A stretch of DNA of 64,000 nt from assembly GCA_041737385.1 (NCBI GenBank), contig JBGSRU010000002.1, forward strand, positions 461,437 through 525,436, in the 5' to 3' direction. The DNA comes from Candidatus Saccharimonadales bacterium. GTDB lineage: Bacteria > Patescibacteriota > Saccharimonadia > Saccharimonadales > SZUA-47. Of the stretch, positions 1 to 64,000 are shown one piece after another (positions within the stretch are counted from its first letter, which is position 1; the number at the start of each line of letters is the position of its first letter). The notes beneath the pieces were generated by a model. That model made no database searches. It saw nothing but the letters and a program-made list of their open reading frames with translations, and was not told the origin of the DNA. The position numbers and the translations under genes were made by a program.

Positions 1-9243: not shown

Positions 9244-10512
9244 CTACTGGTTTAAGGATTGTTTTGCAGCTTCTAATTGAGGGTCGCGACTTGCTTTTCT
9301 GTCCTCGGTAGTTAGCTCTACTTTGCTATCAGGCTCAATGCCTTCTTTATCAATATTTTTACCACCCGGAGTGAACCATCGAGCAATAGTGACTTTTAAT
9401 GAGCCGCCGCCGTCTAAATTGATGAGCTGTTGAACACTGCCTTTACCGTAGCTCGTTTGACCAATTAATGTCGCTACATTGTTATCTTTGAGCGCTCCTG
9501 CGACTATTTCACTGGCGCTAGCACTACCCTTGTCGATAAGTACGACTGTTTTAACGTCTTTGAATATAGGATTCTTTACAGCAGTGAATGTTCTGATAGT
9601 CTCTCCGCCGCGTTTCTCTTCCAAAACAGTCGTTCCTTTCGTGAGCCATACATTGGAGACACCAACTGCTGCGTCAAGTAGCCCACCAGGATTGCCCCTC
9701 ACGTCTAGTACTACTTTTTTAACTCCTTCGTCCATGAATTCTTGGGCTGCTTTTTCAGTTAGCTCAGTTGTGTCAGTGCCGAAGCGGCCGATTGAGATTA
9801 TACCTACTCCGTTATCAATGTTCCATTCGACACTCGGTATATCAATCGTATCTCGAACGATAGGCACTTCAACTTGTTCGCCTTCACGAATAACCGTCAA
9901 CGTCACTGTTGATCCCTTTTCACCTCTGATCCGTTTAACCGCCTCTGAAACGGTGATATCTGTTGACGGCTCACCGTCTATTTCAGTAATAATGTCTTGT
10001 GGCCTGATGCCAGCTCTATCCGCTGGTGTGCCTTTGATCGGTGCGATAATAATGATGAAACTACCTTCTTTACCGAGCTCGGCGCCGATACCATCAAACG
10101 TTCCGTTCAAGTCTGCATTGAAATCTTGTGTTTCTTTGGCAGATAAATATTCTGTATATGTATCACCGACTGCGGCAACAGCGCCTTTTTTCAAACCATC
10201 GATAAGCTCATTTGCATCAATTTGCCCGTCATAATTGGCTTTCAACTTATCATAAATTTCTTCGAGTCCGTCAGTTGACAAGTCAGATGGTTGCTCCTGC
10301 GATACCACTGATGCAAGGTTCTCTGCACTATTTATGCTTATGCGACCGTCTCCAAACAGCCAACCAGCTGAAAAAATTACTGCTGCAGCAACAACAAAAC
10401 TAGCTCTCTTAACGATTTCGCGGCCTCGTTTTTTTACGTCAGCACTCACTTGCTCTTGATTTTGCTCCACTTTTTGGTCCGTCCTTATTCTCTTATTTAT
10501 GTCTAACCGCAA
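9244..10512 (-). CDS. S41 carboxy-terminal processing peptidase with PDZ domain
   Basis: N-terminal TM anchor, PDZ (GIRPQDIITEIDGE) and S41 core (DVRGNPGGLLD, VVLIDKGSASASEI). Overlaps the upstream M23 gene by 10 nt. Confidence 0.85.
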   Translation of the reverse strand: MRLDINKRIRTDQKVEQNQEQVSADVKKRGREIVKRASFVVAAAVIFSAGWLFGDGRISINSAENLASVVSQEQPSDLSTDGLEEIYDKLKANYDGQIDANELIDGLKKGAVAAVGDTYTEYLSAKETQDFNADLNGTFDGIGAELGKEGSFIIIIAPIKGTPADRAGIRPQDIITEIDGEPSTDITVSEAVKRIRGEKGSTVTLTVIREGEQVEVPIVRDTIDIPSVEWNIDNGVGIISIGRFGTDTTELTEKAAQEFMDEGVKKVVLDVRGNPGGLLDAAVGVSNVWLTKGTTVLEEKRGGETIRTFTAVKNPIFKDVKTVVLIDKGSASASEIVAGALKDNNVATLIGQTSYGKGSVQQLINLDGGGSLKVTIARWFTPGGKNIDKEGIEPDSKVELTTEDRKASRDPQLEAAKQSLNQ

Positions 10513-11660
10513 TAACCATACACTTGACCATCAGGAGTAATCATATGGGGATACCAAGTTTGCCATCCATCTCCATGATCAACAACGACGACGTAGCCCA
10601 AGCCAGCTCGGCAGCCCCGAAAAATTATTTGTCCGTCTGCTGCTGCCAATACAGCCGTACCTGATGATGTCGCAATATCTAAACCACTATGAAAACTGTT
10701 CTGCCCGCCGTTACATTGAGTCGCATAATACCATGCAGGAGCAACACAACCATAGCTCTGACTTATATAGCCACCACCACCAGCTATTGGCCATGAATAT
10801 CCATTTATTAATGAGCCTCCACCTGCAGATGGGTTTACAGTTGAGCCGTTGCGGTACACTTGAAAATGGATGTGAGGTCCAGTCGAAAATCCAGTACTTC
10901 CTACTTTACCAATCTGATTCCCTCTGTATACAGGGCCAAGGCTAGTAACGTTAGCAGCCGCTAATAGTGCAGCCAGCTGTGCTTCGGCTTTTTCGAGCTC
11001 AGCAAGTTGAGACGCAACAACTGATCGATATTTGTCTTCTTCACCTTGTGTTTGGTCTAGAATAGTCTGTTGTTCTTGTCTTTTCGCTGCGAGTAGAGAT
11101 TTTTGCTCTTCTTGACCTTTCAATAAGTCTTCTTGCTGTAATTTTTCTGTTTCAATCTGTTGTTTTAGCACTATTACTTTATCAGCTGATTCTTTGACTG
11201 AATTTTGCAAGCGTTGCAGATATTCTTGCTCATTGATAAAATCTGAGAAACTGTCACTTGCGACAAGAAGTTCAACTGTTGATGCACCTCGCCGCTCATA
11301 CAACGCACGCAACGACGCTTTTAGAAGACTTTTTTGACGTTCTAATTCTGCTTCTGTTTCAACCAGTCTTTGCCTAAGTTCTTGTAGCTTAACCTCTGTG
11401 AGTTCAATTTGTGTTGCTGCTAGAGATATCTCAATGTTTAATTCTTGAACTTTAGTCTGCAGTGATTCGGCTTGTTTCGAAAGTTCGACGATTTGACCAT
11501 TATTAGCTTCAATTTCAGCTTGCAGTACACTAGATTTTTCTTGTAGTTGTTTAATAGTTTCTGCTGATCCATATTGAGGGAAAAGTGCCACGACAAGCCC
11601 AACGACAGCAATAACTACTATGAACCTTTTTATTTGTATAAATTTTTGTGTTAGAAACAT
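10503..11660 (-). CDS. EnvC-like coiled-coil protein with (permuted) M23 peptidase domain
   Basis: Signal anchor and about 200 aa of coiled coil. The M23 motifs appear in reversed order: GSTGFSTGPHIHFQ comes before FHSGLDIATSSGTAVLAAADGQI...VDHGDGWQTWYPHM. Confidence 0.8.
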   Translation of the reverse strand: MFLTQKFIQIKRFIVVIAVVGLVVALFPQYGSAETIKQLQEKSSVLQAEIEANNGQIVELSKQAESLQTKVQELNIEISLAATQIELTEVKLQELRQRLVETEAELERQKSLLKASLRALYERRGASTVELLVASDSFSDFINEQEYLQRLQNSVKESADKVIVLKQQIETEKLQQEDLLKGQEEQKSLLAAKRQEQQTILDQTQGEEDKYRSVVASQLAELEKAEAQLAALLAAANVTSLGPVYRGNQIGKVGSTGFSTGPHIHFQVYRNGSTVNPSAGGGSLINGYSWPIAGGGGYISQSYGCVAPAWYYATQCNGGQNSFHSGLDIATSSGTAVLAAADGQIIFRGCRAGLGYVVVVDHGDGWQTWYPHMITPDGQVYGYCG

Positions 11661-11666
11661 AAGCCT

Positions 11667-11695
11667 ATTATACCTTAATAGGATAGTAGATGGAA
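11667..11695 (-). promoter_or_regulatory. putative promoter giving a leaderless M23 transcript
   Basis: Minus strand reads TTCCAT (11695-11690), a 17-nt spacer, then TATAAT (11672-11667). The -10 box ends 6 nt before the ATG at 11660. Confidence 0.4.
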
Positions 11696-11913
11696 GAAAG
11701 CAGATAGAATCTAGAATCTTCTAAGTAGTATGCGCCGCTTTATTCGTGTGAGTAATTTTATAATGAAATCACTACGATTATTACTAAACCTACCTTACGC
11801 AGTGGTTGGCTCACCGCTATTGTATCTAAACCACAATCAATCAGAATATCCAAAGTAAATTTGTGCATAGTGGTTAAAGTCCAAAAATTATGGTGGCACC
11901 CAAAAGCACCTAC

Positions 11914-11960
<47 letters not shown>

Positions 11961-12055
11961 TCTGCGTCCGTCGGATTTATTCCGCGGTAAGCAGATTTAA
12001 TTTCCGAGAAAAGAGCAGCCGGTTTGACGGCCAGAGCCGCAACCCGCGCGTCGAG

Positions 12056-12086
12056 AAAAGGGCTTGCCCTTGTCTTGAAAGCCCTT
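12056..12086 (-). terminator. possible intrinsic terminator after ftsX
   Basis: Minus strand reads AAGGGCT...AGCCCTT (7-bp stem; alternatively AAGGG-CAAG-CCCTT) followed by TTTCT, starting about 6 nt after the ftsX stop. Confidence 0.4.
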
Positions 12087-12091
12087 GCGCG

Positions 12092-13036
12092 CTACCAATG
12101 TTTTAGTTTGAGGTGCTTTTCCATAGCAAGCATACTTGATACAGAACCAATCAAAATACCTACTAAAATAACGCTTAGCCAGAGAGTCACCATGATTGTT
12201 GGACTTGTAAAGAAAGCGAAGGTCTGCGCAAACTCAGGCTGATCAGATACTTTTCTCCCAAGAAAATAGATAAGTGAATAGACAGTTGTGTTTGCAATAA
12301 TCCCCGCAAAAACTCCATAAAGTGATGCTTCAACCAAGAAAGGTCCTCTGATGTAGTCAGGAGTCGCACCTATAAGCTTCATTATGCGAATCTCATCACG
12401 ACGTGTATAGATCGCCATCCGGATTGTGTTGAATATAATCATTATGGACACCGCAGATAATGTCACCGCAGATATAATACTTGCAGCTGTGATAAAGCCC
12501 TGCGCTGATGCGGCTTTATCAATTGTTGCTTGAGCATCTGTTTGACCAAGTGACACTGAATCCACAACTTCGCTATATTTTTCCTGCTCTGCTAAAGTTT
12601 TGATCTCAGGCATACGCTCAAGATCGCTAACAGTAATTCTCAGACTTGATGGAAGCACGTCGTCACCAGCAAGCGCTAAAGCCTGCAGAATACCGCTATC
12701 TTTATCAAAATCTCCAGCAAGGTCTTCCTGGGCTTGGTTTTGCGATACAAATTCTACTGATTCGACAAAGTCTAACGAACTTACTGCTGTTTGTAGGCCT
12801 GTTTTCTGCTGCTCACTACTATCGTCTTTAAAATAAATAGATGCTTTTAGGTCTCTCGCTAGCTCGTCGATTGCGTTGTTTGCCGTTACATTAAGCACTA
12901 CAGCGATAGATATAATAGTCAGCGCAACAACCATAACTGCAGTTGCCGCGATAGTGAGCCAAGCATTCCTAAAGAGATTTACAAATCCAGATTTAAGAAT
13001 TCGTATTGTTGTGTAATATCTGCGTGATCCATTCAT
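12092..13036 (-). CDS. ftsX: cell division permease-like protein FtsX
   Basis: 314 aa with one TM, a large extracytoplasmic loop and three C-terminal TMs. 4-nt overlap with ftsE. Confidence 0.85.
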   Translation of the reverse strand: MNGSRRYYTTIRILKSGFVNLFRNAWLTIAATAVMVVALTIISIAVVLNVTANNAIDELARDLKASIYFKDDSSEQQKTGLQTAVSSLDFVESVEFVSQNQAQEDLAGDFDKDSGILQALALAGDDVLPSSLRITVSDLERMPEIKTLAEQEKYSEVVDSVSLGQTDAQATIDKAASAQGFITAASIISAVTLSAVSIMIIFNTIRMAIYTRRDEIRIMKLIGATPDYIRGPFLVEASLYGVFAGIIANTTVYSLIYFLGRKVSDQPEFAQTFAFFTSPTIMVTLWLSVILVGILIGSVSSMLAMEKHLKLKHW

Positions 13037-13713
13037 AGCCTGTACTCCGAGCTTGCACGGTCACTACTCACCTTTCCATCTTTAATCGTTACTACTCGTC
13101 GTTTGAGCTTATCGACTATTTCTTTGTTGTGAGTCGTGAGCAGTACTGTTGTGCCGTATCTATTGATTTTTTCTAGTACGCGAATGACATCCCATGCATG
13201 TTTTGGATCAAGGTTTCCTGTTGGCTCGTCAGCAATAAGAATTTTAGGTTGACGTACAATAGCACGCGCAATCGCCACACGTTGTCTCTCGCCACCGGAT
13301 AGTTCAGATGGGTAATTATCATCTTTTCCTTTGAGGCCGACGATATCGAGGACTTTTGGCACAGTGTGTCGAATCTCTTTGTTGCTCATTCCCACAATCT
13401 CGAGTGCAAATGCGACATTCTCAAAAACCGTTCGGTTGCTAAGCAGTTTAAAATCTTGGAACACAACGCCAATCTTACGTCTCAGGAATGGAATGTCTTT
13501 GTCTTTTAATCGTTCGTAGTCAATACCGCCAACAATAATCTTACCGCTCGTTGGCTTTTCTTCCCTTGTGAGAAGTTTTAACAGCGTTGATTTGCCAGCG
13601 CCACTTGCTCCAACGATAACAACAAACTCCTTAGCCTCAACGTGTAAATTAATCCGCTCGATAGCGGGCCCTTTTCTATTATATGTTTTAGTTACTCTGT
13701 CTAATAAAATCAT
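13033..13713 (-). CDS. ftsE: cell division ATP-binding protein FtsE
   Basis: Walker A GASGAGKST, signature LSGGERQR, Walker B ILIADEPTGNLD. 226 aa, directly upstream of ftsX. Confidence 0.9.
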   Translation of the reverse strand: MILLDRVTKTYNRKGPAIERINLHVEAKEFVVIVGASGAGKSTLLKLLTREEKPTSGKIIVGGIDYERLKDKDIPFLRRKIGVVFQDFKLLSNRTVFENVAFALEIVGMSNKEIRHTVPKVLDIVGLKGKDDNYPSELSGGERQRVAIARAIVRQPKILIADEPTGNLDPKHAWDVIRVLEKINRYGTTVLLTTHNKEIVDKLKRRVVTIKDGKVSSDRASSEYRL

Positions 13714-13809
13714 TGCTACTAGTATACCAAAGATTAAGGATATTTTGCTTGTGCTTCAAAGGTGAAACAAGTTATGCTTAAACGAAGAAGAGAGACTACC
13801 TAATCATCT

Positions 13810-16077
13810 ATGTATCCAAAAATATATGAATTTATTAATAAAGCCGTTTCGGAGGGTACACCACCTAACGCAATTTACGCTCAGTTAATCGAACAGGGTT
13901 GGCCTGAATCAGCTGTCCGTGAAGTACTTGAATCTTGGTTAAAAGCCCACGGCAAAATCACAAAAACGACCGCCTTCAAGGACTGGGTAAAGAAATATTA
14001 CAGAAAAGCCGCTCCTGCTGTTGCAGTTGTCGTCTTTATAAATGTCATCACTGTCGGAATAAATCTTCTAAAGCCATGGCCAACGAAAATATTAGCTGAC
14101 TCTGCCTTTGGAAATATTCCTGCCCCTGGTCCACTCGAACAATACACCGGCACCTCCACACTTATTCTCATCACTTCTGGGATGACACTTTTCTTGTTTG
14201 TTTTTGGAACATTGTTTGGTGTTGTTCGAGACTTTATTTTGCTTAAAATTGGGTTTTGGTTAAACAAATCTATAAAGCAAGAGTCATTACGGCACATCAT
14301 GCACCTGCCACTTTTCCATAAAGAACGGCTATCAAAAGGAGATTACGTCTACCGTCAAAACGTCGTGACGAACAGTTTATCGGATCTTGTTTTAGGATCT
14401 ACGTCTTCAATAACCGAGTCCATAATTGTGATTATTGGTGTGCTCGCAATAATGTTCAGCTTCAATGTTGGACTAACTTTCATCTCTATAGTACTGATTC
14501 CCTTCTTGTTTCTCACAATGCGCCTTGTTGGCCCTCGCCTTGGTCGTTCAGCGCAGGAGTTAACAGAAGTTGCCTCAGAGACATCGTCTCGGATTAATGA
14601 GTCTGTTGATAACGCTGAGACCGTGCAAGCCTTTACGCTCGAGGAGAAGCTACTCCAAAGAATTACAAAGTTATGGGACAGAGGCTATGTTCTCTCTAAA
14701 CGCAATCTACTATGGGGAGAACTACTCACCGGTACAAACGGACTGCTTATCGTGACAGCAACCTCACTCGTTATGTACTTAGGTGGTTCCGCTGCCCTGC
14801 GCGGTGAGCTATCTCTTGGTGAGCTACTTATTTTCATGACCTACATGGGCTACCTGCTTGATCCCGTCGAAAACTTGGTCGAACAACTCACTTCTAGAAA
14901 CCAGAAAATTATTGATGTGAACAGAATATACGAAGTACTTGCTGATCATGAAGGAATTGAGTTTCTTCGTTCAGACATACACATGGGACAGAAAATTGCT
15001 GGTAACATCGAATTCCAAAACGTTACCTATTCATATGAAAACCACACTATTTTTAAAGGCCTAAATTTGAAGATTCCTGCTGGACAAAAAGTAGCTATCA
15101 TCGGTCCAAGTGGTGGCGGCAAAAGTACCATTATGAAGCTACTACCGCTGTTTTTGGAGCCAGAAGGTGGCCGTGTTCTGATAGACGATGTTGATATCCA
15201 ATCTGTCTCTCTAAAGGAGTTGCGCCAGCACATCTCATGGGTGAGTCAATCACCTCAATTGTTTGATGGATCAATAATAGATAACCTGATCGATGGTGAT
15301 CCGTACAGAGAGGTTACAAACGAAGAAATAATGAATGCAATTGATACGGCGAATGTCTCTGAGTTTGCTTACAAACTCCCTCTTGGCCTCGCGACGTCTG
15401 CCGGTGAGAATGGTGGTTCGCTAAGCGGCGGCCAACGTCAGCGCATATCTATTGCGCGTGCGCTGGTTAAAAATGCACCTATAGTTTGTCTTGATGAGCC
15501 GACAGCAGCGCTGGATGCAAAAAGTGAAAACTTAATCCGTGACTCCCTGCTCGAAATGATTAAGGATAAGACAGTCGTCATGGTCACTCATAGAAAATCT
15601 CTACTTACCCTGATGGATGTTGTATATGTACTAAAAGACGGACAACTGACAGACGTCAATCAGCTTGGTGGGCTAGACAGATACCTAGCTGAGTTAGAAG
15701 GCATAGAAGAACAAAAAATAACTACAGAGATCGCTGAAAACAAACAAGAGGCTGAGCAAGTTGATCTCGTCGCATTGTATGATAGTTATTTACAGACACA
15801 CGGCGATGAAAAAAACGTAATTACAGATGAAACAACGCCCGAATTAGCACAAGAGAAAGCACAAGAAAAAGTAGTTACTTCCGAACCTTGGGCACCACCA
15901 ATCATAACTGCAATTCCTCAAACTCCACAGGAAACAATAACCAACCAAGTAGACCAAGAAACTAAAAACATTCTTGAGAACATGGAAATAAAGCGTTCAA
16001 TCAATGCAGATGGCAGCCCCATCGAGCAAATAGCAGATGACGAAAAACAAAATGATGTCACCATTCAGTTACACTAG
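13810..16077 (+). CDS. ABC exporter, fused permease/ATPase (MsbA-like type I exporter) with terminal extensions
   Basis: Six-TM exporter domain plus NBD (GPSGGGKST, LSGGQRQR, VCLDEPT). Extra soluble N-terminal segment of about 60 aa and an acidic low-complexity C-terminal tail of about 130 aa. Confidence 0.85.
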   Translation: MYPKIYEFINKAVSEGTPPNAIYAQLIEQGWPESAVREVLESWLKAHGKITKTTAFKDWVKKYYRKAAPAVAVVVFINVITVGINLLKPWPTKILADSAFGNIPAPGPLEQYTGTSTLILITSGMTLFLFVFGTLFGVVRDFILLKIGFWLNKSIKQESLRHIMHLPLFHKERLSKGDYVYRQNVVTNSLSDLVLGSTSSITESIIVIIGVLAIMFSFNVGLTFISIVLIPFLFLTMRLVGPRLGRSAQELTEVASETSSRINESVDNAETVQAFTLEEKLLQRITKLWDRGYVLSKRNLLWGELLTGTNGLLIVTATSLVMYLGGSAALRGELSLGELLIFMTYMGYLLDPVENLVEQLTSRNQKIIDVNRIYEVLADHEGIEFLRSDIHMGQKIAGNIEFQNVTYSYENHTIFKGLNLKIPAGQKVAIIGPSGGGKSTIMKLLPLFLEPEGGRVLIDDVDIQSVSLKELRQHISWVSQSPQLFDGSIIDNLIDGDPYREVTNEEIMNAIDTANVSEFAYKLPLGLATSAGENGGSLSGGQRQRISIARALVKNAPIVCLDEPTAALDAKSENLIRDSLLEMIKDKTVVMVTHRKSLLTLMDVVYVLKDGQLTDVNQLGGLDRYLAELEGIEEQKITTEIAENKQEAEQVDLVALYDSYLQTHGDEKNVITDETTPELAQEKAQEKVVTSEPWAPPIITAIPQTPQETITNQVDQETKNILENMEIKRSINADGSPIEQIADDEKQNDVTIQLH

Positions 16078-16227
16078 CGTGCTAATTATATCTATCTTAC
16101 AGAGAAGAAGCGAAAAACATAAAGCTTTGTAGCTCTAACCTAGTAAGCGAGTCATCATTTTAAGTGGTTATACCAGTGTCTTTGAAGCAAAAGTTTAGAC
16201 TTCGGAATCTTAATCTCCGTTAACTGC

Positions 16228-17619
16228 TTAGCGATATCTAAGCATACCGCCACCAGTGTTAGGTCTTGGAGGAATAGATGGTGCAGCCATACTAGCTCTT
16301 AAGTCGGCTTGACGTGGGTTTGACGGTGCGTAGGCGGCAGATGGTTTAGGGGCTGCTGCCATTTTTACTGCATTATTTGCTGCCATTGCAGAATCACGTC
16401 TGTTGTTTGAAGCTTCGGTAGCCATTTTTGCTACTCCTGCTTGTTGTTCTGGAGTAGCGCTTGCGAATCTCTCCCAGTTGGCAATTTGTTCTTTGTCTCC
16501 ACTTGCATATATTGCCGCCACTTTGTCTGTGTTAGCTTTGTTTGCTGCAGTTGCTGCTTTTGCAGCGTCTTGTTTTGCTAGTGATTCTGCTTGTACCATT
16601 TTTGCTACTCCTGCTTGTTGTTCTGGAGTAGCTTTTACGAAGTTATCCCAATCCCGTTGCCTTTGTGGGTCACCACCAATCCATTCATTTAGTTTTGCTT
16701 CGTTAGCTTTATCGGTGGCATTGCTTATTGCTACAGCGTTGTTGGCTGCTTTTGCAACATCGCGGTTAGCTTCTGATTTCATTGATGCTGCCCTTTGAGT
16801 TGCTGTGTTGTTTGCAACTTGTGCTGCATCACGTCTATTGTCAGATGCTATGTCGACAGAAGTTCTTGACTGTGATGTTGTGCCGCTTGCCCTTGCTGCC
16901 ATTGCTGAATCTCTTCTTCCGTCTGATGCTACTGACGCCGCAGATCTTGTAGCGGAATTTACAGCATTATTTGCTATCATCACTGAATCACGATTATTGT
17001 TAGTAGCGACCAATCTTGAGTTATACTCGGCTTTGGCAGCTGCAGTATATGTGTCGCCGACATTTTGGCTTACTCTTGCCTGATAATTTGTCTGATATTC
17101 TTGAGCTGTTTTTGTAAAATCTGTTTTAAGCCCCGCGTAACTAACGGGCTTTTCCCATTGATCTAAAACTGGCTTTACGCTAGATACTGGAACTAATTTT
17201 TCAAACTCGCTAATAGAACTATTAGTTGCTTGAGATAAATTATTTATAATCGTTCTAAGTTTAGATATATCTTGTCCTGTGACTGTAGATTGAATGTCAG
17301 TGCCTGAAGCAGACCTAGGAATAGAAAAAACGCCGTCATTAATATCTACAGGTGTCACGTTTGGGTCGGAAGCTTGTTGACTATACTTTTTTTCGATATC
17401 AAATATAGTGTCTTGAGCTGACTCTTGATTAACGTTAAGATCGCTAACACTATCAACTACATCTTGATGGTCTGATAAGCTTCCGTTGTTTTGCTCTACT
17501 AAACTAGTTACGTTATACCTAACAGTTCTTGCAATAAGATCAGCGTTTACTCTTAGTACATTTAAGGTTTTAATTAGTTCTTTTGCTAACTTATCTAAAT
17601 TTGATGAGTCGTTATCCAT
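16228..17619 (-). CDS. orphan repeat protein (Asn/Ala-rich, no signal peptide)
   Basis: 463 aa with six degenerate (N/D)(N)RRD(S/A)AMAANNAV-like repeats and a duplicated W(D/E)(N/R)F..ATPEQQAGVAKM motif. No family recognised. Confidence 0.6.
   Translation of the reverse strand: MDNDSSNLDKLAKELIKTLNVLRVNADLIARTVRYNVTSLVEQNNGSLSDHQDVVDSVSDLNVNQESAQDTIFDIEKKYSQQASDPNVTPVDINDGVFSIPRSASGTDIQSTVTGQDISKLRTIINNLSQATNSSISEFEKLVPVSSVKPVLDQWEKPVSYAGLKTDFTKTAQEYQTNYQARVSQNVGDTYTAAAKAEYNSRLVATNNNRDSVMIANNAVNSATRSAASVASDGRRDSAMAARASGTTSQSRTSVDIASDNRRDAAQVANNTATQRAASMKSEANRDVAKAANNAVAISNATDKANEAKLNEWIGGDPQRQRDWDNFVKATPEQQAGVAKMVQAESLAKQDAAKAATAANKANTDKVAAIYASGDKEQIANWERFASATPEQQAGVAKMATEASNNRRDSAMAANNAVKMAAAPKPSAAYAPSNPRQADLRASMAAPSIPPRPNTGGGMLRYR
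16422..16632. repeat. 37-nt perfect direct repeat inside the 463-aa gene
   Basis: ccatttttgctactcctgcttgttgttctggagtagc occurs at 16422-16458 and again at 16596-16632, encoding the duplicated ATPEQQAGVAKM segment. Confidence 0.9.
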
Positions 17620-17657
17620 TTTTTTGTAATCTTTTTTTTATTTTATAAACTAGATAA

Positions 17658-17686
17658 ATAGTAGCATAAGCACTATAAAAAGTCAA
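17658..17686 (-). promoter_or_regulatory. sigma70-type promoter of the 463-aa orphan gene
   Basis: Minus strand reads TTGACT (17686-17681), a 17-nt spacer, then TACTAT (17663-17658). Confidence 0.5.
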
Positions 17687-17743
17687 GGTTTTATACCACA
17701 TTATTTGTGATTTACATCACAATAATGATTTACATGTAGTTTT

Positions 17744-18823
17744 TTAAATTTGTGAATCTAAATATGCTTCAATGAATTCTGTGATATCTCCGTCCAAAAC
17801 ACCTTGGACATCAGTGGTTTCATGTTTGTTTCGAGTGTCTTTGACCATGGAGTACGGGTGCAGGACATAGTTGCGGATCTGGTTGCCCCACGCTGCTTGC
17901 TCGTTAGGGCCGCGCAAGTCTGAGACTTTGTCTTTATGCTGTTCAATCTGTAATTGTGCTAATTTAGAACGTAGGATTGTCATAGCCGTTTCTCTGTTCT
18001 GTAGCTGAGATCTTTCATTTTGGATTGCAATGACTATATTTGTTGGTAGGTGCGTGATCCGGACGGCTGAATCAGTTGTATTGACACTTTGACCGCCCTT
18101 CCCGCCGCTACGGTATACGTCTATTTTGAGCTCTTTGTCGTCGATTTCGACGGATTCTGGTGAATCGATTTTGGGTATGATTTCTACACGGGCAAAACTC
18201 GTTTGGCGTAAATTATCTGCATTAAACGGGCTTAATCTCACTAATCTATGAACACCGTTCTCGCTCTGCAACTTACCATACAAAAAAGAACCACCGCTCA
18301 TCAACATCGTGACACTTTTAATCCCAGCTTCGTCTCCTGAGGATTGATCGATTAATGTGACTTCTAGTCCTTCGGTCTCAGCCCAACGTGTATACATCCG
18401 GAGTAACATCTGTGTCCAGTCTTGCGCATCAACTCCACCAGCTCCAGCAAATATGCTCATGATAACATCAGAATCGTCGTATGGGCCGCCGAACTGCATT
18501 TCTCGTTTTCGCTTCAGATACGTGCCCTCAACTTCGCTATATTGCTTTTCTATTTCTTTCTGAAGGCTGTCGTCGTGCATTTTTGCTAGCTCAACGAGAT
18601 CAGCTGCTTTTGACTTCAGTTCCTGCCAAAATTCAACACGCTTTTGCAAAGAAGCCTGTTCTTTACTGATCACTTGCGCTTTATCGGTGTCTAGCCAAAA
18701 ATCAGGAGCCTGCATACTAGTGATAAGGTCTTTGTTCTTACTTGCGAGACTATCTATATCCAGCTGAGCATACGCTTTCTTGATGTTCTCATATAGATTC
18801 TCTAGTTCAGAAATAGCTAGCAT
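17744..18823 (-). CDS. prfB: peptide chain release factor 2
   Basis: SPF tripeptide (LVRLSPFNA) and GGQ motif ([25 protein letters not shown]). A continuous 359-codon frame with no in-frame UGA or +1 frameshift site. Confidence 0.92.
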   Translation of the reverse strand: MLAISELENLYENIKKAYAQLDIDSLASKNKDLITSMQAPDFWLDTDKAQVISKEQASLQKRVEFWQELKSKAADLVELAKMHDDSLQKEIEKQYSEVEGTYLKRKREMQFGGPYDDSDVIMSIFAGAGGVDAQDWTQMLLRMYTRWAETEGLEVTLIDQSSGDEAGIKSVTMLMSGGSFLYGKLQSENGVHRLVRLSPFNADNLRQTSFARVEIIPKIDSPESVEIDDKELKIDVYRSGGKGGQSVNTTDSAVRITHLPTNIVIAIQNERSQLQNRETAMTILRSKLAQLQIEQHKDKVSDLRGPNEQAAWGNQIRNYVLHPYSMVKDTRNKHETTDVQGVLDGDITEFIEAYLDSQI

Positions 18824-18842
18824 ATGGGATTATTATTCCTCC

Positions 18843-20129
18843 TTAAAACACTTCATCGATGTAGTTTTGCAGTTTACGCGCTGGAACCAACGAGATAGAA
18901 CCTAAGACGCCAAGCCCCCAAGTGTTTTCTTTCACGAGCTCTTGGAACAGATCGAGACTCTGTTTTATGGTTACTTGTTTTATCAGCTGTGGCAACCGAT
19001 TTAAGTTTTCTATCGAACTTTCTTCAACATAATATTGTCCATAGCGATTCACGAGTCCACTAGCCGTCTGGCCTGAGCGCATGATCTTTCCTAGTAAGTG
19101 CTTACGAGCTGCTTCGAAATCTTGAACATCGATACTACCATTTTTGAGTAGCAACAGTTCATCGCGAATCAGTCGAACGAGTGGCTGACTGTTCGTTTTG
19201 CTCACTTGGGCTCCAAGCCACCAGCTAGATAGGTCTTTCGCGTAGGATGCACCTGAGCCCATACCGTACACCCAGCCTTTTTCTCTTGCAGTTCCAAAAA
19301 TCCTTGAATACATCGTCTCAGTTAGCATAGTTGAAAGCAGCTGCAAAGCAATCTTTTCCTTTGGTGATAACTTTCGGTGAAGGTATAGATCAATGTATAA
19401 ATAGACGTTTGGCACGCTCGGTTTACGCAACACTAATGGATCATCCATGTGACGTGCTCGTTCATCTGGAAGTGGAATACGGTGAGCGCCTTCTTCTAGG
19501 ACGAGTCGATCGGCAAACATCGCCTCAACGCCTGAATAATCTCCTTTGAAGTTACCCGCAATAATAAATCGAGCGTTGCTAAGCGTGTGCGTGTTCTTGT
19601 AGTGAGCCAACAGATCAGCTCGCTTCACATGTGGCAATAGATCAATTCTTTCCTGATCGGTTAATGATGCAAGCCCCATTGTCTGGCGCAGTGCTGCATT
19701 AAGATGACGAAAATGATTGTTGCCTCTGCTGATCAGTTCTTCTCGTACGTTGCTTGCCTCAGAATCGAACTCTTCTTGCAAGAATTTAGGAGTACTGATG
19801 CCGTCGAGCATTAAGCCAACAACGCGCTCCCATTCGAAATGGGCAGCTTCAACTTCATAGGTAATATCATAGACACTTGTGCTCGCGTTAGAATAAGCAC
19901 CGTTCTGCTCTATAGCAGCCTGAAAATCGCGTGCCTTAGGATAGTCACGGTTCGCACCGAGCAAAACATGCTCCATTAGATGAGCTGTTTCCCATTTTTC
20001 CTTTTTTAATAGAAATTCACCCGCTCTGAAGCCAACCTCAGCAACAACAACACCAGTTTTTGGCGTGTCTATAATTAATCCTTTGAGTCCTGATTTGAAT
20101 GTTAGTTCGTGTACTTTGTGGCGGAGCAT
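18843..20129 (-). CDS. M16 (pitrilysin/insulinase) family zinc peptidase
   Basis: Inverted zinc motif HLMEH (HxxEH) near the N-terminus. 428 aa, two-domain size. Confidence 0.8.
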   Translation of the reverse strand: MLRHKVHELTFKSGLKGLIIDTPKTGVVVAEVGFRAGEFLLKKEKWETAHLMEHVLLGANRDYPKARDFQAAIEQNGAYSNASTSVYDITYEVEAAHFEWERVVGLMLDGISTPKFLQEEFDSEASNVREELISRGNNHFRHLNAALRQTMGLASLTDQERIDLLPHVKRADLLAHYKNTHTLSNARFIIAGNFKGDYSGVEAMFADRLVLEEGAHRIPLPDERARHMDDPLVLRKPSVPNVYLYIDLYLHRKLSPKEKIALQLLSTMLTETMYSRIFGTAREKGWVYGMGSGASYAKDLSSWWLGAQVSKTNSQPLVRLIRDELLLLKNGSIDVQDFEAARKHLLGKIMRSGQTASGLVNRYGQYYVEESSIENLNRLPQLIKQVTIKQSLDLFQELVKENTWGLGVLGSISLVPARKLQNYIDEVF

Positions 20130-20155
20130 TTAAGACCTACCTGCCCCTTCTTAAA

Positions 20156-22768
20156 TTATTTACGGCCTTTTTTGCGATTTTTGCGTTCTGCTTTTCGCTT
20201 TTTCTTGATAGTGTTTTGCTTTTTGCCGACAGTTGCTAATGCCGTTGCAGATTTTGTTACTTTAAAATCATCTTCATCAAACTCGTCTTGAGTATCAATA
20301 ATACGGTCAGCGTTATCAACGGAGCTTCGCGCTGCACGGGTAAGCTCTGTTTCGATTGGCTGATCTAGTTCTTTTGCGGTCATCGGGCGCGCATGGAATA
20401 GCGCTCTCACAATGTCATGCCGCAATACATTCTGCATATCTTCAAACATTATTTTTGATTGGCGGCGATATTCAACAAGCGGATCACGTTGGCCAACAGA
20501 TATCCAGTGGATACCTTGTCTCAAATGATCCATACTTTCAAGGTGTTGCATCCATAAGTTATCCATCACTTGCAAGTAAACATCCCGTTCGACTTTTTCC
20601 ATGATTTCTTTCGTAAAATCACTCGTCTGAACTTCATATCGCTTCAATACTTCTTTTTTAAGCTCTGCTTCAAACTTCTCAGAATCTAAGTTAAACAATG
20701 TATCGAGTACCGCGTCATCAAGACTAAAAACGTCTTTTAATTGTGTTTCAAATGCATCACTGTATGAATCGGGTGATGCGACCATAGCGGAAATTTGTTC
20801 AGTGATAAATTCTTTAACCTTCCCAGTTATATTGGTTTGTCTAAGCACTTCTTTACGGAGTGAATAGATAGCGACACGGTGGCGGTTCATAACATCATCA
20901 TATTGAACAACATTTTTACGCGTATCAAAGTTAAACCCTTCAACTCGTTTCTGTGCTGCTTCTAGGCTTCTGCTAATAACGCGGTTTTGTATTGGGGTTT
21001 CATCATCAATTTTGAGCCGGTTCATGACACTCGCAATACGGTCGCCACCAAACACACGCATCAAATCGTCTTCAGTACTGACATAAAACTGTGTCTCACC
21101 AGGATCACCTTGACGCCCTGAACGACCACGCAACTGGTTATCTGTTCGACGCGATTCATGGCGCTCAGAACCTATAACGTGCAGTCCACCCAGTTCTTTT
21201 ACGCCATCTCCAAGTACGATATCAGTACCACGACCTGCAATGTTGGTTGCGAGAGTAACTGCTCCTTTTTTACCCGCTTCAGCAACAATATGTGCTTCTC
21301 GCTCGTTGTTTTTCGCATTCAATACTTCGTGTTTGACTCCAGCTTTTTTCAAACGTTTGCTGAGTTCTTCGTTGTGTTGAATCGCTCCTGTTCCGATAAG
21401 TACTGGCTGGCCTTTTGCTTGCAGTTCTTTTGCGTCAGCAATGATTGCGTCGTACTTGCCGTTCTTCGTCTTGTAAATTTTGTCTGAATCGTCTTTTCGA
21501 ACGAGTGGCTTATTGGAAGGTATTTCAACAACCTCTAACTTATAAATCTGATGAAACTCTTCTTCTTCAGTTTTAGCGGTACCGGTCATACCAGATAGTT
21601 TTGTATACAAGCGGAAATAGTTCTGGAACGAGATAGTTGCAAGCGTCATAGATTCTTCTTGCACTTCAACGTGTTCTTTCGCCTCAATCGCTTGGTGAAG
21701 GCCTTCGTTGTAACGACGACCCTTAAGCAGTCGTCCAGTAAACTCATCAACAATGACGATTTCTCCGTCATTTGTCACTACATAATCTTTATCTCGTTTG
21801 AACAGCGCTTCTGCACGTAAGCCTTGGTCGAGGTGATAGATAGTCCTAATGTTCTGCGTGTCATATAGGTTGCTGATGCCGAGAGCTTTTTCAACAAAGT
21901 TAATACCTTCATCCGTAAGTGTCACTGCTTTACGCTTCTCGTCGACTTCAAAATGCTTGTCTTTCTTAAGCTGACGAGACAACTTCGAAAACTGCTCGTA
22001 AGAAGCACCACTTGTTGCGGATGGAGCAGAAATAATGAGCGGCGTTCTCGCTTCATCAATAAGAATTGAGTCAACTTCATCAACGATAGCAAAGTTAAGC
22101 TCTCGCTGACGCAGCTGTTCGACTTCTCGAACCATATTGTCGCGTAAGTAATCAAACCCAAACTCATTGTTCGTTCCATAAGTGATGTCTGCGGCATATG
22201 CTTCTTGGCGTGTACACGGTTTTAGGTGTCTGAAGCGAGGATCCTCGTGTTTCTCGTTATTATAGTCAGTATCAAAAATAAAGCTATGATCAGGGACAAT
22301 TACCGCGACACTGAGTCCAAGAGCGGCATATATTTGCGCCATCCATCCAGCATCACGCTGTGCAAGATATTCGTTAACGGTTACTACATGGACACCATTA
22401 CCTTCAAGCGCATTAAGATACACCGGTAGTGTTGCCACCAATGTTTTACCTTCACCAGTCTTCATCTCTGCAACCATGCCTTCATGGAGCACCATACCAC
22501 CAACTAGCTGAACGTCGTAGTGACGTTGCTGAATTTGGCGCCATGCCATTTCACGAACCGTTGCAAATGCTTCAGGAAGGATTGTATCAAGACTGTTGCC
22601 TTTTTCTGCGAGCATCATCCGCAGGTCATCTGTCTTTTTGCGGAGTGCGTTATCAGAGAGTTTCTTGAACTCGTCTTCAAGCGCGTTAACAGCTTTTACT
22701 CGCTTTTGAAGTCGCTTTAATGTTTTTGCCTCAGGATCACCGAGAAGTTTTTTTGCCAGTTTTTTCAT
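20156..22768 (-). CDS. secA: preprotein translocase ATPase SecA
   Basis: Motor motifs MKTGEGKTLVATLP and DEVDSILIDEARTPLIIS. Start placed at ATG 22768 (MKKLAKKLLGDPEAKTLKRL), which matches canonical SecA N-termini better than track start 22816. Lys/Arg-rich C-terminus. Confidence 0.95.
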   Translation of the reverse strand: MKKLAKKLLGDPEAKTLKRLQKRVKAVNALEDEFKKLSDNALRKKTDDLRMMLAEKGNSLDTILPEAFATVREMAWRQIQQRHYDVQLVGGMVLHEGMVAEMKTGEGKTLVATLPVYLNALEGNGVHVVTVNEYLAQRDAGWMAQIYAALGLSVAVIVPDHSFIFDTDYNNEKHEDPRFRHLKPCTRQEAYAADITYGTNNEFGFDYLRDNMVREVEQLRQRELNFAIVDEVDSILIDEARTPLIISAPSATSGASYEQFSKLSRQLKKDKHFEVDEKRKAVTLTDEGINFVEKALGISNLYDTQNIRTIYHLDQGLRAEALFKRDKDYVVTNDGEIVIVDEFTGRLLKGRRYNEGLHQAIEAKEHVEVQEESMTLATISFQNYFRLYTKLSGMTGTAKTEEEEFHQIYKLEVVEIPSNKPLVRKDDSDKIYKTKNGKYDAIIADAKELQAKGQPVLIGTGAIQHNEELSKRLKKAGVKHEVLNAKNNEREAHIVAEAGKKGAVTLATNIAGRGTDIVLGDGVKELGGLHVIGSERHESRRTDNQLRGRSGRQGDPGETQFYVSTEDDLMRVFGGDRIASVMNRLKIDDETPIQNRVISRSLEAAQKRVEGFNFDTRKNVVQYDDVMNRHRVAIYSLRKEVLRQTNITGKVKEFITEQISAMVASPDSYSDAFETQLKDVFSLDDAVLDTLFNLDSEKFEAELKKEVLKRYEVQTSDFTKEIMEKVERDVYLQVMDNLWMQHLESMDHLRQGIHWISVGQRDPLVEYRRQSKIMFEDMQNVLRHDIVRALFHARPMTAKELDQPIETELTRAARSSVDNADRIIDTQDEFDEDDFKVTKSATALATVGKKQNTIKKKRKAERKNRKKGRK

Positions 22769-22915
22769 GCTTATAATTACCCTTAAGTTAATTAGTGCGT
22801 TAGCGAGTTGGTTCATGACTACCTTACGCAGCCCTCACCCACACCGCTGTACTCGTTTGCGTACAGTATACCGTAAATACCCTACTTTACGCGAGAAGAA
22901 ATAAGCTGGCTCTCT

Positions 22916-23305
22916 CTAAGTTGTACGTTTGCGCCGATTTAGTTTACCGAACAGTCGCCGAGCCCGCGAATTTTGGTGTTTATCACTAGACCTAGAGTGT
23001 TTTTCTTTGTGCTTTTTGAGCTGATTTTGTAGTTTGGCTTCAACAATATCAACAGCGGCGAACATGTTTAGCGTTGATTCAACTGCGGTGAGACGCGCGC
23101 CTGGAATATGCAGTATGACTTCACACGTACATTTCTTGCCACTCTTTGTACTAGTTGATTCGCTGAGCTTCACATCCGCTCGAACATCTGGTCTCTGCGA
23201 CCGCTTTAAATGTCGATCTAATTTACCAACCTTTTTCTGAATATACTTCTCTAACTCCTTTGTAACATCCGCTTTGATACCAGTAATTGCTATATTTTCG
23301 ATCAT
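22916..23305 (-). CDS. hpf: ribosome hibernation promoting factor (RaiA/HPF family)
   Basis: MIENIAITGIKADVTKELEKYIQKKVGKLDRHL is typical of the family. Basic C-terminal tail. ATGA overlap with the serS stop. Confidence 0.85.
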   Translation of the reverse strand: MIENIAITGIKADVTKELEKYIQKKVGKLDRHLKRSQRPDVRADVKLSESTSTKSGKKCTCEVILHIPGARLTAVESTLNMFAAVDIVEAKLQNQLKKHKEKHSRSSDKHQNSRARRLFGKLNRRKRTT

Positions 23306-24609
23306 ATCGTTTTTACTCCCCCCATATAATTTTGTAGTACTTCTGGAACACGAACAAGACCATCACTCGTTTGATAATTTTCAGTAATAGCGGCAAGTAT
23401 CCTGCTAAGTGCAAAAGCGGTAGCGTCGTTTGTATGCACAAACTCAGTTTTGCCGTCTACTTTAGTACGAGTATTCAAATCGCGCGCTTGATAGTCGGTC
23501 ACATAGTCAGCGGTATGAGTTTCTATGTATCTGTCCTGGCCTGGGAACCAACAATCAATATCATTTCCAGAGGCATTCGGCTTCCCGATATCAGCAGTCG
23601 ATTTTTGTACAAAGTTATAGGATAGCCCGAGTTGTTGCATCAAATACTCTTGGATGGCAATGAGCAATTTGTGCTCATCTTCACCGGTTTTAGCAGTGCT
23701 AAAAACTTCCATTTCGAGCTTATCAAACTGGTGGAGTCTAATGATGCCCTCTGTATCCTTACCGTAGGTGCCGGCCTCACGGCGGAAACTCGTACTGTAG
23801 CCAATGTAGCGAATTGGAAGCTCTTCAGCTGGCAAGATCTCATTCCAGTACATCGTGCACAGTGTGTGTTCTGCACTGGCGTTCATCCACAAATCGTCTC
23901 TATCGAGTTTATAAGTTTGCTCTTCTGCATTCAGTCTAGCACTAGCAATATAAGGTTCTGTACGCATCATCGCTGGTGGTATAACTGGCGTAAACGGTTT
24001 AGCAGGAATTGCTAATTTATTGTCGTCTATTAGTCGCTGAAGTACCGACTCGTCTCCTAGCGTATCGATCACAAATTGCATCAAAGCAAACTGTAGTTTT
24101 ACGAGTCCACCTTTGAGATACACGAAACGACTACCTGAAATTTTGGCTGCGCGCTCCTTGTCCATAAAGCCGCGCTCGTTCGCAATATCCCAGTGTGGTT
24201 TTGGATCGAAATCAAATTGTGGCTTTTCACCAACAGTTCTGAGCACTACATTATCCGCTTCAGTTGTTCCAAGCGGGACACTATCAAGTGCTGGGTTTGG
24301 CACAAGTCTGAGCGCTGCAGAAAGTTCTTCTTCAACTTTCTTTAAGAGATCTTCGCGCTCAGCTAACTCAACTTTCAACATCTTTCCCTGATCAATCAAA
24401 GCAGTGTCAGGTTTGCCCTCGGCTGTTAAAGTTTTCATTTGAGCGCTAATTTCATTCTTGCGTTCACGCAAACTATCGACGTGTTGCTGCAGTTCACGTT
24501 TACCTTGATCGAGCTTCAAAAGCGACTCAGTATCTACTGTCACTTGTTTTTGTGCGCTTTTTTCTTTTATTAATTCTGGGTTATCTCGAAGTACTTGTAT
24601 ATCAATCAT
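23302..24609 (-). CDS. serS: seryl-tRNA synthetase
   Basis: N-terminal coiled-coil arm (MIDIQVLRDNPELIKEK...) and class II motif 2 region FRREAGTYGKDTEGIIRLHQFDKLE. Confidence 0.95.
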   Translation of the reverse strand: MIDIQVLRDNPELIKEKSAQKQVTVDTESLLKLDQGKRELQQHVDSLRERKNEISAQMKTLTAEGKPDTALIDQGKMLKVELAEREDLLKKVEEELSAALRLVPNPALDSVPLGTTEADNVVLRTVGEKPQFDFDPKPHWDIANERGFMDKERAAKISGSRFVYLKGGLVKLQFALMQFVIDTLGDESVLQRLIDDNKLAIPAKPFTPVIPPAMMRTEPYIASARLNAEEQTYKLDRDDLWMNASAEHTLCTMYWNEILPAEELPIRYIGYSTSFRREAGTYGKDTEGIIRLHQFDKLEMEVFSTAKTGEDEHKLLIAIQEYLMQQLGLSYNFVQKSTADIGKPNASGNDIDCWFPGQDRYIETHTADYVTDYQARDLNTRTKVDGKTEFVHTNDATAFALSRILAAITENYQTSDGLVRVPEVLQNYMGGVKTI

Positions 24610-24629
24610 TGCTTTTAAGTATACGCTAC

Positions 24630-25418
24630 TTAGCGACGTTTTTGGAGGGCTTCTAGCGTTAATTCTGTGCGAGATCGAGCATACTCACAGTGTTCACATG
24701 GGCCACCCATGGCAGCGGTACCTACTGCTGGCATCTTGTCGTTGTCAAGTGTTTTCTTCATTTGAATCAATACGCCATCCACCCAATCGCTTGATCCAGT
24801 GTGCGGGAATACATGGGTTTCAAACTCAACGACGTTATTGAAGCCTGCACGGTCTTTTGTGCCAGTTGCATAGACAAAGTAGCCGGTATCACTCACTTCA
24901 AACCCATTCTGCTTCAGTAACCACTGATATATTTCCATCTGCCGTCGATACATGTCTTGCCACCCGCCAACTGGACCAAGCTTTTTAACTGGCGTATCTT
25001 TAGCGGTTGCCTTGTAGTCTACTACTATGATTTTGCCATCAGCATCAACCCAAATATCATCAACGGCACCAAAGACGTGTAGGTTAGTTGGTTCATGTAT
25101 ATGGATTATGCCGACAAAGTTTTCACGCCACTGATCCATCTTCTCGTGTTTGAATGGAGTCGCTTTTATCTGATTATCTTTCATGAGCGGGTGCGGTTCG
25201 CCTTTTGCTCGGTAGACATCGAATTCTTTTTTGAACAACTCATCAATTGTCTTATTGATGTTGAACGGCGGACTGCTTGGACGTTTTATTTTCAACCGTG
25301 CATCAAGCCAAAAGCAGCGAGGACATTGCATGAAAAGCTCTATTTTACTCCTTGAAACTTTAAATGGTTCAGTTTGTCCAACTTGATACGGTTTGTTTCG
25401 CTCTTTCCAATAGTTCAT
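24630..25418 (-). CDS. PD-(D/E)XK nuclease, Cas4/RecB-like with Cys pairs
   Basis: Core motifs GAVDDIWV, IVVDYKA (D..[D/E]xK) and QMEIYQWLL, with CPRC near the N-terminus and CEHC near the C-terminus. Start placed at ATG 25418 (ATGA overlap with the upstream stop). Confidence 0.75.
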   Translation of the reverse strand: MNYWKERNKPYQVGQTEPFKVSRSKIELFMQCPRCFWLDARLKIKRPSSPPFNINKTIDELFKKEFDVYRAKGEPHPLMKDNQIKATPFKHEKMDQWRENFVGIIHIHEPTNLHVFGAVDDIWVDADGKIIVVDYKATAKDTPVKKLGPVGGWQDMYRRQMEIYQWLLKQNGFEVSDTGYFVYATGTKDRAGFNNVVEFETHVFPHTGSSDWVDGVLIQMKKTLDNDKMPAVGTAAMGGPCEHCEYARSRTELTLEALQKRR

Positions 25419-26257
25419 CTTTTGGTCCTGTCTAGCGTTATCCAACCCGACTCACTCGCGTGTAACAAAAAAGCTGCCAATAACCCAAAACTCATAGTCA
25501 CTAATAACCCCAGGATAAACCCAACTAACTGCACCTCGCCATCTCTAATGAGAAAAAAAATGCAATATGCTAGTCCTGGCAGAACTGTCATAAACAAATA
25601 AACGAACACTTTTACACTAATTAGTCTCGAATGAATTTTAATCGCTTCATCTATTGAATTCCTTACTAACAACTTTTTTTGGTAGCCTATCTGCTCATCA
25701 ACAGAAGTAAATTTGTAAATCCTTGCGACTTTATCTAAGAATAGACAAATGCCATCTTGCATTTCCTTGGGATTAATTTTTTCATTTGTCGTTAATATTA
25801 TCTGAGTTGAAATCATTTCCATATCAGTTTTCTTTAACTTATCACGAAAAATCAACATGACGTCAGGAGTAACGAATGATAACGCTTCGTTCTCTAGTCC
25901 ACTAGGAGCGTACAGCTGGAAAAATTTATCAAAATCGCCCTCAAGACTAACCCTTTGCGATTGGTCATATGTATCATATGCCGTTGCATACAAATATCTA
26001 TCTCTGTAATGAGAGTCTAGGAAAATGTTAGGCAAGGCTTTGTCGCCAGAAATAATTGTGTCGAAAACGTGCCTTCGTTTTTTTGAAAAATGAAAATGAC
26101 GATAGTAGGTTGAGCTTATTTTAAAAGTGAATCCGTCACTTTCATACGTTGCTTCAAGTATTTTCTCTGTTTTAGCATATTTTAGAGCCTTAATGATAAT
26201 TATGATCAAAACTAAAAATAATAAGAGAGATACCATATTAAACAGGTCTTCGTTCAT
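25415..26257 (-). CDS. hypothetical membrane protein (N-terminal TM, soluble middle, two C-terminal TMs)
   Basis: 280-aa ORF, translationally coupled to the downstream nuclease and 4 nt from rsmE. Faintly DUF3137-like, but that recognition is uncertain. Confidence 0.5.
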   Translation of the reverse strand: MNEDLFNMVSLLLFLVLIIIIIKALKYAKTEKILEATYESDGFTFKISSTYYRHFHFSKKRRHVFDTIISGDKALPNIFLDSHYRDRYLYATAYDTYDQSQRVSLEGDFDKFFQLYAPSGLENEALSFVTPDVMLIFRDKLKKTDMEMISTQIILTTNEKINPKEMQDGICLFLDKVARIYKFTSVDEQIGYQKKLLVRNSIDEAIKIHSRLISVKVFVYLFMTVLPGLAYCIFFLIRDGEVQLVGFILGLLVTMSFGLLAAFLLHASESGWITLDRTKR

Positions 26258-26261
26258 AAGA

Positions 26262-26957
26262 TTATTGTAACAGTGTTGCGGCAGCTACTGCGGCAGTTTC
26301 GGCTCTCAGAGTAAATTCTGAGAGGGCTAAATGATTCAACTTGTTATCTTTAAATAATTTCTTTTCTTCGTCTGTCCAACCACCTTCAGGACCTATCAGC
26401 ACAGCAATGGGCTGTGATATTTGAGGATTAATATTTGATATTTGAGACGAACTACCCTGCTCGGCTACGAAAATATCTACTTTACCTGATAACTCTTCGA
26501 TGATTTTGATGACGGTTATTGGTTCACGAACTTTTGGAATGTCTACTCTTTCACACTGTTCAGATGCTTCGATAACTATCTTTTCTGCTCGTTCAACGTC
26601 GAAACCTGTTTTCTCTGTTCGATCTGTTATAAGCGGTACAAAGTGCCTCACCGCTAATTCAGTTCCCTTTTGTAATACCCAGTCGTTTTTATCCTTTTTC
26701 AACAGCGCAAAACATAAATATACATCGTTTTTTGGTATCTTTCCGATCATCTCAGTAACCATTTCAAGGTGCGCTGCGTCTTTTCCAAACTCAACAATTT
26801 TGTATAGCTTTTCTTGTTTTTCTTTATTAAAAAGGCTTACTTCTCTCCCGACCTGGAATCTCAAAACACGCGTCCACTGATGGAATAATCGCTCATCCTG
26901 TAACCAAAAATCATGGCCGAGCTCAGTATCTTTTACGTAAAATCTATGCAGCTTCAT
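26262..26957 (-). CDS. rsmE: 16S rRNA (uracil1498-N3)-methyltransferase
   Basis: MKLHRFYV start, PUA-like N-terminus and SPOUT C-terminus with IGPEGGWTDEE. Confidence 0.85.
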   Translation of the reverse strand: MKLHRFYVKDTELGHDFWLQDERLFHQWTRVLRFQVGREVSLFNKEKQEKLYKIVEFGKDAAHLEMVTEMIGKIPKNDVYLCFALLKKDKNDWVLQKGTELAVRHFVPLITDRTEKTGFDVERAEKIVIEASEQCERVDIPKVREPITVIKIIEELSGKVDIFVAEQGSSSQISNINPQISQPIAVLIGPEGGWTDEEKKLFKDNKLNHLALSEFTLRAETAAVAAATLLQ

Positions 26958-26960
26958 ATA

Positions 26961-27986
26961 TCAACTCCGCACACTACCCTTAATTTCTTCAGCAAATTTA
27001 TCTACTTTGATTTGAAAGTCCTCTAAAGCTCTTTCTGTCGCTTTCATACCAGCTCTACCAGTTATATTATACGAATCAGCTCTTGCTTCATCATAATTTT
27101 TCCGCAGATTCTCCAAACTTTCTGATATGTTAGCTTGGCTACCAGATAAATTGCCTGTCTCTCGTAAAGCCCGTATTAATTGAGCTACATCAACACCAGC
27201 TTCATTTACTGAAGATATTGCTGATCCTTGCCGTTTTTGTTCTGGGCTTGTAGCTTCTGCAACCGCCCTTACTCTTGCTGTTTGTTGTTCGTACTTGTCG
27301 CTGTCTAAGTCAACATTGCCAGTAAGAGCGGCATCGACAGCACTTCGTGCGTCCACTACTTGGCTCTCTCTGAAGGTCTCTTCAGCTTGTGCTTTTGTTT
27401 TCTTATTGAGGTTTATTAAGGCAATTTCTTGCTCCAAGAACAATGCATTCCTAATATCGCGGTATTTAGTCTTTTCTGCAGTAACCCAGTCGGCTCCTTT
27501 ATTTGGCGCCCCTTCTAAAGTTGCAAGTTCATTCTCCACTATTGCTAAAGCTTGTTCTAAGGCATTGATATCCTTATCTTTTACACCTTGGCTTAACTGA
27601 ACGACAAGCCTTCCTTGGTCAGCAAGTATTGGTTCATCCGAATGTGTATCCTCTTGTGCCTGCTCAAATAGTTGCACAGAGGCATCTTCAAAACTAAGTG
27701 GAGCTCGACCTGCGTCCATTTGCTCTTGTTGGTGCAACATATGAGCGAGTCCCCTATTGTGTTCGTCCCAGTCGTTTGCTGACTCTAAAACGCTTTGTGC
27801 TCTATCAATTCTACCGCTACCAAGTTCTGCCTGTACTTTTGCTACAGTATCAATCTTCCCTGTTTCATTATCCCCATAAACATCAAAAAGATTACCAGCC
27901 AAACCAGATAACTGCTCTACGGGCGTCATTACAGCTTGCTGCTGGGCTATTTCTGCTGAGGAGGTTATTGATTCTGTTTGCGACAT
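26961..27986 (-). CDS. orphan acidic helical protein
   Basis: 341-aa ORF (MSQTESITSS...) with no TM or signal peptide. It has its own promoter-like boxes. No family recognised. Confidence 0.55.
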   Translation of the reverse strand: MSQTESITSSAEIAQQQAVMTPVEQLSGLAGNLFDVYGDNETGKIDTVAKVQAELGSGRIDRAQSVLESANDWDEHNRGLAHMLHQQEQMDAGRAPLSFEDASVQLFEQAQEDTHSDEPILADQGRLVVQLSQGVKDKDINALEQALAIVENELATLEGAPNKGADWVTAEKTKYRDIRNALFLEQEIALINLNKKTKAQAEETFRESQVVDARSAVDAALTGNVDLDSDKYEQQTARVRAVAEATSPEQKRQGSAISSVNEAGVDVAQLIRALRETGNLSGSQANISESLENLRKNYDEARADSYNITGRAGMKATERALEDFQIKVDKFAEEIKGSVRS

Positions 27987-28013
27987 TTTTTTGTTTTTTT
28001 AGCTATCTAATTA

Positions 28014-28042
28014 ATAATAACATAAAATACCATTTTAAGCAA
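28014..28042 (-). promoter_or_regulatory. putative promoter of the 341-aa orphan gene
   Basis: Minus strand reads TTGCTT (28042-28037), a 17-nt spacer, then TATTAT (28019-28014). An A-rich leader ends in AAAAAAATG. Confidence 0.4.
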
Positions 28043-28053
28043 TATTTTCTTTT

Positions 28054-28338
28054 TTACAATTTAATTGTTTCTCTTGCTTCTACAACTGATGAAGATCCTA
28101 CTACTTTCGGTATATAGCCTGATGAAACTTTGCTTACCAAACCGTCATGAGAAACAATATATGCGGAACTGCCTATAGAAAGCTTACCCAAAATATTTGC
28201 ACCTCCTCTAGACTCTTGAACAAACAAAAATCCGTCATCGAAAGACTTTGAAAGTACCAATACAGTACTTGAGCTTTCACTAGTAAAGTCGTGACCTTCA
28301 AACGATGAAATACTTGTGATTGCCTCTGTTTCAGTCAT
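28054..28338 (-). CDS. small hypothetical protein
   Basis: 94-aa ORF whose start overlaps the upstream methyltransferase stop by 8 nt. Ser-rich, no family recognised. Confidence 0.4.
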   Translation of the reverse strand: MTETEAITSISSFEGHDFTSESSSTVLVLSKSFDDGFLFVQESRGGANILGKLSIGSSAYIVSHDGLVSKVSSGYIPKVVGSSSVVEARETIKL

Positions 28339-29617
28339 GTTTTTCTTCCGATTTTGGCTCTAAAACTATCAGTGATTCTATGTGTGGAGTTCGGGGAAAG
28401 AAGTTGTAGCCTTGTGCATAGGTAATTTTGTACTGCTCTAGCAGATATTTAACATCTCTCGCTTGGGTGCTTGGATTACACGATAGATATAAAATTTTCG
28501 GAGGTAGTACGTCAAGAATTGCGTCTATCATTCTACTGTGCAATCCAGCTCTTGGTGGATCAACTATTAGAGCTTTATCTGGTGAAATATACTCTGTGGC
28601 ACTTTCCGAGGAGGCATGTACTACTTTATGGCTACCCTCTGCCGACTGAACGTTCTTTTTCATCATTTTGATATTTACATTGTCTGATTCAACCAATATT
28701 TCGGAGCCGACTGCAATGCCGATTGTGCCCACGCCAGAATACATATCGACGGATTCGAGGTCACCAATTTGATCCTTAATCACTGTTAATGCTTGTTCAA
28801 AAATAGGTAAATTTACTTGGAAGAATGATCGCACGTCGTAGTTAATGTTTTGCCCGAGTATCGTGTCAGAAAGCCGTATATCACCAACAGAGACCAGTTT
28901 TTTCGTTGCAACACTTGCAGGACTTTTAGGATCAGACAGGAAAAAATCTATGCCATTTATACAGTCTGGCATCTCAAATTTGGAAACATCTATTTCTTCT
29001 TTCATGAATAGCGTTGCCACTGTTTCACCTGACTGTGACGCGCGTACAAGCAATGTTTTAAGTTTACCGCCCCAAACACCAATTCGCTCCAGCTCAGCGC
29101 TTACTGCTCGGGCTGAGTCGTTAATCGCTTCTTTGGCAAGAATACTACCCTCTATAATCTGCTTGCCGCTAGAGCCTCTTACGTAATGAGCCATGTGTAG
29201 ACCGCCGTCGTCACCCCAAAAACCAAACTCCATTTTGTTTCTATAGTGATACTGTTCTTTACTTGAGACGAACGGTTGCCAAGAAGTTTCTGACATCCCT
29301 TCTCTCGCAAATGAGTCATCGAGTATTGACTGTTTCGCACTATTTTCAGCATCATAGGTAACTATCTGCCATGGGCTGGTAGATAAGTAGCTTAATGGTT
29401 CCTTTGGTTCTATTCGATCTTTAGATGGTGTATGAACTTTAGTGACGATACCTTCAAGATATGAACTCTTCTTTTTTGTGATGCGCACATCAACTACTTC
29501 TCCCGGCAATCCGCCCCAAACAAAAAGCTTCTTGCCTTCTTCAGTCTGCGCGATACACTGTCCGCCGTGGACGAACTTACCTAATGTTAGGCTCTCTTTA
29601 ATAATCTCTTTTTTCAT
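28331..29617 (-). CDS. 23S rRNA (uracil-5)-methyltransferase, RlmD/RumA/TrmA family
   Basis: N-terminal TRAM-like OB (GGQCIAQTEEGKKLFVWGGLPGEVVDVRITKKK) and MTase motifs DMYSGVGTIG, DPPRAGL, YLSCNPSTQARD. Confidence 0.85.
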   Translation of the reverse strand: MKKEIIKESLTLGKFVHGGQCIAQTEEGKKLFVWGGLPGEVVDVRITKKKSSYLEGIVTKVHTPSKDRIEPKEPLSYLSTSPWQIVTYDAENSAKQSILDDSFAREGMSETSWQPFVSSKEQYHYRNKMEFGFWGDDGGLHMAHYVRGSSGKQIIEGSILAKEAINDSARAVSAELERIGVWGGKLKTLLVRASQSGETVATLFMKEEIDVSKFEMPDCINGIDFFLSDPKSPASVATKKLVSVGDIRLSDTILGQNINYDVRSFFQVNLPIFEQALTVIKDQIGDLESVDMYSGVGTIGIAVGSEILVESDNVNIKMMKKNVQSAEGSHKVVHASSESATEYISPDKALIVDPPRAGLHSRMIDAILDVLPPKILYLSCNPSTQARDVKYLLEQYKITYAQGYNFFPRTPHIESLIVLEPKSEEKHD

Positions 29618-29636
29618 ATTTCAACCTCATTGTAAC

Positions 29637-29667
29637 AAAAATCTCCTCGCGCGGATGAGGAGATTTT
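29637..29667 (-). terminator. strong intrinsic (bidirectional) terminator after the heliorhodopsin gene
   Basis: Perfect 11-12 bp inverted repeat aaaaatctcctc / gaggagatttt around an 8-nt loop gcgcggat. U-rich tract on the minus-strand transcript (GAGGAGAUUUUUGUU). Confidence 0.8.
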
Positions 29668-29688
29668 CATTGTTTATCGATACTAAAG

Positions 29689-30666
29689 TTACGGCCGCAA
29701 TGCGCCAGCAAACACTTGCCAAGCAAGCGCTGATTTAGCAACTAGAGAAAGAACCATATAGGCCTTTTCACCGAATATATAGTCTGTCCAGCGACCTTTG
29801 CCCTTGTACTGTAGATACATATTGACGGCAAAACTGCTGAAGAATACGAACATGCTGCCAAAAATATAGTAAACAAATGTTGGAATCTCACCTGCACCAT
29901 ATTGATTTGAGCCCCATAAATATAAACCGATAACTATCCATGGGAGTAATCCAACGATTGTACCAACATTGAAGCTAATCCAACTTGTTTTAGCTGTCGT
30001 TTGGTTGTGTATCTCCATAATCAACCCACATAGATTCATGACGAGCGTTGCTCCGAAGATCAGAATCAGTGTTGATAGATCAGAGACACCTACAAGATAT
30101 GCAATGCCGACCATCATAGTGCTCGCACTGATACCGTATTCATACCAACGAGCTTTGTTGATACCTTTTTCTAGATTAGCTTCGTATTTTTTACGATAGA
30201 TAGTTGCAATGTACAGGTGTGCGATTGCTGACATGAAGAAAAATGCAGCGACGAGGTATGAAAGGTTAACGTCAAACAGGTGTCTCGTTGCTGGAACCAA
30301 AACAGGTTCTGCTCCCCCGCTGCTGATCGTATCAACCGTTAGATAGTTGGTAGTAACTGGAAACAGACTGTCGCTTCTACTTAGAAGCACTACTGCAAGA
30401 CCTTGTGCTGCGTGCAGCGTAGCCATTGCCCAGTTCCATGCGTTTAATTGTTTAAACTTATCGGTTACTTTCTTCACAGTAGTGACTTTCGTCGCTTTTG
30501 TAGTTGTCTTCGCTAATTGAGTTTTCTTTGCTGTTTTAGCAGTCGACTTTACTGCGGTACTTGCTGATTTAGTTGTTTTTTTAGCAGCTGGTTTATTAGC
30601 TTTTGCTTTAGAAGGAACTTTTTTAGTTGTTGATTTTTTCTTGCGGGGTGTAGTTGTTGTAGCCAT
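29689..30666 (-). CDS. heliorhodopsin with Lys/Thr/Ala-rich N-terminal extension
   Basis: Seven hydrophobic segments. RWYEYGISASTMM and YLQYKGKGRWTDYIFGEKAYMVLSLVAKSALAWQVFAGALRP match, from memory, the signature TM3 (counter-ion Glu) and TM7 (Schiff-base Lys in SLVAKSALAW) of heliorhodopsin 48C12. The first ~63 aa hold 18 Lys + 1 Arg and no acidic residue. Confidence 0.85.
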   Translation of the reverse strand: MATTTTPRKKKSTTKKVPSKAKANKPAAKKTTKSASTAVKSTAKTAKKTQLAKTTTKATKVTTVKKVTDKFKQLNAWNWAMATLHAAQGLAVVLLSRSDSLFPVTTNYLTVDTISSGGAEPVLVPATRHLFDVNLSYLVAAFFFMSAIAHLYIATIYRKKYEANLEKGINKARWYEYGISASTMMVGIAYLVGVSDLSTLILIFGATLVMNLCGLIMEIHNQTTAKTSWISFNVGTIVGLLPWIVIGLYLWGSNQYGAGEIPTFVYYIFGSMFVFFSSFAVNMYLQYKGKGRWTDYIFGEKAYMVLSLVAKSALAWQVFAGALRP

Positions 30667-30727
30667 GGAAGAAATAATAGCATAGTTTGAGTCACACTGT
30701 AAGTGAACTTAACTCGGAAGCCCAGAG

Positions 30728-31990
30728 TTATATATTAATTTCAGCATCAAGTATTTCTTGTAAAAGCGAAATTATTTCATTTGGTCCAGCAGCGAGAGTA
30801 GTTGCAATAAGTTTTCTTGGTAATATATTATTGCCTTCAGGATCATCTGTATTTGCATCAACTGAGCTGTTCCAGTTTCCGCCAACTGATGCAATCGCTG
30901 CTGATATGGCTCTGGTAGCTGATACCGCAGACGATGTAGTATTGATATTATTGTCATCGTCATAAACACTTAAAACAGTCCACTGTGCGGTTAATCCCGG
31001 ATAGCCATCGCCAGCGAATACTGTACCGTCTTTAAGCTGATTATACTCACCATAATTGTCTAGCACAGGATATGTTGCTCCCGCTCCGGTGTTCCATGAT
31101 GTCGGTTCACCTGATAATTTCTTTAGAGATGAACAACACCCACCCGAACTAGCCGAACCACGAGCATCGGTAAATAAGACGAACTGAATGTCTGTTGCGC
31201 CGCTCAAATCTAATGCATCTCCAGGTCCATATACTGAGCCAAGTCGCATGCGTGCTAGTGATCCTGGCAAATGATCTTGAAAATCAGACGTAGATGAGCT
31301 GCCAGGTCCGTATCGTCTATCCCAGTTTGTGGCTGTTGTTTTATCACGAGTAAATGACACGGTTACATCGTATTTATGTTCTTGATTAAAGTTATTGGTT
31401 CCATATTGCAGGACAGCCACTTCAGCAGTTGGTGCGTTATCAATAATGTAGTTTATTGATGCGTCTACTGTGCTTTTACTCTGTAACCATTCAGATTCAC
31501 TCATAGAACCGGAATTATCCACAATAAATATAAACCGAACACTCGTATTACTGCCCGATGTATACGTTATCTTACCCTGAATTTCACGACTGTACAGAAG
31601 TTTTGCTTTGTTCTTTGTGTATACTCTACCAACACCCGCTATGTCCTGCTGGGTATTTGCTGTATTTGAAAAGCCTTTATGAATCACTTCGTATGTGATT
31701 TCATGTAGATCAGTCGTATAGAGCGTTGTTTCAGCGGTACCAAGGTAATTTAAGTCAATCTCATACTGCTCCTTGGCAAAGTCCATCGCTGATACGCTTG
31801 CTAATTGTGCTTCACGAATGAGTTCTTGGTTGAGTGTAGTCCGATATGCCTGAGTAGCAGCTACAATTGTAAGAGCACTAAACATAAAAACTATCGGTAT
31901 AAAGGTGATAATTGTTATCATCACGAATCCTTTTTCGTTCTTTTTGCTTTGTGTGCACTTTTCAGATTGGTTTGTGTATAAAAATTTCAT
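30728..31990 (-). CDS. prepilin-signal-like protein with vWA domain
   Basis: Leader MKFLYTNQSEKCTQSKKNEKG followed by FVMITIITFIPIVF (Thr, not Glu, at +5). MIDAS motif FIVDNSGSMS and a downstream LFTDA. 1-nt stop/start overlap (TAATG) with the upstream pilin gene. Confidence 0.7.
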   Translation of the reverse strand: MKFLYTNQSEKCTQSKKNEKGFVMITIITFIPIVFMFSALTIVAATQAYRTTLNQELIREAQLASVSAMDFAKEQYEIDLNYLGTAETTLYTTDLHEITYEVIHKGFSNTANTQQDIAGVGRVYTKNKAKLLYSREIQGKITYTSGSNTSVRFIFIVDNSGSMSESEWLQSKSTVDASINYIIDNAPTAEVAVLQYGTNNFNQEHKYDVTVSFTRDKTTATNWDRRYGPGSSSTSDFQDHLPGSLARMRLGSVYGPGDALDLSGATDIQFVLFTDARGSASSGGCCSSLKKLSGEPTSWNTGAGATYPVLDNYGEYNQLKDGTVFAGDGYPGLTAQWTVLSVYDDDNNINTTSSAVSATRAISAAIASVGGNWNSSVDANTDDPEGNNILPRKLIATTLAAGPNEIISLLQEILDAEINI

Positions 31991-32796
31991 TAGTTGATTT
32001 TCCTTATTGTGTGATTAACCACTGTCTGAACGTCCTTACCAAACACTTTGTCGCCTAAGGTCAGCTCGATTTCTATCTTATCTGCTGCTGATGGAAACGG
32101 CGTCTCAACGTTGCCTTCTGCAAAATATTTGACAGTAAAATCTAATACATTTTCACTTAATGGAGAATCTTTGCCGGTGCAATTGCCGGTACCAACAAAC
32201 GATGCTGGACAGGTTGTTCCTTTCGCTAGTCCACGACACGTTGCTGTTTCCGGAGCGCATGGATTTCCTGTTGTAAGGTCGATGCTACATAGTGGATATG
32301 CCGGTACAATAGTGCGCTTGTATAAAGTCGAGTATCTATTTGCTGTGTTAGGTCTCACAAAATAAAAGACATTATTTATGGCAAGCGGATTAGCCGTAAT
32401 GCTCGATGAGCTACAGTTATTGACACGTTGCCTAATTATATTTCGACTATCATCTCTTCTAGCCGTATCAATTGATATCTCGTTAATGATTAGTGTTTGC
32501 GGGTCTGTATTGTACGTCAATCCACCCGATGGTGCATTTGGATCTGATAGCCTTCCTTCAAGACTTTCTCCATAAGCGATAGTAAATAATAACTCATCCT
32601 GCAAATTTATAAGTATCGTTTGTCCACTTGCTCGAAGAGTTGTACGTGCTGATTCTGCAAGTGTACTGGCATATTGAGTGAACAGCGCACTAACAAGAAT
32701 AATCACTACTATCGATACGAGTGGCAAAGCGATCATTATTTCAACTAGCGAGTAACCACTTTGATAATTTTCATGCTTAGAATTTTTGTGTGTCAT
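31990..32796 (-). CDS. type IV pilin-like / pseudopilin protein
   Basis: Class III signal MTHKNSKHENYQSG followed by YSLVEIMIALPLVSIVVIIL (Glu at +5). 268 aa. Confidence 0.75.
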   Translation of the reverse strand: MTHKNSKHENYQSGYSLVEIMIALPLVSIVVIILVSALFTQYASTLAESARTTLRASGQTILINLQDELLFTIAYGESLEGRLSDPNAPSGGLTYNTDPQTLIINEISIDTARRDDSRNIIRQRVNNCSSSSITANPLAINNVFYFVRPNTANRYSTLYKRTIVPAYPLCSIDLTTGNPCAPETATCRGLAKGTTCPASFVGTGNCTGKDSPLSENVLDFTVKYFAEGNVETPFPSAADKIEIELTLGDKVFGKDVQTVVNHTIRKIN

Positions 32797-32797
32797 A

Positions 32798-34321
32798 TTA
32801 ATCAGTCAATCCATATTTTCTTACATACGACACATACTCTACTTTGTATCGCTGATCAAAAGCATCATATTCAATTACCGAAGTAATTTTGAGTAGGGTT
32901 GGATTATCAACGTCTCCATCAGAATCAGAATCAACATAATTACCTGGTGTTGTTGATGATGTTGTTGATGAGTTTATGATAAGTCTTGGAGCCGGATACC
33001 TTGTTGCAATTCTCCTACCATTACCCGAAACATATGAAATGCCGATCGCAATATTATTTCCTGGAACCCAGCCTGGACGGTTTACTATTTCTTGAATAAT
33101 GCTTGTTATATTAACCTCAGTATTTGTATTATTTTGTCCAGCAGACCAGTTTGGGGGGCTCCATGTGACTGACGCGACTGTACCAACCTTTCCATCGGTC
33201 GCAATTGAATCAATTGCTCTATCTACACCATACGCCCCTGACCACACGGGAGCAGTGTCTGCATTTACCGCTTTAATAAGCATCGTAACGCCACCGGATT
33301 GAGACGATTGAGAAGTAAAGTTCAAATAAGCATTGGTAATCGTTGCACCTTGAGTTGCTGTAACCCCATCAAACGTGATTCCCGTAGATTGGCGTCCACG
33401 GTTTCCATCGGTTGTAAATTCTATTGGAGAGTCACTGAAATAAAGTTGTCCTGGAGAAACAGCTGCATCAGTGCCATGTTGCTCAACGGTATCACCGCTC
33501 TGACCTGCTGAAAAAGCTTCAAGTTCAGATATTACCGCAAAGTTGTTGTTTTCTGCATTGACAAAATATAAGCGCCAGTGCCTGAACGCAGTAGTGTTTG
33601 AGCTAACATCAATCACTTGAGGGTACTCACCGCTTACACAGGGAAAAGGACCATTGTCGGCTAAGCCACTCCGAATTGTCGTCCATCCGTTGTTGTTTGA
33701 GGGTGAGTTATTTTTTGCCTCAATACGAAAGTTACTTGCTCCATACCCACAGGCATACCAGTTTATGCGAATTGAAGCAACCGTCTGTGCCGATCCAAGA
33801 TCAATTGACGGTGAAGCAAGGTTATCCGGATTATTAGCGTATCGGCTGTAGGTATAATTTGTATATATGTTATCTCTGATCTGAGATAGATTAAACCAAT
33901 CGCCTGTTGCATCGTGTTGATTAATACTGTTGATTTCTGGACCTGTTACGTAGGCTGTATCACTACTTACAGATTGAGAAAATGTTTGTGTTGTTGTGGT
34001 TGGAGGAGATATGACACTTGCAGGTTCAGCGTAGACTTTTGCGGTGGCATTTTTGAGTAATTCTGACGCTGCTTCACCAGAAAAATCCTCAACCTCATAA
34101 GTATTTGCTACATCGCCAATCGGAACATTGTCGTATTCTAAATTAATATAGTCTTGTACTTTTTTAAAAGCGAGAGACCCTGCAGTTGCACGTAAATTTG
34201 ACTTGGCGTTTAGTGTTGAAGCATTAATAACAATGGAGCTAATAACTGTAAGCAGTAAGGACAAGAGAAGTAACGATACAAGCAACTCTACAATAGTAAA
34301 ACCGTTATTTTTTTTGTGCAT
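32798..34321 (-). CDS. large modular type IV pilin-like protein with discoidin (F5/8 type C)-like module
   Basis: Class III signal MHKKNNG followed by FTIVELLVSLLLLSLLL. Central segment IDLGSAQTVASIRINWY...NFRIEAKNN...GWTTI...WRLYFVNAENNNFAVISELEAF resembles discoidin/galactose-binding-like domains. A further beta-rich C-terminal module follows. Confidence 0.75.
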   Translation of the reverse strand: MHKKNNGFTIVELLVSLLLLSLLLTVISSIVINASTLNAKSNLRATAGSLAFKKVQDYINLEYDNVPIGDVANTYEVEDFSGEAASELLKNATAKVYAEPASVISPPTTTTQTFSQSVSSDTAYVTGPEINSINQHDATGDWFNLSQIRDNIYTNYTYSRYANNPDNLASPSIDLGSAQTVASIRINWYACGYGASNFRIEAKNNSPSNNNGWTTIRSGLADNGPFPCVSGEYPQVIDVSSNTTAFRHWRLYFVNAENNNFAVISELEAFSAGQSGDTVEQHGTDAAVSPGQLYFSDSPIEFTTDGNRGRQSTGITFDGVTATQGATITNAYLNFTSQSSQSGGVTMLIKAVNADTAPVWSGAYGVDRAIDSIATDGKVGTVASVTWSPPNWSAGQNNTNTEVNITSIIQEIVNRPGWVPGNNIAIGISYVSGNGRRIATRYPAPRLIINSSTTSSTTPGNYVDSDSDGDVDNPTLLKITSVIEYDAFDQRYKVEYVSYVRKYGLTD

Positions 34322-34328
34322 TATAGTT

Positions 34329-34334
34329 ATTATA
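34329..34334 (-). promoter_or_regulatory. -10 box (TATAAT) 7 nt upstream of the pilin-operon ATG
   Basis: Minus strand reads TATAAT-aactata-ATG. The -35 region is poor (GTGATT). Implies a leaderless or near-leaderless transcript. Confidence 0.4.
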
Positions 34335-34425
34335 AGCTAAAGCACTATAAAAATCACGAATATGCACAGATTAGCACAAGATTAATTTCAGTAATTACAC
34401 AGAGCAATGTGGCTGCAGTTCAACC

Positions 34426-34728
34426 TTACTCACTAACTTCGACACCGTTCCAGAATGCATAATGGTTTGAGAAATCTTTTTTTACTCGTTCAATTGCACT
34501 AGGTAGCGGAGACGCGTAGCGAAAGGCTGCATCTTTTGCTGTTTGGCCGTCAACAGTAACATCATAATACGTGCATTCACCTTTCCACGGACATGTATAC
34601 GGGGTATCTGATTGTTTGAAATACTCCATGTTCAGTGAGTCACCTGGAAAATACCAATTTCCTTCAATGTAAATTAAATCTTCTTTATTTGCTTCAGCAA
34701 CAACTTGATCGTTCCAGACTGCTTTCAT
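34426..34728 (-). CDS. DUF427 domain protein
   Basis: 100 aa. VWNDQVVAEA...IYIEGNWYFP...CPWKGECTYYDV matches the DUF427 pattern as I recall it. Confidence 0.65.
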   Translation of the reverse strand: MKAVWNDQVVAEANKEDLIYIEGNWYFPGDSLNMEYFKQSDTPYTCPWKGECTYYDVTVDGQTAKDAAFRYASPLPSAIERVKKDFSNHYAFWNGVEVSE

Positions 34729-34797
34729 CTTCTACTCCTTGTTTAAGTGACTACTTAAACATTGTATCAGACTCAAGAGTGTAATATCATACTGCTT

Positions 34798-35358
34798 ATG
34801 AATAAAAAATCAATTTCTAAAAACGGACAAAACAACTTATCGCTCACACGCACTGCTCGTACACTTTTCTTTTTTGTAAGTATTTTTGCTTCTTCAATCG
34901 TCACCTTCACGAGTAGCAATCTCATTTTTGGCGAGGCTATAACAAATCGTTGGATCTTATTTTCAGCATTATTACTCGCTACAATTATTGCGTGGGTTAT
35001 TGGCTATAAGTCAAAAACTTCGTTTAAACGTATTGCTACCCTAATACTCAGCGCTGTGTTAATTATCTTTGCTGGATTCATGACCTATTACGAACGTGGT
35101 ATGGCGAGCAATTCAACTTTATTTTATGCATTGCCGCTACTTGTAGTCGCAACCTTAAAAAATCGTCATCTGTTACTCGCAACGGCCGGCTTATCAGCCG
35201 GTACTTATGCACTTGCGTCTGTAAAATATTTTAACGATTTCTTTAATGAAGGCTACAAAGTTCAATTGTGGGGCAATATAGTGCTTTACGCAGGAACTAT
35301 ATTCACCGTTGCATGGCTGATTATGATTCTCACTAATCTTCGCAAAGACTCTGAATAA
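34798..35358 (+). CDS. hypothetical multi-pass membrane protein
   Basis: About 5 hydrophobic segments. Start placed at ATG 34798 (MNKKSISK); the track start 34762 is a TTG. Stop abuts the lysS stop. Confidence 0.5.
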   Translation: MNKKSISKNGQNNLSLTRTARTLFFFVSIFASSIVTFTSSNLIFGEAITNRWILFSALLLATIIAWVIGYKSKTSFKRIATLILSAVLIIFAGFMTYYERGMASNSTLFYALPLLVVATLKNRHLLLATAGLSAGTYALASVKYFNDFFNEGYKVQLWGNIVLYAGTIFTVAWLIMILTNLRKDSE

Positions 35359-37338
35359 CTATTTCCAAACTTGAAAATCTTTAGTTAGCTTCTTAGCTAT
35401 GTCGTTGTCAGCGAAAAAACTCACTCCGTAAAATTCAGTATCATCAAAAGACTTACTCTTTAATGATTCTACTATCTCGTTGTCATTAGTAGTATCCTGC
35501 ATCTCTTTAATAAAAACGTGATGTGTAAGGTTATTTTCAGTTATTTTTTTATACAACTTATGTAGTGACTTTTCGTCTCCTTTCATTATTATGATAGGAA
35601 ATTGAGAATTACGAGGTATAGCATCACCCCGAGAGTCAATGAAATTATCCGCACTAGTTAGCTGGTGTTCGTCAGTTTTGCTGCCTATGATTGTTTGCAT
35701 ATGAGCGACTGCATTAGCAACTCGCCAAGGCTCTAAATCTTTTCGTACTACATTGATGATTCGCTTTGAAAAGTCTTGCTCTCTAATAGTTTGAGCTGCT
35801 TTTATAGCCTCTGCTGAAAAAAGTTCAGGATAAATAGACTTCGTAACTTCATCTACGTCAGATCTTAGTTGTGGAAAAACAACTCCTTCTCTAGCAGTGA
35901 CACCTTCTAACATCCAGAAAAGACGCTCACTGTTCCCATAACCACAAGCAGGAGGCATCCCGTATTCAAGCATCTCAACAAAATCTATATCCATCATCAT
36001 CGCTTCTTCGTCGCCCGCTTCGCGCATACTTTGTTGGTCCACAAAACGACTAAGTTGGTCAACCGGATCATTGAGCTCACTGTATGCTTTGCAGACCTCA
36101 CTACCGCCAAGCATCAAGTTGAATTGATCAGTTAAGCGATTATCATCTTGCTGTAACTTTGCTAGAGGCTGTAGAAAATCCGGAACATCGATGAGGAAAG
36201 TTGGGCCAGTAATTTTCACCCTTTCAAGTTTCCATAATTTATCTATAACACGCGACCGGTTCTCTATTTTCTCTACAATACCGCCGGCTTCTTTAAGTTT
36301 TTTGACCGCTTCATCTAGAGTGCAAGTATATACATCTATTCCATACTTTTCTTTAAGTAGCTCGACAAAACTCACTCTTGGCCAGTCTTCGTTATCTGTG
36401 CCTAAGTCAATCTCCATGCCGTTGGCTAGCTTAAATTGACGAGTTCCCCATGTCATGTCAGCTATATGGCGTACCATCGATTGAGTAAGTTTCATGCCGT
36501 CTTCCCAGTCTGCATAAGCCCAATACCACTCCATAGCAATATGCTCCGGCAGATGCTCGTCCGAATAATTTTCGTTTCTAAATCGTGGGCCTAGATCATA
36601 GACTTTTTCAAAGCCTGCTCCAATTAGTCGCTTTAATGGCAGCTCATGACTAATGCGTAAGTAGAAATCTTGATCAAGTGCGTCCATATGCGTCACAAAC
36701 GGGTTAGCATCAGCGCCGCCAGTTGTGTGCTCCAGAACTGGTATATTCACTTCAAGAAAGCCTTCGTTGTTCAAAAAATCACGTGTTGCCTGCCAAAACT
36801 TGCTGCGTCGAACGAATCTATCACGAACATCAATATTGACATTCATATCAACATAGCGTCGGCGAAGGCGCTGCTCTTTATCAGTAAACCCTTCTTGAGC
36901 TGATGGCATTGGACGCAAGGACTTGGTGAGTAATCTAAGTTTCATGCAACTAACAGATATCTCACCTGTCTGAGTCTTGATAACCTGACCATTGCACTGC
37001 ACAAAATCCCCTGTATCTAACAGTGCAATTTCTTCTGGCATGAGTAGCTCACTATTACTACGATCAGCTTCTAGTGATCCTTCACCTTTTTTAATAAAAA
37101 GCTGTACTTGTCCGCTCATATCGCGCATAACAATAAACGCTAACTTGCCGAACTTACGTATCGACATAATACGACCGACAATAGTGACCTCTTGGCCTTC
37201 TAAGTGTTCAAACCCTTCAACTACATCAGCAATAGAATGCGTGCGTTGTGATTTCGCTGGGTATGGGTTTATACCAAGCTCTTTTAGCTCAGCTAGTTTG
37301 CGTAATCGCTCGTCTCGAAAATCTTTTAACGTTGCCAT
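35359..37338 (-). CDS. lysS: lysyl-tRNA synthetase (class II) fused to a C-terminal DUF2000-like domain
   Basis: MATLKDFRDERLRKLAELKELGINPYP, OB-fold anticodon-binding domain and class II core (GPRFRNE, GGADANPF, GYGNSERL). The last ~135 aa (35362-35766) are extra: KRIINVVRKDLEPWRVANAVAHM...FPIIIMKGDEKSL...FYGVSFFADNDIAKKLTKDFQVWK. Confidence 0.9.
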   Translation of the reverse strand: MATLKDFRDERLRKLAELKELGINPYPAKSQRTHSIADVVEGFEHLEGQEVTIVGRIMSIRKFGKLAFIVMRDMSGQVQLFIKKGEGSLEADRSNSELLMPEEIALLDTGDFVQCNGQVIKTQTGEISVSCMKLRLLTKSLRPMPSAQEGFTDKEQRLRRRYVDMNVNIDVRDRFVRRSKFWQATRDFLNNEGFLEVNIPVLEHTTGGADANPFVTHMDALDQDFYLRISHELPLKRLIGAGFEKVYDLGPRFRNENYSDEHLPEHIAMEWYWAYADWEDGMKLTQSMVRHIADMTWGTRQFKLANGMEIDLGTDNEDWPRVSFVELLKEKYGIDVYTCTLDEAVKKLKEAGGIVEKIENRSRVIDKLWKLERVKITGPTFLIDVPDFLQPLAKLQQDDNRLTDQFNLMLGGSEVCKAYSELNDPVDQLSRFVDQQSMREAGDEEAMMMDIDFVEMLEYGMPPACGYGNSERLFWMLEGVTAREGVVFPQLRSDVDEVTKSIYPELFSAEAIKAAQTIREQDFSKRIINVVRKDLEPWRVANAVAHMQTIIGSKTDEHQLTSADNFIDSRGDAIPRNSQFPIIIMKGDEKSLHKLYKKITENNLTHHVFIKEMQDTTNDNEIVESLKSKSFDDTEFYGVSFFADNDIAKKLTKDFQVWK

Positions 37339-37345
37339 ATAAATA

Positions 37346-37378
37346 ACAGTTTACAGTAAATAGGATACAGTTTACAGT
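37346..37378. promoter_or_regulatory. two 12-nt direct repeats immediately upstream of lysS
   Basis: acagtttacagt at 37346-37357 and 37367-37378 (21-nt phasing). On the minus strand this reads ACTGTAAACTGT twice, i.e. four ACTGT pentamers, ending 8 nt before the lysS ATG. Confidence 0.35.
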
Positions 37379-37385
37379 GTCAGCT

Positions 37386-37844
37386 TCAAGAAATGTTTGT
37401 GATCTTATATGAAGTTGTTTCTGCTGGGGTTTTGATTTCTACTTCTTCTCCCAGTTTTTTACCTAGAAGCGCCATACCAATCGGCGATTCATCCGAAATT
37501 TTACCGTCCATTGGATCAGCTTGCACTGAGCCGACAATAGTAAACTTCTTTTCACCTTTTGCGTTTTTGAGCACAACAGTGTTACCGAGCTCAATGATAT
37601 CTTTTTTCTTCGGAGCAGAAATCACCTCTGCGTTTTTCAGAATATGTTCTATCTCGCCTATCCTAGTTTCTGCGCGGTCCTGATCTTGTTTGGCTGAACT
37701 ATATTCTGCATTTTCTGAAAGATCGCCAAACTCTCTTGCTGTTTTAATTCGATCTGCAACTACGCCTCGATTATCAATTAGAGCTTTTATTTCTGCCTCA
37801 AGTTCAGCAACACCGTCACTCGTCAGTTTAAACTGTTTCTTCAT
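37386..37844 (-). CDS. greA: transcription elongation factor GreA
   Basis: 152 aa with an N-terminal coiled coil carrying acidic tip residues (REFGDLSENAEYSSAKQDQ) and a C-terminal globular domain. Confidence 0.9.
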   Translation of the reverse strand: MKKQFKLTSDGVAELEAEIKALIDNRGVVADRIKTAREFGDLSENAEYSSAKQDQDRAETRIGEIEHILKNAEVISAPKKKDIIELGNTVVLKNAKGEKKFTIVGSVQADPMDGKISDESPIGMALLGKKLGEEVEIKTPAETTSYKITNIS

Positions 37845-37956
37845 CTTACATTCCTTCGATTTATCTTAAAAAATTATCTATTCAAACGTTTCAGTCTAAG
37901 TCCGTATGCTTAGAGACTATAACAAACGCTAAGTGCTTCTGACAAGGTAATTTTAA

Positions 37957-39204
37957 TCACATTTTTGTTTGAATGTGGGTAACTATTTCACTCAGTGAAA
38001 CAATCTCTGATTCACCGTCAATTCTATTTGTTACCTCAGCTGAGTTACTCTCGAGTGTTCTACTGCTCAGTACGACTCTATACGGGATTCCCATAAGTTC
38101 AGCGTCGGCGAATTTGCTCCCTGGGCGCTCATCTCTGTCATCATACAAAACACTAACACCTGCATTTTGTAATTCTACATACAAATCTTCTGCTTGTTCT
38201 GCTACGTCTCCTATCGTGACGAGATAGACTATATAGGGCGCTGTATTAATAGGCCAAATAAGCCCTTTTTTGTCTGAAAACTTTTCTGCTAACACTCCCA
38301 TCACTCTCGTTATGCCAATCCCATATGAGCCAAGATGCACGTACTGTTTCTCGCCGGTAGCATTAGTAAAGCTAAAATCCATCTCCTCGCTTTTCTGCGT
38401 CCCAAAGTTGAATATATTTCCAACTTCTGCAGTTGTTACTTTTTCTAGTTCATCACGGGATACGCCCATTTCAGCTAGTGTATCGTCATCCATGACTTCT
38501 TCATTCACTGCGATACCTTTTTCTCTATTAAAATAGATAACATCTTCACCTGCTTCACATATAGTTTGGAATTCGTGTGAGAACTTCGTAAATGCACCAC
38601 CGTCCGCAAATGTGACATAAGTGTCATCTCCTAGACCTAAACGGTCAAACACCCGCTTGTAGGCTTCTATGCACGACTGATAGAACTTTTCGTGTTGCTC
38701 CGCGTCAACGCTGCAGGAATACATATCCTTCATAACAAATTCGCGGCCTCGCATGATGCCACTCTTTGAGCGTAGCTCATTACGGAACTTGGTCTGAAAC
38801 TGATATACATGCTGCGGGAGGTCCTTATAGCTCGTGATGTGAGACTTCATCATCTCGATAATAGCTTCTTCGTGTGACCACGCTAGGCCAAGTTCTGACT
38901 CATCTTTTAATTTTGTCTTAAACCAAACATCAACAACTTCATCGCTCCATCTCCCTGTTCCTAGCCAAGTTTCTGGTCTCTGCAGAGCAGACATAATGAG
39001 TTCCTTACCAGCAATTGCATTCATTTCTTCGCGAACAATCTGCTTGATATTTTCAATGACACGTATTCCAAGTGGCGTATATGCATACACTCCTGCCATG
39101 ACCTTATGAACAAAGCCAGCTCTTATAAGTAGTTGAGCGTTCTTTGCTACCTCGTCACTTGGTGCATCTTTCTGCGTTTTTATAAACAGTTGTGATCTTT
39201 TCAT
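37957..39204 (-). CDS. proS: prolyl-tRNA synthetase, short form without INS editing domain
   Basis: N-terminus MKRSQLFIKTQKDAPSDEVAKNAQLLIRAGFVHKVMAGVYAYTPLG and motif 2 FRNELRSKSGIMRGREF. Only 415 aa, leaving no room for the ~180-aa insertion found in most bacterial ProRS. Confidence 0.88.
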   Translation of the reverse strand: MKRSQLFIKTQKDAPSDEVAKNAQLLIRAGFVHKVMAGVYAYTPLGIRVIENIKQIVREEMNAIAGKELIMSALQRPETWLGTGRWSDEVVDVWFKTKLKDESELGLAWSHEEAIIEMMKSHITSYKDLPQHVYQFQTKFRNELRSKSGIMRGREFVMKDMYSCSVDAEQHEKFYQSCIEAYKRVFDRLGLGDDTYVTFADGGAFTKFSHEFQTICEAGEDVIYFNREKGIAVNEEVMDDDTLAEMGVSRDELEKVTTAEVGNIFNFGTQKSEEMDFSFTNATGEKQYVHLGSYGIGITRVMGVLAEKFSDKKGLIWPINTAPYIVYLVTIGDVAEQAEDLYVELQNAGVSVLYDDRDERPGSKFADAELMGIPYRVVLSSRTLESNSAEVTNRIDGESEIVSLSEIVTHIQTKM

Positions 39205-39336
39205 CTAAACTTTCCCCTTATAACCTAATAAATAAAATATAGTGTAGCCTCAATTTATACCCACGTGGGCATGAAAGAATATATAGGATATAAGGTTGTC
39301 TGTGTCATATTAGATAGTATTGTACAGGAGGCTTAT

Positions 39337-40122
39337 TCACCGTACAAACACGACATAAAATGCAATCGAGTTTTTGATTGCATGAAGCAGCATTGCACTG
39401 TAGAGCGATTGATGTTTTTGGGAGATATAAATCAGAAATCCTGAGAATATAAGCGTATCAATTGCCGCTATATAATTAAGATTGTCATATTCTAGGTGGG
39501 CTGCTCCAAACAAAACCGAAGTCAACACTGCAGCAGTGATAAACGAACCGTATTTTTTAAGCGCATTGAATAAGAACCCGCGGAACAGAATCTCTTCATA
39601 GATTGGCGGCACGACAGCGAGCATGAAAAATATAATCAGTTTGCCGTCAATTGTATCCGGTTTCGTGATACCAAGTTCTTGGACTTGATCAACATTCACT
39701 CCAGTAAAGATTCCTAAAGTCACTGTTACGACAACCAATACAAGGAAATAAAGCCCGTAAGTTAGCACTACTTCACCTACTTGAGACCACGTTGGACGCT
39801 TTGATAATAATAAAAACTTCTTAGGAGATTCTTTACTTAGTTGGAGAATTTTTATTACAAAAAAAGACACAAACGCTGCAACAAGAAGAATCAATAATAG
39901 CTGGGCAATACGATTATCACCGATGATTTCTGCGGTTTGTTCTCTCTCGTTCCCTAAAATAGTCAACGACAAGATAATTGTGAGCGCAGCTATAAACTGA
40001 CTACTATAAAAGACAAAAGCACTAGTAAATAAAGTAATTGCGAGAGCAATTGGGTTTGTCTTTGTCGGTTCAGCTGCGACGATATGTTGTTTAGTTGATA
40101 ATGAATCTTTGGACATCGACAA
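39337..40122 (-). CDS. CPBP family intramembrane glutamic endopeptidase (CAAX protease-like)
   Basis: Motifs IYEEILFRGFLF (EExxxR), FGAAHL and LHAIKNS in a multi-pass membrane protein. Confidence 0.8.
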   Translation of the reverse strand: MSMSKDSLSTKQHIVAAEPTKTNPIALAITLFTSAFVFYSSQFIAALTIILSLTILGNEREQTAEIIGDNRIAQLLLILLVAAFVSFFVIKILQLSKESPKKFLLLSKRPTWSQVGEVVLTYGLYFLVLVVVTVTLGIFTGVNVDQVQELGITKPDTIDGKLIIFFMLAVVPPIYEEILFRGFLFNALKKYGSFITAAVLTSVLFGAAHLEYDNLNYIAAIDTLIFSGFLIYISQKHQSLYSAMLLHAIKNSIAFYVVFVR

Positions 40123-41233
40123 TAGTTATAAGTACGAAAAGCAGCATCAACAGCGCAAAGCCTGTGCCGTGAATTCGTTCTTCTGTTTCTTTGGTTAGTG
40201 GTCGTTTAAGTGCTCTGAAAAGTAGTGTCACAAACAATCTACCACCATCTAATGCTGGTATCGGCAATATGTTCATGATAGCTAATGATAGAGAGATAAT
40301 ACCAGTGAGAAACAATATAGATATAAATCCTTGTGAGCTCAATTCGCTCAAAATATAGCCGATGCCAACGACACCAGTAACTTGTTCTTTTGCAGTTGAG
40401 GCGTCACCTTTAGACAAATCCTTAAAAATCGAGCCGAAGCTCTTGAATGTTTCTTGCACTACTTGACCAGAAAAAACAGTCGCTACAATAGGCGCTGACC
40501 ATGTTGATCGTGTTTCTGAATAATCCGACGGCACAACTCCAAGGTAGCCTTTTGGATCGTCTGAGTTCTTGCTTGCTTCAACTTCTTCTGTTCCGAGGAG
40601 TTTTGTTTCTGCAATCTTAGTTTCACCGTTTCTTTTTTCATAAGAAATTGTTACTTCTTTTCCTGCTAATGATTTTGTCGCTACAGAGAGTTGGCTTGAT
40701 TCTGTGAAAGAAAATAAATCGCAATCAGCAACACAATCAGATTTTTGTTCGATAGAACGAATAATATCGCCAGCTTCCACCCCTGCTTGTTCTGCAGGCG
40801 AGCCTTCACCAACAAAGCCTGCAATAATATACTGTTTCGAGATTTTGGTATCGCTTGCGACGGTAAATTGATTGTCCAGTACTTTTGGTAGTCCAACTGC
40901 AGCAACAATCGTTAAAATAAACAGCGCCGCAAATATATTCATGATGACGCCGGCCACCATGACTTTTATTTTGTCAGATAGTTTTGCAGCACCAAACGAG
41001 CCTTTTTCAGTCGCACTGTCACTCTCACCTTTAAGCTTCACAAACCCACCAAGCGGTAGCCAGTTTAAGGTATATTCCGTGCCATTTTTCTTAGCAATTG
41101 TTTTAGCTTTTGGTGGAAATCCTATACCAAACTCTTCAACTTCAATGCCAGCTCGACGAGCAGCCCAAAAATGCCCTAGCTCGTGAAAAATCACCAACCC
41201 GATTAGCATCAAAATTCCAAGAAGTATAAGCAT
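40091..41233 (-). CDS. rseP: RIP metalloprotease RseP (M50 site-2 protease)
   Basis: HELGHF zinc motif in TM1, central PDZ (GVEAGDIIRSIE) and C-terminal NILPIPALDGG. Confidence 0.87.
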   Translation of the reverse strand: MLILLGILMLIGLVIFHELGHFWAARRAGIEVEEFGIGFPPKAKTIAKKNGTEYTLNWLPLGGFVKLKGESDSATEKGSFGAAKLSDKIKVMVAGVIMNIFAALFILTIVAAVGLPKVLDNQFTVASDTKISKQYIIAGFVGEGSPAEQAGVEAGDIIRSIEQKSDCVADCDLFSFTESSQLSVATKSLAGKEVTISYEKRNGETKIAETKLLGTEEVEASKNSDDPKGYLGVVPSDYSETRSTWSAPIVATVFSGQVVQETFKSFGSIFKDLSKGDASTAKEQVTGVVGIGYILSELSSQGFISILFLTGIISLSLAIMNILPIPALDGGRLFVTLLFRALKRPLTKETEERIHGTGFALLMLLFVLITIVDVQRFIIN

Positions 41234-41267
41234 TAGTACTAGTATACCTTTTCTATCTAGACTTCTT

Positions 41268-41831
41268 CTAGACTTTTAGAATTTCTTGTTCTTTAGCCTT
41301 TGCAGTTGATTCAATGTCATCTTTACAGGCGTTTACTTTGTCGTCAGCTTCTTTTTCAAGTCGGCTAGCTTCATCTTCGCCTATCGTTTTATCCTTTTTG
41401 GCTTTAGCAATAGTGTCCATGGCGTCGTGTCGTGCTTTTCTCATAGCGACGAATGCGTCTTCCTTTTTCTCGCCCAGCTGCTTAACGATCTGTAAGCGTC
41501 GTTCTTCAGTCAACGGTGGTACCTGAATACGGACAATTCGTCCGTCATCAACTGGGTTGAAGCCGAGTGACTCGTTCGCTCTAATCGCTTGCGAAATCGC
41601 GGCAACATTAGACGGATCGAACGCAGAAATTTGTATCAACTGTGGTTCTGGCGTCGTTATAGTCGCAAGTTGCACGAGGGGCGTCTGCACACCGTAAGCC
41701 TCTGCTGTCAATGATTCAACCATACTTGGATGCGCACGACCGGTGCGTAGTTTTTTTAGTTCTTCTTCAAAATGATTTTTAACATTTGCCAAGCTACTAC
41801 TTAGTTCCTGCTTCATTGTTGGATCACTCAT
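41268..41831 (-). CDS. frr: ribosome recycling factor
   Basis: 187 aa. The LRTGRAHPSMVESL...ISAFDPSN...NPVDDGRIVRIQVPPLTEERR pattern is canonical for Frr. Confidence 0.93.
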   Translation of the reverse strand: MSDPTMKQELSSSLANVKNHFEEELKKLRTGRAHPSMVESLTAEAYGVQTPLVQLATITTPEPQLIQISAFDPSNVAAISQAIRANESLGFNPVDDGRIVRIQVPPLTEERRLQIVKQLGEKKEDAFVAMRKARHDAMDTIAKAKKDKTIGEDEASRLEKEADDKVNACKDDIESTAKAKEQEILKV

Positions 41832-41883
41832 GTAATTATCTCCAGTTATCTAGTCTTATTGTATCAGCATTGATTCGGCAGTT

Positions 41884-42480
41884 TTACACGACTTCGCCAA
41901 GCTGAATTCGGTTGAACTTACGCACGACGATATTCTCGCCAAGCTGTGCGTTAGCCTCTTTTACAATATCACCGACTGTTTGATCTGGATTCTTGATGAA
42001 CGGCTGGCTCAACAAACATAGCTCTGCGAAGTATTTTTTGAGCATGCCATCAACGATGTTTTCTATCATGTTTTCTGGTTTGCCATCAGCACTAGCTTTC
42101 CCAGAGAATTCTGTGCGTTTTTCACTGCGTATTTCTTCTGGAATGCTTTCATCTGATAAATATTCTGGCGCGCTCGCAGCAATATGCATTGCAACATCTT
42201 TCACGAGTTCGGTAAACTTCTCATTACGTGCGACAAAATCTGTTTCACAGTTTACTTCAACAATCACGCCGATACGGTTATCATGAACATAACTGCTGAC
42301 AATACCGTTTCGAGCTTCTCGCTCACCGCGCTTCTCAGCTTTAGTCATTCCTTTTTTGCGCATCGCTTCAAGTGCTTTATCGAAATCACCGTCTGTTTCT
42401 GTAAGCGCTGCCTTTGCGTCAGTCAGACCAACGCCAGTTAAATTCTTTAGTCTCTTTATATCTTCAATATTAAGTTTCAT
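41884..42480 (-). CDS. tsf: elongation factor Ts (short form)
   Basis: UBA-like N-terminus IKRLKNLTGVGLTDAKAALTETDGDFDKALEAMRKKG. Start placed at ATG 42480 (MKLNIEDIK), 10 nt after the rpsB stop; the track start 42594 runs into rpsB. Confidence 0.9.
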   Translation of the reverse strand: MKLNIEDIKRLKNLTGVGLTDAKAALTETDGDFDKALEAMRKKGMTKAEKRGEREARNGIVSSYVHDNRIGVIVEVNCETDFVARNEKFTELVKDVAMHIAASAPEYLSDESIPEEIRSEKRTEFSGKASADGKPENMIENIVDGMLKKYFAELCLLSQPFIKNPDQTVGDIVKEANAQLGENIVVRKFNRIQLGEVV

Positions 42481-42490
42481 AGCCGGATGC

Positions 42491-43234
42491 CTACCCTTCT
42501 TTTGCTGGTTCTGGTTTTTTAACTGGTTCGTCTGATTTACGTGCTGCTTTACCCATGACAATAGCTTGTTTGACGTAGTCACAGACAAGCTCAATCGCTT
42601 TCAGCGCGTCGTCGTTACATGGAACTGGGTACGTAATAGTTCGTGGATCTGCATTTGTATCAACGAGTCCAACAACTGGAATGTTGAGTTTAATTGCTTC
42701 GGCAACAGCGTTTTTATCGTGCAAGATGTCTACAACGAAGAGAATAGCTGGTTTTGCTGCCATATCTTTAATGCCGCCGTACATTGTGTTCATTTCTTCG
42801 ATTTCTTCTTGGAACCGTTGTACTTCGAGTTTGCTGAATTTAGCTTCAAGTTCTCCGTTAGCCATACGTTCTTCAAGTTTTTTGAGGTGCTTTACACGTC
42901 CGCCAATAGTATTTTGGTTGGTAAGCATCCCACCAAGCCATCTATTTACGACAAATGGCATGCCGGTTTCTTCAGCCAACTGGCTAATAGCGTCAAATGC
43001 TTGGCGCTTTGTTGACACAACCAGTACTTGCCCGCCGCCGGCAACTTTCTGAGTAATTGCTTCTAATGCGGTCTCGAGCATAGTAGCCGTAGAGGTTAGA
43101 TCAATAATATGCGTATCGCCACGTTTGCTATGAATATAATCTCTCATAGCTGGGTGCCAGCGACTTGTTTTGTGGCCGAAGTGTGCTCCGGCTTCTAATA
43201 GTTTTTTAGCATCAACTTCAATTTTTGAAGCCAT
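42491..43234 (-). CDS. rpsB: 30S ribosomal protein S2
   Basis: LLEAGAHFGHKTSRWHPAMRDYI and the conserved core, with the usual rpsB-tsf-frr order. Confidence 0.95.
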   Translation of the reverse strand: MASKIEVDAKKLLEAGAHFGHKTSRWHPAMRDYIHSKRGDTHIIDLTSTATMLETALEAITQKVAGGGQVLVVSTKRQAFDAISQLAEETGMPFVVNRWLGGMLTNQNTIGGRVKHLKKLEERMANGELEAKFSKLEVQRFQEEIEEMNTMYGGIKDMAAKPAILFVVDILHDKNAVAEAIKLNIPVVGLVDTNADPRTITYPVPCNDDALKAIELVCDYVKQAIVMGKAARKSDEPVKKPEPAKEG

Positions 43235-43372
43235 AGTTGCTATCCTTTCTCTTCACCGCTAGTGTACCCGCATGGACTTTTTGTTGACCTTTGGGAGGAT
43301 AAATAATTAGCAGTTGTTTAATTGTTTATACCAGTAATTATACCAGAGATGTAACTTTATGCCAACACCTTG

Positions 43373-43401
43373 TTGACTCTATAAGTAGCTTCGCGTATAA
43401 T
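43373..43401 (+). promoter_or_regulatory. consensus-like promoter of rpmE
   Basis: TTGACT (43373-43378), a 17-nt spacer, then TATAAT (43396-43401). The ATG is 12 nt downstream with no Shine-Dalgarno. Confidence 0.6.
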
Positions 43402-43413
43402 TGCAATTCAACT

Positions 43414-43752
43414 ATGAAAAAAGATATCCACCCAACCAATTATCGCCTTGTTGTGTTCGAAGACCTCAACGACGGCACCAAAATCCTTACTCGCTCAACA
43501 GTGAAGAGCGAAGAGAAGACTACATGGGAAGACGGCAACGAATACCCAGTAGTGAAAGTACATATATCAAGTAGCTCTCACCCGTTCTACACTGGTCAGG
43601 AAAAGCTAGTCGACATTGAAGGACGCGTCGACAAATTCAAGAATCGCCGTGAAGCAGCTGAAAAAGCTCGCAAAGCGAAGCAAGCGAAAGCTGCAAAACC
43701 AGCAAAAGAAGAAAAAACTGAAGAAAAAGCCGAAGCTACAAAAATCGGCTAA
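43414..43752 (+). CDS. rpmE: 50S ribosomal protein L31 (type B, no Zn-ribbon cysteines) with Lys/Ala/Glu-rich tail
   Basis: [10 protein letters not shown]...[27 protein letters not shown] is canonical L31. No CxxC motif. Confidence 0.9.
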
Positions 43753-43776
43753 TCTATCTTCTGCAAATATTAAACT

Positions 43777-43800
43777 ACCGGCCGAAAAGCCGGTTTTTTT
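43777..43800 (+). terminator. intrinsic terminator after rpmE
   Basis: accggc-cgaaaa-gccggt hairpin followed by seven T. Confidence 0.8.
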
Positions 43801-43803
43801 ATT

Positions 43804-44385
43804 CTACTTTTTTTCTATAGCTTTTGAGGCAGCAATGTACCCACCTGGTCCGCCTATAACTCCAGCAGCAACTTTAATAGTGTCTTTAGCTTTTTGTTCA
43901 GCAATGGATGCTCGACGTAATTCTTTTGATTGTCTAGCTGAGTGTTTTGCTTCTTGAGTTCGACTTGAGCTTTTTTTTCTTTGATATGCTTTAAATAAAA
44001 TATCTGCAGCAGCATCTCGTGTTTCTTGATCAGACAATAATCGTGTTTCGCCACTGGCATCAGTAGAAATTCCTTCAGCTTTCTTTAAGCCGTTAGAAGT
44101 AGCATTAATTGGACGGAGTTTGATTTCTGTATGGTCTTCTTCAATACTGCTTCCAAACCTTGCTGGCACTACGTCTTTGGTCAACATTGGCTCATCTTGA
44201 AGCTTCTCATTGACTCTATGGGGCTGAACTCCGACAATATCTCTATCACGAATTAGTCCATGAGACATTTCAACATCTTGTAAACCAAAGCTACCTATTT
44301 TACTAGCCATTCTTTCGATTTGTTGTGCCGTCTCTACGCTAGGATGCGATTCAAAAGGACTGGGTTGATGAAAATTTTCTGACAT
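43804..44385 (-). CDS. orphan hypothetical protein
   Basis: 193-aa ORF (MSENFHQPSPF...) with a basic middle and a Gly/Ala-rich hydrophobic C-terminus (VAAGVIGGPGGYIAA). It has its own consensus-like promoter. No family recognised. Confidence 0.5.
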   Translation of the reverse strand: MSENFHQPSPFESHPSVETAQQIERMASKIGSFGLQDVEMSHGLIRDRDIVGVQPHRVNEKLQDEPMLTKDVVPARFGSSIEEDHTEIKLRPINATSNGLKKAEGISTDASGETRLLSDQETRDAAADILFKAYQRKKSSSRTQEAKHSARQSKELRRASIAEQKAKDTIKVAAGVIGGPGGYIAASKAIEKK

Positions 44386-44415
44386 TACTTTTTTTTAATT
44401 TAATGCTATATCTGA

Positions 44416-44444
44416 GTATTATCATGTTAGTGCTTAAATGTCAA
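44416..44444 (-). promoter_or_regulatory. sigma70-type promoter of the 193-aa orphan gene
   Basis: Minus strand reads TTGACA (44444-44439), a 17-nt spacer, then TAATAC (44421-44416). The 15-mer TAACATTGACATTTA around the -35 is identical to the one in the Fic promoter (7006-7020). Confidence 0.5.
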
Positions 44445-44601
44445 TGTTAGTTTTTAGTTTAGCAGTTTTGCTACTCGTTCTGCTGTCAAAATGAGCAAAA
44501 AGAAAGATTCCTAAAAAGCATTGTTGTGCAACATTCTAATTGCACTAAAAAGATGCATGCTCTACCCTATTGCCCTCATCTCCTGTAAACTGTAGGTTGA
44601 T

Positions 44602-45651
44602 ATGAAAATTAATACATATAAAGATGAGTTAGCAGCACTCCAGACAAAACTTGAGGATTCTTCATATTATTCGTCTAAAGAATACCCTGCTACGGCTACC
44701 CGAATTGCTGAGCTTGAAGATGTTATCACTACTTATAATAAAATAACCAATTTAGAAAAATCCCTCAAGAGCGCAAAAGAACTTGCCAATGGCTCAGACG
44801 AACTAGCCGAACTTGCACAGATGGAAGTTGATGAATCTACAGCTAAACTTGCCATTCTACACAATAAACTAGAAGAACTTTTGATACCAAAAGACCCTAA
44901 CGCACACAAGAACTGTATTATTGAGATCCGTGCTGGTGCTGGTGGTGATGAAGCTTCCTTGTTTGCCGGCGAACTGTACCGTATGTATGTACGCCATGCC
45001 GAAATTACAAACTATAAAACAGCACTATTGTCTGACAGCCCATCTGAAGTCGGTGGATATAAAGAAGTAACTTTTCAAATAAACGGCTCTGGCGCATACG
45101 GTCATTTTCACCTTGAAGCAGGCGTTCACAGAGTGCAGCGTGTTCCTTCTACAGAATCTCAAGGCCGTGTACATACGTCTACTGTCACTGTAGCGGTACT
45201 TCCGGAGGCCGAAGAAACCGATATTGAGATAAAAGAGCATGAACTTCGTATAGACGTATATCGCGCAGGTGGCCACGGCGGCCAGTCTGTAAACACAACA
45301 GATTCGGCCGTCCGTATTACCCATATACCTACAGGTTTAGTTGTAACCAACCAAGACGAAAAATCTCAGATTAAAAATAAACTAAAAGCTATGAGCGTTC
45401 TCCGCTCTAGACTATTGCAACACCAAATAGACACAGAAAACGAAAAACTATCTGCTCAACGTAAAGCCCTCGTCGGTTCAGGTGATCGTTCAGAGAAAAT
45501 CCGTACCTATAACTTCCCGCAAGACCGAATTACCGATCACCGCATTGGCTATTCGCGCAGCAACATACCTGGAGCACTAGCAGGTAATATATCAGACCTA
45601 TTAGAAGAGCTCAAAAATGCCGAAGCCAACCTCCTAAAATCAGAAACTTAG
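44602..45651 (+). CDS. prfA: peptide chain release factor 1
   Basis: PxT-type tripeptide ([14 protein letters not shown]) and GGQ motif ([25 protein letters not shown]). Confidence 0.93.
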
Positions 45652-45662
45652 AAGATTTACAC

Positions 45663-46514
45663 ATGACAATTGAAGCATGGATACAAAAATCTAAGGTCCT
45701 ATTAACGGAAAAATTAGTTACCACCGCGCTACTAGACAGTGAGGTTTTACTCGCTGATATTCTTAAAAAGGATCGATCTTGGTTGCATAGCCACCCAGAA
45801 TATGTTCTGCAAAGGTCAGACCTTCGCATACTTGATGAGCAAATTACGAGGCGAGCCTTGCATGAACCTCTCGCGTATATTCGTGGCAAGCAGGAGTTTT
45901 ATGGCAGAGATTTTGTTGTTTCTAAACATACGCTGACTCCCCGTCCTGAAACCGAAATAATGGTAGAGATCTTTTTAGAGCTGACGAAAAGTGAGGCATT
46001 AAAGGAGAGTGAGAAACTACAAGTTCTAGACATAGGAACAGGTAGTGGGTGCGTTATAATTTCTGCATCCCTTGAGCTGACTCAAATCTCAAATCTCAAA
46101 TCTCAAATCTCATACCTAGGCCTAGATATTTCAATACTCGCTCTCGAAATAGCCAAAAAAAATGCACAGAAATTGAATGCAGACGTAGAGTTTATTCATT
46201 TCGACCTGATCAAAGATGATCTATCTTCAATCATTAAATATAAATCTTCAAATATCATCCTCGCTAATCTTCCCTACGTTCCCGATAATTTTGATATAAA
46301 CACTGCTGCAACTCATGAACCACCGTTTGCTATATTTGGTGGCGAAGACGGGCTTGATTTCTACAGATTACTATTTAGTAAACTTTCCGTCGCTACTAAG
46401 TATGTATTGACGGAAAGTTTGCCATTGCAGCACAAAGATTTGGCACTAATTGCAAAAGATGCTGGCTTTGCATTACAGACTACACAGGGCTTCATTCAGC
46501 TTTATACAAAATAA
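45663..46514 (+). CDS. prmC: release factor glutamine N5-methyltransferase PrmC/HemK
   Basis: Directly downstream of prfA. SAM motif VLDIGTGSGCVII and catalytic ANLPYVP (NPPY-type). Confidence 0.85.
   Translation: MTIEAWIQKSKVLLTEKLVTTALLDSEVLLADILKKDRSWLHSHPEYVLQRSDLRILDEQITRRALHEPLAYIRGKQEFYGRDFVVSKHTLTPRPETEIMVEIFLELTKSEALKESEKLQVLDIGTGSGCVIISASLELTQISNLKSQISYLGLDISILALEIAKKNAQKLNADVEFIHFDLIKDDLSSIIKYKSSNIILANLPYVPDNFDINTAATHEPPFAIFGGEDGLDFYRLLFSKLSVATKYVLTESLPLQHKDLALIAKDAGFALQTTQGFIQLYTK
46081..46112. repeat. heptanucleotide tandem repeat (CTCAAAT) x4.6 inside prmC
   Basis: ctcaaat ctcaaat ctcaaat ctcaaat ctca read directly from the sequence. Encodes TQISNLKSQIS between MTase motif I and the next strand. 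Confidence 0.95.
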
Positions 46515-46516
46515 AA

Positions 46517-47680
46517 CTATTGTTCTGGGGCTGCTTCTAGCGTTACCTGCAACGATTTCTCTTGTCCATCACGCTGCACTTTTATCTCTACGACGTTACC
46601 TACTCTTTTTTTACCGAGAATACTGACAACGCCATTTTTGTCGTCTAGTTTTATTCCATCGATTACTGTGATGACGTCTTCTGGAAGCAACCCTGCTTTT
46701 TCAGCTGGACTGTTTGGAATTATTGAAGGTCTTTGCGGAGATGATTCAGGAATATATGCACCCTGCTCTTGGCTTATTTCTAGTTGTGTTGCTATCTCGG
46801 GCGTGAGAGACACATACCGAACACCAAGGTACGGTCTTTCAAGCTTGCCTGTTTCTAAAACAATTTCTATGAGTATTTTCACGTCATTAATTGGAATTGC
46901 GAAGCTAATATTTTCAGCGCTCGCTGTTGCGACGTTGATACCAATGACTTCGCTTGCTGTATTAACAAGCGGACCGCCGGAATTACCGCCGTTTATTGCG
47001 GCATCTGTCTGAAATAAATTCTGTAATGTTTCAATGCCATTACCGTCTGATGCTTCAATATCACGACCAAAACCAGAAATTATTCCACTTGTGACCGTAT
47101 TGCTGAACTCACCGAGCGCATTACCAATTGCTATTACTTTATCGCCCACCTCAACTTCGTCAGAGTTGCCTAGTTTAATTGGCTTTATGTCAAGTCCTGA
47201 GGGATCTTTGATCTTCAGAAATGCAATGTCTAATGGGTCGCTAGTATTAGTGCGGCCAACTACTTCTACATCTTCTACAACTGTTCCGTCTGATAGTGTA
47301 ACGCTCACACTAGTTGTATCTGTTGGGACGACGTGACGGTTCGTAATAATGAGACCACTCTCGCTGATCACAAATCCAGTACCAGCTGCCTGTGTCTCGC
47401 GCTGCTGTCCAAACCCAAAGAAATCAGTCGTGGTTGATGTTCCTTTGACATTTACTGATACAACACTCGTATTAACGTCTTTAACAATAGTATTAATTAA
47501 ATTCCCTTCACTGTCTATAATCTCGCGCTGTACTTTGATGTCATTACTAGAATCTATCACGTTGGTTTGAGCGCCAAAATATCCACCGAAGAATCCTGAA
47601 GCGATTGCAACCATACCAAACGCAATTAGCCTGGATAATTCACTGCTCGCTTTTTTTGTAGATTTTGCCACCTTTTTCAT
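46517..47680 (-). CDS. htrA: HtrA/DegP-family serine protease with PDZ domain
   Basis: N-terminal TM anchor, trypsin-like fold with GNSGGPLVN (Ser nucleophile) and a C-terminal PDZ (PAEKAGLLPEDVITVIDG). Confidence 0.88.
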   Translation of the reverse strand: MKKVAKSTKKASSELSRLIAFGMVAIASGFFGGYFGAQTNVIDSSNDIKVQREIIDSEGNLINTIVKDVNTSVVSVNVKGTSTTTDFFGFGQQRETQAAGTGFVISESGLIITNRHVVPTDTTSVSVTLSDGTVVEDVEVVGRTNTSDPLDIAFLKIKDPSGLDIKPIKLGNSDEVEVGDKVIAIGNALGEFSNTVTSGIISGFGRDIEASDGNGIETLQNLFQTDAAINGGNSGGPLVNTASEVIGINVATASAENISFAIPINDVKILIEIVLETGKLERPYLGVRYVSLTPEIATQLEISQEQGAYIPESSPQRPSIIPNSPAEKAGLLPEDVITVIDGIKLDDKNGVVSILGKKRVGNVVEIKVQRDGQEKSLQVTLEAAPEQ

Positions 47681-47687
47681 ACCTTTC

Positions 47688-48440
47688 TTAAATTATGTCT
47701 CCGCTCCAGTCAGAAAAAACAAGGATAAACATGACTATGGCTACCATAACCATGACAAACTGGCGACGAACACCCTTACTTAATTTGTCGGTGTGCTGTA
47801 AATAATATAGTGCAGCCATGCTATAGCCTATCACCGTAATTATGAGAGCAGGCTGAGCAATAAACTTATAGTACAGAAGCCAGTGCGTAGCAAGCCATGT
47901 CAGGGCTGCACTGAAAAAGGCCCAGACATAGGCACTCGCTCGTGCCATCGACTCATCAAAAGCAGCAAGAAAGTGGCGAGCACATAAATAGGTTATTCCC
48001 CAAACGGCAAAAGTTAAAAGCGTTTCACTTGACTCGTTCCACACAAGGAAAATAGCGATCAAACTCAGTGTTTGCGCAATCAGCGCCTGCACGCCAATCC
48101 ATAAACTCGTAGATTGTCGCTTGATAAACAAGAGCCAGCCAATATATGCGAGCACCCACCCAGCTTGGAATAGCTGTACTTGTGTTAATGACATGAAAAC
48201 TACAACTGATAACCCGACGAGAATATCTACTGCGTTAGCACGGATGTTAGCAGGCCAGTGTCTAAACTTAACCGCAAAGATACGCCACTTACTAAGTAAA
48301 ATCACCGCAAATGCGAATGCAACAAACTCTAATCTTACGAGGGCAAACAGGAGTAACGGCATGAATACCACAAATAAATTGTGGAAAATTGAAGCGAAGC
48401 TTCCCTTGGGTTTAGTTTGACGTGGTTTTAAAAGCCTCAT
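47688..48440 (-). CDS. hypothetical multi-pass membrane protein
   Basis: 250-aa ORF with about 7 hydrophobic segments. Start uncertain (overlaps the LCP gene stop by 29 nt; an internal Met is possible). Confidence 0.5.
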   Translation of the reverse strand: MRLLKPRQTKPKGSFASIFHNLFVVFMPLLLFALVRLEFVAFAFAVILLSKWRIFAVKFRHWPANIRANAVDILVGLSVVVFMSLTQVQLFQAGWVLAYIGWLLFIKRQSTSLWIGVQALIAQTLSLIAIFLVWNESSETLLTFAVWGITYLCARHFLAAFDESMARASAYVWAFFSAALTWLATHWLLYYKFIAQPALIITVIGYSMAALYYLQHTDKLSKGVRRQFVMVMVAIVMFILVFSDWSGDII

Positions 48441-50121
48441 TGCTACCTAGTATTATAACAAAGTCAGCAGTCTCATTTGTCGGTAGTCCAGTAATAACTT
48501 TAGAAGATTTTGTAAGCCCCAATCTCTTTTCTAGATAACTCGCTGTATAAGGGTTGGCGCCGTTACTTAGATCGATCATTTCTGATTCAACATAATTATC
48601 AGTTGGAGCGTTGTCGACGCCGACTACATTATAGCCGTACGATCTAAGCTCTATCTCTCTGGCAGTTGCGAGACCTGGAGTTGATGTGCCGTTCAGAATC
48701 AATACTCTTGCATCTTCTTGACGCAAAAACGCGTCCCGAAGAGTGTTTCTGACATATGAACGTATATCTTCGTACTGATATAGACCAGCCACAGGTAGTA
48801 CTACAGATTGGTTTGCATAAAAATCAGTTGTTACTAAGATATTTGGAGGATCTGCAAGCCCAACTGACACAAACTTGTCTGGCCCTATTTCTTGACCAAT
48901 CTCGTATAAACGCTTTAGCTCTCCAGTACCATTCAAATCTGTTCGAACATTGTTACCAAGAGAGGTGACGAGTTCGACAATTTTGAACGGGTTTGAAAAA
49001 GTACCAACACTAAGTGCTTTCTGCTGCAGGGCAAGAATTACTTCTCGTTGACGTTCTGTTCTATCGAAATCACCTCTGGCACTTCCATACCTAGATCGTG
49101 AATATAATAGTGCTCTATAGCCGTTGAAGCTCTGGAGGCCTTCGTCTGCAAGCAATGCACTGCCATTATTCAAGTGGGCCATAGTGCCATCATATAACGG
49201 TTCTTTGACATCAATTGTAATGCCGCCAACAGTGTCTATTGACTCTTGGAACGCTTTAAAATCAACCATAATATAGTAGTGCACCGGTACACCCAGTACA
49301 TCACTAACTGTTTGCTTGAGCGCTTTAAGACCTACATCTTCTGCAGTTTGTAGTTCACTATCAGAATCACCTGTTTGGCTAATCTTGTTCTGTTTTGCGT
49401 TGGAGTATACTGCGTTGATTTTTGATGCATTACCGTTTGGATCTTTTACATATAAATCTCGTGGAATACTCAGAAGCGCGGCTTCGTTCTGTACAGGATC
49501 AATACTCGCAACTAGAATCGTATCCGTTAGATCAGGTGCGGTTTGCCCAGGACCACCTTTTCCGAGCAGGAGAATATTCACGCGGCCGTCACCTTCACCG
49601 TTCAGTCTAGACGGATCGACATTATTCTGTAATGCAGCTGCTCCTTCGCCATTTCCTCGGAAAATCTGTCGAGTCTTCAGGTAGCTGTAGCCTAGTATTG
49701 ATCCGGCACCAATAAGAAGCACCAAAGAGAACACACCAAATCCTCTTGCAAGTCTTCTGATTGGGCCTTTCTTATGTTTCTTTGAATGCTTAGAATTTCT
49801 TCGAAGACTAAAACGGCGTTTTTTATGGTGATTATTTTCGTCACCCAGCTGAAGATCAAACAGTGCTTTTGCATTGCCTCTATAGCCGTTGCTTTGACTT
49901 GAGTCATATGTTTTTACTGTTTCAAAAGAGCCATTTTTTGGAGTAAAACCTTCTTGCCCTTTTAAACTTTCGTTAAGTGGGCGTGTTGTCTCGGGCCGAT
50001 AGTTCTGCCTGAAACGTTTACGGACATCTTCACCCTTGTCTAGATTATTCGTAGAAGGCAAAAAACCATCAATAGATGATGCTGGCTTCTTTCGTTTTGG
50101 GTTATGTTTAAATTCATTCAT
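48412..50121 (-). CDS. LytR-CpsA-Psr (LCP) family cell-envelope phosphotransferase
   Basis: Cytoplasmic basic N-terminus, one TM, LCP core RVNILLLGKG...DTILVASIDPVQNEAALLSIPRDLYV and a LytR_C-like C-terminal domain. Confidence 0.85.
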   Translation of the reverse strand: MNEFKHNPKRKKPASSIDGFLPSTNNLDKGEDVRKRFRQNYRPETTRPLNESLKGQEGFTPKNGSFETVKTYDSSQSNGYRGNAKALFDLQLGDENNHHKKRRFSLRRNSKHSKKHKKGPIRRLARGFGVFSLVLLIGAGSILGYSYLKTRQIFRGNGEGAAALQNNVDPSRLNGEGDGRVNILLLGKGGPGQTAPDLTDTILVASIDPVQNEAALLSIPRDLYVKDPNGNASKINAVYSNAKQNKISQTGDSDSELQTAEDVGLKALKQTVSDVLGVPVHYYIMVDFKAFQESIDTVGGITIDVKEPLYDGTMAHLNNGSALLADEGLQSFNGYRALLYSRSRYGSARGDFDRTERQREVILALQQKALSVGTFSNPFKIVELVTSLGNNVRTDLNGTGELKRLYEIGQEIGPDKFVSVGLADPPNILVTTDFYANQSVVLPVAGLYQYEDIRSYVRNTLRDAFLRQEDARVLILNGTSTPGLATAREIELRSYGYNVVGVDNAPTDNYVESEMIDLSNGANPYTASYLEKRLGLTKSSKVITGLPTNETADFVIILGSNEAFKTTSN

Positions 50122-50231
50122 AGGTTCAAGATACTATTATATCTTTTTTAAGTGATTTAGTAACATTGTTTTTGTCTAATTACATATAAATCTTTCGTAA
50201 TTACAGTCTACATTACTGTATAGTTTGCAAC

Positions 50232-50876
50232 ATGGATTTACAACAGTCTGAACCAACACAACCAAGTAATTTGCCGTCAAGTAGTCCGAGGTTTGATTCA
50301 TTTCGGCGACGAGCACGAGGTGTATCTGGCACTATTCTATTACTTGTCGCTGCACCGCTACTCGCACTCTTTCTTACTGCCCATGTGTTTCAGCCTTACG
50401 AAGTGGATGGTCAGAGTATGGAGACGACACTTCAAAACACTGATAGGCTCATAGTTTTTAAACTACCTAAAACGATTTCAAATATATTCAGTGGTGACTA
50501 CGCACCCGCTAGACACGACATCATTGTCTTTGATCGACCTAAACAGCTTAGCGCACCGGAGAGTACACAACATCTCATTAAAAGAGTTATAGCCCTACCT
50601 GGTGAGCGGGTCGTTGTTAAAGACGGTCGAGTCACGGTATACAACGAAGCCAACCCTTCCGGTTTTGATCCAGATAAAGGACAAGAGTACTCTAATGATA
50701 TCGTCTCGACGCGTGGTAATGTTGATATTACCGTTGGCAAAAACGAGTTTTTCGTACTTGGCGACAATAGAGACAACTCAAGTGACTCACGAATATTCGG
50801 TACTATACAAAATAGCATTATTGTTGGACAAGCCACCCTACGATTCATACCTATCAACAGTATGCAGCGTTTATAG
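50232..50876 (+). CDS. lepB: signal peptidase I
   Basis: TM anchor, Ser box VDGQSMETTL, Lys box KRVIALPGE and GDNRDNSSDSR. Confidence 0.88.
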   Translation: MDLQQSEPTQPSNLPSSSPRFDSFRRRARGVSGTILLLVAAPLLALFLTAHVFQPYEVDGQSMETTLQNTDRLIVFKLPKTISNIFSGDYAPARHDIIVFDRPKQLSAPESTQHLIKRVIALPGERVVVKDGRVTVYNEANPSGFDPDKGQEYSNDIVSTRGNVDITVGKNEFFVLGDNRDNSSDSRIFGTIQNSIIVGQATLRFIPINSMQRL

Positions 50877-50899
50877 CTCGACTACTTACGATAAGCTAC

Positions 50900-51763
50900 T
50901 CAAGATTCTAATGTGTTCAAGAAAGTATCTAATTCCGCTTCATTTTTATATTCAAAAGTAACTACTCCACCTTGTTTTCTGTGTTTGATCTTTATGTGTA
51001 TACCTTTGTTTTTAAGTGTATTTAACTTCTTAGATTGTAAGCTAGAAAGTGAATACTTTTTTTGTTCATAGCTAGAATTGTTTGCATCTTTTTGTCTTTG
51101 AACAAAAGCTTCTGCTTCACGCACTGACAAGGATTTATCCATGATTTCTTTTAATAATTCTTCTTGGATTTCTGGGTTATTTTTCAGTGATAGAATACTG
51201 CGAGCATGCCCTTCTGATATTTTATTTTGCTGTAGCGCTTTTATTGCACTTTCCGGAAGCTGTAGTAAGCGAATAATATTACTAACTGTGGTTTCTGCCT
51301 TGCCTAATTTCTTCGATATATCCTTTGGAGTTAATGAGAATTGATCACGCAAACGTACAATCGAAACTGCAGTTTCTAGTGGGCTCAAGTCAACTCTTTG
51401 TACATTCTCTACAAGAGCAATTTCCAGTTCTTCAAGCTCTCTATGATTTCGGATAATAACTGGCACTTCTTTTAAAGCAGCTATCTGTGCTGCGCGAAAG
51501 CGACGCTCACCCGCAACGATTCGATAGCTCCCGTTGTGCGATGATGTTGCAACAAGTGGCTGTATGATTCCGTGCTGCTTTATTGAAGAAGCGAGTTCTT
51601 CAAGTGAGCGTTGATCAAACGATTTTCTGGGTTGATCTGGATTTGCAACAAGCTTTTCAAGCGGAAGCAACTTAATCTGCTCATTCGTCCCGGTAACGTC
51701 AGTAACTGCGAAACCAGTTGGTATCAATCCCTCAAAACCTTTTCCGAGAGCTTGTTTACTCAT
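50900..51763 (-). CDS. parB: chromosome partitioning protein ParB
   Basis: ParB box IVAGERRFRAA and HTH region. Start placed at ATG 51763 (MSKQALGKGFEGLIP), an ATGA overlap with the parA stop. Confidence 0.9.
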   Translation of the reverse strand: MSKQALGKGFEGLIPTGFAVTDVTGTNEQIKLLPLEKLVANPDQPRKSFDQRSLEELASSIKQHGIIQPLVATSSHNGSYRIVAGERRFRAAQIAALKEVPVIIRNHRELEELEIALVENVQRVDLSPLETAVSIVRLRDQFSLTPKDISKKLGKAETTVSNIIRLLQLPESAIKALQQNKISEGHARSILSLKNNPEIQEELLKEIMDKSLSVREAEAFVQRQKDANNSSYEQKKYSLSSLQSKKLNTLKNKGIHIKIKHRKQGGVVTFEYKNEAELDTFLNTLES

Positions 51764-52512
51764 TTCTGTACCATCTCTTTCACAAGTGCTTTGTAGGCTC
51801 TTGCACCTTTTGACCATTTGTCGTGTTCAAAAATAGTTTTACCGAAGCTTGGTGATTCTGCGAGTCGCACATTACGGGGAATTTGTGTTTGATAAACGTA
51901 GTCACCAAAATGCTTTTTCACTTCGTCTATTACTTGACTCGACAATACGTTCCGAGTGTCAACCATTGTCATGACAATTCCTTCAAGTTGTAAGCTTGGG
52001 TTTAAACCAGCCTGAATACGTTGAATTGTTTGCATCAATAGCCCAAGTCCTTCAAGCGCGTAAAATTCTGTTTGTACAGGTATCAACACACTATCTGCAG
52101 CAACCAATGCGTTTATTGATAGCAAGCCTAATGAAGGAGGACAATCTATCAACACTACTTCAAATGCAAGATGTTGGAGTGCGTTTTTTAATACAGTTTC
52201 TCTCGATAATACTGAAACAAGTTCTTGTTCAGCCGCTGCCAGTGATGTAGAAGCTGGGAGCACAAATAACCCATCAACGTGAGTTTCCTCCACTACTTCT
52301 CCGATGGACTGTCCGTCAACTAGGACTTCATATACTGAGCTCTCTAGTCTAGTTTTATCAATCCCTAGCCCGCTCGTTGCGTTTGCTTGTGGATCTAAAT
52401 CAATCACAAGTACTGATCTACCAGATTTTGCCATAGCAGCTGCAACGTTAATAGTAGTAGTCGTTTTACCGACACCACCCTTCTGATTTAAAACTGCAAT
52501 GATTTTACCCAA
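51760..52512 (-). CDS. parA: chromosome partitioning ATPase ParA/Soj
   Basis: Deviant Walker A NQKGGVGKTTTTINVA and DLDPQANAT. 250 aa. Confidence 0.93.
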   Translation of the reverse strand: MGKIIAVLNQKGGVGKTTTTINVAAAMAKSGRSVLVIDLDPQANATSGLGIDKTRLESSVYEVLVDGQSIGEVVEETHVDGLFVLPASTSLAAAEQELVSVLSRETVLKNALQHLAFEVVLIDCPPSLGLLSINALVAADSVLIPVQTEFYALEGLGLLMQTIQRIQAGLNPSLQLEGIVMTMVDTRNVLSSQVIDEVKKHFGDYVYQTQIPRNVRLAESPSFGKTIFEHDKWSKGARAYKALVKEMVQK

Positions 52513-52567
52513 CTATTTTACCCCTGTAAGTTATAGCTATAATAACACAAATACACACCAGAATTGG

Positions 52568-55500
52568 CTACCTTATGTTTCTGCCTTCACACCATGCATG
52601 AGTACCTGCGTTGAAAGTTCCTGTACTTGTAAGGAATGTAACTGTCGTAATTGCATTTGTCGTATTTGACCAGTTGCCTGTTCCACTATAGCGACGGTTA
52701 TTTGTCCCTATGCCTGTTACTCCACTATAAGACCAGTCTACAATTTTTTGAGTATCCACAAAGTTAGTAATACGTAGTGTTGCACTTGCAGGTATTACTC
52801 CGGTGTCAAGACCCGTTAGTTGTATCTCGCTGTCTGAACTATCTTGAGCGTCACCAACAGCATTGTTAATTATATCGTACTCATTCCATCCGTAAGATGC
52901 TGCACCTGAATCACCGTTAAAACGTAAGTATATGCCGCCTGCTACCGATCGACCCTTGGTGTCTATTCTGCATTCAATATATTCAGTTCCTGATGCTAAG
53001 TTTAATGTAATTGTTCCACTCGCTGCACTAAGTGTTGATTCTGCTAGAACACGCTTTGAAGCACAATCAGACCAAAATCCACCTTCATAACAACGAGATT
53101 TACCGTCAGCAGAATTGTAGTAACTTCCTCCGTTAATACCCGTTGGATCTCCAGTTGTGTTTTTTGTATCTAGCACGAATAATACGCCAACAGCATCTGC
53201 CGTAATCGATCCGACTCTAACAGTTCCAGTACTTGTATCGATGCTAAAGTAACTTAAGCCTCCAACATTTCGAATATCTAAAGCTGTTGAACTAGTGGAT
53301 TGAATTTGTAATGCTCCTGTATTTGCTACAGTGAATACGGCTCCACCGTTTCTTTGAAGATTAATGAGATTCCCAGTAGCCGAAGTTTTGTTGACGGCCA
53401 ATACATCATTGTTTGAAGCATCCGTCTGGATGACTCCCGCAGCTAGCCTCAAATAACCACAGGTATTTGTATTACTTAGACAAATTGTACCGGCTTCATC
53501 TGGCAACGATACTGCCCTTGCAACTGTTGCGTTTGAGTTGATTGTTGATTGGCCTAAAACGAGTCCAGCGCTAAAGGTTTTCGTTCCACTGAAGGTTTGA
53601 GAGCCAGCAAGCTGAGCAACGTTAGCAGATAATCTTGCATCGGCTACAGTACCAGTCGATACATTTGTTCCGTTAAGAGCTGTAAGCCCTGAGCCATCTC
53701 CAGTAATTGCTGTACCTGCGATTGTACCAGTTACTGTAATATTTCCAGTAACGCCTACACTTGCACTGAAAGTTTGGCCACCATTCAGCAATGCAACGTT
53801 AGTTGAGAGTCTTGCGTCAGCGACAGTCCCGCTAGATATATTAGTACCATCCAATGTTGTTAGTCCGGAGCCGTTGCCACTGAATGCATTTGCTGATACG
53901 GTGCCGCTAAACGTTGGAGCGTTTCCTATCGTAATTGCTCCGCAAGTACCGCCGGTACCGAGAGTAATTGTATTGCCACCGCCGCTTAGATTACCACTTC
54001 CTGACGGACATATTAATGTAATGTTTCCTTGTACTGCGGTGTTAGCAGCTGAACCGTATATTACGTTGAGTGCGTTGCCGCTGAATGTCAAACCATTACC
54101 TGTTAGATCTGTAAATGCTTCGCCGTTGACTGTTAAGTTCTGGCCAGTTGTTACAGTTAGTCCAGCGCCAAATGTTTTAAGACCAGAGAATGATTGTGAT
54201 CCGGTTAACAATGCCACATTAGTAGATAATCTTGCGTCATCTAGAGTTCCTGAGGCAATGTTTGATGCATTGACATTGGTAATACTTCCACCGGATATAT
54301 TTGCACCATTTAAGTTAGTTAAGCCTGAGCCGTTTCCGCTAATAACTCCTGCTACGGAAAGCCCATTAGATACAATTACGTCACCTGTTGAGCCATCAAT
54401 ATTTATTCTCGCTAGACCATTCGTGATCAAGTTCAGATCAAACGTATCTGCTGTTCCTAGGTTTGCATCTATACCAAAACTGTTTCCGCTCTGAATAAAC
54501 GGCTGTGCAAATCCTGCTGTTAGTTCATCTGTTTTTTCCGCAATTGTCCAAGACTGTCCAGCAAGACTTAATTGTGCTCCACTACTTCCTGCTTGTGAAC
54601 ACACAACTTCGTAGTACTCATTATTTAGTGTTGTTTGTATGTAAGCGCTTGCTGAGTTAGAACTATTACCATCGGTCACATTTCTTACATATGAGTATGA
54701 TCCACCAGGTGTGTTATATGTAGTACCGTTAAGAAGTATACGGCAATAGATATTGTTTCTATTGGCGCCGCCATTGAAGCCACTAATATTATAGCTAATC
54801 TTATACCATCCTGGATTATCTATATAGACACGGGTATTATCAACTGAATTACTGTGTGCAAAACCTGGATCTTTTTTGGATTCAGAGCCCCAAGGAAGTG
54901 GCGTTGGAGTTGGATCATTAAGATCTGTTCCTCCAGCTGAATCATACACTTGAATAACTGCAACTCCTAAATTAACTGGAGTGCCTGTGAACGACTGCCA
55001 TGTCAGTCCGTCAAATCCTTGGAACGCTGTTCCGTTCCACCTAATGGTTCCGGCTACAGTGGCTGTTGAGTTCCCGATTACTAATCCATTATCAAATGTG
55101 TTTACTCCGCTAAATGTTTGTGTACCGTCTAACAAAGAAACATTTCCAGACAATCTACCATCATCAAGACTACCGGTTGCTATATTTGATGCACTTAACC
55201 CAGTTATTACTGAGCCTGAGATATTTGCTCCATCTAGATTAGTAATTCCGGATCCGTCACCACTAATAACTCCAGATACAGATAGTCCTCCGCCAATCTC
55301 TGTGTCGTTTCCGTTAGACTGGAGCTTTAATGCAGTAGTGCTTTGAATGCTTCCATCGCTAATCGTCGTTGAGCCAGCGCCGACAACAACTCCGCCTAAG
55401 AAATACCCTTGAAAGAATCGGTTGCTCTGCGAAGTATAGTCTGTTGTTGTTGCGCCTATATTCTGCACACTATACTTAGTCACTGTTCGTGCGCTTTCAA

Positions 55501-58500
55501 ATGTGATTGAAGGAGACACTATATATGTACCCGTCCCAGGATCCGACGCAATTCTCGTATAATAATCTTGCCCTATATTATCTATAAGTATCACGTCATT
55601 TAATTCAAACGAATCAGCAGCTAACGTAAGCGTCGTAGTGTTTGTACCTGTGCCACTAGTCGTACCCGTTGTTGCAGTAGCTGATTGATTAGCAACAAGA
55701 TCACCGCTGAGAGTAGTTAGTCCGGCAATCGAAACATCTCCACTATTAGATATGCCTATTCTCTCAATATTATTAGTTATGATAGATAAACCATTATTAT
55801 CACTAGTTCCAAGTATCGCTGGGCTTCCAAATGAATTACCATTCTGAACGAATGGTTGTCCTGATCCACCTGCGCCAATAGAACGAATTGCTTGGACGTA
55901 ACTTCCGCTAAAGACAATTGTATTTGTCGCATTAGAGACTTGTTGAGCCCACTGCAAAGTTATGTTGCCAGCTGTAGGGCCGTTTTTCACTGATCCCGTG
56001 ATTTCATATAAATCATTTGCGGCATTACCAGATATAAGACCTGTTGAGATTCCACATCCAAGCTGCGCAATCGAAGTTGCACCTTCTGGATCGCTGTAAG
56101 CAACCCGGCAAACTGCACCTGAAGGAGCAGCAACAGCAAATTTGATGTCAGGAACGGCTGCTGCATTAGCCTGAACAACAAACCTATACGTCCATTCTTC
56201 GTTTGGTCCTATTGAGAAAGTTAATTCATCATCATTTTGCAGGGTTATATTACTTATAACTGATTCATTAACTTGCTTAACTTTAGATACTATATTTTGA
56301 CTAGCGCCCGATCCCCCACCGCCAGATGTTAGAGATCTCCAAGTCGCTCCATCAAATCCTTCAAAGTCTAGACCGGTCCAACGAATTGTACCAGCTGTAG
56401 TAGATGAACTATTTCCAACCGTAAGACCTCCTGACGCAGTTACATTCCCGGTGCTATCAACACTAAAAGTATCAGTTCCATTGTTTTGTACTTTGAATTT
56501 TCCATTTGATCCGCTTAAAATATCGATTATAAAATTGCTATCAATCGCTGTGTCTGCGAGACTGATTGTAAAATCTTTATTGTCTGCAGTTAGAATTGAG
56601 GCAGAAAGTGAGTTGTCATATACGTCTTGAAGGGTGCTTAAACCGCCACTCCCGCTACCTGCACCTCCGTCATACTCAACGCTCCAGTAAACAGTAAAGT
56701 CATTTGTGTTAACAGGAAGAAAACCAGCACTAGTATCAAAAGCTAGCCCAATGGTATCTCCAGCAGAAAATGTTACAACTCCTGGGTTTAGAACAGAAGC
56801 TGACTGACGATTTGTAGTTGAATCCATGTCACAGACCGTTGAGCCAACTCGAGCTCCGTTAACCGTCCACCTAAGAGCGAGTGTGCCAGCGGTTATATTT
56901 GCAGTGTTTTTTATTAAACAAGTTCTGAAGCTACCATCTGCAGGTGCAGTGAAGCCCGTAACTCCTGCGACATTTGAAACAGCGGTTGCAGAAGTGAACA
57001 CCAAGGTTTCGACTATAGCACCCGTTGCGTTTGCTGGGGCATTTTGTAAGCCTGAAATAAAGCTTGCAGTTGTTCCTGTATAGGTACCGCCACTTCCACC
57101 ACCAATACAATCTTTCCATTCCCCATCTTCATAACAACGGAATTTACCGAGCGCGCTATTGTAGTACATTGCTCCATCAACGCCAGTTGGATCGGCAATA
57201 TCTGTTTTGGTATCGAGAACTAATAGCGTCCCTGCTGTGTCAGCTTGGCCGATATTTACATTCAGCCCGCTTTGTATGTTTATCCCCCCACTACCACTTT
57301 GTAGTAGTGTTGCCGCGGAGCCTACCGAGCCACCGAACGTTGCTTGTGAATTCAGCGTATCAACTTTCAAGAATGAGCTACCAAGTGTGTCTTGAACATC
57401 AAAAGCATTTACTGAATTTGTGTTATTTTGTGCCAAAACTGAACCTTTCAGTGTAGTTGAACCGTTTGTACCGAACTCTGCAACCACATTACCGTCTGTG
57501 ATGATTTGTAAGTTATTTGTATCTGTTGTACCGAGTATTGCCGTTGAGCCAAATGCATTCCCATTTTGTTCAAAACTAGTTCCACTTCCGCCGCCCGCTG
57601 CAACTCCAGTTATGGATATGGTATCAAGCCCAAAATCGTTATTCCAAACACTTCCAACTGAGCCAAGCGTCACCAAGAATCGAACTTGAGTTGAAGCATT
57701 TGATATCACTCCCGTTAAATCAAGATTTTCAAGATTCCACTGTTGTGTACCTCCTGTTGCGACATCTGGGCCACCTGATCCGTATGTACCGCGAGTTACC
57801 CAGCCAGCACTAGCTTCGTTAGTTTGAACTTCAACAATAGCAACATTGTCATTTCCTCTTTGGTTCCAGTAAAAATCAACAGTCCAATCATTTGTACTAG
57901 CGTCTATCACCGTGTTGTGAGTCATCGTGAAAGTATCGCCGCCAGCTGCAGGTGAAGTCGCTTCGGTATATACATAGCCATCTGGATTACCTCCTTGACC
58001 CGATGTAGGTCCAACATCTGTTGATGGAGTGTCATTTGTATCGTGAGACCAGGCTCTTGCGGTTCCTGAAGCGTTTAAGCCGTTAGAGCCGTTATCAGAT
58101 ACAAAGCTCCATGCAGATTCATCGGCATCGTTATCATTATCAAAAGTGTACGGCCCATAAACACCCGGACCGCCAGCACTTCCACTACCTAAAGCCGTTA
58201 ATGATTTCCAAACTATTCCATCATAACCCTCAAAATCAAATCCTGTCCATCTAATCATTCCAGCATTGGCATTCGATGTATTGCCAATTTGCAAACCGGC
58301 ACTTAGTATCGTTTCTCCAGATTTCAGAATGCTAAACACATCGACTCCATCACCTTGAAGTTGCAAAAGATTACCTGTACCAACTTGATTTATACGAAGC
58401 GCTGCTAGTGCGCTGCTAACCGTTTGGACATTAGCTGGTGCAAGTTGTGCGAAATCATCAGCAGTCTTAGCATTTCCTGCAGAGTCAACAAGGGCACCCG

Positions 58501-58942
58501 CCCTAAGAGCATACGGCACTGCGGTCAATTTAAATCGAGGTGTCATTTCTCCGTCGCTGTTGACGTTCATTGTTAGCCACATATCTTGATCCCATGGTAT
58601 TGAACCGCCAAACGCTGTTGTGTCGCCTAGATAAACACTGAAATAACCATTCTTAACCGTAACTGCAGAACCACCTGTTCTGGTTTCTGTCCACCAGTTA
58701 GTTCCAGCAGATGGATCATCATAAATCTTGAACTCGATATTGTACGACCCATCAGGAACCAACCCTCCAGTACTCGTTAATAATCTTCCCTGAAAGTTAA
58801 GTGTAGAAGAGGTTGCAGCGGTTGTGTTACTCGTGGATCCAAGAACAGTAACAGATAGAATAAGCAAAATAAAAAGTGGCAAAAATATACCTTTAAAAGA
58901 TATATTTTGCCACAGAGTGTGCCTTTGCTTATAGTTAGTCAT
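52568..58942 (-). CDS. giant (2124 aa) membrane-anchored surface protein built from tail-fibre-like repeats
   Basis: N-terminal signal anchor and an LNFQGRL...VPYALRA domain. MAM-like module at aa ~262-446 (ends NDFGLDTISI). Three copies of GTIRW(T/N)G..F(E/Q)G(F/Y)DG..W.S(L/F)T and four or more copies of G(D/N)GSGLT.L(N/D)G(A/T)N(I/V)S.G.(L/V)(D/A)DARLS.NVA.L.G.Q.FSG.KTF. Two Cys-pair motifs DPTG..G..YYNS..GK.RCYE.G.W.DC. Confidence 0.75.
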   Translation of the reverse strand: MTNYKQRHTLWQNISFKGIFLPLFILLILSVTVLGSTSNTTAATSSTLNFQGRLLTSTGGLVPDGSYNIEFKIYDDPSAGTNWWTETRTGGSAVTVKNGYFSVYLGDTTAFGGSIPWDQDMWLTMNVNSDGEMTPRFKLTAVPYALRAGALVDSAGNAKTADDFAQLAPANVQTVSSALAALRINQVGTGNLLQLQGDGVDVFSILKSGETILSAGLQIGNTSNANAGMIRWTGFDFEGYDGIVWKSLTALGSGSAGGPGVYGPYTFDNDNDADESAWSFVSDNGSNGLNASGTARAWSHDTNDTPSTDVGPTSGQGGNPDGYVYTEATSPAAGGDTFTMTHNTVIDASTNDWTVDFYWNQRGNDNVAIVEVQTNEASAGWVTRGTYGSGGPDVATGGTQQWNLENLDLTGVISNASTQVRFLVTLGSVGSVWNNDFGLDTISITGVAAGGGSGTSFEQNGNAFGSTAILGTTDTNNLQIITDGNVVAEFGTNGSTTLKGSVLAQNNTNSVNAFDVQDTLGSSFLKVDTLNSQATFGGSVGSAATLLQSGSGGINIQSGLNVNIGQADTAGTLLVLDTKTDIADPTGVDGAMYYNSALGKFRCYEDGEWKDCIGGGSGGTYTGTTASFISGLQNAPANATGAIVETLVFTSATAVSNVAGVTGFTAPADGSFRTCLIKNTANITAGTLALRWTVNGARVGSTVCDMDSTTNRQSASVLNPGVVTFSAGDTIGLAFDTSAGFLPVNTNDFTVYWSVEYDGGAGSGSGGLSTLQDVYDNSLSASILTADNKDFTISLADTAIDSNFIIDILSGSNGKFKVQNNGTDTFSVDSTGNVTASGGLTVGNSSSTTAGTIRWTGLDFEGFDGATWRSLTSGGGGSGASQNIVSKVKQVNESVISNITLQNDDELTFSIGPNEEWTYRFVVQANAAAVPDIKFAVAAPSGAVCRVAYSDPEGATSIAQLGCGISTGLISGNAANDLYEITGSVKNGPTAGNITLQWAQQVSNATNTIVFSGSYVQAIRSIGAGGSGQPFVQNGNSFGSPAILGTSDNNGLSIITNNIERIGISNSGDVSIAGLTTLSGDLVANQSATATTGTTSGTGTNTTTLTLAADSFELNDVILIDNIGQDYYTRIASDPGTGTYIVSPSITFESARTVTKYSVQNIGATTTDYTSQSNRFFQGYFLGGVVVGAGSTTISDGSIQSTTALKLQSNGNDTEIGGGLSVSGVISGDGSGITNLDGANISGSVITGLSASNIATGSLDDGRLSGNVSLLDGTQTFSGVNTFDNGLVIGNSTATVAGTIRWNGTAFQGFDGLTWQSFTGTPVNLGVAVIQVYDSAGGTDLNDPTPTPLPWGSESKKDPGFAHSNSVDNTRVYIDNPGWYKISYNISGFNGGANRNNIYCRILLNGTTYNTPGGSYSYVRNVTDGNSSNSASAYIQTTLNNEYYEVVCSQAGSSGAQLSLAGQSWTIAEKTDELTAGFAQPFIQSGNSFGIDANLGTADTFDLNLITNGLARINIDGSTGDVIVSNGLSVAGVISGNGSGLTNLNGANISGGSITNVNASNIASGTLDDARLSTNVALLTGSQSFSGLKTFGAGLTVTTGQNLTVNGEAFTDLTGNGLTFSGNALNVIYGSAANTAVQGNITLICPSGSGNLSGGGNTITLGTGGTCGAITIGNAPTFSGTVSANAFSGNGSGLTTLDGTNISSGTVADARLSTNVALLNGGQTFSASVGVTGNITVTGTIAGTAITGDGSGLTALNGTNVSTGTVADARLSANVAQLAGSQTFSGTKTFSAGLVLGQSTINSNATVARAVSLPDEAGTICLSNTNTCGYLRLAAGVIQTDASNNDVLAVNKTSATGNLINLQRNGGAVFTVANTGALQIQSTSSTALDIRNVGGLSYFSIDTSTGTVRVGSITADAVGVLFVLDTKNTTGDPTGINGGSYYNSADGKSRCYEGGFWSDCASKRVLAESTLSAASGTITLNLASGTEYIECRIDTKGRSVAGGIYLRFNGDSGAASYGWNEYDIINNAVGDAQDSSDSEIQLTGLDTGVIPASATLRITNFVDTQKIVDWSYSGVTGIGTNNRRYSGTGNWSNTTNAITTVTFLTSTGTFNAGTHAWCEGRNIR

Positions 58943-59045
58943 TTTGGAGAATTTGTTTTTGTTTTCCCAACAAACGAGCCAGTTTGAGCTCTATTCATTG
59001 TTGATCTGTAATTTTTTGTTTTTGTTTTCAGTCAGATCTGATAAC

Positions 59046-59074
59046 AGTGTACCTTCTCTGTTGTTCTAGGTCAA
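59046..59074 (-). promoter_or_regulatory. putative promoter of the giant gene
   Basis: Minus strand reads TTGACC (59074-59069), a 17-nt spacer, then TACACT (59051-59046). A ~100-nt A/C-rich leader follows, containing GAAAACAAAAACAAA twice. Confidence 0.4.
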
Positions 59075-59310
59075 GAAATCATAAGAAGTATCACCGAAGT
59101 TATCCACAAACCATACATCGTAAAGTCAAAGCCGTTTTATAGCCAATTAACCCAAAAGCTCTAGTCAGCACTATAGCCGTAAATGACTAGCCGTATATTA
59201 CCATTACTTTAAGCGCTCACCCCCGCCAACAATCTAAACCACTCTGCGAAGGTCAGACCTTTGCAGAAAATATAAATGCTGGTTGTCAAATAGGTCGCTG
59301 CTATACGGGC

Positions 59311-59922
59311 TTACTCTGCGAGTTGATGTTTGATTTCGTCTAGCGTGTTTTTGTAGTCTGCGTGGTCCTGAATGAACGAACTGTACTCTGCCGTAGATTT
59401 ATCCATCATCACCCTTTCCGGTTTTACCCAGTTCGAGAATAATTTACCTAGATACTGAGATAGACTAGAGTACTCCCACTGCATGTAGTCACGAGGATTG
59501 AGGTGAATATAGCGAGTAATGTGCTCTAGGTACGCCTCATCATCGATCAACGACGCTTTGAATACTCCCTGGAACAGATGACCTACCCTGTTATGCCTCT
59601 TGTTGTAGTAGGTTGTGTACGATCCAGAAACCTTCCTCATTAACTCTGTTATCGATGCAGTGTTTTTGTCCAGATAGAGCAGCAGATGAAAATGGTTAGG
59701 CATGAGGCAGAAGGCGTTTAGTTCAACTCGCTCGCTGTAGTTTTCATATACATTACCTCTATTGTCTTCAGATTTTTCAGGGCTTAGATACCTTTTCAGT
59801 AGATTCATAAAGACAGCATAGTCTTCTTTGTCGCTATAGATGATTTGCTTATTCACACCTCTGTTGTAGACGTGATAGAAGTGCCCTTCTCCGTATTGCT
59901 TGATTACATTTTTGCTTGGCAT
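59311..59922 (-). CDS. IS200/IS605-family Y1 (HUH) transposase, RAYT-like
   Basis: HFYHVYNRGVNKQ N-terminus, HUH motif MPNHFHLLL, Tyr helix SYTTYYNKRHNRVGHLFQGVFKA and YIHLNPRD. 203 aa. Confidence 0.8.
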   Translation of the reverse strand: MPSKNVIKQYGEGHFYHVYNRGVNKQIIYSDKEDYAVFMNLLKRYLSPEKSEDNRGNVYENYSERVELNAFCLMPNHFHLLLYLDKNTASITELMRKVSGSYTTYYNKRHNRVGHLFQGVFKASLIDDEAYLEHITRYIHLNPRDYMQWEYSSLSQYLGKLFSNWVKPERVMMDKSTAEYSSFIQDHADYKNTLDEIKHQLAE

Positions 59923-59952
59923 ACTTACACTCTACTCCCATCTACTCCGCTT

Positions 59953-60019
59953 TGCAAAGGTCAGACCTCCGCGACTAAAAATAGGACAAATAACACCTTG
60001 CGGAGGTCTGACCTTTGCA
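59953..60019. repeat. perfect 20-bp inverted repeat (REP doublet) with 27-nt spacer
   Basis: tgcaaaggtcagacctccgc ... gcggaggtctgacctttgca. Each arm contains the near-palindromic core aggtc-n-gacct. Confidence 0.9.
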
Positions 60020-60082
60020 GATAAGATGGGGCTAAGTTAAGGAGGTTTTGTTAATTGTTGTGGGGGTGGGGTTAGCTTAGGG

Positions 60083-60220
60083 TTATTGGAGGATTTGGTA
60101 GTCAAAGGTGTAGATTGTGTTGGCTGTTGGGGTGTCTACGGAAGTGGATTGTGAAGCCTGTAGTTGTGGTTTCCACAAAGTATCTGACGGTAGCGCTGTT
60201 TATGCCTTTTGGCGTTAGAG
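60083..60220 (-). pseudogene. decayed duplicate of the 3' end of the tail-fibre gene
   Basis: The minus strand translates to LTPKGINSATVRYFVETTTTGFTIHF, then a frameshift near 60140-60146, then (T)SVDTPTANTIYTFDYQILQ-stop. The intact gene end reads LTPLTAEAATLDYFVTRNVNGFKINFTSAPSATTTYSFDYQILQ-stop. DNA next to the stop is near-identical (tta[c/t]tggaggatttggtagtcaaag). Confidence 0.75.
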
Positions 60221-60487
60221 CTAGTAGACTTGGCTATGGGTGCCAATGTCTAAGAATATGAAAGTATCGTCTGTTTCTTTATATATTATCCTTATGTCTC
60301 CCGATATTGAAAAAGCTCGCAAGCCTGACTTTTTGCCTATAAGCGCGTGGTCGTTGATTGGGTTACCCCTTTCTCCATTTAAAAATATTCTTACTCGTTC
60401 TTCGAATTGTTTTTGTATCTTTGGATTTCTAGCAACTCGAGACAAATAGTTCTTTGTGAACTTTTTATCTCTTTGTATGTTTTTCAT
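60221..60487 (-). CDS. type II toxin, RelE/YafQ (mRNA interferase) family
   Basis: 88 aa. KFTKNY...NDHALIGKKSGLRAFSISGDIRIIYKETDDTFIFLDIGTHSQVY fits the RelE/YafQ C-terminal pattern (H.L.G....R....D.R.iY.......l..iG.Hs.vY). 4-nt overlap with the upstream antitoxin. Confidence 0.8.
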   Translation of the reverse strand: MKNIQRDKKFTKNYLSRVARNPKIQKQFEERVRIFLNGERGNPINDHALIGKKSGLRAFSISGDIRIIYKETDDTFIFLDIGTHSQVY

Positions 60488-60786
60488 AATTCTCTTAAGT
60501 CAGCTAGAAATTCTTCTGGATCGGTATAAGTCTTCACTTTGCCGGCTTTTAAGTCTTTTTCGAACCCTTCTAGTTGTTTCATGTAGCGAGCTTCGGCTTC
60601 AGGGCTTAATTTTCGTTCATCTGAATTAGTAAGGTTGAACTGCAAATTATTATTCAACACCGTGCTGTACATAACTCTTGTGAAATCCTGTACGGAACTA
60701 AAGCCCATAGACTTTGCATGTTTTTCTACCCTATCGCGCAAGGTCTTATCTAGCGGTATTTGAAGTTTAACGGTTGAATCACTCAT
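60484..60786 (-). CDS. type II antitoxin (RelB/DinJ-like, ribbon-helix-helix N-terminus)
   Basis: 100 aa. N-terminal VKLQIPLDKTLRDRVEKHAKSMGFSSVQDF is RHH-like. Position and ATGA coupling to the toxin gene support the call. Confidence 0.7.
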   Translation of the reverse strand: MSDSTVKLQIPLDKTLRDRVEKHAKSMGFSSVQDFTRVMYSTVLNNNLQFNLTNSDERKLSPEAEARYMKQLEGFEKDLKAGKVKTYTDPEEFLADLREL

Positions 60787-60792
60787 GACTAC

Positions 60793-60821
60793 AGAGTATC
60801 AAAGTGGTTAAAGTATGTCAA
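60793..60821 (-). promoter_or_regulatory. promoter of the TA cassette (leaderless transcript predicted)
   Basis: Minus strand reads TTGACA (60821-60816), a 17-nt spacer, then TACTCT (60798-60793). The -10 box ends 6 nt before the antitoxin ATG at 60786. Confidence 0.5.
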
Positions 60822-60840
60822 TATAATACTTTATTGAGGG

Positions 60841-64000: not shown

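Follow-up and report, generated by a model that had tools for sequence, protein, structure and literature searches.

A putative minor-pilin tip-adhesin cassette beside a heliorhodopsin gene in Saccharibacteria: probably two adjacent, separate units

Do three pilin-like genes and a neighbouring heliorhodopsin (HeR) gene of a Candidatus Saccharimonadales bacterium form one light-responsive adhesion system, or do they lie side by side as separate units? The window analysed comprised 64,000 nucleotides of one contig. The initial annotation, made from the letters of this window, had described the four genes as one promoter-to-terminator unit, and had suggested that a light sensor may be co-expressed with, or control, an adhesive pilus-tip set. 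From the analysis reported here, the locus probably consists of two adjacent, separate units, a minor-pilin tip-adhesin cassette and an independently transcribed HeR gene. Most likely the genes are merely neighbours, and do not make up a new pilus system under the control of light.

The cassette was located between a DUF427 gene and HeR, in the order pil507, pil268, vWA420 and HeR, with open reading frames of 507, 268, 420 and 325 aa on the minus strand (Table 1). Coordinates and junctions of the reading frames agreed with the initial annotation of three consecutive genes with junctions of 1-2 nt. The pil507/pil268 junction is TAAtATG (1-nt gap), and pil268 and vWA420 overlap by 1 nt (TAATG at 31990). 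As part of the preferred reading, the three cassette genes are probably coupled translationally via this gap and overlap. vWA420 is separated from HeR by 61 nt.

Table 1. Coordinates of the features at the locus (positions in the window)
Feature	Position	Strand	Evidence or description
pil507, modular minor pilin	32798..34321	minus	N_methyl, F5_F8_type_C_2, AF2, Foldseek
pil268, minor pilin	31990..32796	minus	N_methyl near cut-off, ComGE-like N-terminus
vWA420, bimodular pilin without Glu5	30728..31990	minus	alignment, AF2, Foldseek
-10 box TATAAT, putative cassette promoter	34329..34334	minus	sequence reading
extended -10 element TGcTATTAT of HeR	30674..30682	minus	sequence reading and conservation
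heliorhodopsin (HeR) gene, 325 aa	29689..30666	minus	Pfam, NCBIfam
intrinsic terminator after HeR	29638..29667	minus	12-pair stem, 6-nt loop, then TTTTGTT
DUF427 gene, context only	34426..34728	minus	Pfam E=6.6e-23

The pilin, vWA, discoidin and HeR assignments were supported by profile and structure searches, the latter with AlphaFold (AF2) models of the 507-aa and 420-aa proteins. The class III signal claimed for pil507 (MHKKNNG/FTIVE) was recovered by the N_methyl profile above the Pfam cut-off (E=2.6e-6). In the AF2 model (pLDDT 85.1), the pilin module consists of an alpha1 helix and a beta-sheet; a CBM32/F5-8-type-C lectin-like module was assigned to approximately residues 157-270 and a second beta-sandwich to approximately residues 300-460. 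The discoidin-like module of the initial annotation scored under the cut-off of the F5_F8_type_C_2 profile (E=1.2e-5, 26.3 bits against 27.8), and was backed by matches of this profile to 31 of 34 members of the pil507 family and by the similarity of the model to CBM32 domains in Foldseek (TM 0.66-0.80). The expected signal was also present in pil268 (…YQSG/YSLVE), with an N_methyl match just under the cut-off (E=4.7e-4, 20.1 bits against 21.2) and a ComGE-like N-terminus in the NCBIfam profiles. Its globular part matched no known family, and no PDB sequence match was found. Across variant cassettes pil268 is the most conserved member, its orthologues sharing 39 % (L005) and 24 % (L006) identity.

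vWA420 has no Glu5, a trait known from the cap subunits GspK and PilX. Its signal reads G/FVMIT, and the Thr at +5, already noticed initially, was kept in an alignment of 36 homologues. The protein comprises a pilin module (alpha1, residues 20-78; beta-sheet, residues 84-142) and a vWA module (residues 150-417) with a complete MIDAS. The vWA profile yielded a partial match under its cut-off (E=3e-4); the proposed MIDAS domain was backed by the invariant residues D158-x-S160-x-S162, T198 and D275 among the homologues, and by the AF2 model (pLDDT 80.6), for which Foldseek retrieved integrin I-domains, SpaC and Streptococcus sanguinis PilB (7ba2) over about 400 columns. vWA420 is likely to be a tip or cap adhesin.

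Neither a pilus ATPase nor a platform protein or a prepilin peptidase was detected by profile searches of the whole window, as had been stated. The best reading of the cassette is a set of orphan minor-pilin tip adhesins, analogous to the tip complex of S. sanguinis, which is formed by PilA, PilB with a grafted vWA module and PilC with a lectin module (PMC8179133; PMC9934059), the precedent on which the initial annotation had drawn. Both sets belong to monoderm-type organisms and comprise three minor pilins, one of them small; one has a grafted vWA domain with a functional-looking MIDAS, 7ba2 being among the top full-length structural matches, and one a grafted lectin module. The predicted role, binding of protein and glycan ligands at the pilus tip, would be common to both. 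The two differ in that no sequence homology was detectable beyond the folds (10-12 % identity), and that the lectin module here is of the CBM32/F5-8-type-C and not of the concanavalin-A-like type. In addition, the lectin pilin here has an extra beta-sandwich, the vWA pilin lacks Glu5, and no assembly genes accompany the cassette, unlike in S. sanguinis, where the three genes are part of the pil locus.

Within the same phylum, Nanosynbacter lyticus TM7x has pilin-only loci away from its pilB/pilC/pilD machinery and minor pilins, PilX1 and PilX2, with extra C-terminal domains (beta-jelly-roll, beta-propeller); its host binding requires the modular PilX2 (PMC12206443). Orphan loci and modular minor pilins are found in both, a likeness by description; the modules differ, being vWA and CBM32 here. 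Each product of the cassette has a pilin module (class III signal, alpha1 helix, beta-sheet), and two carry grafted binding modules, CBM32/discoidin plus beta-sandwich in the first and a MIDAS vWA in the third. In the proposed mechanism, a prepilin peptidase encoded elsewhere would process the three pilins, which may then assemble into a tip complex on a type IV pilus, the machinery of which would likewise be encoded elsewhere. This complex may bind glycan and protein ligands on a host bacterium or surface, with binding heads that appear to be exchangeable.

A vWA domain is also present in adhesins of the PilY1 type. One homologue of the vWA region (P0075) was located in a fimU-pilVWX-PilY1-pilE-like operon, and the third gene of the variant cassette L006 gave a weak PilX_N match (E=0.01). 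Like GspI-GspJ-GspK and PilV-W-X(-Y1), the cassette encodes few minor (pseudo)pilins together, one of them without Glu5 and with a large extra domain. It differs by having three genes instead of four or five, by the lack of a significant GspI/J/K, PilW or PilY1 profile match, and by a vWA domain fused to the pilin itself, PilY1 being a separate, non-pilin protein.

The HeR gene is intact, as annotated (Pfam E=1.5e-88; NCBIfam HeR E=6.7e-89). The 7-TM core (residues 74-325) is canonical as in TaHeR and 48C12 and contains both the retinal Lys (SLVAK) and the counter-ion Glu (RWYEY); the best solved-structure match was TaHeR (6is6, alignment E=3e-65). Unlike these proteins, the HeR of this locus has a Lys/Thr/Ala-rich polybasic N-terminal tail (residues 1-73). 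Tails of this unusual kind (58-87 aa) are common to the cassette-linked HeRs, so that the HeR of this clade is somewhat specialised.

Promoters and leaderless starts were deduced from the sequence only. The TATAAT box was located where the initial annotation had placed it, ending 7 nt before the pil507 ATG in a leaderless-type geometry and with no Shine-Dalgarno sequence before the ATG. In L004, L082, L088, L092 and L093, comparable -10 boxes precede the first gene of the cassette by 6-11 nt. The extended -10 element of HeR lies inside the 61-nt gap and again ends 7 nt before an ATG that no Shine-Dalgarno sequence precedes; the HeR mRNA is predicted to be leaderless or near-leaderless. Among the 12 cassette-linked loci, 10 have the pattern TGnTAnnnT at equal spacing (11 with 10-nt spacing allowed). 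Independently of which gene lies upstream, 43 of 77 HeR loci show it 6-8 nt ahead of the ATG, among them 29 of the 31 closest loci (L001-L032), against a background of 152 of 1114 genes (13.6 %). In the preferred reading, the cassette has a separate -10 box near its first ATG, and HeR transcription would run from the extended -10 promoter in the gap to the intrinsic terminator. A scan of 8 kb gave no other strong terminator, as claimed, and this one is not conserved: similar structures follow HeR in L005 and L012, a hairpin in L004 and none in L002, where a tRNA methyltransferase gene starts 9 nt after HeR.

Cassette and HeR are distributed largely apart from each other. Of 80 species-level HeR loci, those with the cassette were the 6 closest, and about 70 lacked it; within 4 kb of HeR, a motif scan detected no other pilin gene. 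Recurrent neighbours of HeR were MsrA (16 loci), DUF427 (upstream in about 18 of 80), RsmE (20) and TrmA (15). MsrA or DUF427 is the usual gene upstream of HeR, and DUF427 recurs there in Saccharibacteria without the cassette. The proximity of HeR to oxidative-stress-type genes such as MsrA in most Saccharibacteria fits the oxidative-stress hypothesis, and published context analysis had found redox and two-component genes (Bulzu et al. 2021, PMC8612252); a pilin cassette upstream of HeR was not found in the literature searched, in line with the initial statement that no such linkage was known to be described. At least four further contexts contain the intact three-gene cassette but no HeR, with equally tight junctions and unrelated neighbourhoods (L081, L082/83, L085/86, L092, L095), and the cassette is a unit of inheritance. 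The cassette family retrieved here was limited to about 70 protein clusters from environmental Saccharibacteria.

When the vWA pilins were compared in a neighbour-joining tree, the HeR-linked cassettes fell into one clade and the unlinked ones into another. Since all linked cassettes group together, one juxtaposition event is suggested. The adjacency probably arose once, in one Saccharibacteria lineage, by entry of the cassette into a DUF427/MsrA-HeR-TrmA-RsmE neighbourhood that already existed, and would have been kept by vertical descent in highly syntenic genomes. It is kept in 12 genomes (HeR identities about 57-74 %), with gaps mostly of 32-105 nt, and of 240-580 nt in L091 and L094. In L005, L006 and L012 the three pilin modules were retained and the vWA and CBM32 heads replaced, with HeR unchanged.

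Other functions of the cassette were considered. The three proteins might be pseudopilins of a Com-like or type II-secretion-like filament, with modules for DNA uptake, secretion or assembly priming. The best NCBIfam N-terminal matches were indeed ComGE, ComGF, ComGC and Gsp pseudopilins, a third subunit without Glu5 is reminiscent of the GspI-J-K tip complex (discussed in PMC8179133), and Saccharibacteria are naturally competent (PMC12206443). All these matches, however, are far under cut-off and span the generic N-terminal helix only, while vWA/MIDAS and CBM32 typically serve adhesion by ligand binding, for example in PilB, SpaC and integrins. The exchange of modules between close relatives is also more in keeping with adhesins for host recognition than with core components of secretion or uptake. 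In TM7x, the modular minor pilin PilX2 mediates host binding, and we regard the pseudopilin function as unlikely. That the proteins stay outside any filament, with the prepilin-like helix as a membrane anchor only, is more improbable still. Assembly genes are missing from the window, and the 268-aa and 420-aa proteins are below the N_methyl cut-off or unmatched; but both models show the full pilin fold with a long alpha1 on a beta-sheet, Glu5 is kept in two of three proteins, the arrangement with one Glu5-less member mirrors known tip complexes (PMC8179133; PMC9934059), and orphan pilin loci are normal in Saccharibacteria (PMC12206443).

A single operon, in which HeR is co-expressed with or regulates the adhesive pilins and tunes attachment to light, is likewise unlikely. 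The common strand and the short gap stood as described; the conserved -10 element before HeR, present also in Saccharibacteria without the cassette, the many loci at which either partner occurs alone and the restriction of the linkage to one clade within a fully syntenic block speak against one promoter-to-terminator unit. The initial annotation had placed the cassette promoter by a -10 box 7 nt before the ATG and had overlooked the extended -10 element, which precedes the HeR ATG by 7 nt as well; by this measure, the layout is not a single-promoter unit. The long spacers in two genomes, the exchange of adhesion modules beside HeR and the variable terminator also count against it, and the comparative tests proposed in the initial annotation did not support co-expression with, or control by, a light sensor. 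On the side of a single operon, and against separate units, are the strong terminator found after HeR alone, the distinctive cytoplasmic tail shared by the HeRs of this clade, and a junction free of inserted genes in all 12 genomes, although both outer flanks gained or lost genes (ABC transporter and DUF427 upstream, NUDIX downstream). The gap contains no significant hairpin (z=-1.1), as initially read, and no terminator was called between cassette and HeR in the window or in any relative; read-through of cassette transcripts into HeR, and hence co-expression, is therefore possible.

The locus consists of four consecutive minus-strand open reading frames of 507, 268, 420 and 325 amino acids, exactly as described in the initial annotation. 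The first three (pil507, pil268 and vWA420, together referred to as the cassette) encode pilin-like proteins, and the last encodes a heliorhodopsin (HeR). The locus is a modular minor-pilin adhesin cassette beside an ordinary, if long-tailed, heliorhodopsin. The earlier assignments at the gene level (prepilin-signal adhesins, a discoidin-like module, a vWA MIDAS and a heliorhodopsin) were found to be correct by profile searches, alignment and structure models. The closest HeR homologues are Saccharibacterial (best identity 72-74%), and the window was therefore placed in the Saccharibacteria.

Coordinates of the features, in the window unless another locus is named
Feature	Position	Strand	Remark
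pil507	32798-34321	-	ORF, 507 aa
pil268	31990-32796	-	ORF, 268 aa
vWA420	30728-31990	-	ORF, 420 aa
HeR	29689-30666	-	ORF, 325 aa; 61-nt gap after vWA420
HeR N-terminal tail	30448-30666	-	residues 1-73
Intrinsic terminator after HeR	29638-29667	-	12-pair hairpin and T-run
TATAAT box before pil507	34329-34334	-	ends 7 nt before first ATG
Extended -10 TGcTATTAT	30674-30682	-	ends 7 nt before HeR ATG
Genes with extended -10 6-8 nt before ATG	2777-3844, 13033-13713, 25415-26257, 29689-30666, 60484-60786	-	all on the minus strand
DUF427 gene	34426-34728	-	directly upstream of cassette
Multi-pass membrane protein	34762-35358	+	198 aa; divergent from DUF427/cassette side
ORF adjoining parA/parB	52568-58942	-	2124 aa
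IS200-like transposase (Y1_Tnp)	59311-59922		adjoins 1035-aa ORF
Region of transposase and 1035-aa ORF	59311-63948		
Variant cassette, L005	6963-9888		
Variant cassette, L006	7341-9791		
Variant cassette, L012	about 6774-9750		
MsrA-neighbour/DUF427 example, L007	8679-9167		
Minor-pilin operon with P0075, L084	1782-9103		P0075, 596 aa

A pilin signal was defined as a short hydrophilic leader ending with Gly, followed by about 21 hydrophobic residues with Glu at position +5. Such a signal was present in pil507 (class III signal G/FTIVE) and in pil268 (G/YSLVE). The N_methyl profile was matched by 30 of 34 pil507 homologues, above the cut-off by pil507 itself (E=2.6e-6) and below the cut-off by pil268 (E=4.7e-4; 20.1 bits vs. 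21.2 bits). No PDB sequence match was obtained for pil268, no Pfam family beyond N_methyl was detected in this protein even at E<=0.5, and its globular part has no family assignment. The 'lollipop' fold of pilins, in which an extended N-terminal helix (alpha1) lies against an antiparallel beta-sheet, was found in the AlphaFold (AF2) models of pil507 and vWA420. In the pil507 model (pLDDT 85.1), a 50-residue alpha1 helix (residues 10-59) is followed by the strands of the beta-sheet, and two beta-sandwich modules follow the pilin module. The first beta-sandwich resembles isolated CBM32/F5-8-type-C domains (Foldseek TM 0.66-0.80). The F5/8 type C profile PF22633 was matched by pil507 just below the cut-off (26.3 vs. 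27.8 bits) and by 31 of the 34 homologues at E<=0.01; PF00754 was matched as well by 4 homologues. Profiles and model point to a CBM32/discoidin beta-sandwich jelly-roll with predicted carbohydrate-binding function.

In vWA420, a leader and a hydrophobic stretch are present, but position +5 is occupied by Thr, which is kept across the family and resembles the situation in Glu5-less cap subunits. A vWA domain was defined by a metal-ion-dependent adhesion site (MIDAS; DxSxS…T…D) on an alpha/beta Rossmann-like fold. The corresponding residues D158-x-S160-x-S162, T198 and D275 were invariant among 36 aligned sequences. The Pfam families VWA and VWA_2 were matched by vWA420 only partially and below cut-off. 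The AF2 model (pLDDT 80.6) comprises a helix (20-78), strands (84-142) and the vWA domain. Foldseek retrieved integrin I-domains, vWF A3, the pilus-tip adhesin SpaC and PilB with a probability of 1.00, and the bimodular vWA pilin PilB of Streptococcus sanguinis (7ba2) was matched over the whole length. As judged from alignment and model, vWA420 carries a vWA domain with a predicted MIDAS.

The features required of a heliorhodopsin were a family profile score exceeding its cut-off, the retinal-binding Lys of TM7 (SxxxK) and the counter-ion Glu of TM3. The 325-aa protein scored 296.7 bits with PF18761 (cut-off 26.7) and 297.6 bits with NF038020 (cut-off 100), and its retinal Lys (SLVAK) and counter-ion Glu (RWYEY) align with those of TaHeR. 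By these sequence features it is a bona fide heliorhodopsin. Its N-terminal tail is rich in Lys, Thr, Ala and Ser, contains 23 K/R and 1 D/E, and has a histone-H1-like composition. The tail is presumably cytoplasmic, and its polybasic character would be consistent with a cytoplasmic N-terminus of HeR. Polybasic tails of 58-87 aa were found in 12 of 12 cassette-linked HeRs, compared to a median of 18 aa in other Saccharibacterial HeRs.

Cassette and HeR had been proposed to form one promoter-to-terminator unit. A single operon was expected to have all genes on the same strand, short gaps, no terminator inside the unit, and no further promoter in front of its last gene. Much of the layout described for this unit was recovered. 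The cassette genes meet at TAAtATG, with a 1-nt gap, and at TAATG, with a 1-nt overlap, junctions that read as typical of translational coupling. The TATAAT box precedes pil507, which starts without a Shine-Dalgarno sequence, and within the 8 kb scanned, no strong terminator other than the hairpin after HeR was detected. This terminator is not conserved; it is present in L005 and L012, and in L002 just 9 nt separate HeR from a tRNA methyltransferase gene. The 61-nt gap between vWA420 and HeR is not more prone to fold than shuffled sequence (z=-1.1) and contains no predicted terminator, in agreement with the earlier statement that no convincing hairpin is seen there. The longer spacers that separate HeR from the vWA gene in L088, L091 and L094 proved free of terminators as well, and read-through from the cassette into HeR is therefore possible. 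An Rfam scan of the whole window gave zero matches at the gathering threshold, so that the gap before HeR is devoid of a riboswitch or sRNA by this search. No tRNA was found in the window.

What had been overlooked is an extended -10 element inside the 61-nt gap, in front of a HeR gene without Shine-Dalgarno sequence. Its geometry is the same as that of the TATAAT box taken for the promoter of the first gene. A TAnnnT box was located 6-10 nt before the conserved MATT… start in 12 of 12 cassette-linked relatives, preceded by TGn in 11 of these, with the exact 7-nt spacing in 10. In 43 of 77 HeR loci fetched, among them 29 of the 31 closest ones (L001-L032), the pattern TGnTAnnnT precedes an in-frame ATG by 6-8 nt, whether the upstream gene was MsrA, DUF427, LysRS or another one. 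In the same test, 13.6% of 1114 other genes of these loci were positive, which indicates that leaderless-type promoters are a common operon-start signal in the phylum and that HeR is strongly enriched for them. The occurrence of this arrangement, without a Shine-Dalgarno sequence, at these genes and at most HeR genes (window examples in the table) suggests that operons in Saccharibacteria commonly begin with leaderless mRNAs. An artefact of start-codon choice was considered for the HeR promoter and rejected, as neither the MATT… start nor the distance of the -10 box varies among the loci. Judged by sequence, the HeR gene forms a transcription unit by itself. Of the proposed single unit, the shared strand and the short, terminator-free gap remain, and the absence of an internal promoter does not.

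The distribution of both parts was analyzed from either side. On the HeR side, 80 species-representative loci (L001-L080) were examined. Three pilin-like genes directly upstream of HeR were present only in the six closest loci with intact upstream DNA (L002-L006 and L012; HeR identity 65-74%), and additionally, within the same clade, in 4 loci from metagenomes. When all ORFs of the HeR loci with 80 or more aa (1407 in total) were scanned for pilin motifs, no further pilin-like gene turned up within 4 kb of HeR. The remaining HeR loci share the backbone GreA-LysRS…DUF427/MsrA-HeR-TrmA-RsmE. RsmE was found in 20, MsrA in 16 and TrmA in 15 of the 80 loci at a distance of up to three genes from HeR. 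MsrA (peptide methionine sulfoxide reductase, PF01625) is the -1/-2 neighbour of HeR in these 16 loci, all from Saccharibacteria without the cassette, and DUF427 is located upstream of HeR in about 18 of 80; a DUF308/HdeD-like membrane protein accompanies it in some cases. Examples of the MsrA-neighbour/DUF427 arrangement are L007, L008, L009, L038, L045 and others. Since DUF427 lies directly upstream of the cassette in the window, the cassette appears to be situated inside an older DUF427-HeR neighbourhood. A 198-aa multi-pass membrane protein without family assignment, encoded on the other strand next to DUF427, was observed at this position only in the cassette-bearing clade (L002-L006, L012, L088, L089 and L093; 45-58% identity).

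Seen from the cassette, the families of its two large proteins are small, with about 70 clusters at >=38% identity. A metagenome scan with the vWA alignment yielded 11 loci, too few for statistics, and was combined with contig look-ups. Intact cassettes without HeR were found in at least four contexts (L081, L082/83, L085/86, L092 and L095), with proteins of about 515, 270 and 405 aa and the same tight junctions. Their neighbourhoods are unrelated, and the genes that follow are convergent or unrelated. When the vWA pilins were placed in a neighbour-joining tree, the HeR-linked cassettes form one clade and the unlinked ones its sister clade, which points to one juxtaposition event followed by vertical inheritance.

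The adhesion heads of the cassette are interchangeable. In L005, L006 and L012, the three pilin modules are kept at the same genomic site with different heads. Here, the first pilin is cut down to its pilin module (129-150 aa, with lengths of 143 and 129 aa among them) and the third protein is devoid of a vWA domain. The third protein of L005 (583 aa) carries the second beta-sandwich of pil507 plus another domain, and that of L006 (469 aa) a repeat-rich head with a weak PilX_N match. Accordingly, the combination of discoidin, vWA and HeR is not what is conserved. Head swapping is in line with adhesins that recognise a host or a surface and are under pressure to diversify. P0075, a homologue of vWA420 in the vWA region (46% identity) encoded in L084, was rejected as a distant member of the cassette, because only the vWA region is shared and the gene belongs to a classical operon of the fimU-pilVWXY1E type in another organism. 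This operon has the GspH/FimU-PilW-PilX-…-PilY1-like-PilE order of minor-pilin genes and stems from an unrelated organism. The vWA head thus circulates among pilus-tip loci of different lineages.

The initial annotation had put forward, as candidate for a new system, an adhesive pilin set that may share its expression with a heliorhodopsin light sensor or be controlled by it. A conserved functional cluster was defined by adjacency across lineages beyond shared ancestry and general synteny, and cassette and HeR show no such adjacency. The linkage is kept within one clade and is absent beyond it, an outcome that had been named beforehand as speaking against the proposal. The comparative tests (HeR promoter, single clade, HeR-less cassettes and swapped heads) do not support a pilin-heliorhodopsin system; they argue for a lineage-specific adjacency, from which the payoff of a functional link is unlikely. 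In favour of a link, all linked HeRs carry the polybasic tail, and no gene is inserted at the cassette-HeR junction in 12 genomes of the clade, while the DNA on either outer side was altered (ABC transporter genes and DUF427 upstream, NUDIX downstream). Against it, the spacer extends to 240-580 nt in L091 and L094. The uninterrupted junction and the tails are weak evidence, both being derived from a single clade. A strict association of tail and cassette as proof of coupling was rejected because tails also occur without a cassette in L031 (59 aa) and L019 (42 aa), and all linked cases belong to one clade. A functional coupling between HeR and the adhesive tip of the pilus in this one lineage, with host attachment tuned by light, is considered very improbable. 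Coupling could then operate by read-through co-transcription, or by the tail acting on pilus assembly or nucleic acid. If true, this would be a first case of an output pathway for an episymbiont heliorhodopsin; a functional linkage would provide heliorhodopsins with a concrete cellular output and tie light sensing to host attachment in ultrasmall episymbionts. No paper connecting heliorhodopsin and pilin was found in the literature library searched.

The preferred reading is an adhesin cassette next to a separately expressed HeR. A scan of all sizeable ORFs of the 64-kb window brought up neither a pilus ATPase nor a platform protein nor a prepilin peptidase, as had been noted before. Type IV pilus machinery is reported to be nearly universal in Saccharibacteria (PMC12206443). 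The cassette products would be processed by a prepilin peptidase and built into a type IV pilus by machinery encoded elsewhere. They would probably form a minor-pilin complex at the pilus tip with the Glu5-less vWA420 as cap, and the predicted MIDAS site and CBM32 lectin may be presented to ligands on the host bacterium. HeR would be expressed separately from its own leaderless-type promoter. Among known systems, the tip complex that S. sanguinis forms from PilA, PilB (vWA) and PilC (lectin) is the closest functional analogue of the cassette (PMC8179133, PMC9934059). The closest phylogenetic precedent is found in the saccharibacterium TM7x, with orphan pilin loci and the modular minor pilins PilX1/PilX2, of which PilX2 mediates host binding (PMC12206443). 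In environmental Saccharibacteria, this compact three-gene cassette of predicted tip adhesins travels as one piece and exchanges its vWA, CBM32, beta-sandwich and repeat-rich heads, and is a good candidate for a determinant of host range.

For HeR itself, the useful results are a conserved extended -10 promoter of the leaderless type in Saccharibacteria, MsrA and DUF427 as most recurrent neighbours, and one clade with a long polybasic, presumably cytoplasmic tail. An oxidative-stress hypothesis for HeR has been published (PMC8612252, PMC9166423), and the recurrent MsrA/DUF427 context fits this proposal.

Elsewhere in the window, the 2124-aa ORF adjoining parA/parB, which encodes a giant protein, had no Pfam match at E<=0.001. 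The 1035-aa ORF next to the transposase contains a Peptidase_S74 domain of the phage tail-fibre/endosialidase chaperone type, and the G+C content is 0.515 at 62-64 kb vs. about 0.41 elsewhere in the window. The region of these two genes may be a mobile-element or prophage remnant.

Follow-up and report, generated by a model that had tools for sequence, protein, structure and literature searches.

A conserved polycationic N-terminal tail on a Saccharibacteria heliorhodopsin and its possible role as an electrostatic tether

We analyzed a 64,000-nt stretch of the Candidatus Saccharimonadales bacterium contig JBGSRU010000002.1 (hereafter, the window), whose minus strand carries a complete heliorhodopsin gene at positions 29689 to 30666, running from an ATG start through 325 codons to a stop, as delimited from the ORF list, Pfam family PF18761 and the PDB relatives 6is6 and 6su3. 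Heliorhodopsins, discovered in 2018, abound in monoderm microbes; to our knowledge, they are still without a general function. Residues 74 to 323 match the whole Heliorhodopsin profile (PF18761, profile positions 1 to 242 of 242; E=1.5e-88; 296.7 bits against a cut-off of 26.7), and the closest solved structures are TaHeR (6is6, 3e-65) and 48C12 (6su3, 9e-47). A protein identical to this one, P0001, is present on an NCBI contig.

The seven-transmembrane (7TM) core (residues 74 to 323; 29698 to 30447, minus strand) covers the full Pfam profile, with the TM1 helix predicted from residue 63. In the alignment to 6su3, RWYEY of the window protein lies opposite RWVEY of 48C12, which identifies Glu176 (codon GAA, 30139 to 30141) as the single counter-ion E107 in TM3, and the SLVAK segments of the two proteins coincide, which identifies Lys311 (codon AAA, 29734 to 29736) as the retinal Schiff-base lysine K241 and S307 as S237 of the SxxxK motif in TM7. 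His85 (30412 to 30414) corresponds to H23, and His150 (30217 to 30219) aligns with the His of the FHF segment in the H80 region of 48C12. These four residues, all encoded on the minus strand, are invariant in a 52-sequence alignment. AlphaFold2 predicted core helices at 63-95, 135-154, 171-192, 197-223, 229-256, 263-288 and 296-323, mostly with pLDDT of 84 to 96, and a long ECL1 beta-hairpin at 101-134 (strands 101-112 and 122-134). The initial annotation had called the protein a heliorhodopsin on the basis of signatures of 48C12. The Pfam match and the presence of K311, E176, H85 and H150 confirm this: the counter-ion and Schiff-base motifs that it quoted align exactly as claimed, and the positions that it singled out for comparison (Glu107, Lys241, His23 and His80) proved on alignment to be these four residues. 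It is thus well supported at the sequence level that the product is a functional-looking heliorhodopsin, a 7TM retinal photoreceptor.

The genes around it belong to a housekeeping block comprising a TRAM/U5 RNA methyltransferase, RsmE, a PD-(D/E)XK nuclease, SerRS, HPF, SecA, GreA and an aaRS, and a pilin/VWA trio lies directly upstream in the closest clade only. The immediate downstream neighbor is a gene for a TRAM-domain RNA (uracil-5) methyltransferase (28331 to 29617, minus strand; identified by Pfam), which is syntenic with the heliorhodopsin gene in about 25 loci; any functional link between the two is only putative. The same block surrounds short-tail and long-tail orthologues, and the neighborhood therefore gives no specific clue to function. 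A Pfam scan of the 55 large ORFs of the window found no blh, crt, photolyase or glutamine-synthetase gene, in accordance with the initial remark that retinal-synthesis genes were not visible here and with published findings on Saccharibacteria (PMC9296517). The retinal must come from outside the cell.

Upstream of the core, residues 1 to 63 (30478 to 30666, minus strand) form a polycationic tail, delimited by codon counts, the sole open frame, AlphaFold2 and homologous tails. It contains 18 Lys (14 AAA and 4 AAG codons) and 1 Arg and has no GAN codon, hence no Asp or Glu, exactly as initially described. The net charge is about +19 over 63 residues, with 29% Lys and 37% Thr plus Ser, and the peak of +15 per 40 aa makes it the most basic segment of the window; none of the other window proteins scanned has a comparable basic tail. 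Only frame 0 is open across the tail. Its DNA is 48% A, yet the Lys:Asn ratio is 18:1, with a single Gln, no His, Asp or Glu, and no stops. The tail includes the S/TPxK-like motif TPRK at residues 6-9 and KPAAKK at 25-30. AlphaFold2 assigned residues 1 to 62 a pLDDT below 50 and no secondary structure, so that the tail is predicted to be disordered and runs directly into TM1. The N-in topology of the heliorhodopsin family is established, and by analogy the N-terminus of the window protein would be cytoplasmic, as had been proposed; its charge fits the positive-inside rule.

A consensus scan predicted a promoter-like site directly before the tail ATG (30674 to 30703, minus strand), consisting of a -35 element CTTACA (30703 to 30698), an 18-nt spacer and an extended -10 element TGcTATTAT, whose TG lies at 30682 to 30681 and whose hexamer (30679 to 30674) ends 7 nt before the ATG. 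No Shine-Dalgarno sequence was seen before this ATG, though other window genes have one. We compared 12 independent tail-bearing loci (the window, L001-L005, L009, L015, L079, L081, L084 and L085), some with only about 40% core identity, taking as ATG the start of the MATT, MAQA or MVST tail. All 12 have a -10-like box 6 to 7 nt before the ATG (10 nt in L004), and 9, including the window, have the full extended TGnTAnnnT form. This geometry points to a leaderless mRNA whose 5' end in the window would be A30666 or an adjacent nucleotide. The gap separating the heliorhodopsin stop from the next gene contains a probable intrinsic terminator (29638 to 29667, minus strand), a GC-rich 12-bp hairpin followed by a T-run, which would make the gene monocistronic. 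Taken together, the heliorhodopsin mRNA appears to be leaderless and monocistronic, its 5'-terminal AUG encoding the Met of MATTTT, the leaderless start being read from the promoter consensus alone. Orthologues without the long tail also have leaderless-type starts.

An in-frame GTG at 30477 (Val64) was considered as an alternative start that would yield a protein without the tail. Its position is not conserved, and only 20 of 112 homologous tails keep a Met near the core. It also has neither a preceding -10 box nor a good Shine-Dalgarno sequence, while the box precedes the tail ATG in all the tail-bearing loci compared. The original preference for the ATG is thus upheld by the promoter geometry and by the extension in orthologues. 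A 5'-terminal AUG on a leaderless message would place the tail on every molecule, and we consider it very likely, from these sequence features, that the 63 residues are translated.

Basic N-terminal tails were found when heliorhodopsins of related genomes were checked, a comparison that the first reading of the locus had proposed: 112 of the 120 closest homologues carry one, with a length of 72±9.5 aa, a net charge of +20.8±2.6 and a Lys plus Arg fraction of 0.319±0.023. Pooled, the 112 tails consist of 30% K, 23% T, 14% S and 14% A, with about 2% D plus E, 0.1% aromatics, 0.4% Gly and no Cys. Most of them (91/112) start with MATT[TK], and KKP[AVT][AVT]K recurs in 40; the N-terminal MATT[TK]K is far more conserved than the remaining tail. 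Tail length ranges from 47 to 109 aa, and charge density stays steady even though core identity is only about 35-57%. In higher-GC relatives (56-58% GC), the tails use Arg and Ala instead. These features would be expected if selection acts on charge and disorder rather than on sequence.

The tail extends beyond the closest relatives. Of 141 heliorhodopsins that represent 50%-identity clusters nearest to the window protein, 55 (~39%) have a basic tail 30 aa or longer; judging from synteny, the distant tail-bearing representatives would be Saccharibacteria. At the same housekeeping locus, Saccharibacteria orthologues have N-termini of either 11-21 aa or 53-78 aa. Along a neighbor-joining tree, N-terminal length rises from 6-10 to 13-21, 26-64 and then 65-109 aa, and the K/R count from 1-3 through 4-8 to 20-28, with lineages lacking a long tail also present. 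The tail may therefore have grown stepwise from a short basic N-terminus by expansion of low-complexity sequence. The tail is no peculiarity of this one gene: it characterizes the clade and is found again and again in heliorhodopsins of the Saccharibacteria type. Nor is it a proteome-wide habit of Saccharibacteria: among 1,425 ORFs from the window and 80 Patescibacteria-rich loci, only 16 contain a 50-aa stretch with a net charge of at least +15, and 8 of these are heliorhodopsin tails. The remaining highly basic ORFs include SecA C-termini, putative ribosomal proteins and a LytR-family protein.

The tail had at first been described as histone-H1-like. This description holds for composition, the tail being disordered, Lys-rich and acid-free with KKPAAKK-type motifs, and fails for homology, as no H1 or Hc2 profile matches. 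The window tail alone gave no Pfam match, to Linker_histone or any other family, and no PDB sequence match at E≤10, and the best Pfam match of one homologue's tail, to HC2, was non-significant (E=0.27; 11.8 bits against a cut-off of 40). A word-index protein search with the tail returned 15 candidates, none of which scored. Because low complexity defeats homology methods, families beyond heliorhodopsin that carry such a tail cannot be listed in this way.

We compared the window tail with a set of Lys-rich, H1-like tails of bacterial DNA-binding proteins comprising the PAKKA repeats of mycobacterial HupB and Ku, Streptomyces TopA, the N-terminal extension of Deinococcus HU, Pseudomonas AlgP and Chlamydia Hc1/Hc2. 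Like the window tail, these regions are disordered, about 30% Lys, nearly acid-free and of low complexity, and they share KKPAAKK-type motifs with it (KPAAKK at 25-30). The heliorhodopsin tail, however, has no sequence homology to them, is much richer in Thr and Ser, and sits on an integral membrane photoreceptor rather than on a soluble DNA-binding fold. The C-terminal domain of eukaryotic H1 is likewise polycationic and disordered with S/TPxK-like motifs (compare TPRK at 6-9), whereas the heliorhodopsin tail lacks the winged-helix globular domain of linker histone H1. H1 tails are also richer in Ala and Pro and less rich in Thr and Ser than the window tail. The H1 resemblance is thus an analogy of composition only and does not imply family membership.

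Among heliorhodopsins, 48C12 (6su3) and TaHeR (6is6) share with the window protein the 7TM core, the Schiff-base Lys, the counter-ion Glu, both His residues, SxxxK and the ECL1 beta-hairpin. Their aligned cores begin at residue 5 (48C12) or 14 (TaHeR), leaving only about 4-13 residues before the core, compared with a 63-residue tail of +19 in the window protein. Cytoplasmic N-terminal additions are known from MORN-HeR, Znf-HeR and the 'ntv1-ntv10' variants of Bulzu et al. (2021), who described at least 10 types of N-terminal extension and read them as interaction or signaling modules (PMC8612252). The MORN and Zn-ribbon extensions, known from Firmicutes and Thermoplasmatales, are folded domains, while the Saccharibacteria tail is a polycationic disordered region devoid of a domain. 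A polycationic tail of this type is not discussed in the text of PMC8612252, and the literature accessible to our search yielded no discussion of one on a heliorhodopsin.

We tentatively favor, with somewhat less than even confidence, the reading that the tail tethers the photoreceptor electrostatically to nucleic acid or to some other cytoplasmic polyanion. Acting independently of sequence, it would hold a polyanion, most likely nucleoid DNA or RNA, up against the photoreceptor dimer on its cytoplasmic side. Lys-rich tails in bacteria bind DNA or polyphosphate electrostatically (PMC3553676, PMC9239181, PMC6821194), those of the PAKKA type in mycobacterial Ku modulate DNA binding (PMC3553676), and Lys-rich low-complexity regions of prokaryotes are over-represented 4-6.5-fold among DNA-binding and chromosome proteins (PMC6821194). 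Heliorhodopsins, moreover, have been reported to act by binding cytoplasmic partners, among them photolyase, glutamine synthetase and an ABC transporter (PMC11109279). As the tail is continuous with TM1, light-driven movement of the cytoplasmic half could be coupled to the bound polyanion; alternatively, the bound nucleic acid, with its repair or regulatory enzymes, may merely be kept beside the light sensor. Against the tether count the lack of detectable homology between the tail and nucleic-acid-binding families (Pfam, PDB and word index) and its Thr/Ser richness, which is unlike the classical Ala/Pro-rich H1-type tails. The same-locus orthologues with N-termini of 11-21 aa indicate that a heliorhodopsin can perform its basic function without the tail. 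Its charge and composition would suit DNA, RNA, polyphosphate, anionic lipid and acidic protein alike.

Anionic lipid is the main rival to nucleic acid, and we regard it as unlikely but a serious contender: lying on the inner leaflet, the tail would bind or cluster phosphatidylglycerol or cardiolipin without contacting nucleic acid and would steer oligomerization, localization or the lipid environment. Polybasic juxtamembrane segments bind acidic lipids, as is well established in biophysics. Here the tail runs straight into TM1, which would give it a very high local concentration of headgroups, and a membrane-anchored polybasic chain is drawn by default to the anionic inner leaflet; that charge density rather than sequence is conserved also suits this reading. 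Other heliorhodopsins are known to carry N-terminally fused MORN repeats, which bind lipid (PMC8612252). However, aromatics make up only 0.1% of pooled tail residues, large hydrophobics for bilayer insertion are very few, and AlphaFold2 predicted no amphipathic helix. Polybasic patches that bind lipid typically span 6-20 aa, far short of the 72 aa and +21 of the tail. A statistical association also links Lys-rich low-complexity regions to nucleic-acid binding in prokaryotes (PMC6821194). Docking to an acidic protein seems to us rather improbable, although the published heliorhodopsin functions are all partner-binding (PMC11109279). In this case the tail, which is predicted to be disordered, would act as a fly-casting arm for a cytoplasmic enzyme or regulator, with MATT[TK]K and KKP[AVT][AVT]K (40/112 tails) as possible short linear motifs. 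Tail-bearing loci share no specific conserved candidate partner gene, glutamine synthetase and photolyase are missing from the window, and beyond the first 5-6 residues the tail sequence changes freely, as would seldom be seen at a specific interface.

Two further readings have less in their favor. Slippage in an A-rich tract could have generated the tail as low-complexity sequence that is tolerated but has no function in the protein, and that is perhaps kept for ribosome loading. The tail RNA is nearly unstructured (MFE -18.6 kcal/mol per 189 nt, compared with -52 for the next 189 nt), and such an A/C-rich 5' coding region may favor ribosome loading on an apparently leaderless mRNA; the fast sequence turnover, the lengths of 47-109 aa and the lineages without a long tail also agree with this. 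Nevertheless, charge density is held at 0.319±0.023 despite core identities of about 35-57%, and the tail has hardly any Asn, Gln, His, Glu or Asp, though a single step would turn the abundant A-rich codons into codons for these residues. In high-GC relatives the tails stay basic by means of Arg and Ala codons, so that A-richness is not the conserved property, and tail-less orthologues appear leaderless too. We therefore judge the mRNA-level explanation to be a minor rival and insufficient, and absence of function in the protein to be quite improbable. It is slightly less probable still that the tail is topogenic, its positive charge enforcing an N-in TM1 or aiding insertion in reduced genomes. 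Its place immediately before TM1, the climb in K/R count along the tree (1-3, 4-8, 20-28) and the adherence of heliorhodopsins to the positive-inside rule (bioRxiv 10.1101/2025.11.27.691015) would fit, but most heliorhodopsins, same-locus orthologues included, manage with 7-21 aa and 1-8 K/R, and the conserved length of ~72 aa would be left unexplained. By the von Heijne rules, charges more than ~20-25 residues from a transmembrane segment add little to topology.

If the nucleic-acid tether is correct, a bolder and doubtful extension is that this heliorhodopsin is a membrane-anchored, light-responsive protein associated with the nucleoid or RNA, in which movement of TM1 and the cytoplasmic face alters tethering. 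Saccharibacteria cells are ultra-small and have few transcription factors; in them, nucleic acid would be held at the membrane and locally neutralized by the photoreceptor itself. This would provide a one-protein route from a photon to the state of the chromosome or transcript, or would keep DNA near light-dependent repair, and would hint at what the heliorhodopsins with such a tail, a large fraction of them, do in general. The few characterized heliorhodopsins act via cytoplasmic partners, and the conserved cationic tail is an overlooked structural clue, suggestive of a polyanionic target on the cytoplasmic side of the protein. Trimming to the Pfam core or choosing an internal start, in expression or in annotation, would remove a probably functional module. 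Some database heliorhodopsin entries are cut to 243-245 aa, and others are over-extended upstream.

The heliorhodopsin gene of the window (29689..30666, minus strand) appears in the ORF list as 325 aa with an ATG start, and its translation agrees with the protein quoted in the initial annotation. The family assignment made there was borne out. Pfam Heliorhodopsin (PF18761) covers residues 74-323 along the whole profile (1-242/242, E=1.5e-88, 296.7 bits; curated cut-off 26.7 bits), and the nearest solved structures are TaHeR (6is6, E=3e-65) and 48C12 (6su3, E=9e-47). In a residue-by-residue alignment with 48C12, H85 corresponds to H23, E176 to the counter-ion E107 (RWYEY opposite RWVEY), and S307 and the Schiff-base K311 to S237 and K241 (SLVAK in both proteins), while H150 pairs with the His of the FHF segment. 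None of the four key residues varies across the 52 sequences of an alignment of relatives. At the sequence level, the protein thus has every defining feature of a heliorhodopsin that can be tested there, including an intact retinal-type photoreceptor core.

We searched all 55 large ORFs of the window with Pfam and found no retinal-synthesis gene, as first noted, in agreement with the conclusion that Saccharibacteria take retinal from other organisms (PMC9296517). A 12-bp GC-rich hairpin followed by a T-run (29638-29667) lies between the heliorhodopsin gene and the next gene; therefore, the gene is probably monocistronic.

Codon counting gave 18 Lys, one Arg and no Asp or Glu for residues 1-63 (30478..30666, minus strand), matching the original description, and Val64 is a GTG at 30477. 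AlphaFold2, run on a 52-sequence alignment, returned a confident core of seven long helices and an ECL1 beta-hairpin (pLDDT mostly 84-96). Residues 1-62 had pLDDT below 50 and no secondary structure, and the TM1 helix began at residue 63. The tail is thus predicted to be an intrinsically disordered region running straight into TM1, and the protein can be described as a heliorhodopsin whose N-terminal module is polycationic and disordered.

Three independent lines, all computational, agree that the tail is very probably translated. One is its presence in relatives: among the nearest 120 homologues in the database, which are 58-100% identical and include several named Candidatus Saccharibacteria, 112 have an extension of the same kind. 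These 112 tails measure 72±9.5 aa (range 47-109), with a net charge of +20.8±2.6 and a K+R fraction of 0.319±0.023. Their pooled composition is 30% K, 23% T, 14% S, 14% A, 6% V and 3% P, with Asp and Glu together at about 2%, Gly at 0.4%, aromatics at about 0.1% and no Cys, and 91 of them begin with MATT[TK]. Gene calls within the clade are inconsistent: four database proteins (P0095, P0098, P0105, P0108) are cut to a 243-245-aa core that loses the tail, and six others (P0002, P0003, P0029, P0048, P0071, P0075) run upstream past the conserved MATT start. Both kinds of call are annotation errors, and the true start is conserved.

The second line is promoter geometry. No Shine-Dalgarno sequence precedes the heliorhodopsin ATG, though many other window genes have one. 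A promoter-like site (-35 CTTACA, 18-nt spacer, extended -10 TGcTATTAT ending at 30674) stands 7 nt before the A of the ATG, the spacing that would be expected of a leaderless mRNA. In all 12 independent tail-bearing loci examined (the window and the related-genome loci L001-L005, L009, L015, L079, L081, L084 and L085), the tail ATG is preceded at 6-7 nt (10 nt in L004) by a -10-like box; some of these loci have cores only about 40% identical, and nine have the full extended TGnTAnnnT form. Of all 81 heliorhodopsin loci, 46 have an in-frame ATG with a -10 box 5-8 nt upstream. In the window, roughly 12-15 of 55 genes lack a Shine-Dalgarno sequence and show, 6-8 nt upstream of the ATG, a TATAAT-like box that is often accompanied by TGn (for example 10503-11660, 13033-13713, 25415-26257, 32798-34321, 40091-41233 and 50232-50876), so leaderless expression looks normal in this genome. 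Other window genes carry clear GGAG/AAGG sites, and it seems that both leaderless and SD-led expression are in use in the genome.

The third line is codon usage, which points to selection at the protein level. With 48% A and 24% C, the tail DNA is open in the annotated frame only; despite this A-richness, Lys outnumbers Asn 18:1, Gln occurs once, and His, Asp and Glu are absent, although codons for all five residues are one substitution from the abundant ones. Relatives from genomes of 56-58% GC retain basic tails built of Arg and Ala.

The alternative start raised as a caveat, the GTG at 30477, would give a tail-less protein. Its position is not conserved, neither a promoter nor a good ribosome-binding site precedes it, and any Met within 14 residues of the core occurs in only 20 of the 112 tails. 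The conserved MATT start and the promoter geometry both favor the ATG. The heliorhodopsin N-terminus is cytoplasmic throughout the family, and it is implausible that some 19 positive charges would be carried through the membrane; therefore, the tail should face the cytoplasm, as proposed. Very probably, then, it is real, cytoplasmic and begins at the ATG.

Far from being a peculiarity of one gene, the tail is a widespread lineage trait. An exhaustive HMMER search with the core alone as query gave 3,011 heliorhodopsin-like representatives of 50%-identity clusters. Among the best 141 of these that align from the core start, 55 have a basic tail (at least 30 aa, net charge at least +8), 77 a short N-terminus, three an acidic extension and six a longer extension neither clearly basic nor clearly acidic. 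The strongly acidic extensions (P0137, P0166, P0250; 69 aa with 22 D/E and net charge -13 in P0137) place the reverse charge at this same site.

When each species was represented by one genome, a scan yielded 80 loci, mostly from Saccharibacteria and other Patescibacteria. With the window included, long tails occur in nine of 81 loci (about 70 with a usable core), and 6-21 residues precede the core elsewhere. In a neighbour-joining tree of cores, nearly all long tails fall in one large clade nested within Saccharibacteria heliorhodopsins, and the N-terminus grows stepwise, from 6-10 aa (1-3 K/R) through 13-21 aa (4-8 K/R) and 26-64 aa to 65-109 aa (20-28 K/R). At least one expansion, that of L015, looks independent.

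About 30 loci, short- and long-tailed alike, have the gene in one shared housekeeping block, which is conserved but takes variable insertions: M50 protease, Rce1, aaRS, GreA, aaRS, heliorhodopsin, TRAM/U5 RNA methyltransferase, RsmE, PD-(D/E)XK, SerRS, HPF and SecA. Among them are the loci of two database proteins, P0145 (core 42% identical, tail of 67 aa, contig of 777 kb) and P0170, which is high in GC. Therefore, these heliorhodopsins are vertically inherited orthologues differing mainly in tail length. Directly upstream in the window lie two type IV pilin-like proteins (N_methyl motif), one with a galactose-binding-like domain, and a VWA-like 420-aa protein (30728-34321, minus strand). This trio recurs in L002-L005 and L079, the closest clade only, and is missing in the long-tail loci L009 and L081 as well as in short-tail loci, which suggests that it was inserted into the block.

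A net charge of at least +15 per 50-aa stretch was reached by only 16 of 1,425 ORFs in the window and the 80 loci. Eight are heliorhodopsin tails, and among the rest are SecA C-termini, a LytR-family protein and putative ribosomal proteins; the polycationic tail is not a trait of the proteome as a whole. The initial comparison with histone H1 holds for composition and charge class and fails for homology. The window tail matched no Pfam family at E≤10, no PDB sequence, and nothing in a word-based protein search; one homologue's tail gave a non-significant HC2 match (E=0.27; 11.8 bits, cut-off 40). By sequence, it belongs to no H1, Hc1 or Hc2 family, and with 37% Thr+Ser it departs from the Ala/Pro-rich H1 tails. 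"H1-like" may describe how it works, not what it is.

What these proteins share is a disordered, nearly acid-free polycation whose length and charge density are conserved, fused to the cytoplasmic end of TM1 and kept across deep divergence while its own sequence turns over. Such a tail would act by bulk electrostatics on a polyanion, and we tentatively favor nucleic acid, either nucleoid DNA or RNA, as the target. We lean this way because a tail of about 70 aa and about +20 is in the range of the H1-like DNA-binding tails of bacteria and larger than typical lipid-binding polybasic patches, because in ultra-small cells the nucleoid is necessarily near the membrane, and because KKPAAKK-type and TPxK-type motifs recur. 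The literature also ties such sequences to DNA binding: prokaryotic Lys-rich low-complexity regions are 4-6.5-fold enriched in DNA-binding and chromosome proteins (PMC6821194), and PAKKA-type repeats of Ku modulate DNA binding (PMC3553676). All known heliorhodopsin functions consist in binding a cytoplasmic partner, DNA photolyase among them (PMC11109279), a pattern that a tail keeping nucleic acid at the photoreceptor would fit.

Binding to anionic lipid is physically expected of a membrane-anchored polylysine, but the tail almost lacks hydrophobic or aromatic residues and is far longer than needed, which makes this reading possible though rather doubtful. A fly-casting arm for an acidic protein partner is unlikely, since nothing is conserved beyond the initial 5-6 residues and a KKPxxK motif of loose form, and tail-bearing loci have no partner gene of their own. 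Neutral low-complexity expansion, or mRNA-level selection for an unstructured 5' region, would agree with the tail RNA, which is indeed unstructured; yet the observed constraints fall on amino-acid charge and tail-less orthologues are leaderless too, and we regard it as quite improbable. Least probable of all is a topogenic role, as 7-21 residues are enough for orthologues.

Heliorhodopsins fused at the N-terminus to MORN or Zn-ribbon domains were described by Bulzu et al. 2021, who also gave "at least 10" extension variants in a supplementary table (PMC8612252), where this tail may already stand. A Lys-rich tail is discussed neither in the main text of that paper nor in the CPR rhodopsin surveys (PMC9166423, PMC9296517), the flanking-gene classification (PMC11109279) or recent structural and ancestral-reconstruction papers. 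The polycationic tail offers an overlooked clue, and one that is easy to test, to what heliorhodopsins do.

Elsewhere in the window, SecA (20156-22816, minus strand) and a hibernation-promoting-factor homologue (22916-23305, minus strand) have K/R-rich C-terminal tails (for example ...KKKRKAERKNRKKGRK), and that of SecA was found again in the Saccharibacteria loci L007 (13979-16618) and L049 (7525-10101). A class II aminoacyl-tRNA synthetase (D/K/N type, OB anticodon domain) carries a fused DUF2000 domain at its C-terminus (35359-37338, minus strand). Genes for a 141-aa stand-alone response-regulator receiver protein (7082-7507), a 500-aa Fic-domain protein (5513-7015) and an LPG_synthase_TM-family membrane protein (2777-3844), all on the minus strand, have no positional link to the heliorhodopsin. 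A 2,124-aa ORF (52568-58942, minus strand) without a Pfam match at E≤0.001 adjoins parA/parB (50900-52512). The region 59311-63948 looks like mobile or phage-derived DNA, with an IS200-like Y1 transposase (59311-59922), a YafQ-type toxin (60221-60487) and its upstream partner of 100 aa (60484-60786), and an ORF of 1,035 aa bearing an endosialidase-chaperone (Peptidase_S74) domain (60841-63948); GC content is 0.515 at 62-64 kb versus about 0.42 elsewhere.

Follow-up and report, generated by a model that had tools for sequence, protein, structure and literature searches.

A predicted secreted, modular fibre protein encoded beside parA in a Saccharibacteria genome: a candidate for host recognition

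Very large surface proteins of Patescibacteria have been proposed as adhesins, among them the FhaB-domain proteins of Patescibacterium danicum (PMC11809585) and the large surface proteins of Absconditicoccaceae (PMC13059738), and the same proposal was made for essential lectin-like envelope proteins of Southlakia (PMC10633639). The protein described here comes from the same kind of organism and has the same proposed role, and domain reshuffling was suggested for those proteins too, but they differ from it in their domains (FhaB, fibronectin III, VCBS and dockerin). No description of its N domain, its tail-fibre cassettes or the parA-adjacent site was found in the literature searched.

The gene lies at 52568..58942 on the minus strand of the window (the whole stretch of 64,000 nucleotides that was analyzed), and all features given below are on this strand. 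It is a single frame with an ATG start, 2124 codons, no internal stops and a stop codon at 52568-52570, and its product is a predicted secreted modular fibre protein. The original prediction of one intact 6.4-kb frame ending 55 nt short of parA was confirmed on the sequence. No terminator-like site was predicted in the 55-nt spacer (52513..52567) between the stop codon and parA. Downstream, parA (51760..52512; TTG start; Pfam AAA_31/CbiA) and parB (50900..51817; Pfam ParB_N/HTH_ParB) mark the locus; the neighbours also include lepB and the genes for SecA, HtrA and a protein of the LCP family. In GC content the fibre gene is like the window. The same window also holds a 507-aa pilin-like gene. 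The source organism is a member of the Saccharibacteria, in agreement with the reduced-genome episymbiont that had been predicted. A search for homologues gave 288 proteins, and the sequence places the fibre protein in a very large Saccharibacteria family that lacks annotation.

The N-terminus had been read as a signal anchor, which is probably wrong. The first 42 residues (58817..58942) look like a cleaved signal peptide, with a basic n-region (YKQRHTLWQ), a hydrophobic core at aa 18-35 (GIFLPLFILLILSVTVLG) and a predicted cleavage site after T-T-A42. Ala was present at position -6 before LNFQ in 110 of 113 homologues, and A, V or T at -8 in 108 of 113. Because this [A/V]-x-A signal-peptidase-type site is conserved after the hydrophobic N-terminus, cleavage is indicated rather than anchoring. 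The core is the sole hydrophobic segment of the entire 2124-aa protein and, together with the signal peptide, this supports an extracytoplasmic location well. The mature protein would start with the N domain (58358..58816; aa 43-195), which contains LNFQGRL (aa 48-54) and VPYALRA (aa 142-148) followed by a linker. This domain was the first module in 119 of 120 listed homologues, and its profile (A1) matched 38,067 clusters, always near the N-terminus; Pfam and PDB sequence searches gave no match to it. Signal peptide plus conserved N domain appear from these sequences to be the hallmark of the family, and the invariance of the N domain leads us to propose that it is the cell-proximal end.

Past the N domain, members of the family carry shuffled cassettes (connector A, knob, connector B and tail-fibre repeats), then a T-C neck and a tip. 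This module grammar was counted over the 120 listed homologues. Connector A precedes knobs family-wide, being found before knob Z in 81 of 94 cases and before knob V in 35 of 37, and connector B followed Z in 92 of 94 cases and V in all 37.

In the fibre protein, connector A copy 1 (58178..58357; aa 196-255, GMIRWTGFDFEGYDG..W), a self-repeat with aa 819-878 and 1272-1319, leads into knob X (57593..58177; aa 256-450), a predicted jelly-roll beta-sandwich of the MAM, cleaved-adhesin or CBM type. The AlphaFold2 model of knob X had a pLDDT of 79.4 and a pTM of 0.78. Foldseek comparison with the PDB gave E-values of 1e-6 to 1e-4, with TM scores of at most 0.64 on the target and 10-16% sequence identity; the matches were enteropeptidase and meprin chains, the MAM domains of neuropilin-1 and scavenger receptor C, gingipain K1/K3 adhesin domains, CBM61/CBM4 and a Klebsiella phage tailspike. 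The MAM-like beta-sandwich originally predicted here, ending in NDFGLDTISI (aa 435-444), therefore holds at the level of fold but not of family membership, since Pfam MAM was not matched even at E<=1 and knob X contains no cysteines.

Connector B copy 1 and adjoining shaft (57245..57592; aa 451-566, FEQNGNAFG..ILGTTD..), a self-repeat with aa 1025-1085 and 1480-1548, are followed by C motif copy 1 (57098..57244; aa 567-615, VLDTK..DPTG..YYNS..RCYE.G.W.DC; pair Cys603-Cys612), which matched aa 1915-1960 with E=1.4e-18. Knob Y (56633..57097; aa 616-770; alignment A3) is beta-rich with a conserved Cys pair (675, 704). It gave weak matches to BclA and TNF ligands only (E 0.07-0.8), and 1 of the 12 members of its alignment matched BclA_C; a C1q/TNF-like fold is possible. 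Linker L and connector A copy 2 (56309..56632; aa 771-818 and 819-878) lead to knob Z (55883..56308; aa 879-1020; Cys pair 945/963), the commonest knob of the family, with 100 occurrences among the 120 listed proteins, 94 of them internal and 6 terminal. Pfam searches gave no match to knob Z or to module W, which follows with connector B copy 2 (55289..55882; aa 1021-1085 for the connector and 1086-1218 for W). The tail-fibre-type repeat D1 and connector A copy 3 (54983..55288; aa 1219-1271 and 1272-1320) precede knob V (54518..54982; aa 1321-1475; Cys pair 1400/1448), which is BclA_C-like (C1q/TNF-type). Its match to Pfam BclA_C (PF18573) had an E-value of 9.7e-4 and 19.4 bits, under the cut-off of 38, and all 12 sequences of alignment A2 (knob V with 11 homologues) matched BclA_C, the best at 6.3e-8. 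Connector B copy 3 and the shaft D2-U-D3-D4 (53543..54517; aa 1476-1800), also made of self-repeats, complete the region before the neck. The 16 cysteines of the protein lie two to a module in eight modules, and across the module alignments the pairs of V, Y and E show little or no variation.

Every repeat listed in the original prediction was found. The self-matches had E-values of 1e-15 to 1e-33, well outside what chance would give, the strongest of those named here being aa 1219-1320 against aa 1527-1622 (E=1.2e-33). The quoted motifs were likewise found in place: three copies of G(T/M)IRW(T/N)G..F(E/Q)G(F/Y)DG..W.S.T (aa 228-249, 851-872 and 1298-1319), four units of G(N/D)GSG(L/I)T.L(N/D)G.N(I/V)S (starting at aa 1228, 1536, 1689 and 1748) and two VLDTK...RCYE.G.W.DC motifs (aa 575-612 and 1923-1960). 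The first copy of the first motif reads GMIRW...FEGYDG and so departs slightly from the quoted GTIRW consensus. Self-comparison added a repeat that had not been listed, F.Q.GN.FG...LGT (aa 451-500, 1025-1085 and 1480-1548). The suggestion that these repeats make the gene prone to recombinational variation found no support within the gene: their DNA identity is only 70-74%, there are no tandem arrays within the gene, and the window contains no silent copies elsewhere. The repeat sequences indicate that diversity does not come from slippage among them.

The neck (53063..53542) consists of T (aa 1801-1914) and C motif copy 2 (aa 1915-1960). This pair was present, directly preceding the tip, in 97 of the 120 listed homologues, and T and C are the best-conserved modules of the protein (84-93% identity to nearest homologues); the T region of the AlphaFold2 model is of low confidence. 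Tip domain E (52571..53062; aa 1961-2124, ending HAWCEGRNIR; Cys pair 1991/2118) was modelled with block-mean pLDDT values of 67-94. Against PDB structures it gave no significant match (best E 5e-3). The T-C-E model gave 137 matches at E<=1e-3 (best 9e-15) in BFVD, which holds predicted structures; many were phage proteins of about 170-200 aa, with TM scores of about 0.7-0.83, and some were named side tail fibre, Stf repeat, tail fiber or collagen repeat proteins. At the sequence level tip E had no match in PHROGs, IMG/VR or INPHARED. The last 150 aa of family members fell into 14 unrelated tip classes, of which E is one. E-type tips are 74% identical between species, and the tip is thus not hypervariable within its own class.

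Further links to phages were found along the protein. Knob X was 45-55% identical to small stand-alone proteins encoded in phage tail modules, in one of which the homologue adjoins a lambda-J-like protein, and homologues at this level of identity were also found in 9 IMG/VR viral contigs. A tblastn search with aa 1527-1800 (the D/U region) matched an annotated tail fibre of Synechococcus phage S-SRM01 with E=1e-4 over 83% of the query; further tail-fibre and tailspike genes matched less strongly. A sub-threshold BppL_N match lay at aa 1779-1791. Several family members (e.g. P0102-P0108) carry Peptidase_S74. The whole fibre protein had no PHROG match. The original description of a phage-tail-fibre mosaic is supported by the X homologues in tail modules, the D/U tail fibre match, the C-terminal BFVD matches and the BclA_C-like knob V.

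We compared the locus between species. We fetched 49 complete family genes from other species, and 29 of them lay directly upstream of parA, on the same strand and 31-252 nt from it, with ParA identity down to 49%, and the order fibre gene-parA-parB recurs. The proteins encoded by these 29 genes are 790-2499 aa long and bear at least 8 tip classes, so that the length and cassette variation expected between related genomes was not only confirmed but exceeded expectation. The modules of the 2124-aa protein differ in their nearest relatives, and there are several family paralogues per genome. In the genetically tractable Southlakia epibionticum, parA-parB-lepB-LCP is kept and ribosomal protein L21 lies upstream in the place of the fibre gene, which shows that a fibre at the parA site is not universal in the group.

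We consider it reasonably probable that the gene encodes a Sec-exported extracellular fibre, laid out like a phage tail fibre, which acts in host recognition and attachment and changes by cassette exchange at the parAB site. Once the signal peptide had been removed at the conserved AXA site, the cell-proximal N domain would be followed by a shaft interrupted by four beta-sandwich knobs: X, Z and V, each flanked by connectors A and B, and Y, which comes after the first C motif and before linker L. The remaining shaft would be tail-fibre-type D repeats, and the T-C neck would bear an exchangeable C-terminal tip, here of type E. The fibre is probably a homotrimer, as suggested by its BclA_C/C1q-type knob and tail-fibre repeats and by relatives that bear Peptidase_S74; the models themselves are of monomers. 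Knobs and tip are of lectin-like or receptor-binding type and most probably bind glycans or proteins on the surface of the host bacterium; in this way the fibre would bring about host recognition and attachment or adjust them. Diversity would arise as whole cassettes and tips are gained, lost and exchanged, between lineages and with phages, at the site upstream of parAB. The host-recognition adhesin originally predicted is a candidate reading, inferred from architecture and the pattern of variation. Since related Saccharibacteria keep the gene beside parA while reshuffling its modules, the fibre is a good candidate for host recognition by these epibionts.

The protein might instead form a structural surface coat, a hair-like nap like BclA on Bacillus exospores, that spaces the tiny cell, protects it or screens it from threats such as phages or host defences, its variation being driven by evasion and not by host choice. 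The BclA_C-like knob V, the acidic composition (pI 4.2; rich in Gly, Thr, Ser and Asn), the 45 N-X-S/T sequons, the several paralogues per genome and the adjoining envelope-biogenesis genes lepB, LCP and HtrA are consistent with a coat. However, a collagen-like stalk is absent, none of the known coat or S-layer anchoring domains is present, the domains are of receptor-binding type (the MAM/CBM/adhesin-like knob X and the phage-type tip), and a conserved base with swapped tips is the signature of a receptor-binding fibre. We regard a coat as unlikely, although the two roles are not mutually exclusive.

A cleaved signal peptide without a retention device would also allow release from the cell. 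Neither LPXTG nor a second membrane segment was found, and wall-binding and S-layer domains were absent among the Pfam matches. The protein could then act away from the cell in aggregation, matrix binding or nutrient capture, as a soluble lectin, in keeping with the CBM-like fold of knob X, or as a fibre decorating a vesicle or a pilus, in keeping with the pilin-like gene in the window. Against this, no catalytic or toxin domain was detected, and the mature N-terminus is the N domain in essentially every family member, an invariance that, by analogy with phage fibres, speaks for docking to a conserved partner. Release is doubtful, and we give it little weight.

The modules common to phages, and the IS200-like Y1 transposase gene, toxin-antitoxin pair and Peptidase_S74 protein gene just upstream, might suggest a tail-fibre gene of a prophage, tailocin or other mobile element that lies beside parA by chance. 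This is very improbable: unlike virion fibres, the protein starts with a Sec signal peptide, and it lacks a PHROG match; the GC content is native; the flanking genes checked encode a toxin, the IS200-like transposase, an S74 fibre-like protein and housekeeping or envelope proteins, with no capsid, terminase or tail gene; and the site upstream of parAB-lepB-LCP is kept in the 29 species despite the ParA divergence. We take the fibre gene to be chromosomal and not part of a prophage. That the gene is decaying into a pseudogene, or is an assembly chimera of repeats, is scarcely credible, for although many related contigs break off inside family genes, which are evidently hard to assemble, the frame is unbroken, an identical product is on record from two public sources (a 531-kb NCBI genome contig and a Logan assembly of run SRR28170464), the internal repeats are too diverged for mis-assembly, and homologues in which Cys pairs are conserved exist for every module.

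Host recognition remains our preferred reading, and the fibre can be set beside several known systems. The trimeric autotransporter adhesins YadA, BadA and SadA are analogous in design to the A-knob-B grammar, with a limited vocabulary of heads, necks or connectors and stalks shuffled in number and order. However, no sequence or domain relation to them was found; the fibre has no C-terminal beta-barrel anchor, an outer-membrane device of no evident use to this organism, and its polarity is apparently opposite, with conservation at the N-terminus. BclA, the hair-like exosporium glycoprotein of Bacillus anthracis with a C-terminal C1q/TNF-like trimer (Pfam BclA_C), resembles knob V, and both proteins would be surface filaments bearing a BclA_C-type beta-sandwich, which is predicted here. 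In the fibre, the match is below the Pfam cut-off, the domain is internal and not terminal, many unrelated knobs are present and the collagen-like GXY stalk is absent. Knob X has a jelly-roll fold in common with MAM, the gingipain/HagA 'cleaved adhesin' and CBM4/CBM61 domains, but not family membership. Bacterial 'tail fiber domain-containing' proteins carry Peptidase_S74 (PF13884), an intramolecular chaperone, as do several family members and the 1736-aa product of the next large gene upstream, which suggests that they draw on one pool of fibre modules; the 2124-aa protein itself ends in tip E without an S74 domain. Phage tail fibres and receptor-binding proteins (lambda Stf, T4-type long tail fibres and BppL of lactococcal phage) differ in that the Saccharibacteria fibre has a Sec signal peptide, an N domain that is the hallmark of a cellular family and no Peptidase_S74 chaperone, and is encoded at a conserved chromosomal parAB site instead of a virion module. 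The plan is nevertheless common to both: a proximal end that is conserved, a shaft of repeats, and distal receptor-binding domains that can be exchanged.

The ORF at 52568..58942 on the minus strand opened with an ATG start and ran for 2124 codons in an uninterrupted frame. The identical 2124-aa fibre protein was recorded twice, on a 531-kb contig of an NCBI genome and in the Logan assembly of run SRR28170464. Since the frame was intact and the same protein came from two sources, the ORF is neither a reading artefact nor a pseudogene. All motifs quoted in the original prediction were recovered in their places: the hydrophobic stretch at aa 18-35, LNFQGRL at aa 48, VPYALRA at aa 142, NDFGLDTISI at aa 435, three copies of the hairpin-like motif GxIRWxG..FxGxDG..W (aa 228, 851, and 1298), four copies of the GxGSGxTxLxGxNxS unit (starting at aa 1228, 1536, 1689, and 1748), and two copies of a Cys-pair motif (aa 575-612 and 1923-1960). 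When pieces of the protein were compared with the whole, the repeats matched one another at E values from 1e-15 to 1e-33, and a further triplicated element, F.Q.GN.FG..LGT, was found at aa 451, 1025, and 1480. The DNA identity among these internal repeats was only 70-74%, no tandem arrays were found in the gene, and no extra or silent cassette copies were found elsewhere in the window. Tandem-repeat slippage and silent cassettes elsewhere in the window were therefore both rejected as sources of variation. Recombination between the gene's own repeats is thus not the driver of fibre variation, contrary to what had been expected from its modular repeats.

Modules were named from the self-comparison and then mapped onto the 120 best of 288 homologues, which were obtained by word-indexed search; none of the 288 was functionally named and almost none had a Pfam domain. 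The fibre protein reads SP-N-A-X-B-C-Y-L-A-Z-B-W-D-A-V-B-D-U-D-D-T-C-E, in which SP is the signal peptide, N the N domain, A and B connectors, X, Y, Z, and V knobs, L a linker, W and U further modules, D a tail-fibre-type repeat, C the Cys-pair motif, T-C the neck, and E the C-terminal tip. Among the 120 best homologues, N was the first module in 119, the T-C pair lay near the end in 97, and globular modules were placed between connector A and connector B. Knob Z was preceded by A in 81 and followed by B in 92 of 94 cases, and knob V was preceded by A in 35 and followed by B in all of 37 cases. Each protein contained 0 to 5 knobs and 0 to 7 D repeats, and the last 150 residues of the homologues fell into 14 tip classes without BLAST similarity to one another. 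The fibre protein followed this grammar, with a signal peptide and then the N domain at its N-terminus, A-knob-B cassettes in the shaft, and the T-C neck before an exchangeable tip. Compared profile against profile, X, Y, Z, W, V, U, T, and E showed no detectable similarity to one another and thus count as separate modules at the sequence-profile level.

In comparison with its closest relatives, the fibre protein had two additional stretches, A-X-B close to the N-terminus and A-V-B-D-U inside the D array, and its modules differed in their nearest relatives. The GC content across the modules was uniform and native, and a recent foreign origin of single modules was rejected for this reason. Close relatives read N-T-C-Y-L-A-Z..., in which order C-Y would resemble a former neck-plus-tip that is now internal, and long family members may be the product of shorter fibres fused end to end.

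The N-domain profile (A1) matched aa 42-205 of the fibre protein at 291 bits, and a scan of one genome per species gave 502 confirmed loci. Among the best 80 of these, almost every title named Candidatus Saccharibacteria, Saccharimonadia, or Saccharimonadales, and a few read 'Patescibacteria group'. When 1.84 billion cluster representatives were searched exhaustively with HMMER, 38,067 proteins matched at E<=1e-3, of which 15,576 also passed E<=1e-10; in the best 150 of the 38,067, the domain started nearly always within the first ~120 residues, mostly at residues 40-60. By these matches, the N-domain fibre proteins are a very large family, for which no counterpart was found in Pfam, NCBIfam, or PDB sequences. 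Of 84 N-domain matches analyzed, 32 ran off the contig end, and many public contigs stopped inside family genes (fetched loci L006, L009, L010, L016, L024-L026, and others). The family genes are systematically broken in short-read assemblies, and the family is thus under-counted and often truncated in databases.

The hydrophobic core of the fibre protein covered aa 13-38, and no hydrophobic window was found outside aa 10-39. Signal peptidase I classically requires small residues at -3/-1. Six residues before LNFQ, 110 of 113 homologues had an Ala, with A, V, or T two residues ahead of that Ala, and the site in the fibre protein reads T-T-A42-A43, the predicted cleavage falling between A42 and A43. 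A basic n-region, the hydrophobic core, and small -3/-1 residues, which mark a type I signal peptide, were all present as judged by rule rather than by a trained predictor. Because of the conserved [A/V/T]-x-A ahead of LNFQ, the N-terminus, originally taken for a signal anchor, was read as a putative cleavable signal peptide. In the n-region (aa 4-12; window 58817..58942), 33 of the 120 listed proteins carried a (Y)KQRH..WQ motif reminiscent of the Gram-positive adhesin signal-peptide motifs YSIRK and KxYKxGKxW. No NCBIfam model matched, and the conserved motif might mark a dedicated export or targeting route. The mature protein was acidic (pI 4.2). Its 16 Cys were distributed as two per module over eight modules, and the Cys pairs of V, Y, and E were conserved in the alignments, a pattern that would fit disulfides formed outside the cell.

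Knob X (aa 256-450) was modelled with AlphaFold2 from 26 sequences, which gave an all-beta structure (pLDDT 79.4, pTM 0.78), and a Foldseek search of the PDB with this model returned 124 matches at E<=1e-3. The best matches were an enteropeptidase chain (E 1.2e-6), meprin chains and the MAM domains of neuropilin-1 and insect scavenger receptor C (E about 1e-5 to 1e-4, TM up to 0.62), and further the 'cleaved adhesin' domains K1/K3 of Lys-gingipain, CBM61, CBM4, and a Klebsiella phage tailspike. The matches to CBMs and gingipain adhesin domains were as good as those to MAM. Canonical MAM domains carry conserved cysteines. No Cys was found between aa 256 and 450, and aa 250-455 had no Pfam match, MAM (PF00629) included, even at E<=1. 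The MAM-like beta-sandwich of the original prediction thus held for the fold, which matched solved MAM domains, and did not hold for family membership; knob X is MAM/CBM-like in fold only.

Used alone as the query, knob X identified 18 small proteins of 200-320 aa that were 44-60% identical by local alignment, and the contigs of two of them were examined for gene context. On the first contig, the X protein lay a few genes downstream of a match to the PHROG 'central tail fiber J'/'tail fiber protein' and of a 'tail protein'. On the second, it adjoined a BclA_C protein in a run of structural-looking genes, one of which matched PHROG head-decoration, virion-structural, and tail-fibre families. 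In one such arrangement, on a 66.7-kb contig of ENA ERZ6863445 with structural-looking genes (L085:8001-10142), a stand-alone 205-aa X protein was directly followed by a 501-aa BclA_C protein; this contig pairs two knob types that are both also present in the Saccharibacteria fibre protein. X was encoded on nine IMG/VR viral contigs, and the IMG/VR scan gave no relatives of tip E. A tblastn search of 50,697 phage genomes gave no match to knob X, and PHROGs searched with the X and E alignments gave no relevant family. A specific host link for the X-carrying phages was rejected, as their contigs ranged in GC from 0.39 to 0.66 and one tail protein was closest to phages of Proteobacteria.

Similarity to phage fibre proteins, in sequence or in fold, was also found in the shaft and the tip. 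The shaft segment D2-U-D3-D4 matched an annotated tail fibre of Synechococcus phage S-SRM01 (E=1e-4, 83% query cover) and, more weakly, other tail-fibre and tailspike genes. In the model of T-C-E, the E domain was confident (block-mean pLDDT 67-94) and the T region was poor. Foldseek gave nothing significant for this model in the PDB, and in the predicted viral structures of BFVD it gave 137 matches at E<=1e-3 (best 9e-15), so that the fold match of tip E is to predicted structures and to none that is solved. Many of these were Caudovirales proteins of 170-200 aa that superposed on E at TM 0.7-0.83, and longer ones were named collagen triple helix repeat, lambda Stf side tail fibre repeat, or tail fiber protein. 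Knob V matched Pfam BclA_C (PF18573) at E=9.7e-4 and 19.4 bits, below the cut-off of 38, and all 12 members of the V alignment matched BclA_C at E<=0.01 (best 6.3e-8); knob V is probably a BclA_C relative. The whole fibre protein gave only a sub-threshold BppL_N match in Pfam, PHROGs, NCBIfam, and PDB sequences, and nothing at E<=1e-3 by tblastn against the 50,697 phage genomes of INPHARED. Alignment profiles of N, V, Y, and E gave nothing significant against PDB sequences, the best being a NEAT-like protein (0.017), CD47 (0.023), and BclA (0.07). Peptidase_S74 is a chaperone typical of tail fibres and tailspikes, and not every tail fibre has it. The fibre protein had no match to Peptidase_S74 (PF13884), which was present in some family members and in the next large gene upstream in the window.

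The distance from the fibre stop codon to the TTG start of parA (51760..52512, adjoining parB at 50900..51817) was 55 nt, exactly as had been reported. No terminator-like site was predicted in this spacer, and co-transcription of the fibre gene with parAB is possible. An exact 24-mer from the spacer, used to look for near-identical strains in JGI metagenomes, had no match. In the three closest positional relatives that were looked up, the family gene sat immediately upstream of the parA-parB-lepB-LCP block, on the same strand. The fetched loci contained 49 different complete family genes; parA followed 31-252 nt downstream of 29 of them, with ParA identity at these loci ranging from 100% down to 49%. 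The variation in length and cassettes that had been proposed as a check was plainly there: the 29 parA-adjoining genes encoded 790-2499 aa, differed greatly in their cassette strings, and carried tips of at least eight classes. The data showed that the position is old and stable, while its content is fluid. Cultivated Southlakia epibionticum retains the parA-parB-lepB-LCP block, which was scored essential, and the gene upstream of it is that of ribosomal protein L21 (PMC10633639, supplement), so the fibre gene does not occupy the parA site in every lineage. In several species (L002-L004) the fibre gene was followed downstream by the longer conserved block of parA, parB, lepB (opposite strand), LCP, a 250-aa protein, and HtrA (window 46517..52512), and the same block is SEML1_0183-0187 in Southlakia. 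That the envelope-processing neighbours (signal peptidase I, LCP ligase, and HtrA protease) could act on the fibre is speculation.

The next large gene upstream (window 60841..64000, minus strand, running off the window end; L001:1-1102) encoded a second fibre-like protein of 1736 aa, with long Gly-rich repeats followed by a Peptidase_S74 domain (40.9 bits vs a cut-off of 22). It had no BLAST similarity to the 2124-aa fibre protein. The GC content was higher at this gene (0.515 at 62-64 kb); rRNA or tRNA was rejected as an explanation, none being found in the 60-64 kb region. An IS200-like Y1 transposase gene (59311..59922, minus strand, 203 aa) lay between both fibre genes. Homologues lay at the corresponding position, upstream of the family gene, in several other Saccharibacteria (L004/L012, L005, L014, and L022), so this transposase may be a fixed, possibly domesticated neighbour and not a recent insertion. 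A toxin gene of the YafQ/ParE type (88 aa), located between the transposase and S74 fibre genes, overlapped the end of a 100-aa ORF without a Pfam match, presumably its antitoxin (60221..60786, minus strand). Elsewhere in the window, an unusually long 507-aa protein (32798..34321, minus strand) had a pilin-type methylation motif at its N-terminus (N_methyl, 27.2 bits). It may belong, as a minor pilin or pseudopilin of large size, to the type IV pilus systems, whose importance for attachment in Saccharibacteria is known. A Fic/DOC domain (33 bits) was found in a 500-aa protein (5513..7015, minus strand) unrelated to the fibre.

The fibre protein is an exported modular protein that combines lectin-like or receptor-binding-type beta-sandwiches and tail-fibre-type repeats with a conserved N domain and neck and with swappable tips. 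We consider it rather probable that it acts as a secreted trimeric fibre, docked by its N domain, whose knobs and tip mediate or tune host recognition. The signal peptide would be cleaved, and the invariant N domain would be the end that docks on the producer, by analogy with the conserved end of phage fibres. Trimerization is suggested by the BclA_C-type and tail-fibre-type modules, and the knobs and tip would bind host-surface molecules. The main rival is a protective nap like that of BclA; we regard it as unlikely, and it would be compatible with adhesion. That the protein is a released lectin or fibre agrees with the finding of no retention device: no LPXTG-like motif for sortase anchoring was found, and in place of a YadA-type C-terminal membrane anchor the protein ends in tip E, which has neither a Pfam match nor a hydrophobic segment. 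This alternative is more doubtful still. A prophage or tailocin fibre is effectively excluded by the signal peptide and the conserved chromosomal context: the neighbours are parA, parB, lepB, LCP, HtrA, and SecA rather than a phage or tailocin tail module, and the position of the family gene was retained in 29 other species. An artefact has a smaller chance again and is effectively excluded by the intact frame.

Little is known of how ultrasmall epibionts, among them Saccharibacteria and further Patescibacteria, select and keep their hosts. Genetic support exists only for type IV pili and a few lectin-like envelope proteins (PMC10633639, PMC9894109, PMC12206443), and large Patescibacteria surface proteins with other domain contents were earlier proposed as adhesins (PMC11809585, PMC13059738, PMC10633639). 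No description of the N-domain family, its grammar, its phage-shared modules, or its parA address was found in the literature searched. The fibre locus is a concrete, sequence-defined candidate for a host-specificity determinant, and its conserved chromosomal address makes the family gene simple to locate, and to compare, in any genome or metagenome of Saccharibacteria. If the proposed role is true, host range could be predicted from the tip and knob types that a sequence encodes, and the occurrence of the same modules in phages would mean that receptor-binding domains pass between viruses and cellular parasites. Should the protein be a protective coat instead, it is still a major, previously undescribed surface component. 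As a tentative and broader proposal, Saccharibacteria might have taken over the phage receptor-binding fibre toolkit as their host-recognition apparatus; the hot-spot upstream of parAB would hold the main specificity fibre, its knobs and tip would be swapped between lineages and with phages, and its cassette content would largely set which bacteria can be attached to.

The fibre protein is like trimeric autotransporter adhesins only in design logic. From phage receptor-binding fibres it differs in the non-phage context of its gene, and as it fails this test of context it is not itself such a fibre. The likeness to them lies in the way of working and in common modules, and the family shows both their architecture and their evolutionary behaviour, in that base and neck are conserved, knobs are shuffled, and tips fall into at least 14 classes.

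Follow-up and report, generated by a model that had tools for sequence, protein, structure and literature searches.

A TIRYT-type HUH/Y1 gene between hairpin-forming palindromes in a Saccharibacteria genome, and a related palindrome inside prmC

We have analysed a Y1 gene and its surroundings in a 64-kb stretch of DNA from a Saccharibacteria (CPR) genome, the whole of which is referred to as the window. The gene is bracketed by three copies (units A, B, and C) of a 21-nt near-palindrome, TGCrrAGGTCwGACCTyyGCA, and a fourth copy with 1 mismatch (unit D) is found within the coding sequence of the essential gene prmC (Table 1). Each of the bracketing copies has the core AGGTCnGACCT, and the presence of this core in every unit, as claimed in an earlier sequence-only reading of this DNA, has been confirmed. 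The doublet formed by B and C sits between an upstream toxin gene and the start of the Y1 gene. As for the giant ORFs that flank the locus, one has no Pfam match, and the other shows a Peptidase_S74 domain alone. The Y1 region varies between species, and no tie to the Y1 enzyme was found. The two adhesin genes and the promotion of rearrangement that the sequence-only reading had proposed are not supported.

Table 1 Coordinates of the Y1 gene and of the palindrome units in the window
Feature	Position	Strand	Remarks
Y1 gene	59311..59922	-	203-aa HUH/Y1 single-strand DNA endonuclease-transposase homolog, TIRYT type
Palindrome unit A (TGCGAAGGTCAGACCTTTGCA)	59245..59265	+	45 nt beyond the stop codon
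Palindrome unit B (CGCGGAGGTCTGACCTTTGCA, - strand)	59953..59973	-	inner doublet arm, 30 nt ahead of the ATG
Palindrome unit C (TGCGGAGGTCTGACCTTTGCA)	59999..60019	+	outer arm of the doublet; oriented like A
B+C inverted doublet, REPIN-like	59953..60019	.	perfect 20-bp stem, 27-nt spacer
Palindrome unit D (TGCGAAGGTCTGACCTTTGCA, - strand)	45808..45828	-	inside prmC

The two arms of the doublet (59953-59972 and 60000-60019) are 100% complementary with 27 nt between them, in agreement with the perfect 20-bp inverted repeat and the spacing of 27 nt described in the sequence-only reading. The third copy that it had placed at 59246-59265 does have 2 mismatches and the orientation of the copy at 60000, and its claim of a REPIN-like inverted doublet in a Saccharibacteria genome is supported. 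Over 23 nt, units A and C show 87% complementarity. In the window, the 20-mer gives 5 matches at no more than 3 mismatches, while 0.00 are expected from 100 shuffles, and the 13-nt core gives 4 sites versus 0.04 expected; chance is therefore rejected as the cause of the repeats. When folded as single-stranded DNA, the B+C doublet reaches -26.5 kcal/mol (z -8.9). Of the single units, A comes to -8.9 kcal/mol (z -4.3), D, folded as its - strand, to -6.6 kcal/mol (z -4.0), and C to -4.8 kcal/mol (z -2.3). These four fold better than shuffles; unit B alone shows no gain over shuffles (z -0.3). The best hairpin of unit A is on the + strand and contains one G:T pair. At their foot, the window palindromes carry yTGC, for example cactcTGCGAAGG.

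The 203-aa Y1 protein contains the motifs YHVYNRG, PNHFHLLL, LFQ, and RYIHLNP, and matches Pfam Y1_Tnp (PF01797) with an E-value of 3.6e-10 and 40.5 bits, the cut-off being 23. The HUH motif that had been assigned to this ORF is borne out by PNHFHLLL and by the Pfam match, and its metal-binding part is H77-F-H79. In the AlphaFold model (pLDDT 91.6), the single catalytic tyrosine, Y138, is placed at the end of helix 129-140. The tyrosine motif given before needs correction in one respect: YIHLNP is present and Y138 is catalytic, but the residues of the SYTTYY stretch are not. H77, H79, and Y138, together with YHxYNRG, LFQ, and RYIHLNP, are invariant in 38 aligned homologs, so that both the HUH motif and the catalytic tyrosine are present on alignment.

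A sequence search of the PDB with the single Y1 protein found no TnpA, and a search with the family profile gave marginal matches only (E ~0.1); for this reason a fold search was needed. The top Foldseek match in the PDB is 4ER8, the structure of TnpA-REP with its REP hairpin (E 1.1e-6 over 168 columns), and the TnpA proteins of ISDra2 and IS608 rank after it with E 2e-4 or weaker. Without exception, the best 16 PDB matches are TnpA-REP, ISDra2 or IS608. The fold and the catalytic residues of the Y1 protein are those of TnpA-REP/IS200-type enzymes. Binding and cleavage by the protein would be expected from this homology, at 10-16% identity to the solved enzymes.

Motifs, sequence score, and predicted fold all place the Y1 protein in class 2 of TnpA-Y1, and there in the TIRYT type (Quentin subclass 2.1, Bertels RAYT group 1). 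It belongs neither to the canonical GTAG-REP RAYTs nor to the IS200 transposases. Here we equate the names TIRYT/TIRtron (Di Nocera et al. 2013, PMC3733652), TnpA-Y1 subclass 2.1 (Quentin et al. 2018, PMC6006769), and RAYT group 1 (Bertels et al. 2017, PMC5581495). The signature Y138-I-H-L-N142-P143 corresponds to the class-2 Y---NP (Quentin 2018), and the motif set of subclass 2.1, NH[YF]H / FQ (or W[EQ]) / Y[IV]HLNP, is matched by NHFH, LFQ, and YIHLNP. In addition, a W-x-x-SS motif after NP is common to the Y1 protein family and the TIRYTs. The family profile scores 62-100 bits against 11 published TIRYTs of the main group, versus 12-41 bits against the published RAYTs and the Acidobacteria TIRYT group. 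At the DNA level, the inverted repeats of TIRYTs flank the gene at fixed short distances, as in the Y1 locus. Judged by eye, GAGGTCAG and AAGGTCAG fit 7/8 and 6/8 positions of the TIR motif GGGGWSAS, respectively, and the window half-site rAGGTCAG fits 7/8 positions, again by eye.

We have also surveyed the flanks of the family in Patescibacteria. Of the 86 family genes, only 16 are flanked by the exact core GGTCnGACC, and a sequence-agnostic search was needed to reveal the locus-specific palindromes. A repeat of at least 12 nt common to the upstream and downstream flanks is found in 50 of 66 family genes, compared with 8 of 391 mismatched controls, and 39 of these 50 repeats fall in hairpin-forming palindromes; for 16 of the 66 genes, no common flank repeat was detectable. 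The upstream palindrome is centred at a median of -39 nt from the start, and the downstream one lies ~15 nt past the stop. Each Y1 locus has its own palindrome, and the similarity of the cores rises with the similarity of the proteins (rho 0.21, a value reached by 12 of 500 permutations). At each of the four orthologous Saccharibacteria loci, the gene is flanked by palindromes whose core is AAGGTCnGACCTT, and in the orthologs the downstream palindrome is at the position equivalent to unit A. The 70%-identical orthologs L003 and L004 have a doublet of like geometry with a 25-nt spacer, and inverted doublets are found at L003, L021, L025, L033, L060, L066, L094, and L120 as well. Overall, the repeats of the group follow one template of true hairpin palindromes, CArGG-N5-7-CCyTG. 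An example of a palindrome from another lineage is TGTACAAGGTTCAACCTTGTACA.

Beyond the flanks of Y1 genes, a genome scan with GCRRAGGTCNGACCTYYGC placed ~45 of the 119 listed stretches in Patescibacteria MAGs, the count for each genome being an "at least" value. Among these 119 stretches, the genomes with matches on several contigs are Patescibacteria MAGs only; each of them shows one uniform variant with frequent inverted doublets, and its listed sites are mostly far from any Y1 gene. The dispersal is sparse, with ~1 extra site per 60-80 kb family-wide; the flanks of the family genes, 479 kb in total, hold ~6 distant sites, and the 64-kb window holds one. As it is so low, "mobilisation" is weakly evidenced in the source genome, and the intergenic high-copy dispersal that the sequence-only reading had supposed is not seen in the window. 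The density of ~1 per 60-80 kb also rules out DNA-uptake sequences, of which genomes carry roughly one per kb.

In Patescibacteria, palindromes are found in-frame inside the genes for TopA, GatB, DprA, PBP2, RNase R, TsaD, and PrmC, and the copies in coding regions occupy all three reading frames and both strands. Doublets in TopA and GatB coincide with ~20-29 extra residues, the doublet in RNase R adds only ~4 residues, and at unit D there are no extra residues relative to PrmC of 118 homologs. Given the lengths of PrmC and RNase R, an insertional mechanism fails to account for all the intragenic copies, and the idea that every intragenic copy is an insertion has been ruled out.

Unit D is the only copy in the window that is distant from the Y1 gene. 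It encodes L-Q-R-S-D-L-R (aa 49-55 of PrmC), and because the length of PrmC is unchanged, it is not an insertion. The equivalent position of prmC was read in the DNA of seven other Saccharibacteria loci (L061, L205-L208, L209, and L211), and it holds a palindrome in 7 of 7. Its position is kept, and its sequence varies from species to species. In two cases (L209/L003 and L207/L131), the prmC palindrome is identical to the Y1-flanking palindrome of another species. Besides these two cross-species identities, the match between prmC and Y1-flanking palindromes rests on a single case within one genome, the window, and on one comparison with the dispersed copies of the same MAG (2_bin.50). The loci L205-L211 carry prmC without a Y1 gene, and no Y1 locus beyond the window contains prmC. 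That the prmC palindrome matches the Y1-flanking palindromes is a hint that it serves the host and is not junk DNA, and a conserved intragenic target in prmC is potentially important. Most simply, the prmC palindrome would be a long-maintained substrate site of the Y1 enzyme.

These observations have to be weighed against several other explanations. The locus could be an autonomous insertion sequence of the IS200/IS605 type, with units A and C as subterminal hairpins and the 775-bp unit 59245-60019 transposing as a whole. The co-orientation of A and C around a unit of ~0.8 kb, which is near IS200 size, fits with this, and so does the fold in common with IS608 and ISDra2 TnpA; moreover, the homologs lie in differing gene neighbourhoods in more distant genomes, and the Y1 gene is missing from the equivalent syntenic slot in L205, L207, L209, and L211. 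However, the protein has Y---NP rather than Y---Q and 203 aa rather than ~150, and its top fold match is TnpA-REP and no IS transposase. The exact protein has been seen once, on one 531-kb contig, the 90% clusters of the family mostly have one member on one contig, an ortholog of 70% protein identity (L003) is still syntenic with respect to parA and the giant S74 protein, and the palindrome also occurs solo, far from Y1 genes. According to the sequence-only reading, a 20-mer confined to this locus together with multiple identical gene copies would have indicated an ordinary IS200 element; since the 20-mer also occurs off the locus and the exact protein only once, this refutation fails. We regard an autonomous insertion sequence as unlikely. 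The Y1 gene is apparently single-copy, and it seems to be vertically inherited and to behave no longer as an insertion sequence. It is less probable still that we are dealing with a canonical REP/RAYT system, in which a RAYT of group 2/3 would mobilise REPs and REPINs that are abundant, intergenic, and GTAG-tagged. The bracketing palindromes, the inverted doublet, and the E. coli TnpA-REP as the best fold match would suit such a system, and REP_Tyr_transpos (NF047646) ranks first in NCBIfam, yet its 51.2 bits are below the cut-off of 80. With the family profile, the E. coli RAYT scores only 12 bits and the RAYTs of Pseudomonas and Stenotrophomonas score 19-41 bits, as opposed to 62-100 bits for the main group of TIRYTs, the GT[AG]G foot is absent from the hairpins, and the one distant copy in the window is intragenic. 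Thus the class-membership tests largely refute the canonical reading. The earlier designation "RAYT-type" stands in so far as a RAYT-like HUH/Y1 enzyme lies between its own palindromes, but not in the sense of the canonical REP-associated type, given the subthreshold NCBIfam score and the lack of GT[AG]G.

The palindromes might also be double-stranded sites for another protein, such as a parS-like ParB site or the site of a dimeric regulator, in which case the adjacency to the Y1 gene would be regulatory and not catalytic. All four copies of the window are within ~8 kb of parAB, the upstream unit is at a promoter or operator position, and canonical parS (at no more than 3 mismatches) is absent from the window and from nine related parAB-containing loci, and from 1.7 Mb of DNA in all. 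Besides, the copies are few, sometimes intragenic, and conserved in position, as parS sites often are. But parAB is near the Y1 gene in only 3 of 85 Y1 loci (the window-type L001, L003, and L004), and yet the flank repeat is present in 50 of 66 genes; the palindromes differ greatly among genomes, the ParB HTH is ordinary, and at L184 two diverged paralogous Y1 genes lying 3 kb apart each have a different palindrome. Since the palindromes track Y1 genes and not parAB, we reject the parS idea, a question that the absence of parS itself could not decide, and consider sites of this kind very unlikely. A role at the RNA level only, in which the palindromes would terminate transcription, insulate, or stabilise mRNA and have nothing to do with the Y1 protein, is similarly improbable. 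It would be favoured by the stable hairpins, above all the doublet between the toxin gene and the Y1 gene, and by the effects of REPs on mRNA stability in other bacteria (PMC3733652). On the other hand, none of the units coincides with a T-run or a terminator-like site in a scan for promoters and terminators, and the Rfam search gave no family at threshold, only sub-threshold miRNA-like hairpin matches; with these null results, a purely RNA-level role is set aside. It would also leave the locus-specific match of the palindromes to the Y1 genes without explanation, and it agrees poorly with palindromes in coding regions in three frames and on both strands.

Overall, we consider the locus, with a probability of about 0.7, to be a TIRtron/REPtron-like module, in which a vertically inherited single-copy class-2 HUH/Y1 gene lies between cognate 21-nt hairpin-forming palindromes. 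By analogy with E. coli TnpA-REP and IS608 TnpA, the Y1 protein would bind the palindromes when they are folded into hairpins in single-stranded DNA, which would probably happen at replication forks. The strand beside the hairpin would be cut and rejoined via a 5'-phosphotyrosine link to Y138, and the metal would be held by H77 and H79. Occasionally this activity may copy or homogenise the palindromes, which would account for the uniform variant that each genome has of its own. The B+C doublet may insulate or regulate the expression of the Y1 gene, and a secondary function at the RNA level is compatible with such a module. It is conceivable, though we consider it rather doubtful, that the Y1 protein is a host-domesticated nuclease of single-strand hairpins whose job concerns a few maintained chromosomal hairpins, the clearest being that at prmC codons 48-55, conserved in position across Saccharibacteria and co-evolved with the Y1-flanking palindromes.

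Compared with the TIRYT systems described so far, the Y1 locus shows several differences. The protein has 203 aa, versus a median of 238 for TIRYT/subclass 2.1. Typical members of subclass 2.1 have a C-terminal HTH-like tail (Bac_DnaA_C, HTH_23 or HTH_28, PMC6006769), whereas no HTH domain was detected in the C-terminal tail of the Y1 protein (aa 145-203), for which Pfam gave Y1_Tnp alone at E-values up to 1. No REP-like sequences were reported for subclass 2.1 (Quentin et al., PMC6006769), while the Patescibacteria repeats are true hairpin palindromes, and the conserved-position copy in prmC is a further difference. The hosts are Patescibacteria with genomes of ~1 Mb, and the published non-IS TnpA-Y1 genes are mainly from large genomes. 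Some TIR families are self-complementary, dimeric, and moderately abundant (PMC3733652), and the flanking 16-mers of group 1 have on average ~12 copies per replicon (PMC5581495), which is similar to the density observed in Patescibacteria.

Among the solved enzymes, the best structural match is E. coli TnpA-REP (4ER8), a RAYT of subclass 2.2 which has the class-2 Y---NP as well, although its identity to the Y1 protein is only 14%. The E. coli REPtron is like the Y1 locus, being a single-copy gene with cognate hairpins on both sides, inverted pairs included. Unlike E. coli REP/BIME, however, the Y1 palindromes have no GTAG foot, their copy number is tens of times lower, and they are often intragenic, while the REP copies of E. 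coli are extragenic. With IS608 and ISDra2 TnpA, the system has in common the HUH/Y1 fold and, in units A and C, an arrangement comparable to their subterminal hairpins of one orientation. IS200 TnpA has Y---Q, DH[VI]H, and a core-only protein of ~150 aa, compared with YIHLNP, NHFH, and 203 aa in the Y1 protein. IS200 elements are multi-copy with near-identical copies (PMC6006769), whereas the Y1 gene is syntenic and apparently present once, and its palindromes also occur alone at other sites.

The host role of RAYT-like "domesticated transposases" has been a standing question since ~2010. Of these, TIRYT/subclass 2.1 is the least understood group, which is now found in the ultra-small genomes of Patescibacteria. 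Previously it was reported to favour large genomes and to be without REP-like hairpins, but the Patescibacteria members have cognate hairpins, which follow one template in many lineages and have copies in-frame in essential genes. If the proposed role at prmC is true, prmC would be the first known positionally conserved chromosomal target of any RAYT/TIRYT-like protein, and a maintained hairpin would have been kept in a ~1-Mb genome that can hardly afford junk. If the enzyme acts at prmC, the target set would be small, countable, and conserved, and would therefore offer a much cleaner test of RAYTs than Pseudomonas or E. coli, where REPs number in the hundreds. Annotation would be affected too, since a short palindrome within a Patescibacteria gene may be the substrate of an enzyme and not noise.

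A comparable case of palindromes inside genes is that of the Rickettsia palindromic elements (RPEs), which Ogata and co-workers reportedly found in 2000 in-frame within protein-coding genes. RPEs and the Patescibacteria palindromes both lie in-frame in housekeeping genes of reduced genomes. RPEs are ~100-150 bp in size, and to our knowledge no dedicated enzyme is associated with them. Unlike these, the Patescibacteria palindromes measure 21 nt as single units and ~50 nt as doublets, are linked to a Y1 gene, and sometimes add no length to the gene in which they lie.

The 203-aa product of the Y1 gene contains both PNHFHLLL and RYIHLNP, and is matched by Pfam Y1_Tnp with 40.5 bits (cut-off 23). 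Its AlphaFold model is confident (pLDDT 91.6), with 4ER8, the E. coli TnpA-REP with bound REP hairpin, as the top PDB fold match (E 1.1e-6, 168 columns), followed by the ISDra2 and IS608 transposases (E 2e-4 or weaker, ~130-140 columns); by sequence search alone, the TnpA structures in the PDB are barely reachable. We have found 3743 homologs at E <= 0.001. The best 120 of them are 194-224 aa long, nearly all stand for 90% clusters that have a single member on a single contig, and the few named ones are almost all Saccharibacteria by label. The only exact match to the window protein is on a 531-kb NCBI contig. Across 38 aligned homologs H77, H79, Y138, Y16-H17, N20-R21, Q118 and R137/H140/N142/P143 are invariant, so the catalytic machinery is under purifying selection.

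TnpA-Y1 enzymes are divided into the IS200-type (Y---Q) and class 2 (Y---NP), and subclass 2.1 of the latter, with the motifs NH[YF]H, FQ and Y[IV]HLNP (Quentin et al. 2018, PMC6006769), equals Bertels group 1 and most Di Nocera TIRYTs (PMC6006769). The corresponding motifs of the window protein are NHFH, LFQ and YIHLNP. We have reassembled the RAYT and TIRYT sequences published in Di Nocera Additional file 5 (PMC3733652) and run a profile built from 120 window-family homologs against them. The main TIRYT group reaches 62-100 bits and the canonical RAYTs 12-41 (E. coli RAYT: 12). In addition, the NCBIfam REP_Tyr_transpos equivalog model gives the window protein 51.2, below its cut-off of 80. 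Based on the motif set and these scores, the protein is a TIRYT-type class-2 enzyme, and neither an IS200 transposase nor a canonical REP-associated RAYT. Compared with typical subclass 2.1 members it is short, and Pfam search detects no HTH domain at its C-terminus.

Three copies of a 21-nt near-palindrome (units A, B and C) bracket the Y1 gene. Over 20 bp, B is a perfect inverted repeat of C, and the two are 27 nt apart. The sequence-only reading had described these copies, the doublet and the ORF with its HUH and Tyr motifs correctly, and had missed a further unit, D. With <=3 mismatches allowed, the 20-mer gives 5 matches in the window against 0.00 expected. All four units share the reading (T/C)GCGrAGGTCwGACCTTTGCA when each is taken on the strand that gives G:T pairs at the imperfect stem positions: the + strand for A and C and the - strand for B and D.

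Features of the window and single-stranded DNA folds of the palindrome units
Feature	Position	Strand	Description	dG (kcal/mol)	z
Unit D	45808-45828		one mismatch; inside prmC; fold of - strand	-6.6	-4.0
CTCAAAT tandem repeat	46081-46112		perfect heptanucleotide repeat x 4.6, inside prmC coding sequence		
Giant Gly/Thr/Ser-rich ORF	52568-58942	-	2124 aa, no Pfam match		
Unit A	59245-59265		45 nt 3' of Y1 stop codon	-8.9	-4.3
Y1 gene	59311-59922	-	203 aa		
Unit B	59953-59973		30 nt 5' of Y1 ATG; folded alone	-3.6	-0.3, not above shuffles
B+C doublet				-26.5	-8.9
Unit C	59999-60019		just outside B	-4.8	-2.3
YafQ/RelE-type toxin	60221-60487	-	Pfam YafQ_toxin, E 1e-10		
Putative antitoxin	60484-60786	-	100 aa; upstream of toxin gene, overlapping		
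Giant Gly/Thr/Ser-rich ORF	60841-63948	-	Peptidase_S74 (endosialidase chaperone) domain; runs past window end		

Similar palindromes accompany the homologs. The core AAGGTCnGACCTT lies in the flanking palindromes of all four orthologous Saccharibacteria loci (56-70% protein identity); in L003 and L004, an inverted doublet (25-nt spacer) is also found upstream. When 80 further metagenome loci (Y1 protein identity 34-52%) were added, the exact core proved uncommon, lying beside only 16 of 86 Y1 genes. In a sequence-agnostic test, a repeat of >=12 nt was common to the upstream and downstream flanks in 50 of the 66 Y1 genes having both, against 8/391 for mismatched flanks; 39 of the 50 repeats lie in hairpin-forming palindromes. 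By median, the repeats are centred at -39 nt relative to the start codon and +15 nt relative to the stop codon. The flank palindromes are locus-specific in sequence, yet follow one template, (T)rCArGG-N5-7-CCyTGy(A), and the similarity of their cores rises with protein similarity (rho 0.21, reached by 12 of 500 permutations). At locus L184, two diverged Y1 paralogs 3 kb apart in opposite orientation (6486-7136 and 9974-10633) each have their own flanking palindrome, CACCTTAAAGGTG and CACCTGGAAGGTG. Thus the window-family loci resemble REPtrons and TIRtrons in pairing each enzyme with its own repeat. The core was also seen inside the Y1 gene itself at L133, L135, L139, L140, L142, L147, L174 and L080, mostly around nt 150 and around nt 450, in L142 at nt 666 close to the stop, which recalls the REP insertions reported within tnpA-REP genes of Quentin subclass 2.4 (PMC6006769).

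One genome per species was scanned with GCRRAGGTCNGACCTYYGC, which gave at least 119 stretches. Among the matches listed, ~45 of 119 stretches are from Patescibacteria, namely Saccharibacteria, Paceibacterota, Nealson-, Kaiser-, Adler-, Taylor-, Gribaldo- and Staskawicz-bacteria, a count that takes in three MAGs labelled just 'bacterium'. Among the same matches, all genomes with hits on several contigs belong to this group and those outside it have single matches, as chance would yield; inverted doublets are frequent among the dispersed sites, most of which have no Y1 gene inside the 8-kb piece. The variant is uniform per genome, e.g., a Nealsonbacteria MAG has GCGAAGGTCsGACCTTCGC, and a Paceibacterota MAG has GCAGAGGTCwGACCTCTGC. 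As there are at least 8 sites on three contigs (461 kb total) of a Paceibacterota MAG, one distant site in the 64-kb window and ~6 in 479 kb of Y1 family flanks, the site density is low, of the order of 10-20 per genome, similar to the ~12 occurrences of the group 1 flanking 16-mers (Bertels et al., PMC5581495).

Many dispersed sites are in-frame parts of identifiable housekeeping genes, with every reading frame and either strand represented; the hosts are GatB, TopA, DprA, PBP2, RNase R, TsaD, an rRNA methyltransferase and PrmC. Judging from protein length, only some of them resemble in-frame insertions: the doublets in TopA and GatB come with ~20 extra residues relative to E. coli TopA and ~29 relative to T. 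maritima GatB, that in RNase R with only ~4, and the single copy in PrmC with none. In a Patescibacteria MAG (L039, 782-1954, -), a DprA homolog has two copies of a ~120-nt composite unit of one and a half palindromes (peptide ...FEVGPSFAGPLLRCGQKNVRPLENGNEVRPQQRSDLCGMQ...), one near each terminus.

The prmC site carries most of the interest of this finding. Unit D codes for L-Q-R-S-D-L-R, PrmC residues 49-55. The PrmC_N Pfam model runs end-to-end through the window protein (residues 6-75, model 2-71 of 71), and the alignment with T. maritima HemK has no gap at unit D. Nearly all of 118 Saccharibacteria PrmC homologs are equal in length at the site, with or without a palindrome-type peptide; roughly 45% have a compatible one (xRSDL ~27, QG[PS]xL ~24). 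At the DNA level, a palindrome is present in these codons at 7/7 other loci, a sample biased by being picked by peptide, and with L207 and L208 identical in sequence at the site. Codons 48-55 read TGCAAAGGTCAGACCTTCGCA in the window, TGCAGAGGTCTGACCTCCGCA in L206, GCAGAGGTCTGACCTCCGC in L061, TGCAAAGGTCGGACCTCCGCA in L209, TGCAGAGATCGGACCTCCGCA in L211 (one arm position decayed), TGCAAGGTCCGACCCTGCA in L205 and ACTGTACAAGGTTCAACCTTGTACAGT in L207/L208. The changes are largely synonymous and paired across the stem, e.g., CAA...CTT vs CAG...CTC. Three comparisons tie the site to the Y1-associated palindromes. In L209, 20 nt of it recur unchanged in the palindrome 5' of the Y1 gene of L003, a different species (parAB nucleotide identity 70%). 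L207 shares 27 nt without mismatch with the palindrome beside the Y1 gene of L131, and the L211 site has the G centre common to the dispersed copies of the same MAG. Among the loci fetched, no second genome has prmC and a Y1 gene on one contig, so the same-genome evidence comes only from the window and the 2_bin.50 MAG. On the simplest reading, the prmC palindrome would be an ancient hairpin that selection maintains and that co-evolves with the enzyme. Elsewhere in the window prmC, the CTCAAAT repeat stretch is an insertion relative to T. maritima HemK; since gain or loss of one unit would cause a frameshift, it is a possible slippage or phase-variation site.

Several other explanations have been considered for the locus. 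The Y---NP motif, protein size, apparent single copy, synteny and solo palindromes all speak against an autonomous IS200-type element. A canonical REP/RAYT system, as the sequence-only reading had proposed, fails the tests of membership: the NCBIfam and family-profile scores are too low, the palindromes have no GT[AG]G foot, and the one distant copy in the window is intragenic.

For the palindromes, a role as parS-like or operator sites is very improbable, because they follow the Y1 genes and not parAB. Canonical parS (TGTTTCACGTGAAACA) was found neither near parAB in the window, the overlapping Logan contig L001, L003 and L205-L211 (<=3 mismatches) nor in the full 1.7 Mb of comparison DNA (<=2 mismatches); the centromere site of these Saccharibacteria genomes may be non-canonical. 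A purely RNA-level action lacks support: the palindromes have neither terminator features nor Rfam support, and the Y1 link would be left unexplained.

TIRYT genes with flanking inverted repeats, sometimes self-complementary, dimeric and moderately repeated, are known (Di Nocera et al., PMC3733652), as are REPs within genes (PMC6006769, PMC3733652). A full-text literature search found no paper on RAYT, REPIN, TIRYT or IS200-type palindromes in Patescibacteria/Saccharibacteria. New are the lineage, with genomes of roughly 1 Mb although non-IS TnpA-Y1 genes were reported as favouring large genomes, and the clear hairpin palindromes in subclass 2.1, which was said to be without REP-like ones (Quentin et al. 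2018, PMC6006769). The single template common to many Patescibacteria lineages and the positionally conserved, co-varying prmC-internal site are also new.

Both the block rpmE-prfA-prmC-htrA-x-lytR-lepB-parB-parA-giant surface protein and a giant S74, BclA_C or beta-helix protein beside parA are conserved across Saccharibacteria; the 2124-aa gene is not. The two giant ORFs flanking the locus, which the sequence-only reading called adhesin genes, are at most putative adhesins. In L001 the S74 protein runs to at least 1736 aa before the contig breaks off. In the window and L003, the Y1 gene is placed between parA and this protein; as this slot is without it in L205, L207, L209 and L211, and the gene is at other positions in L002 and L005, it has moved or been lost over long times. 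The toxin-antitoxin pair immediately upstream of the B+C doublet and Y1 gene is absent in the orthologous locus L003. Over 1-58 kb of the window, GC skew of the + strand is negative, so the - strand is the leading strand. In L209 (16189-16941), parA is seemingly split into ORFs of 70 aa and 172 aa, which could be a frameshift or an assembly error.
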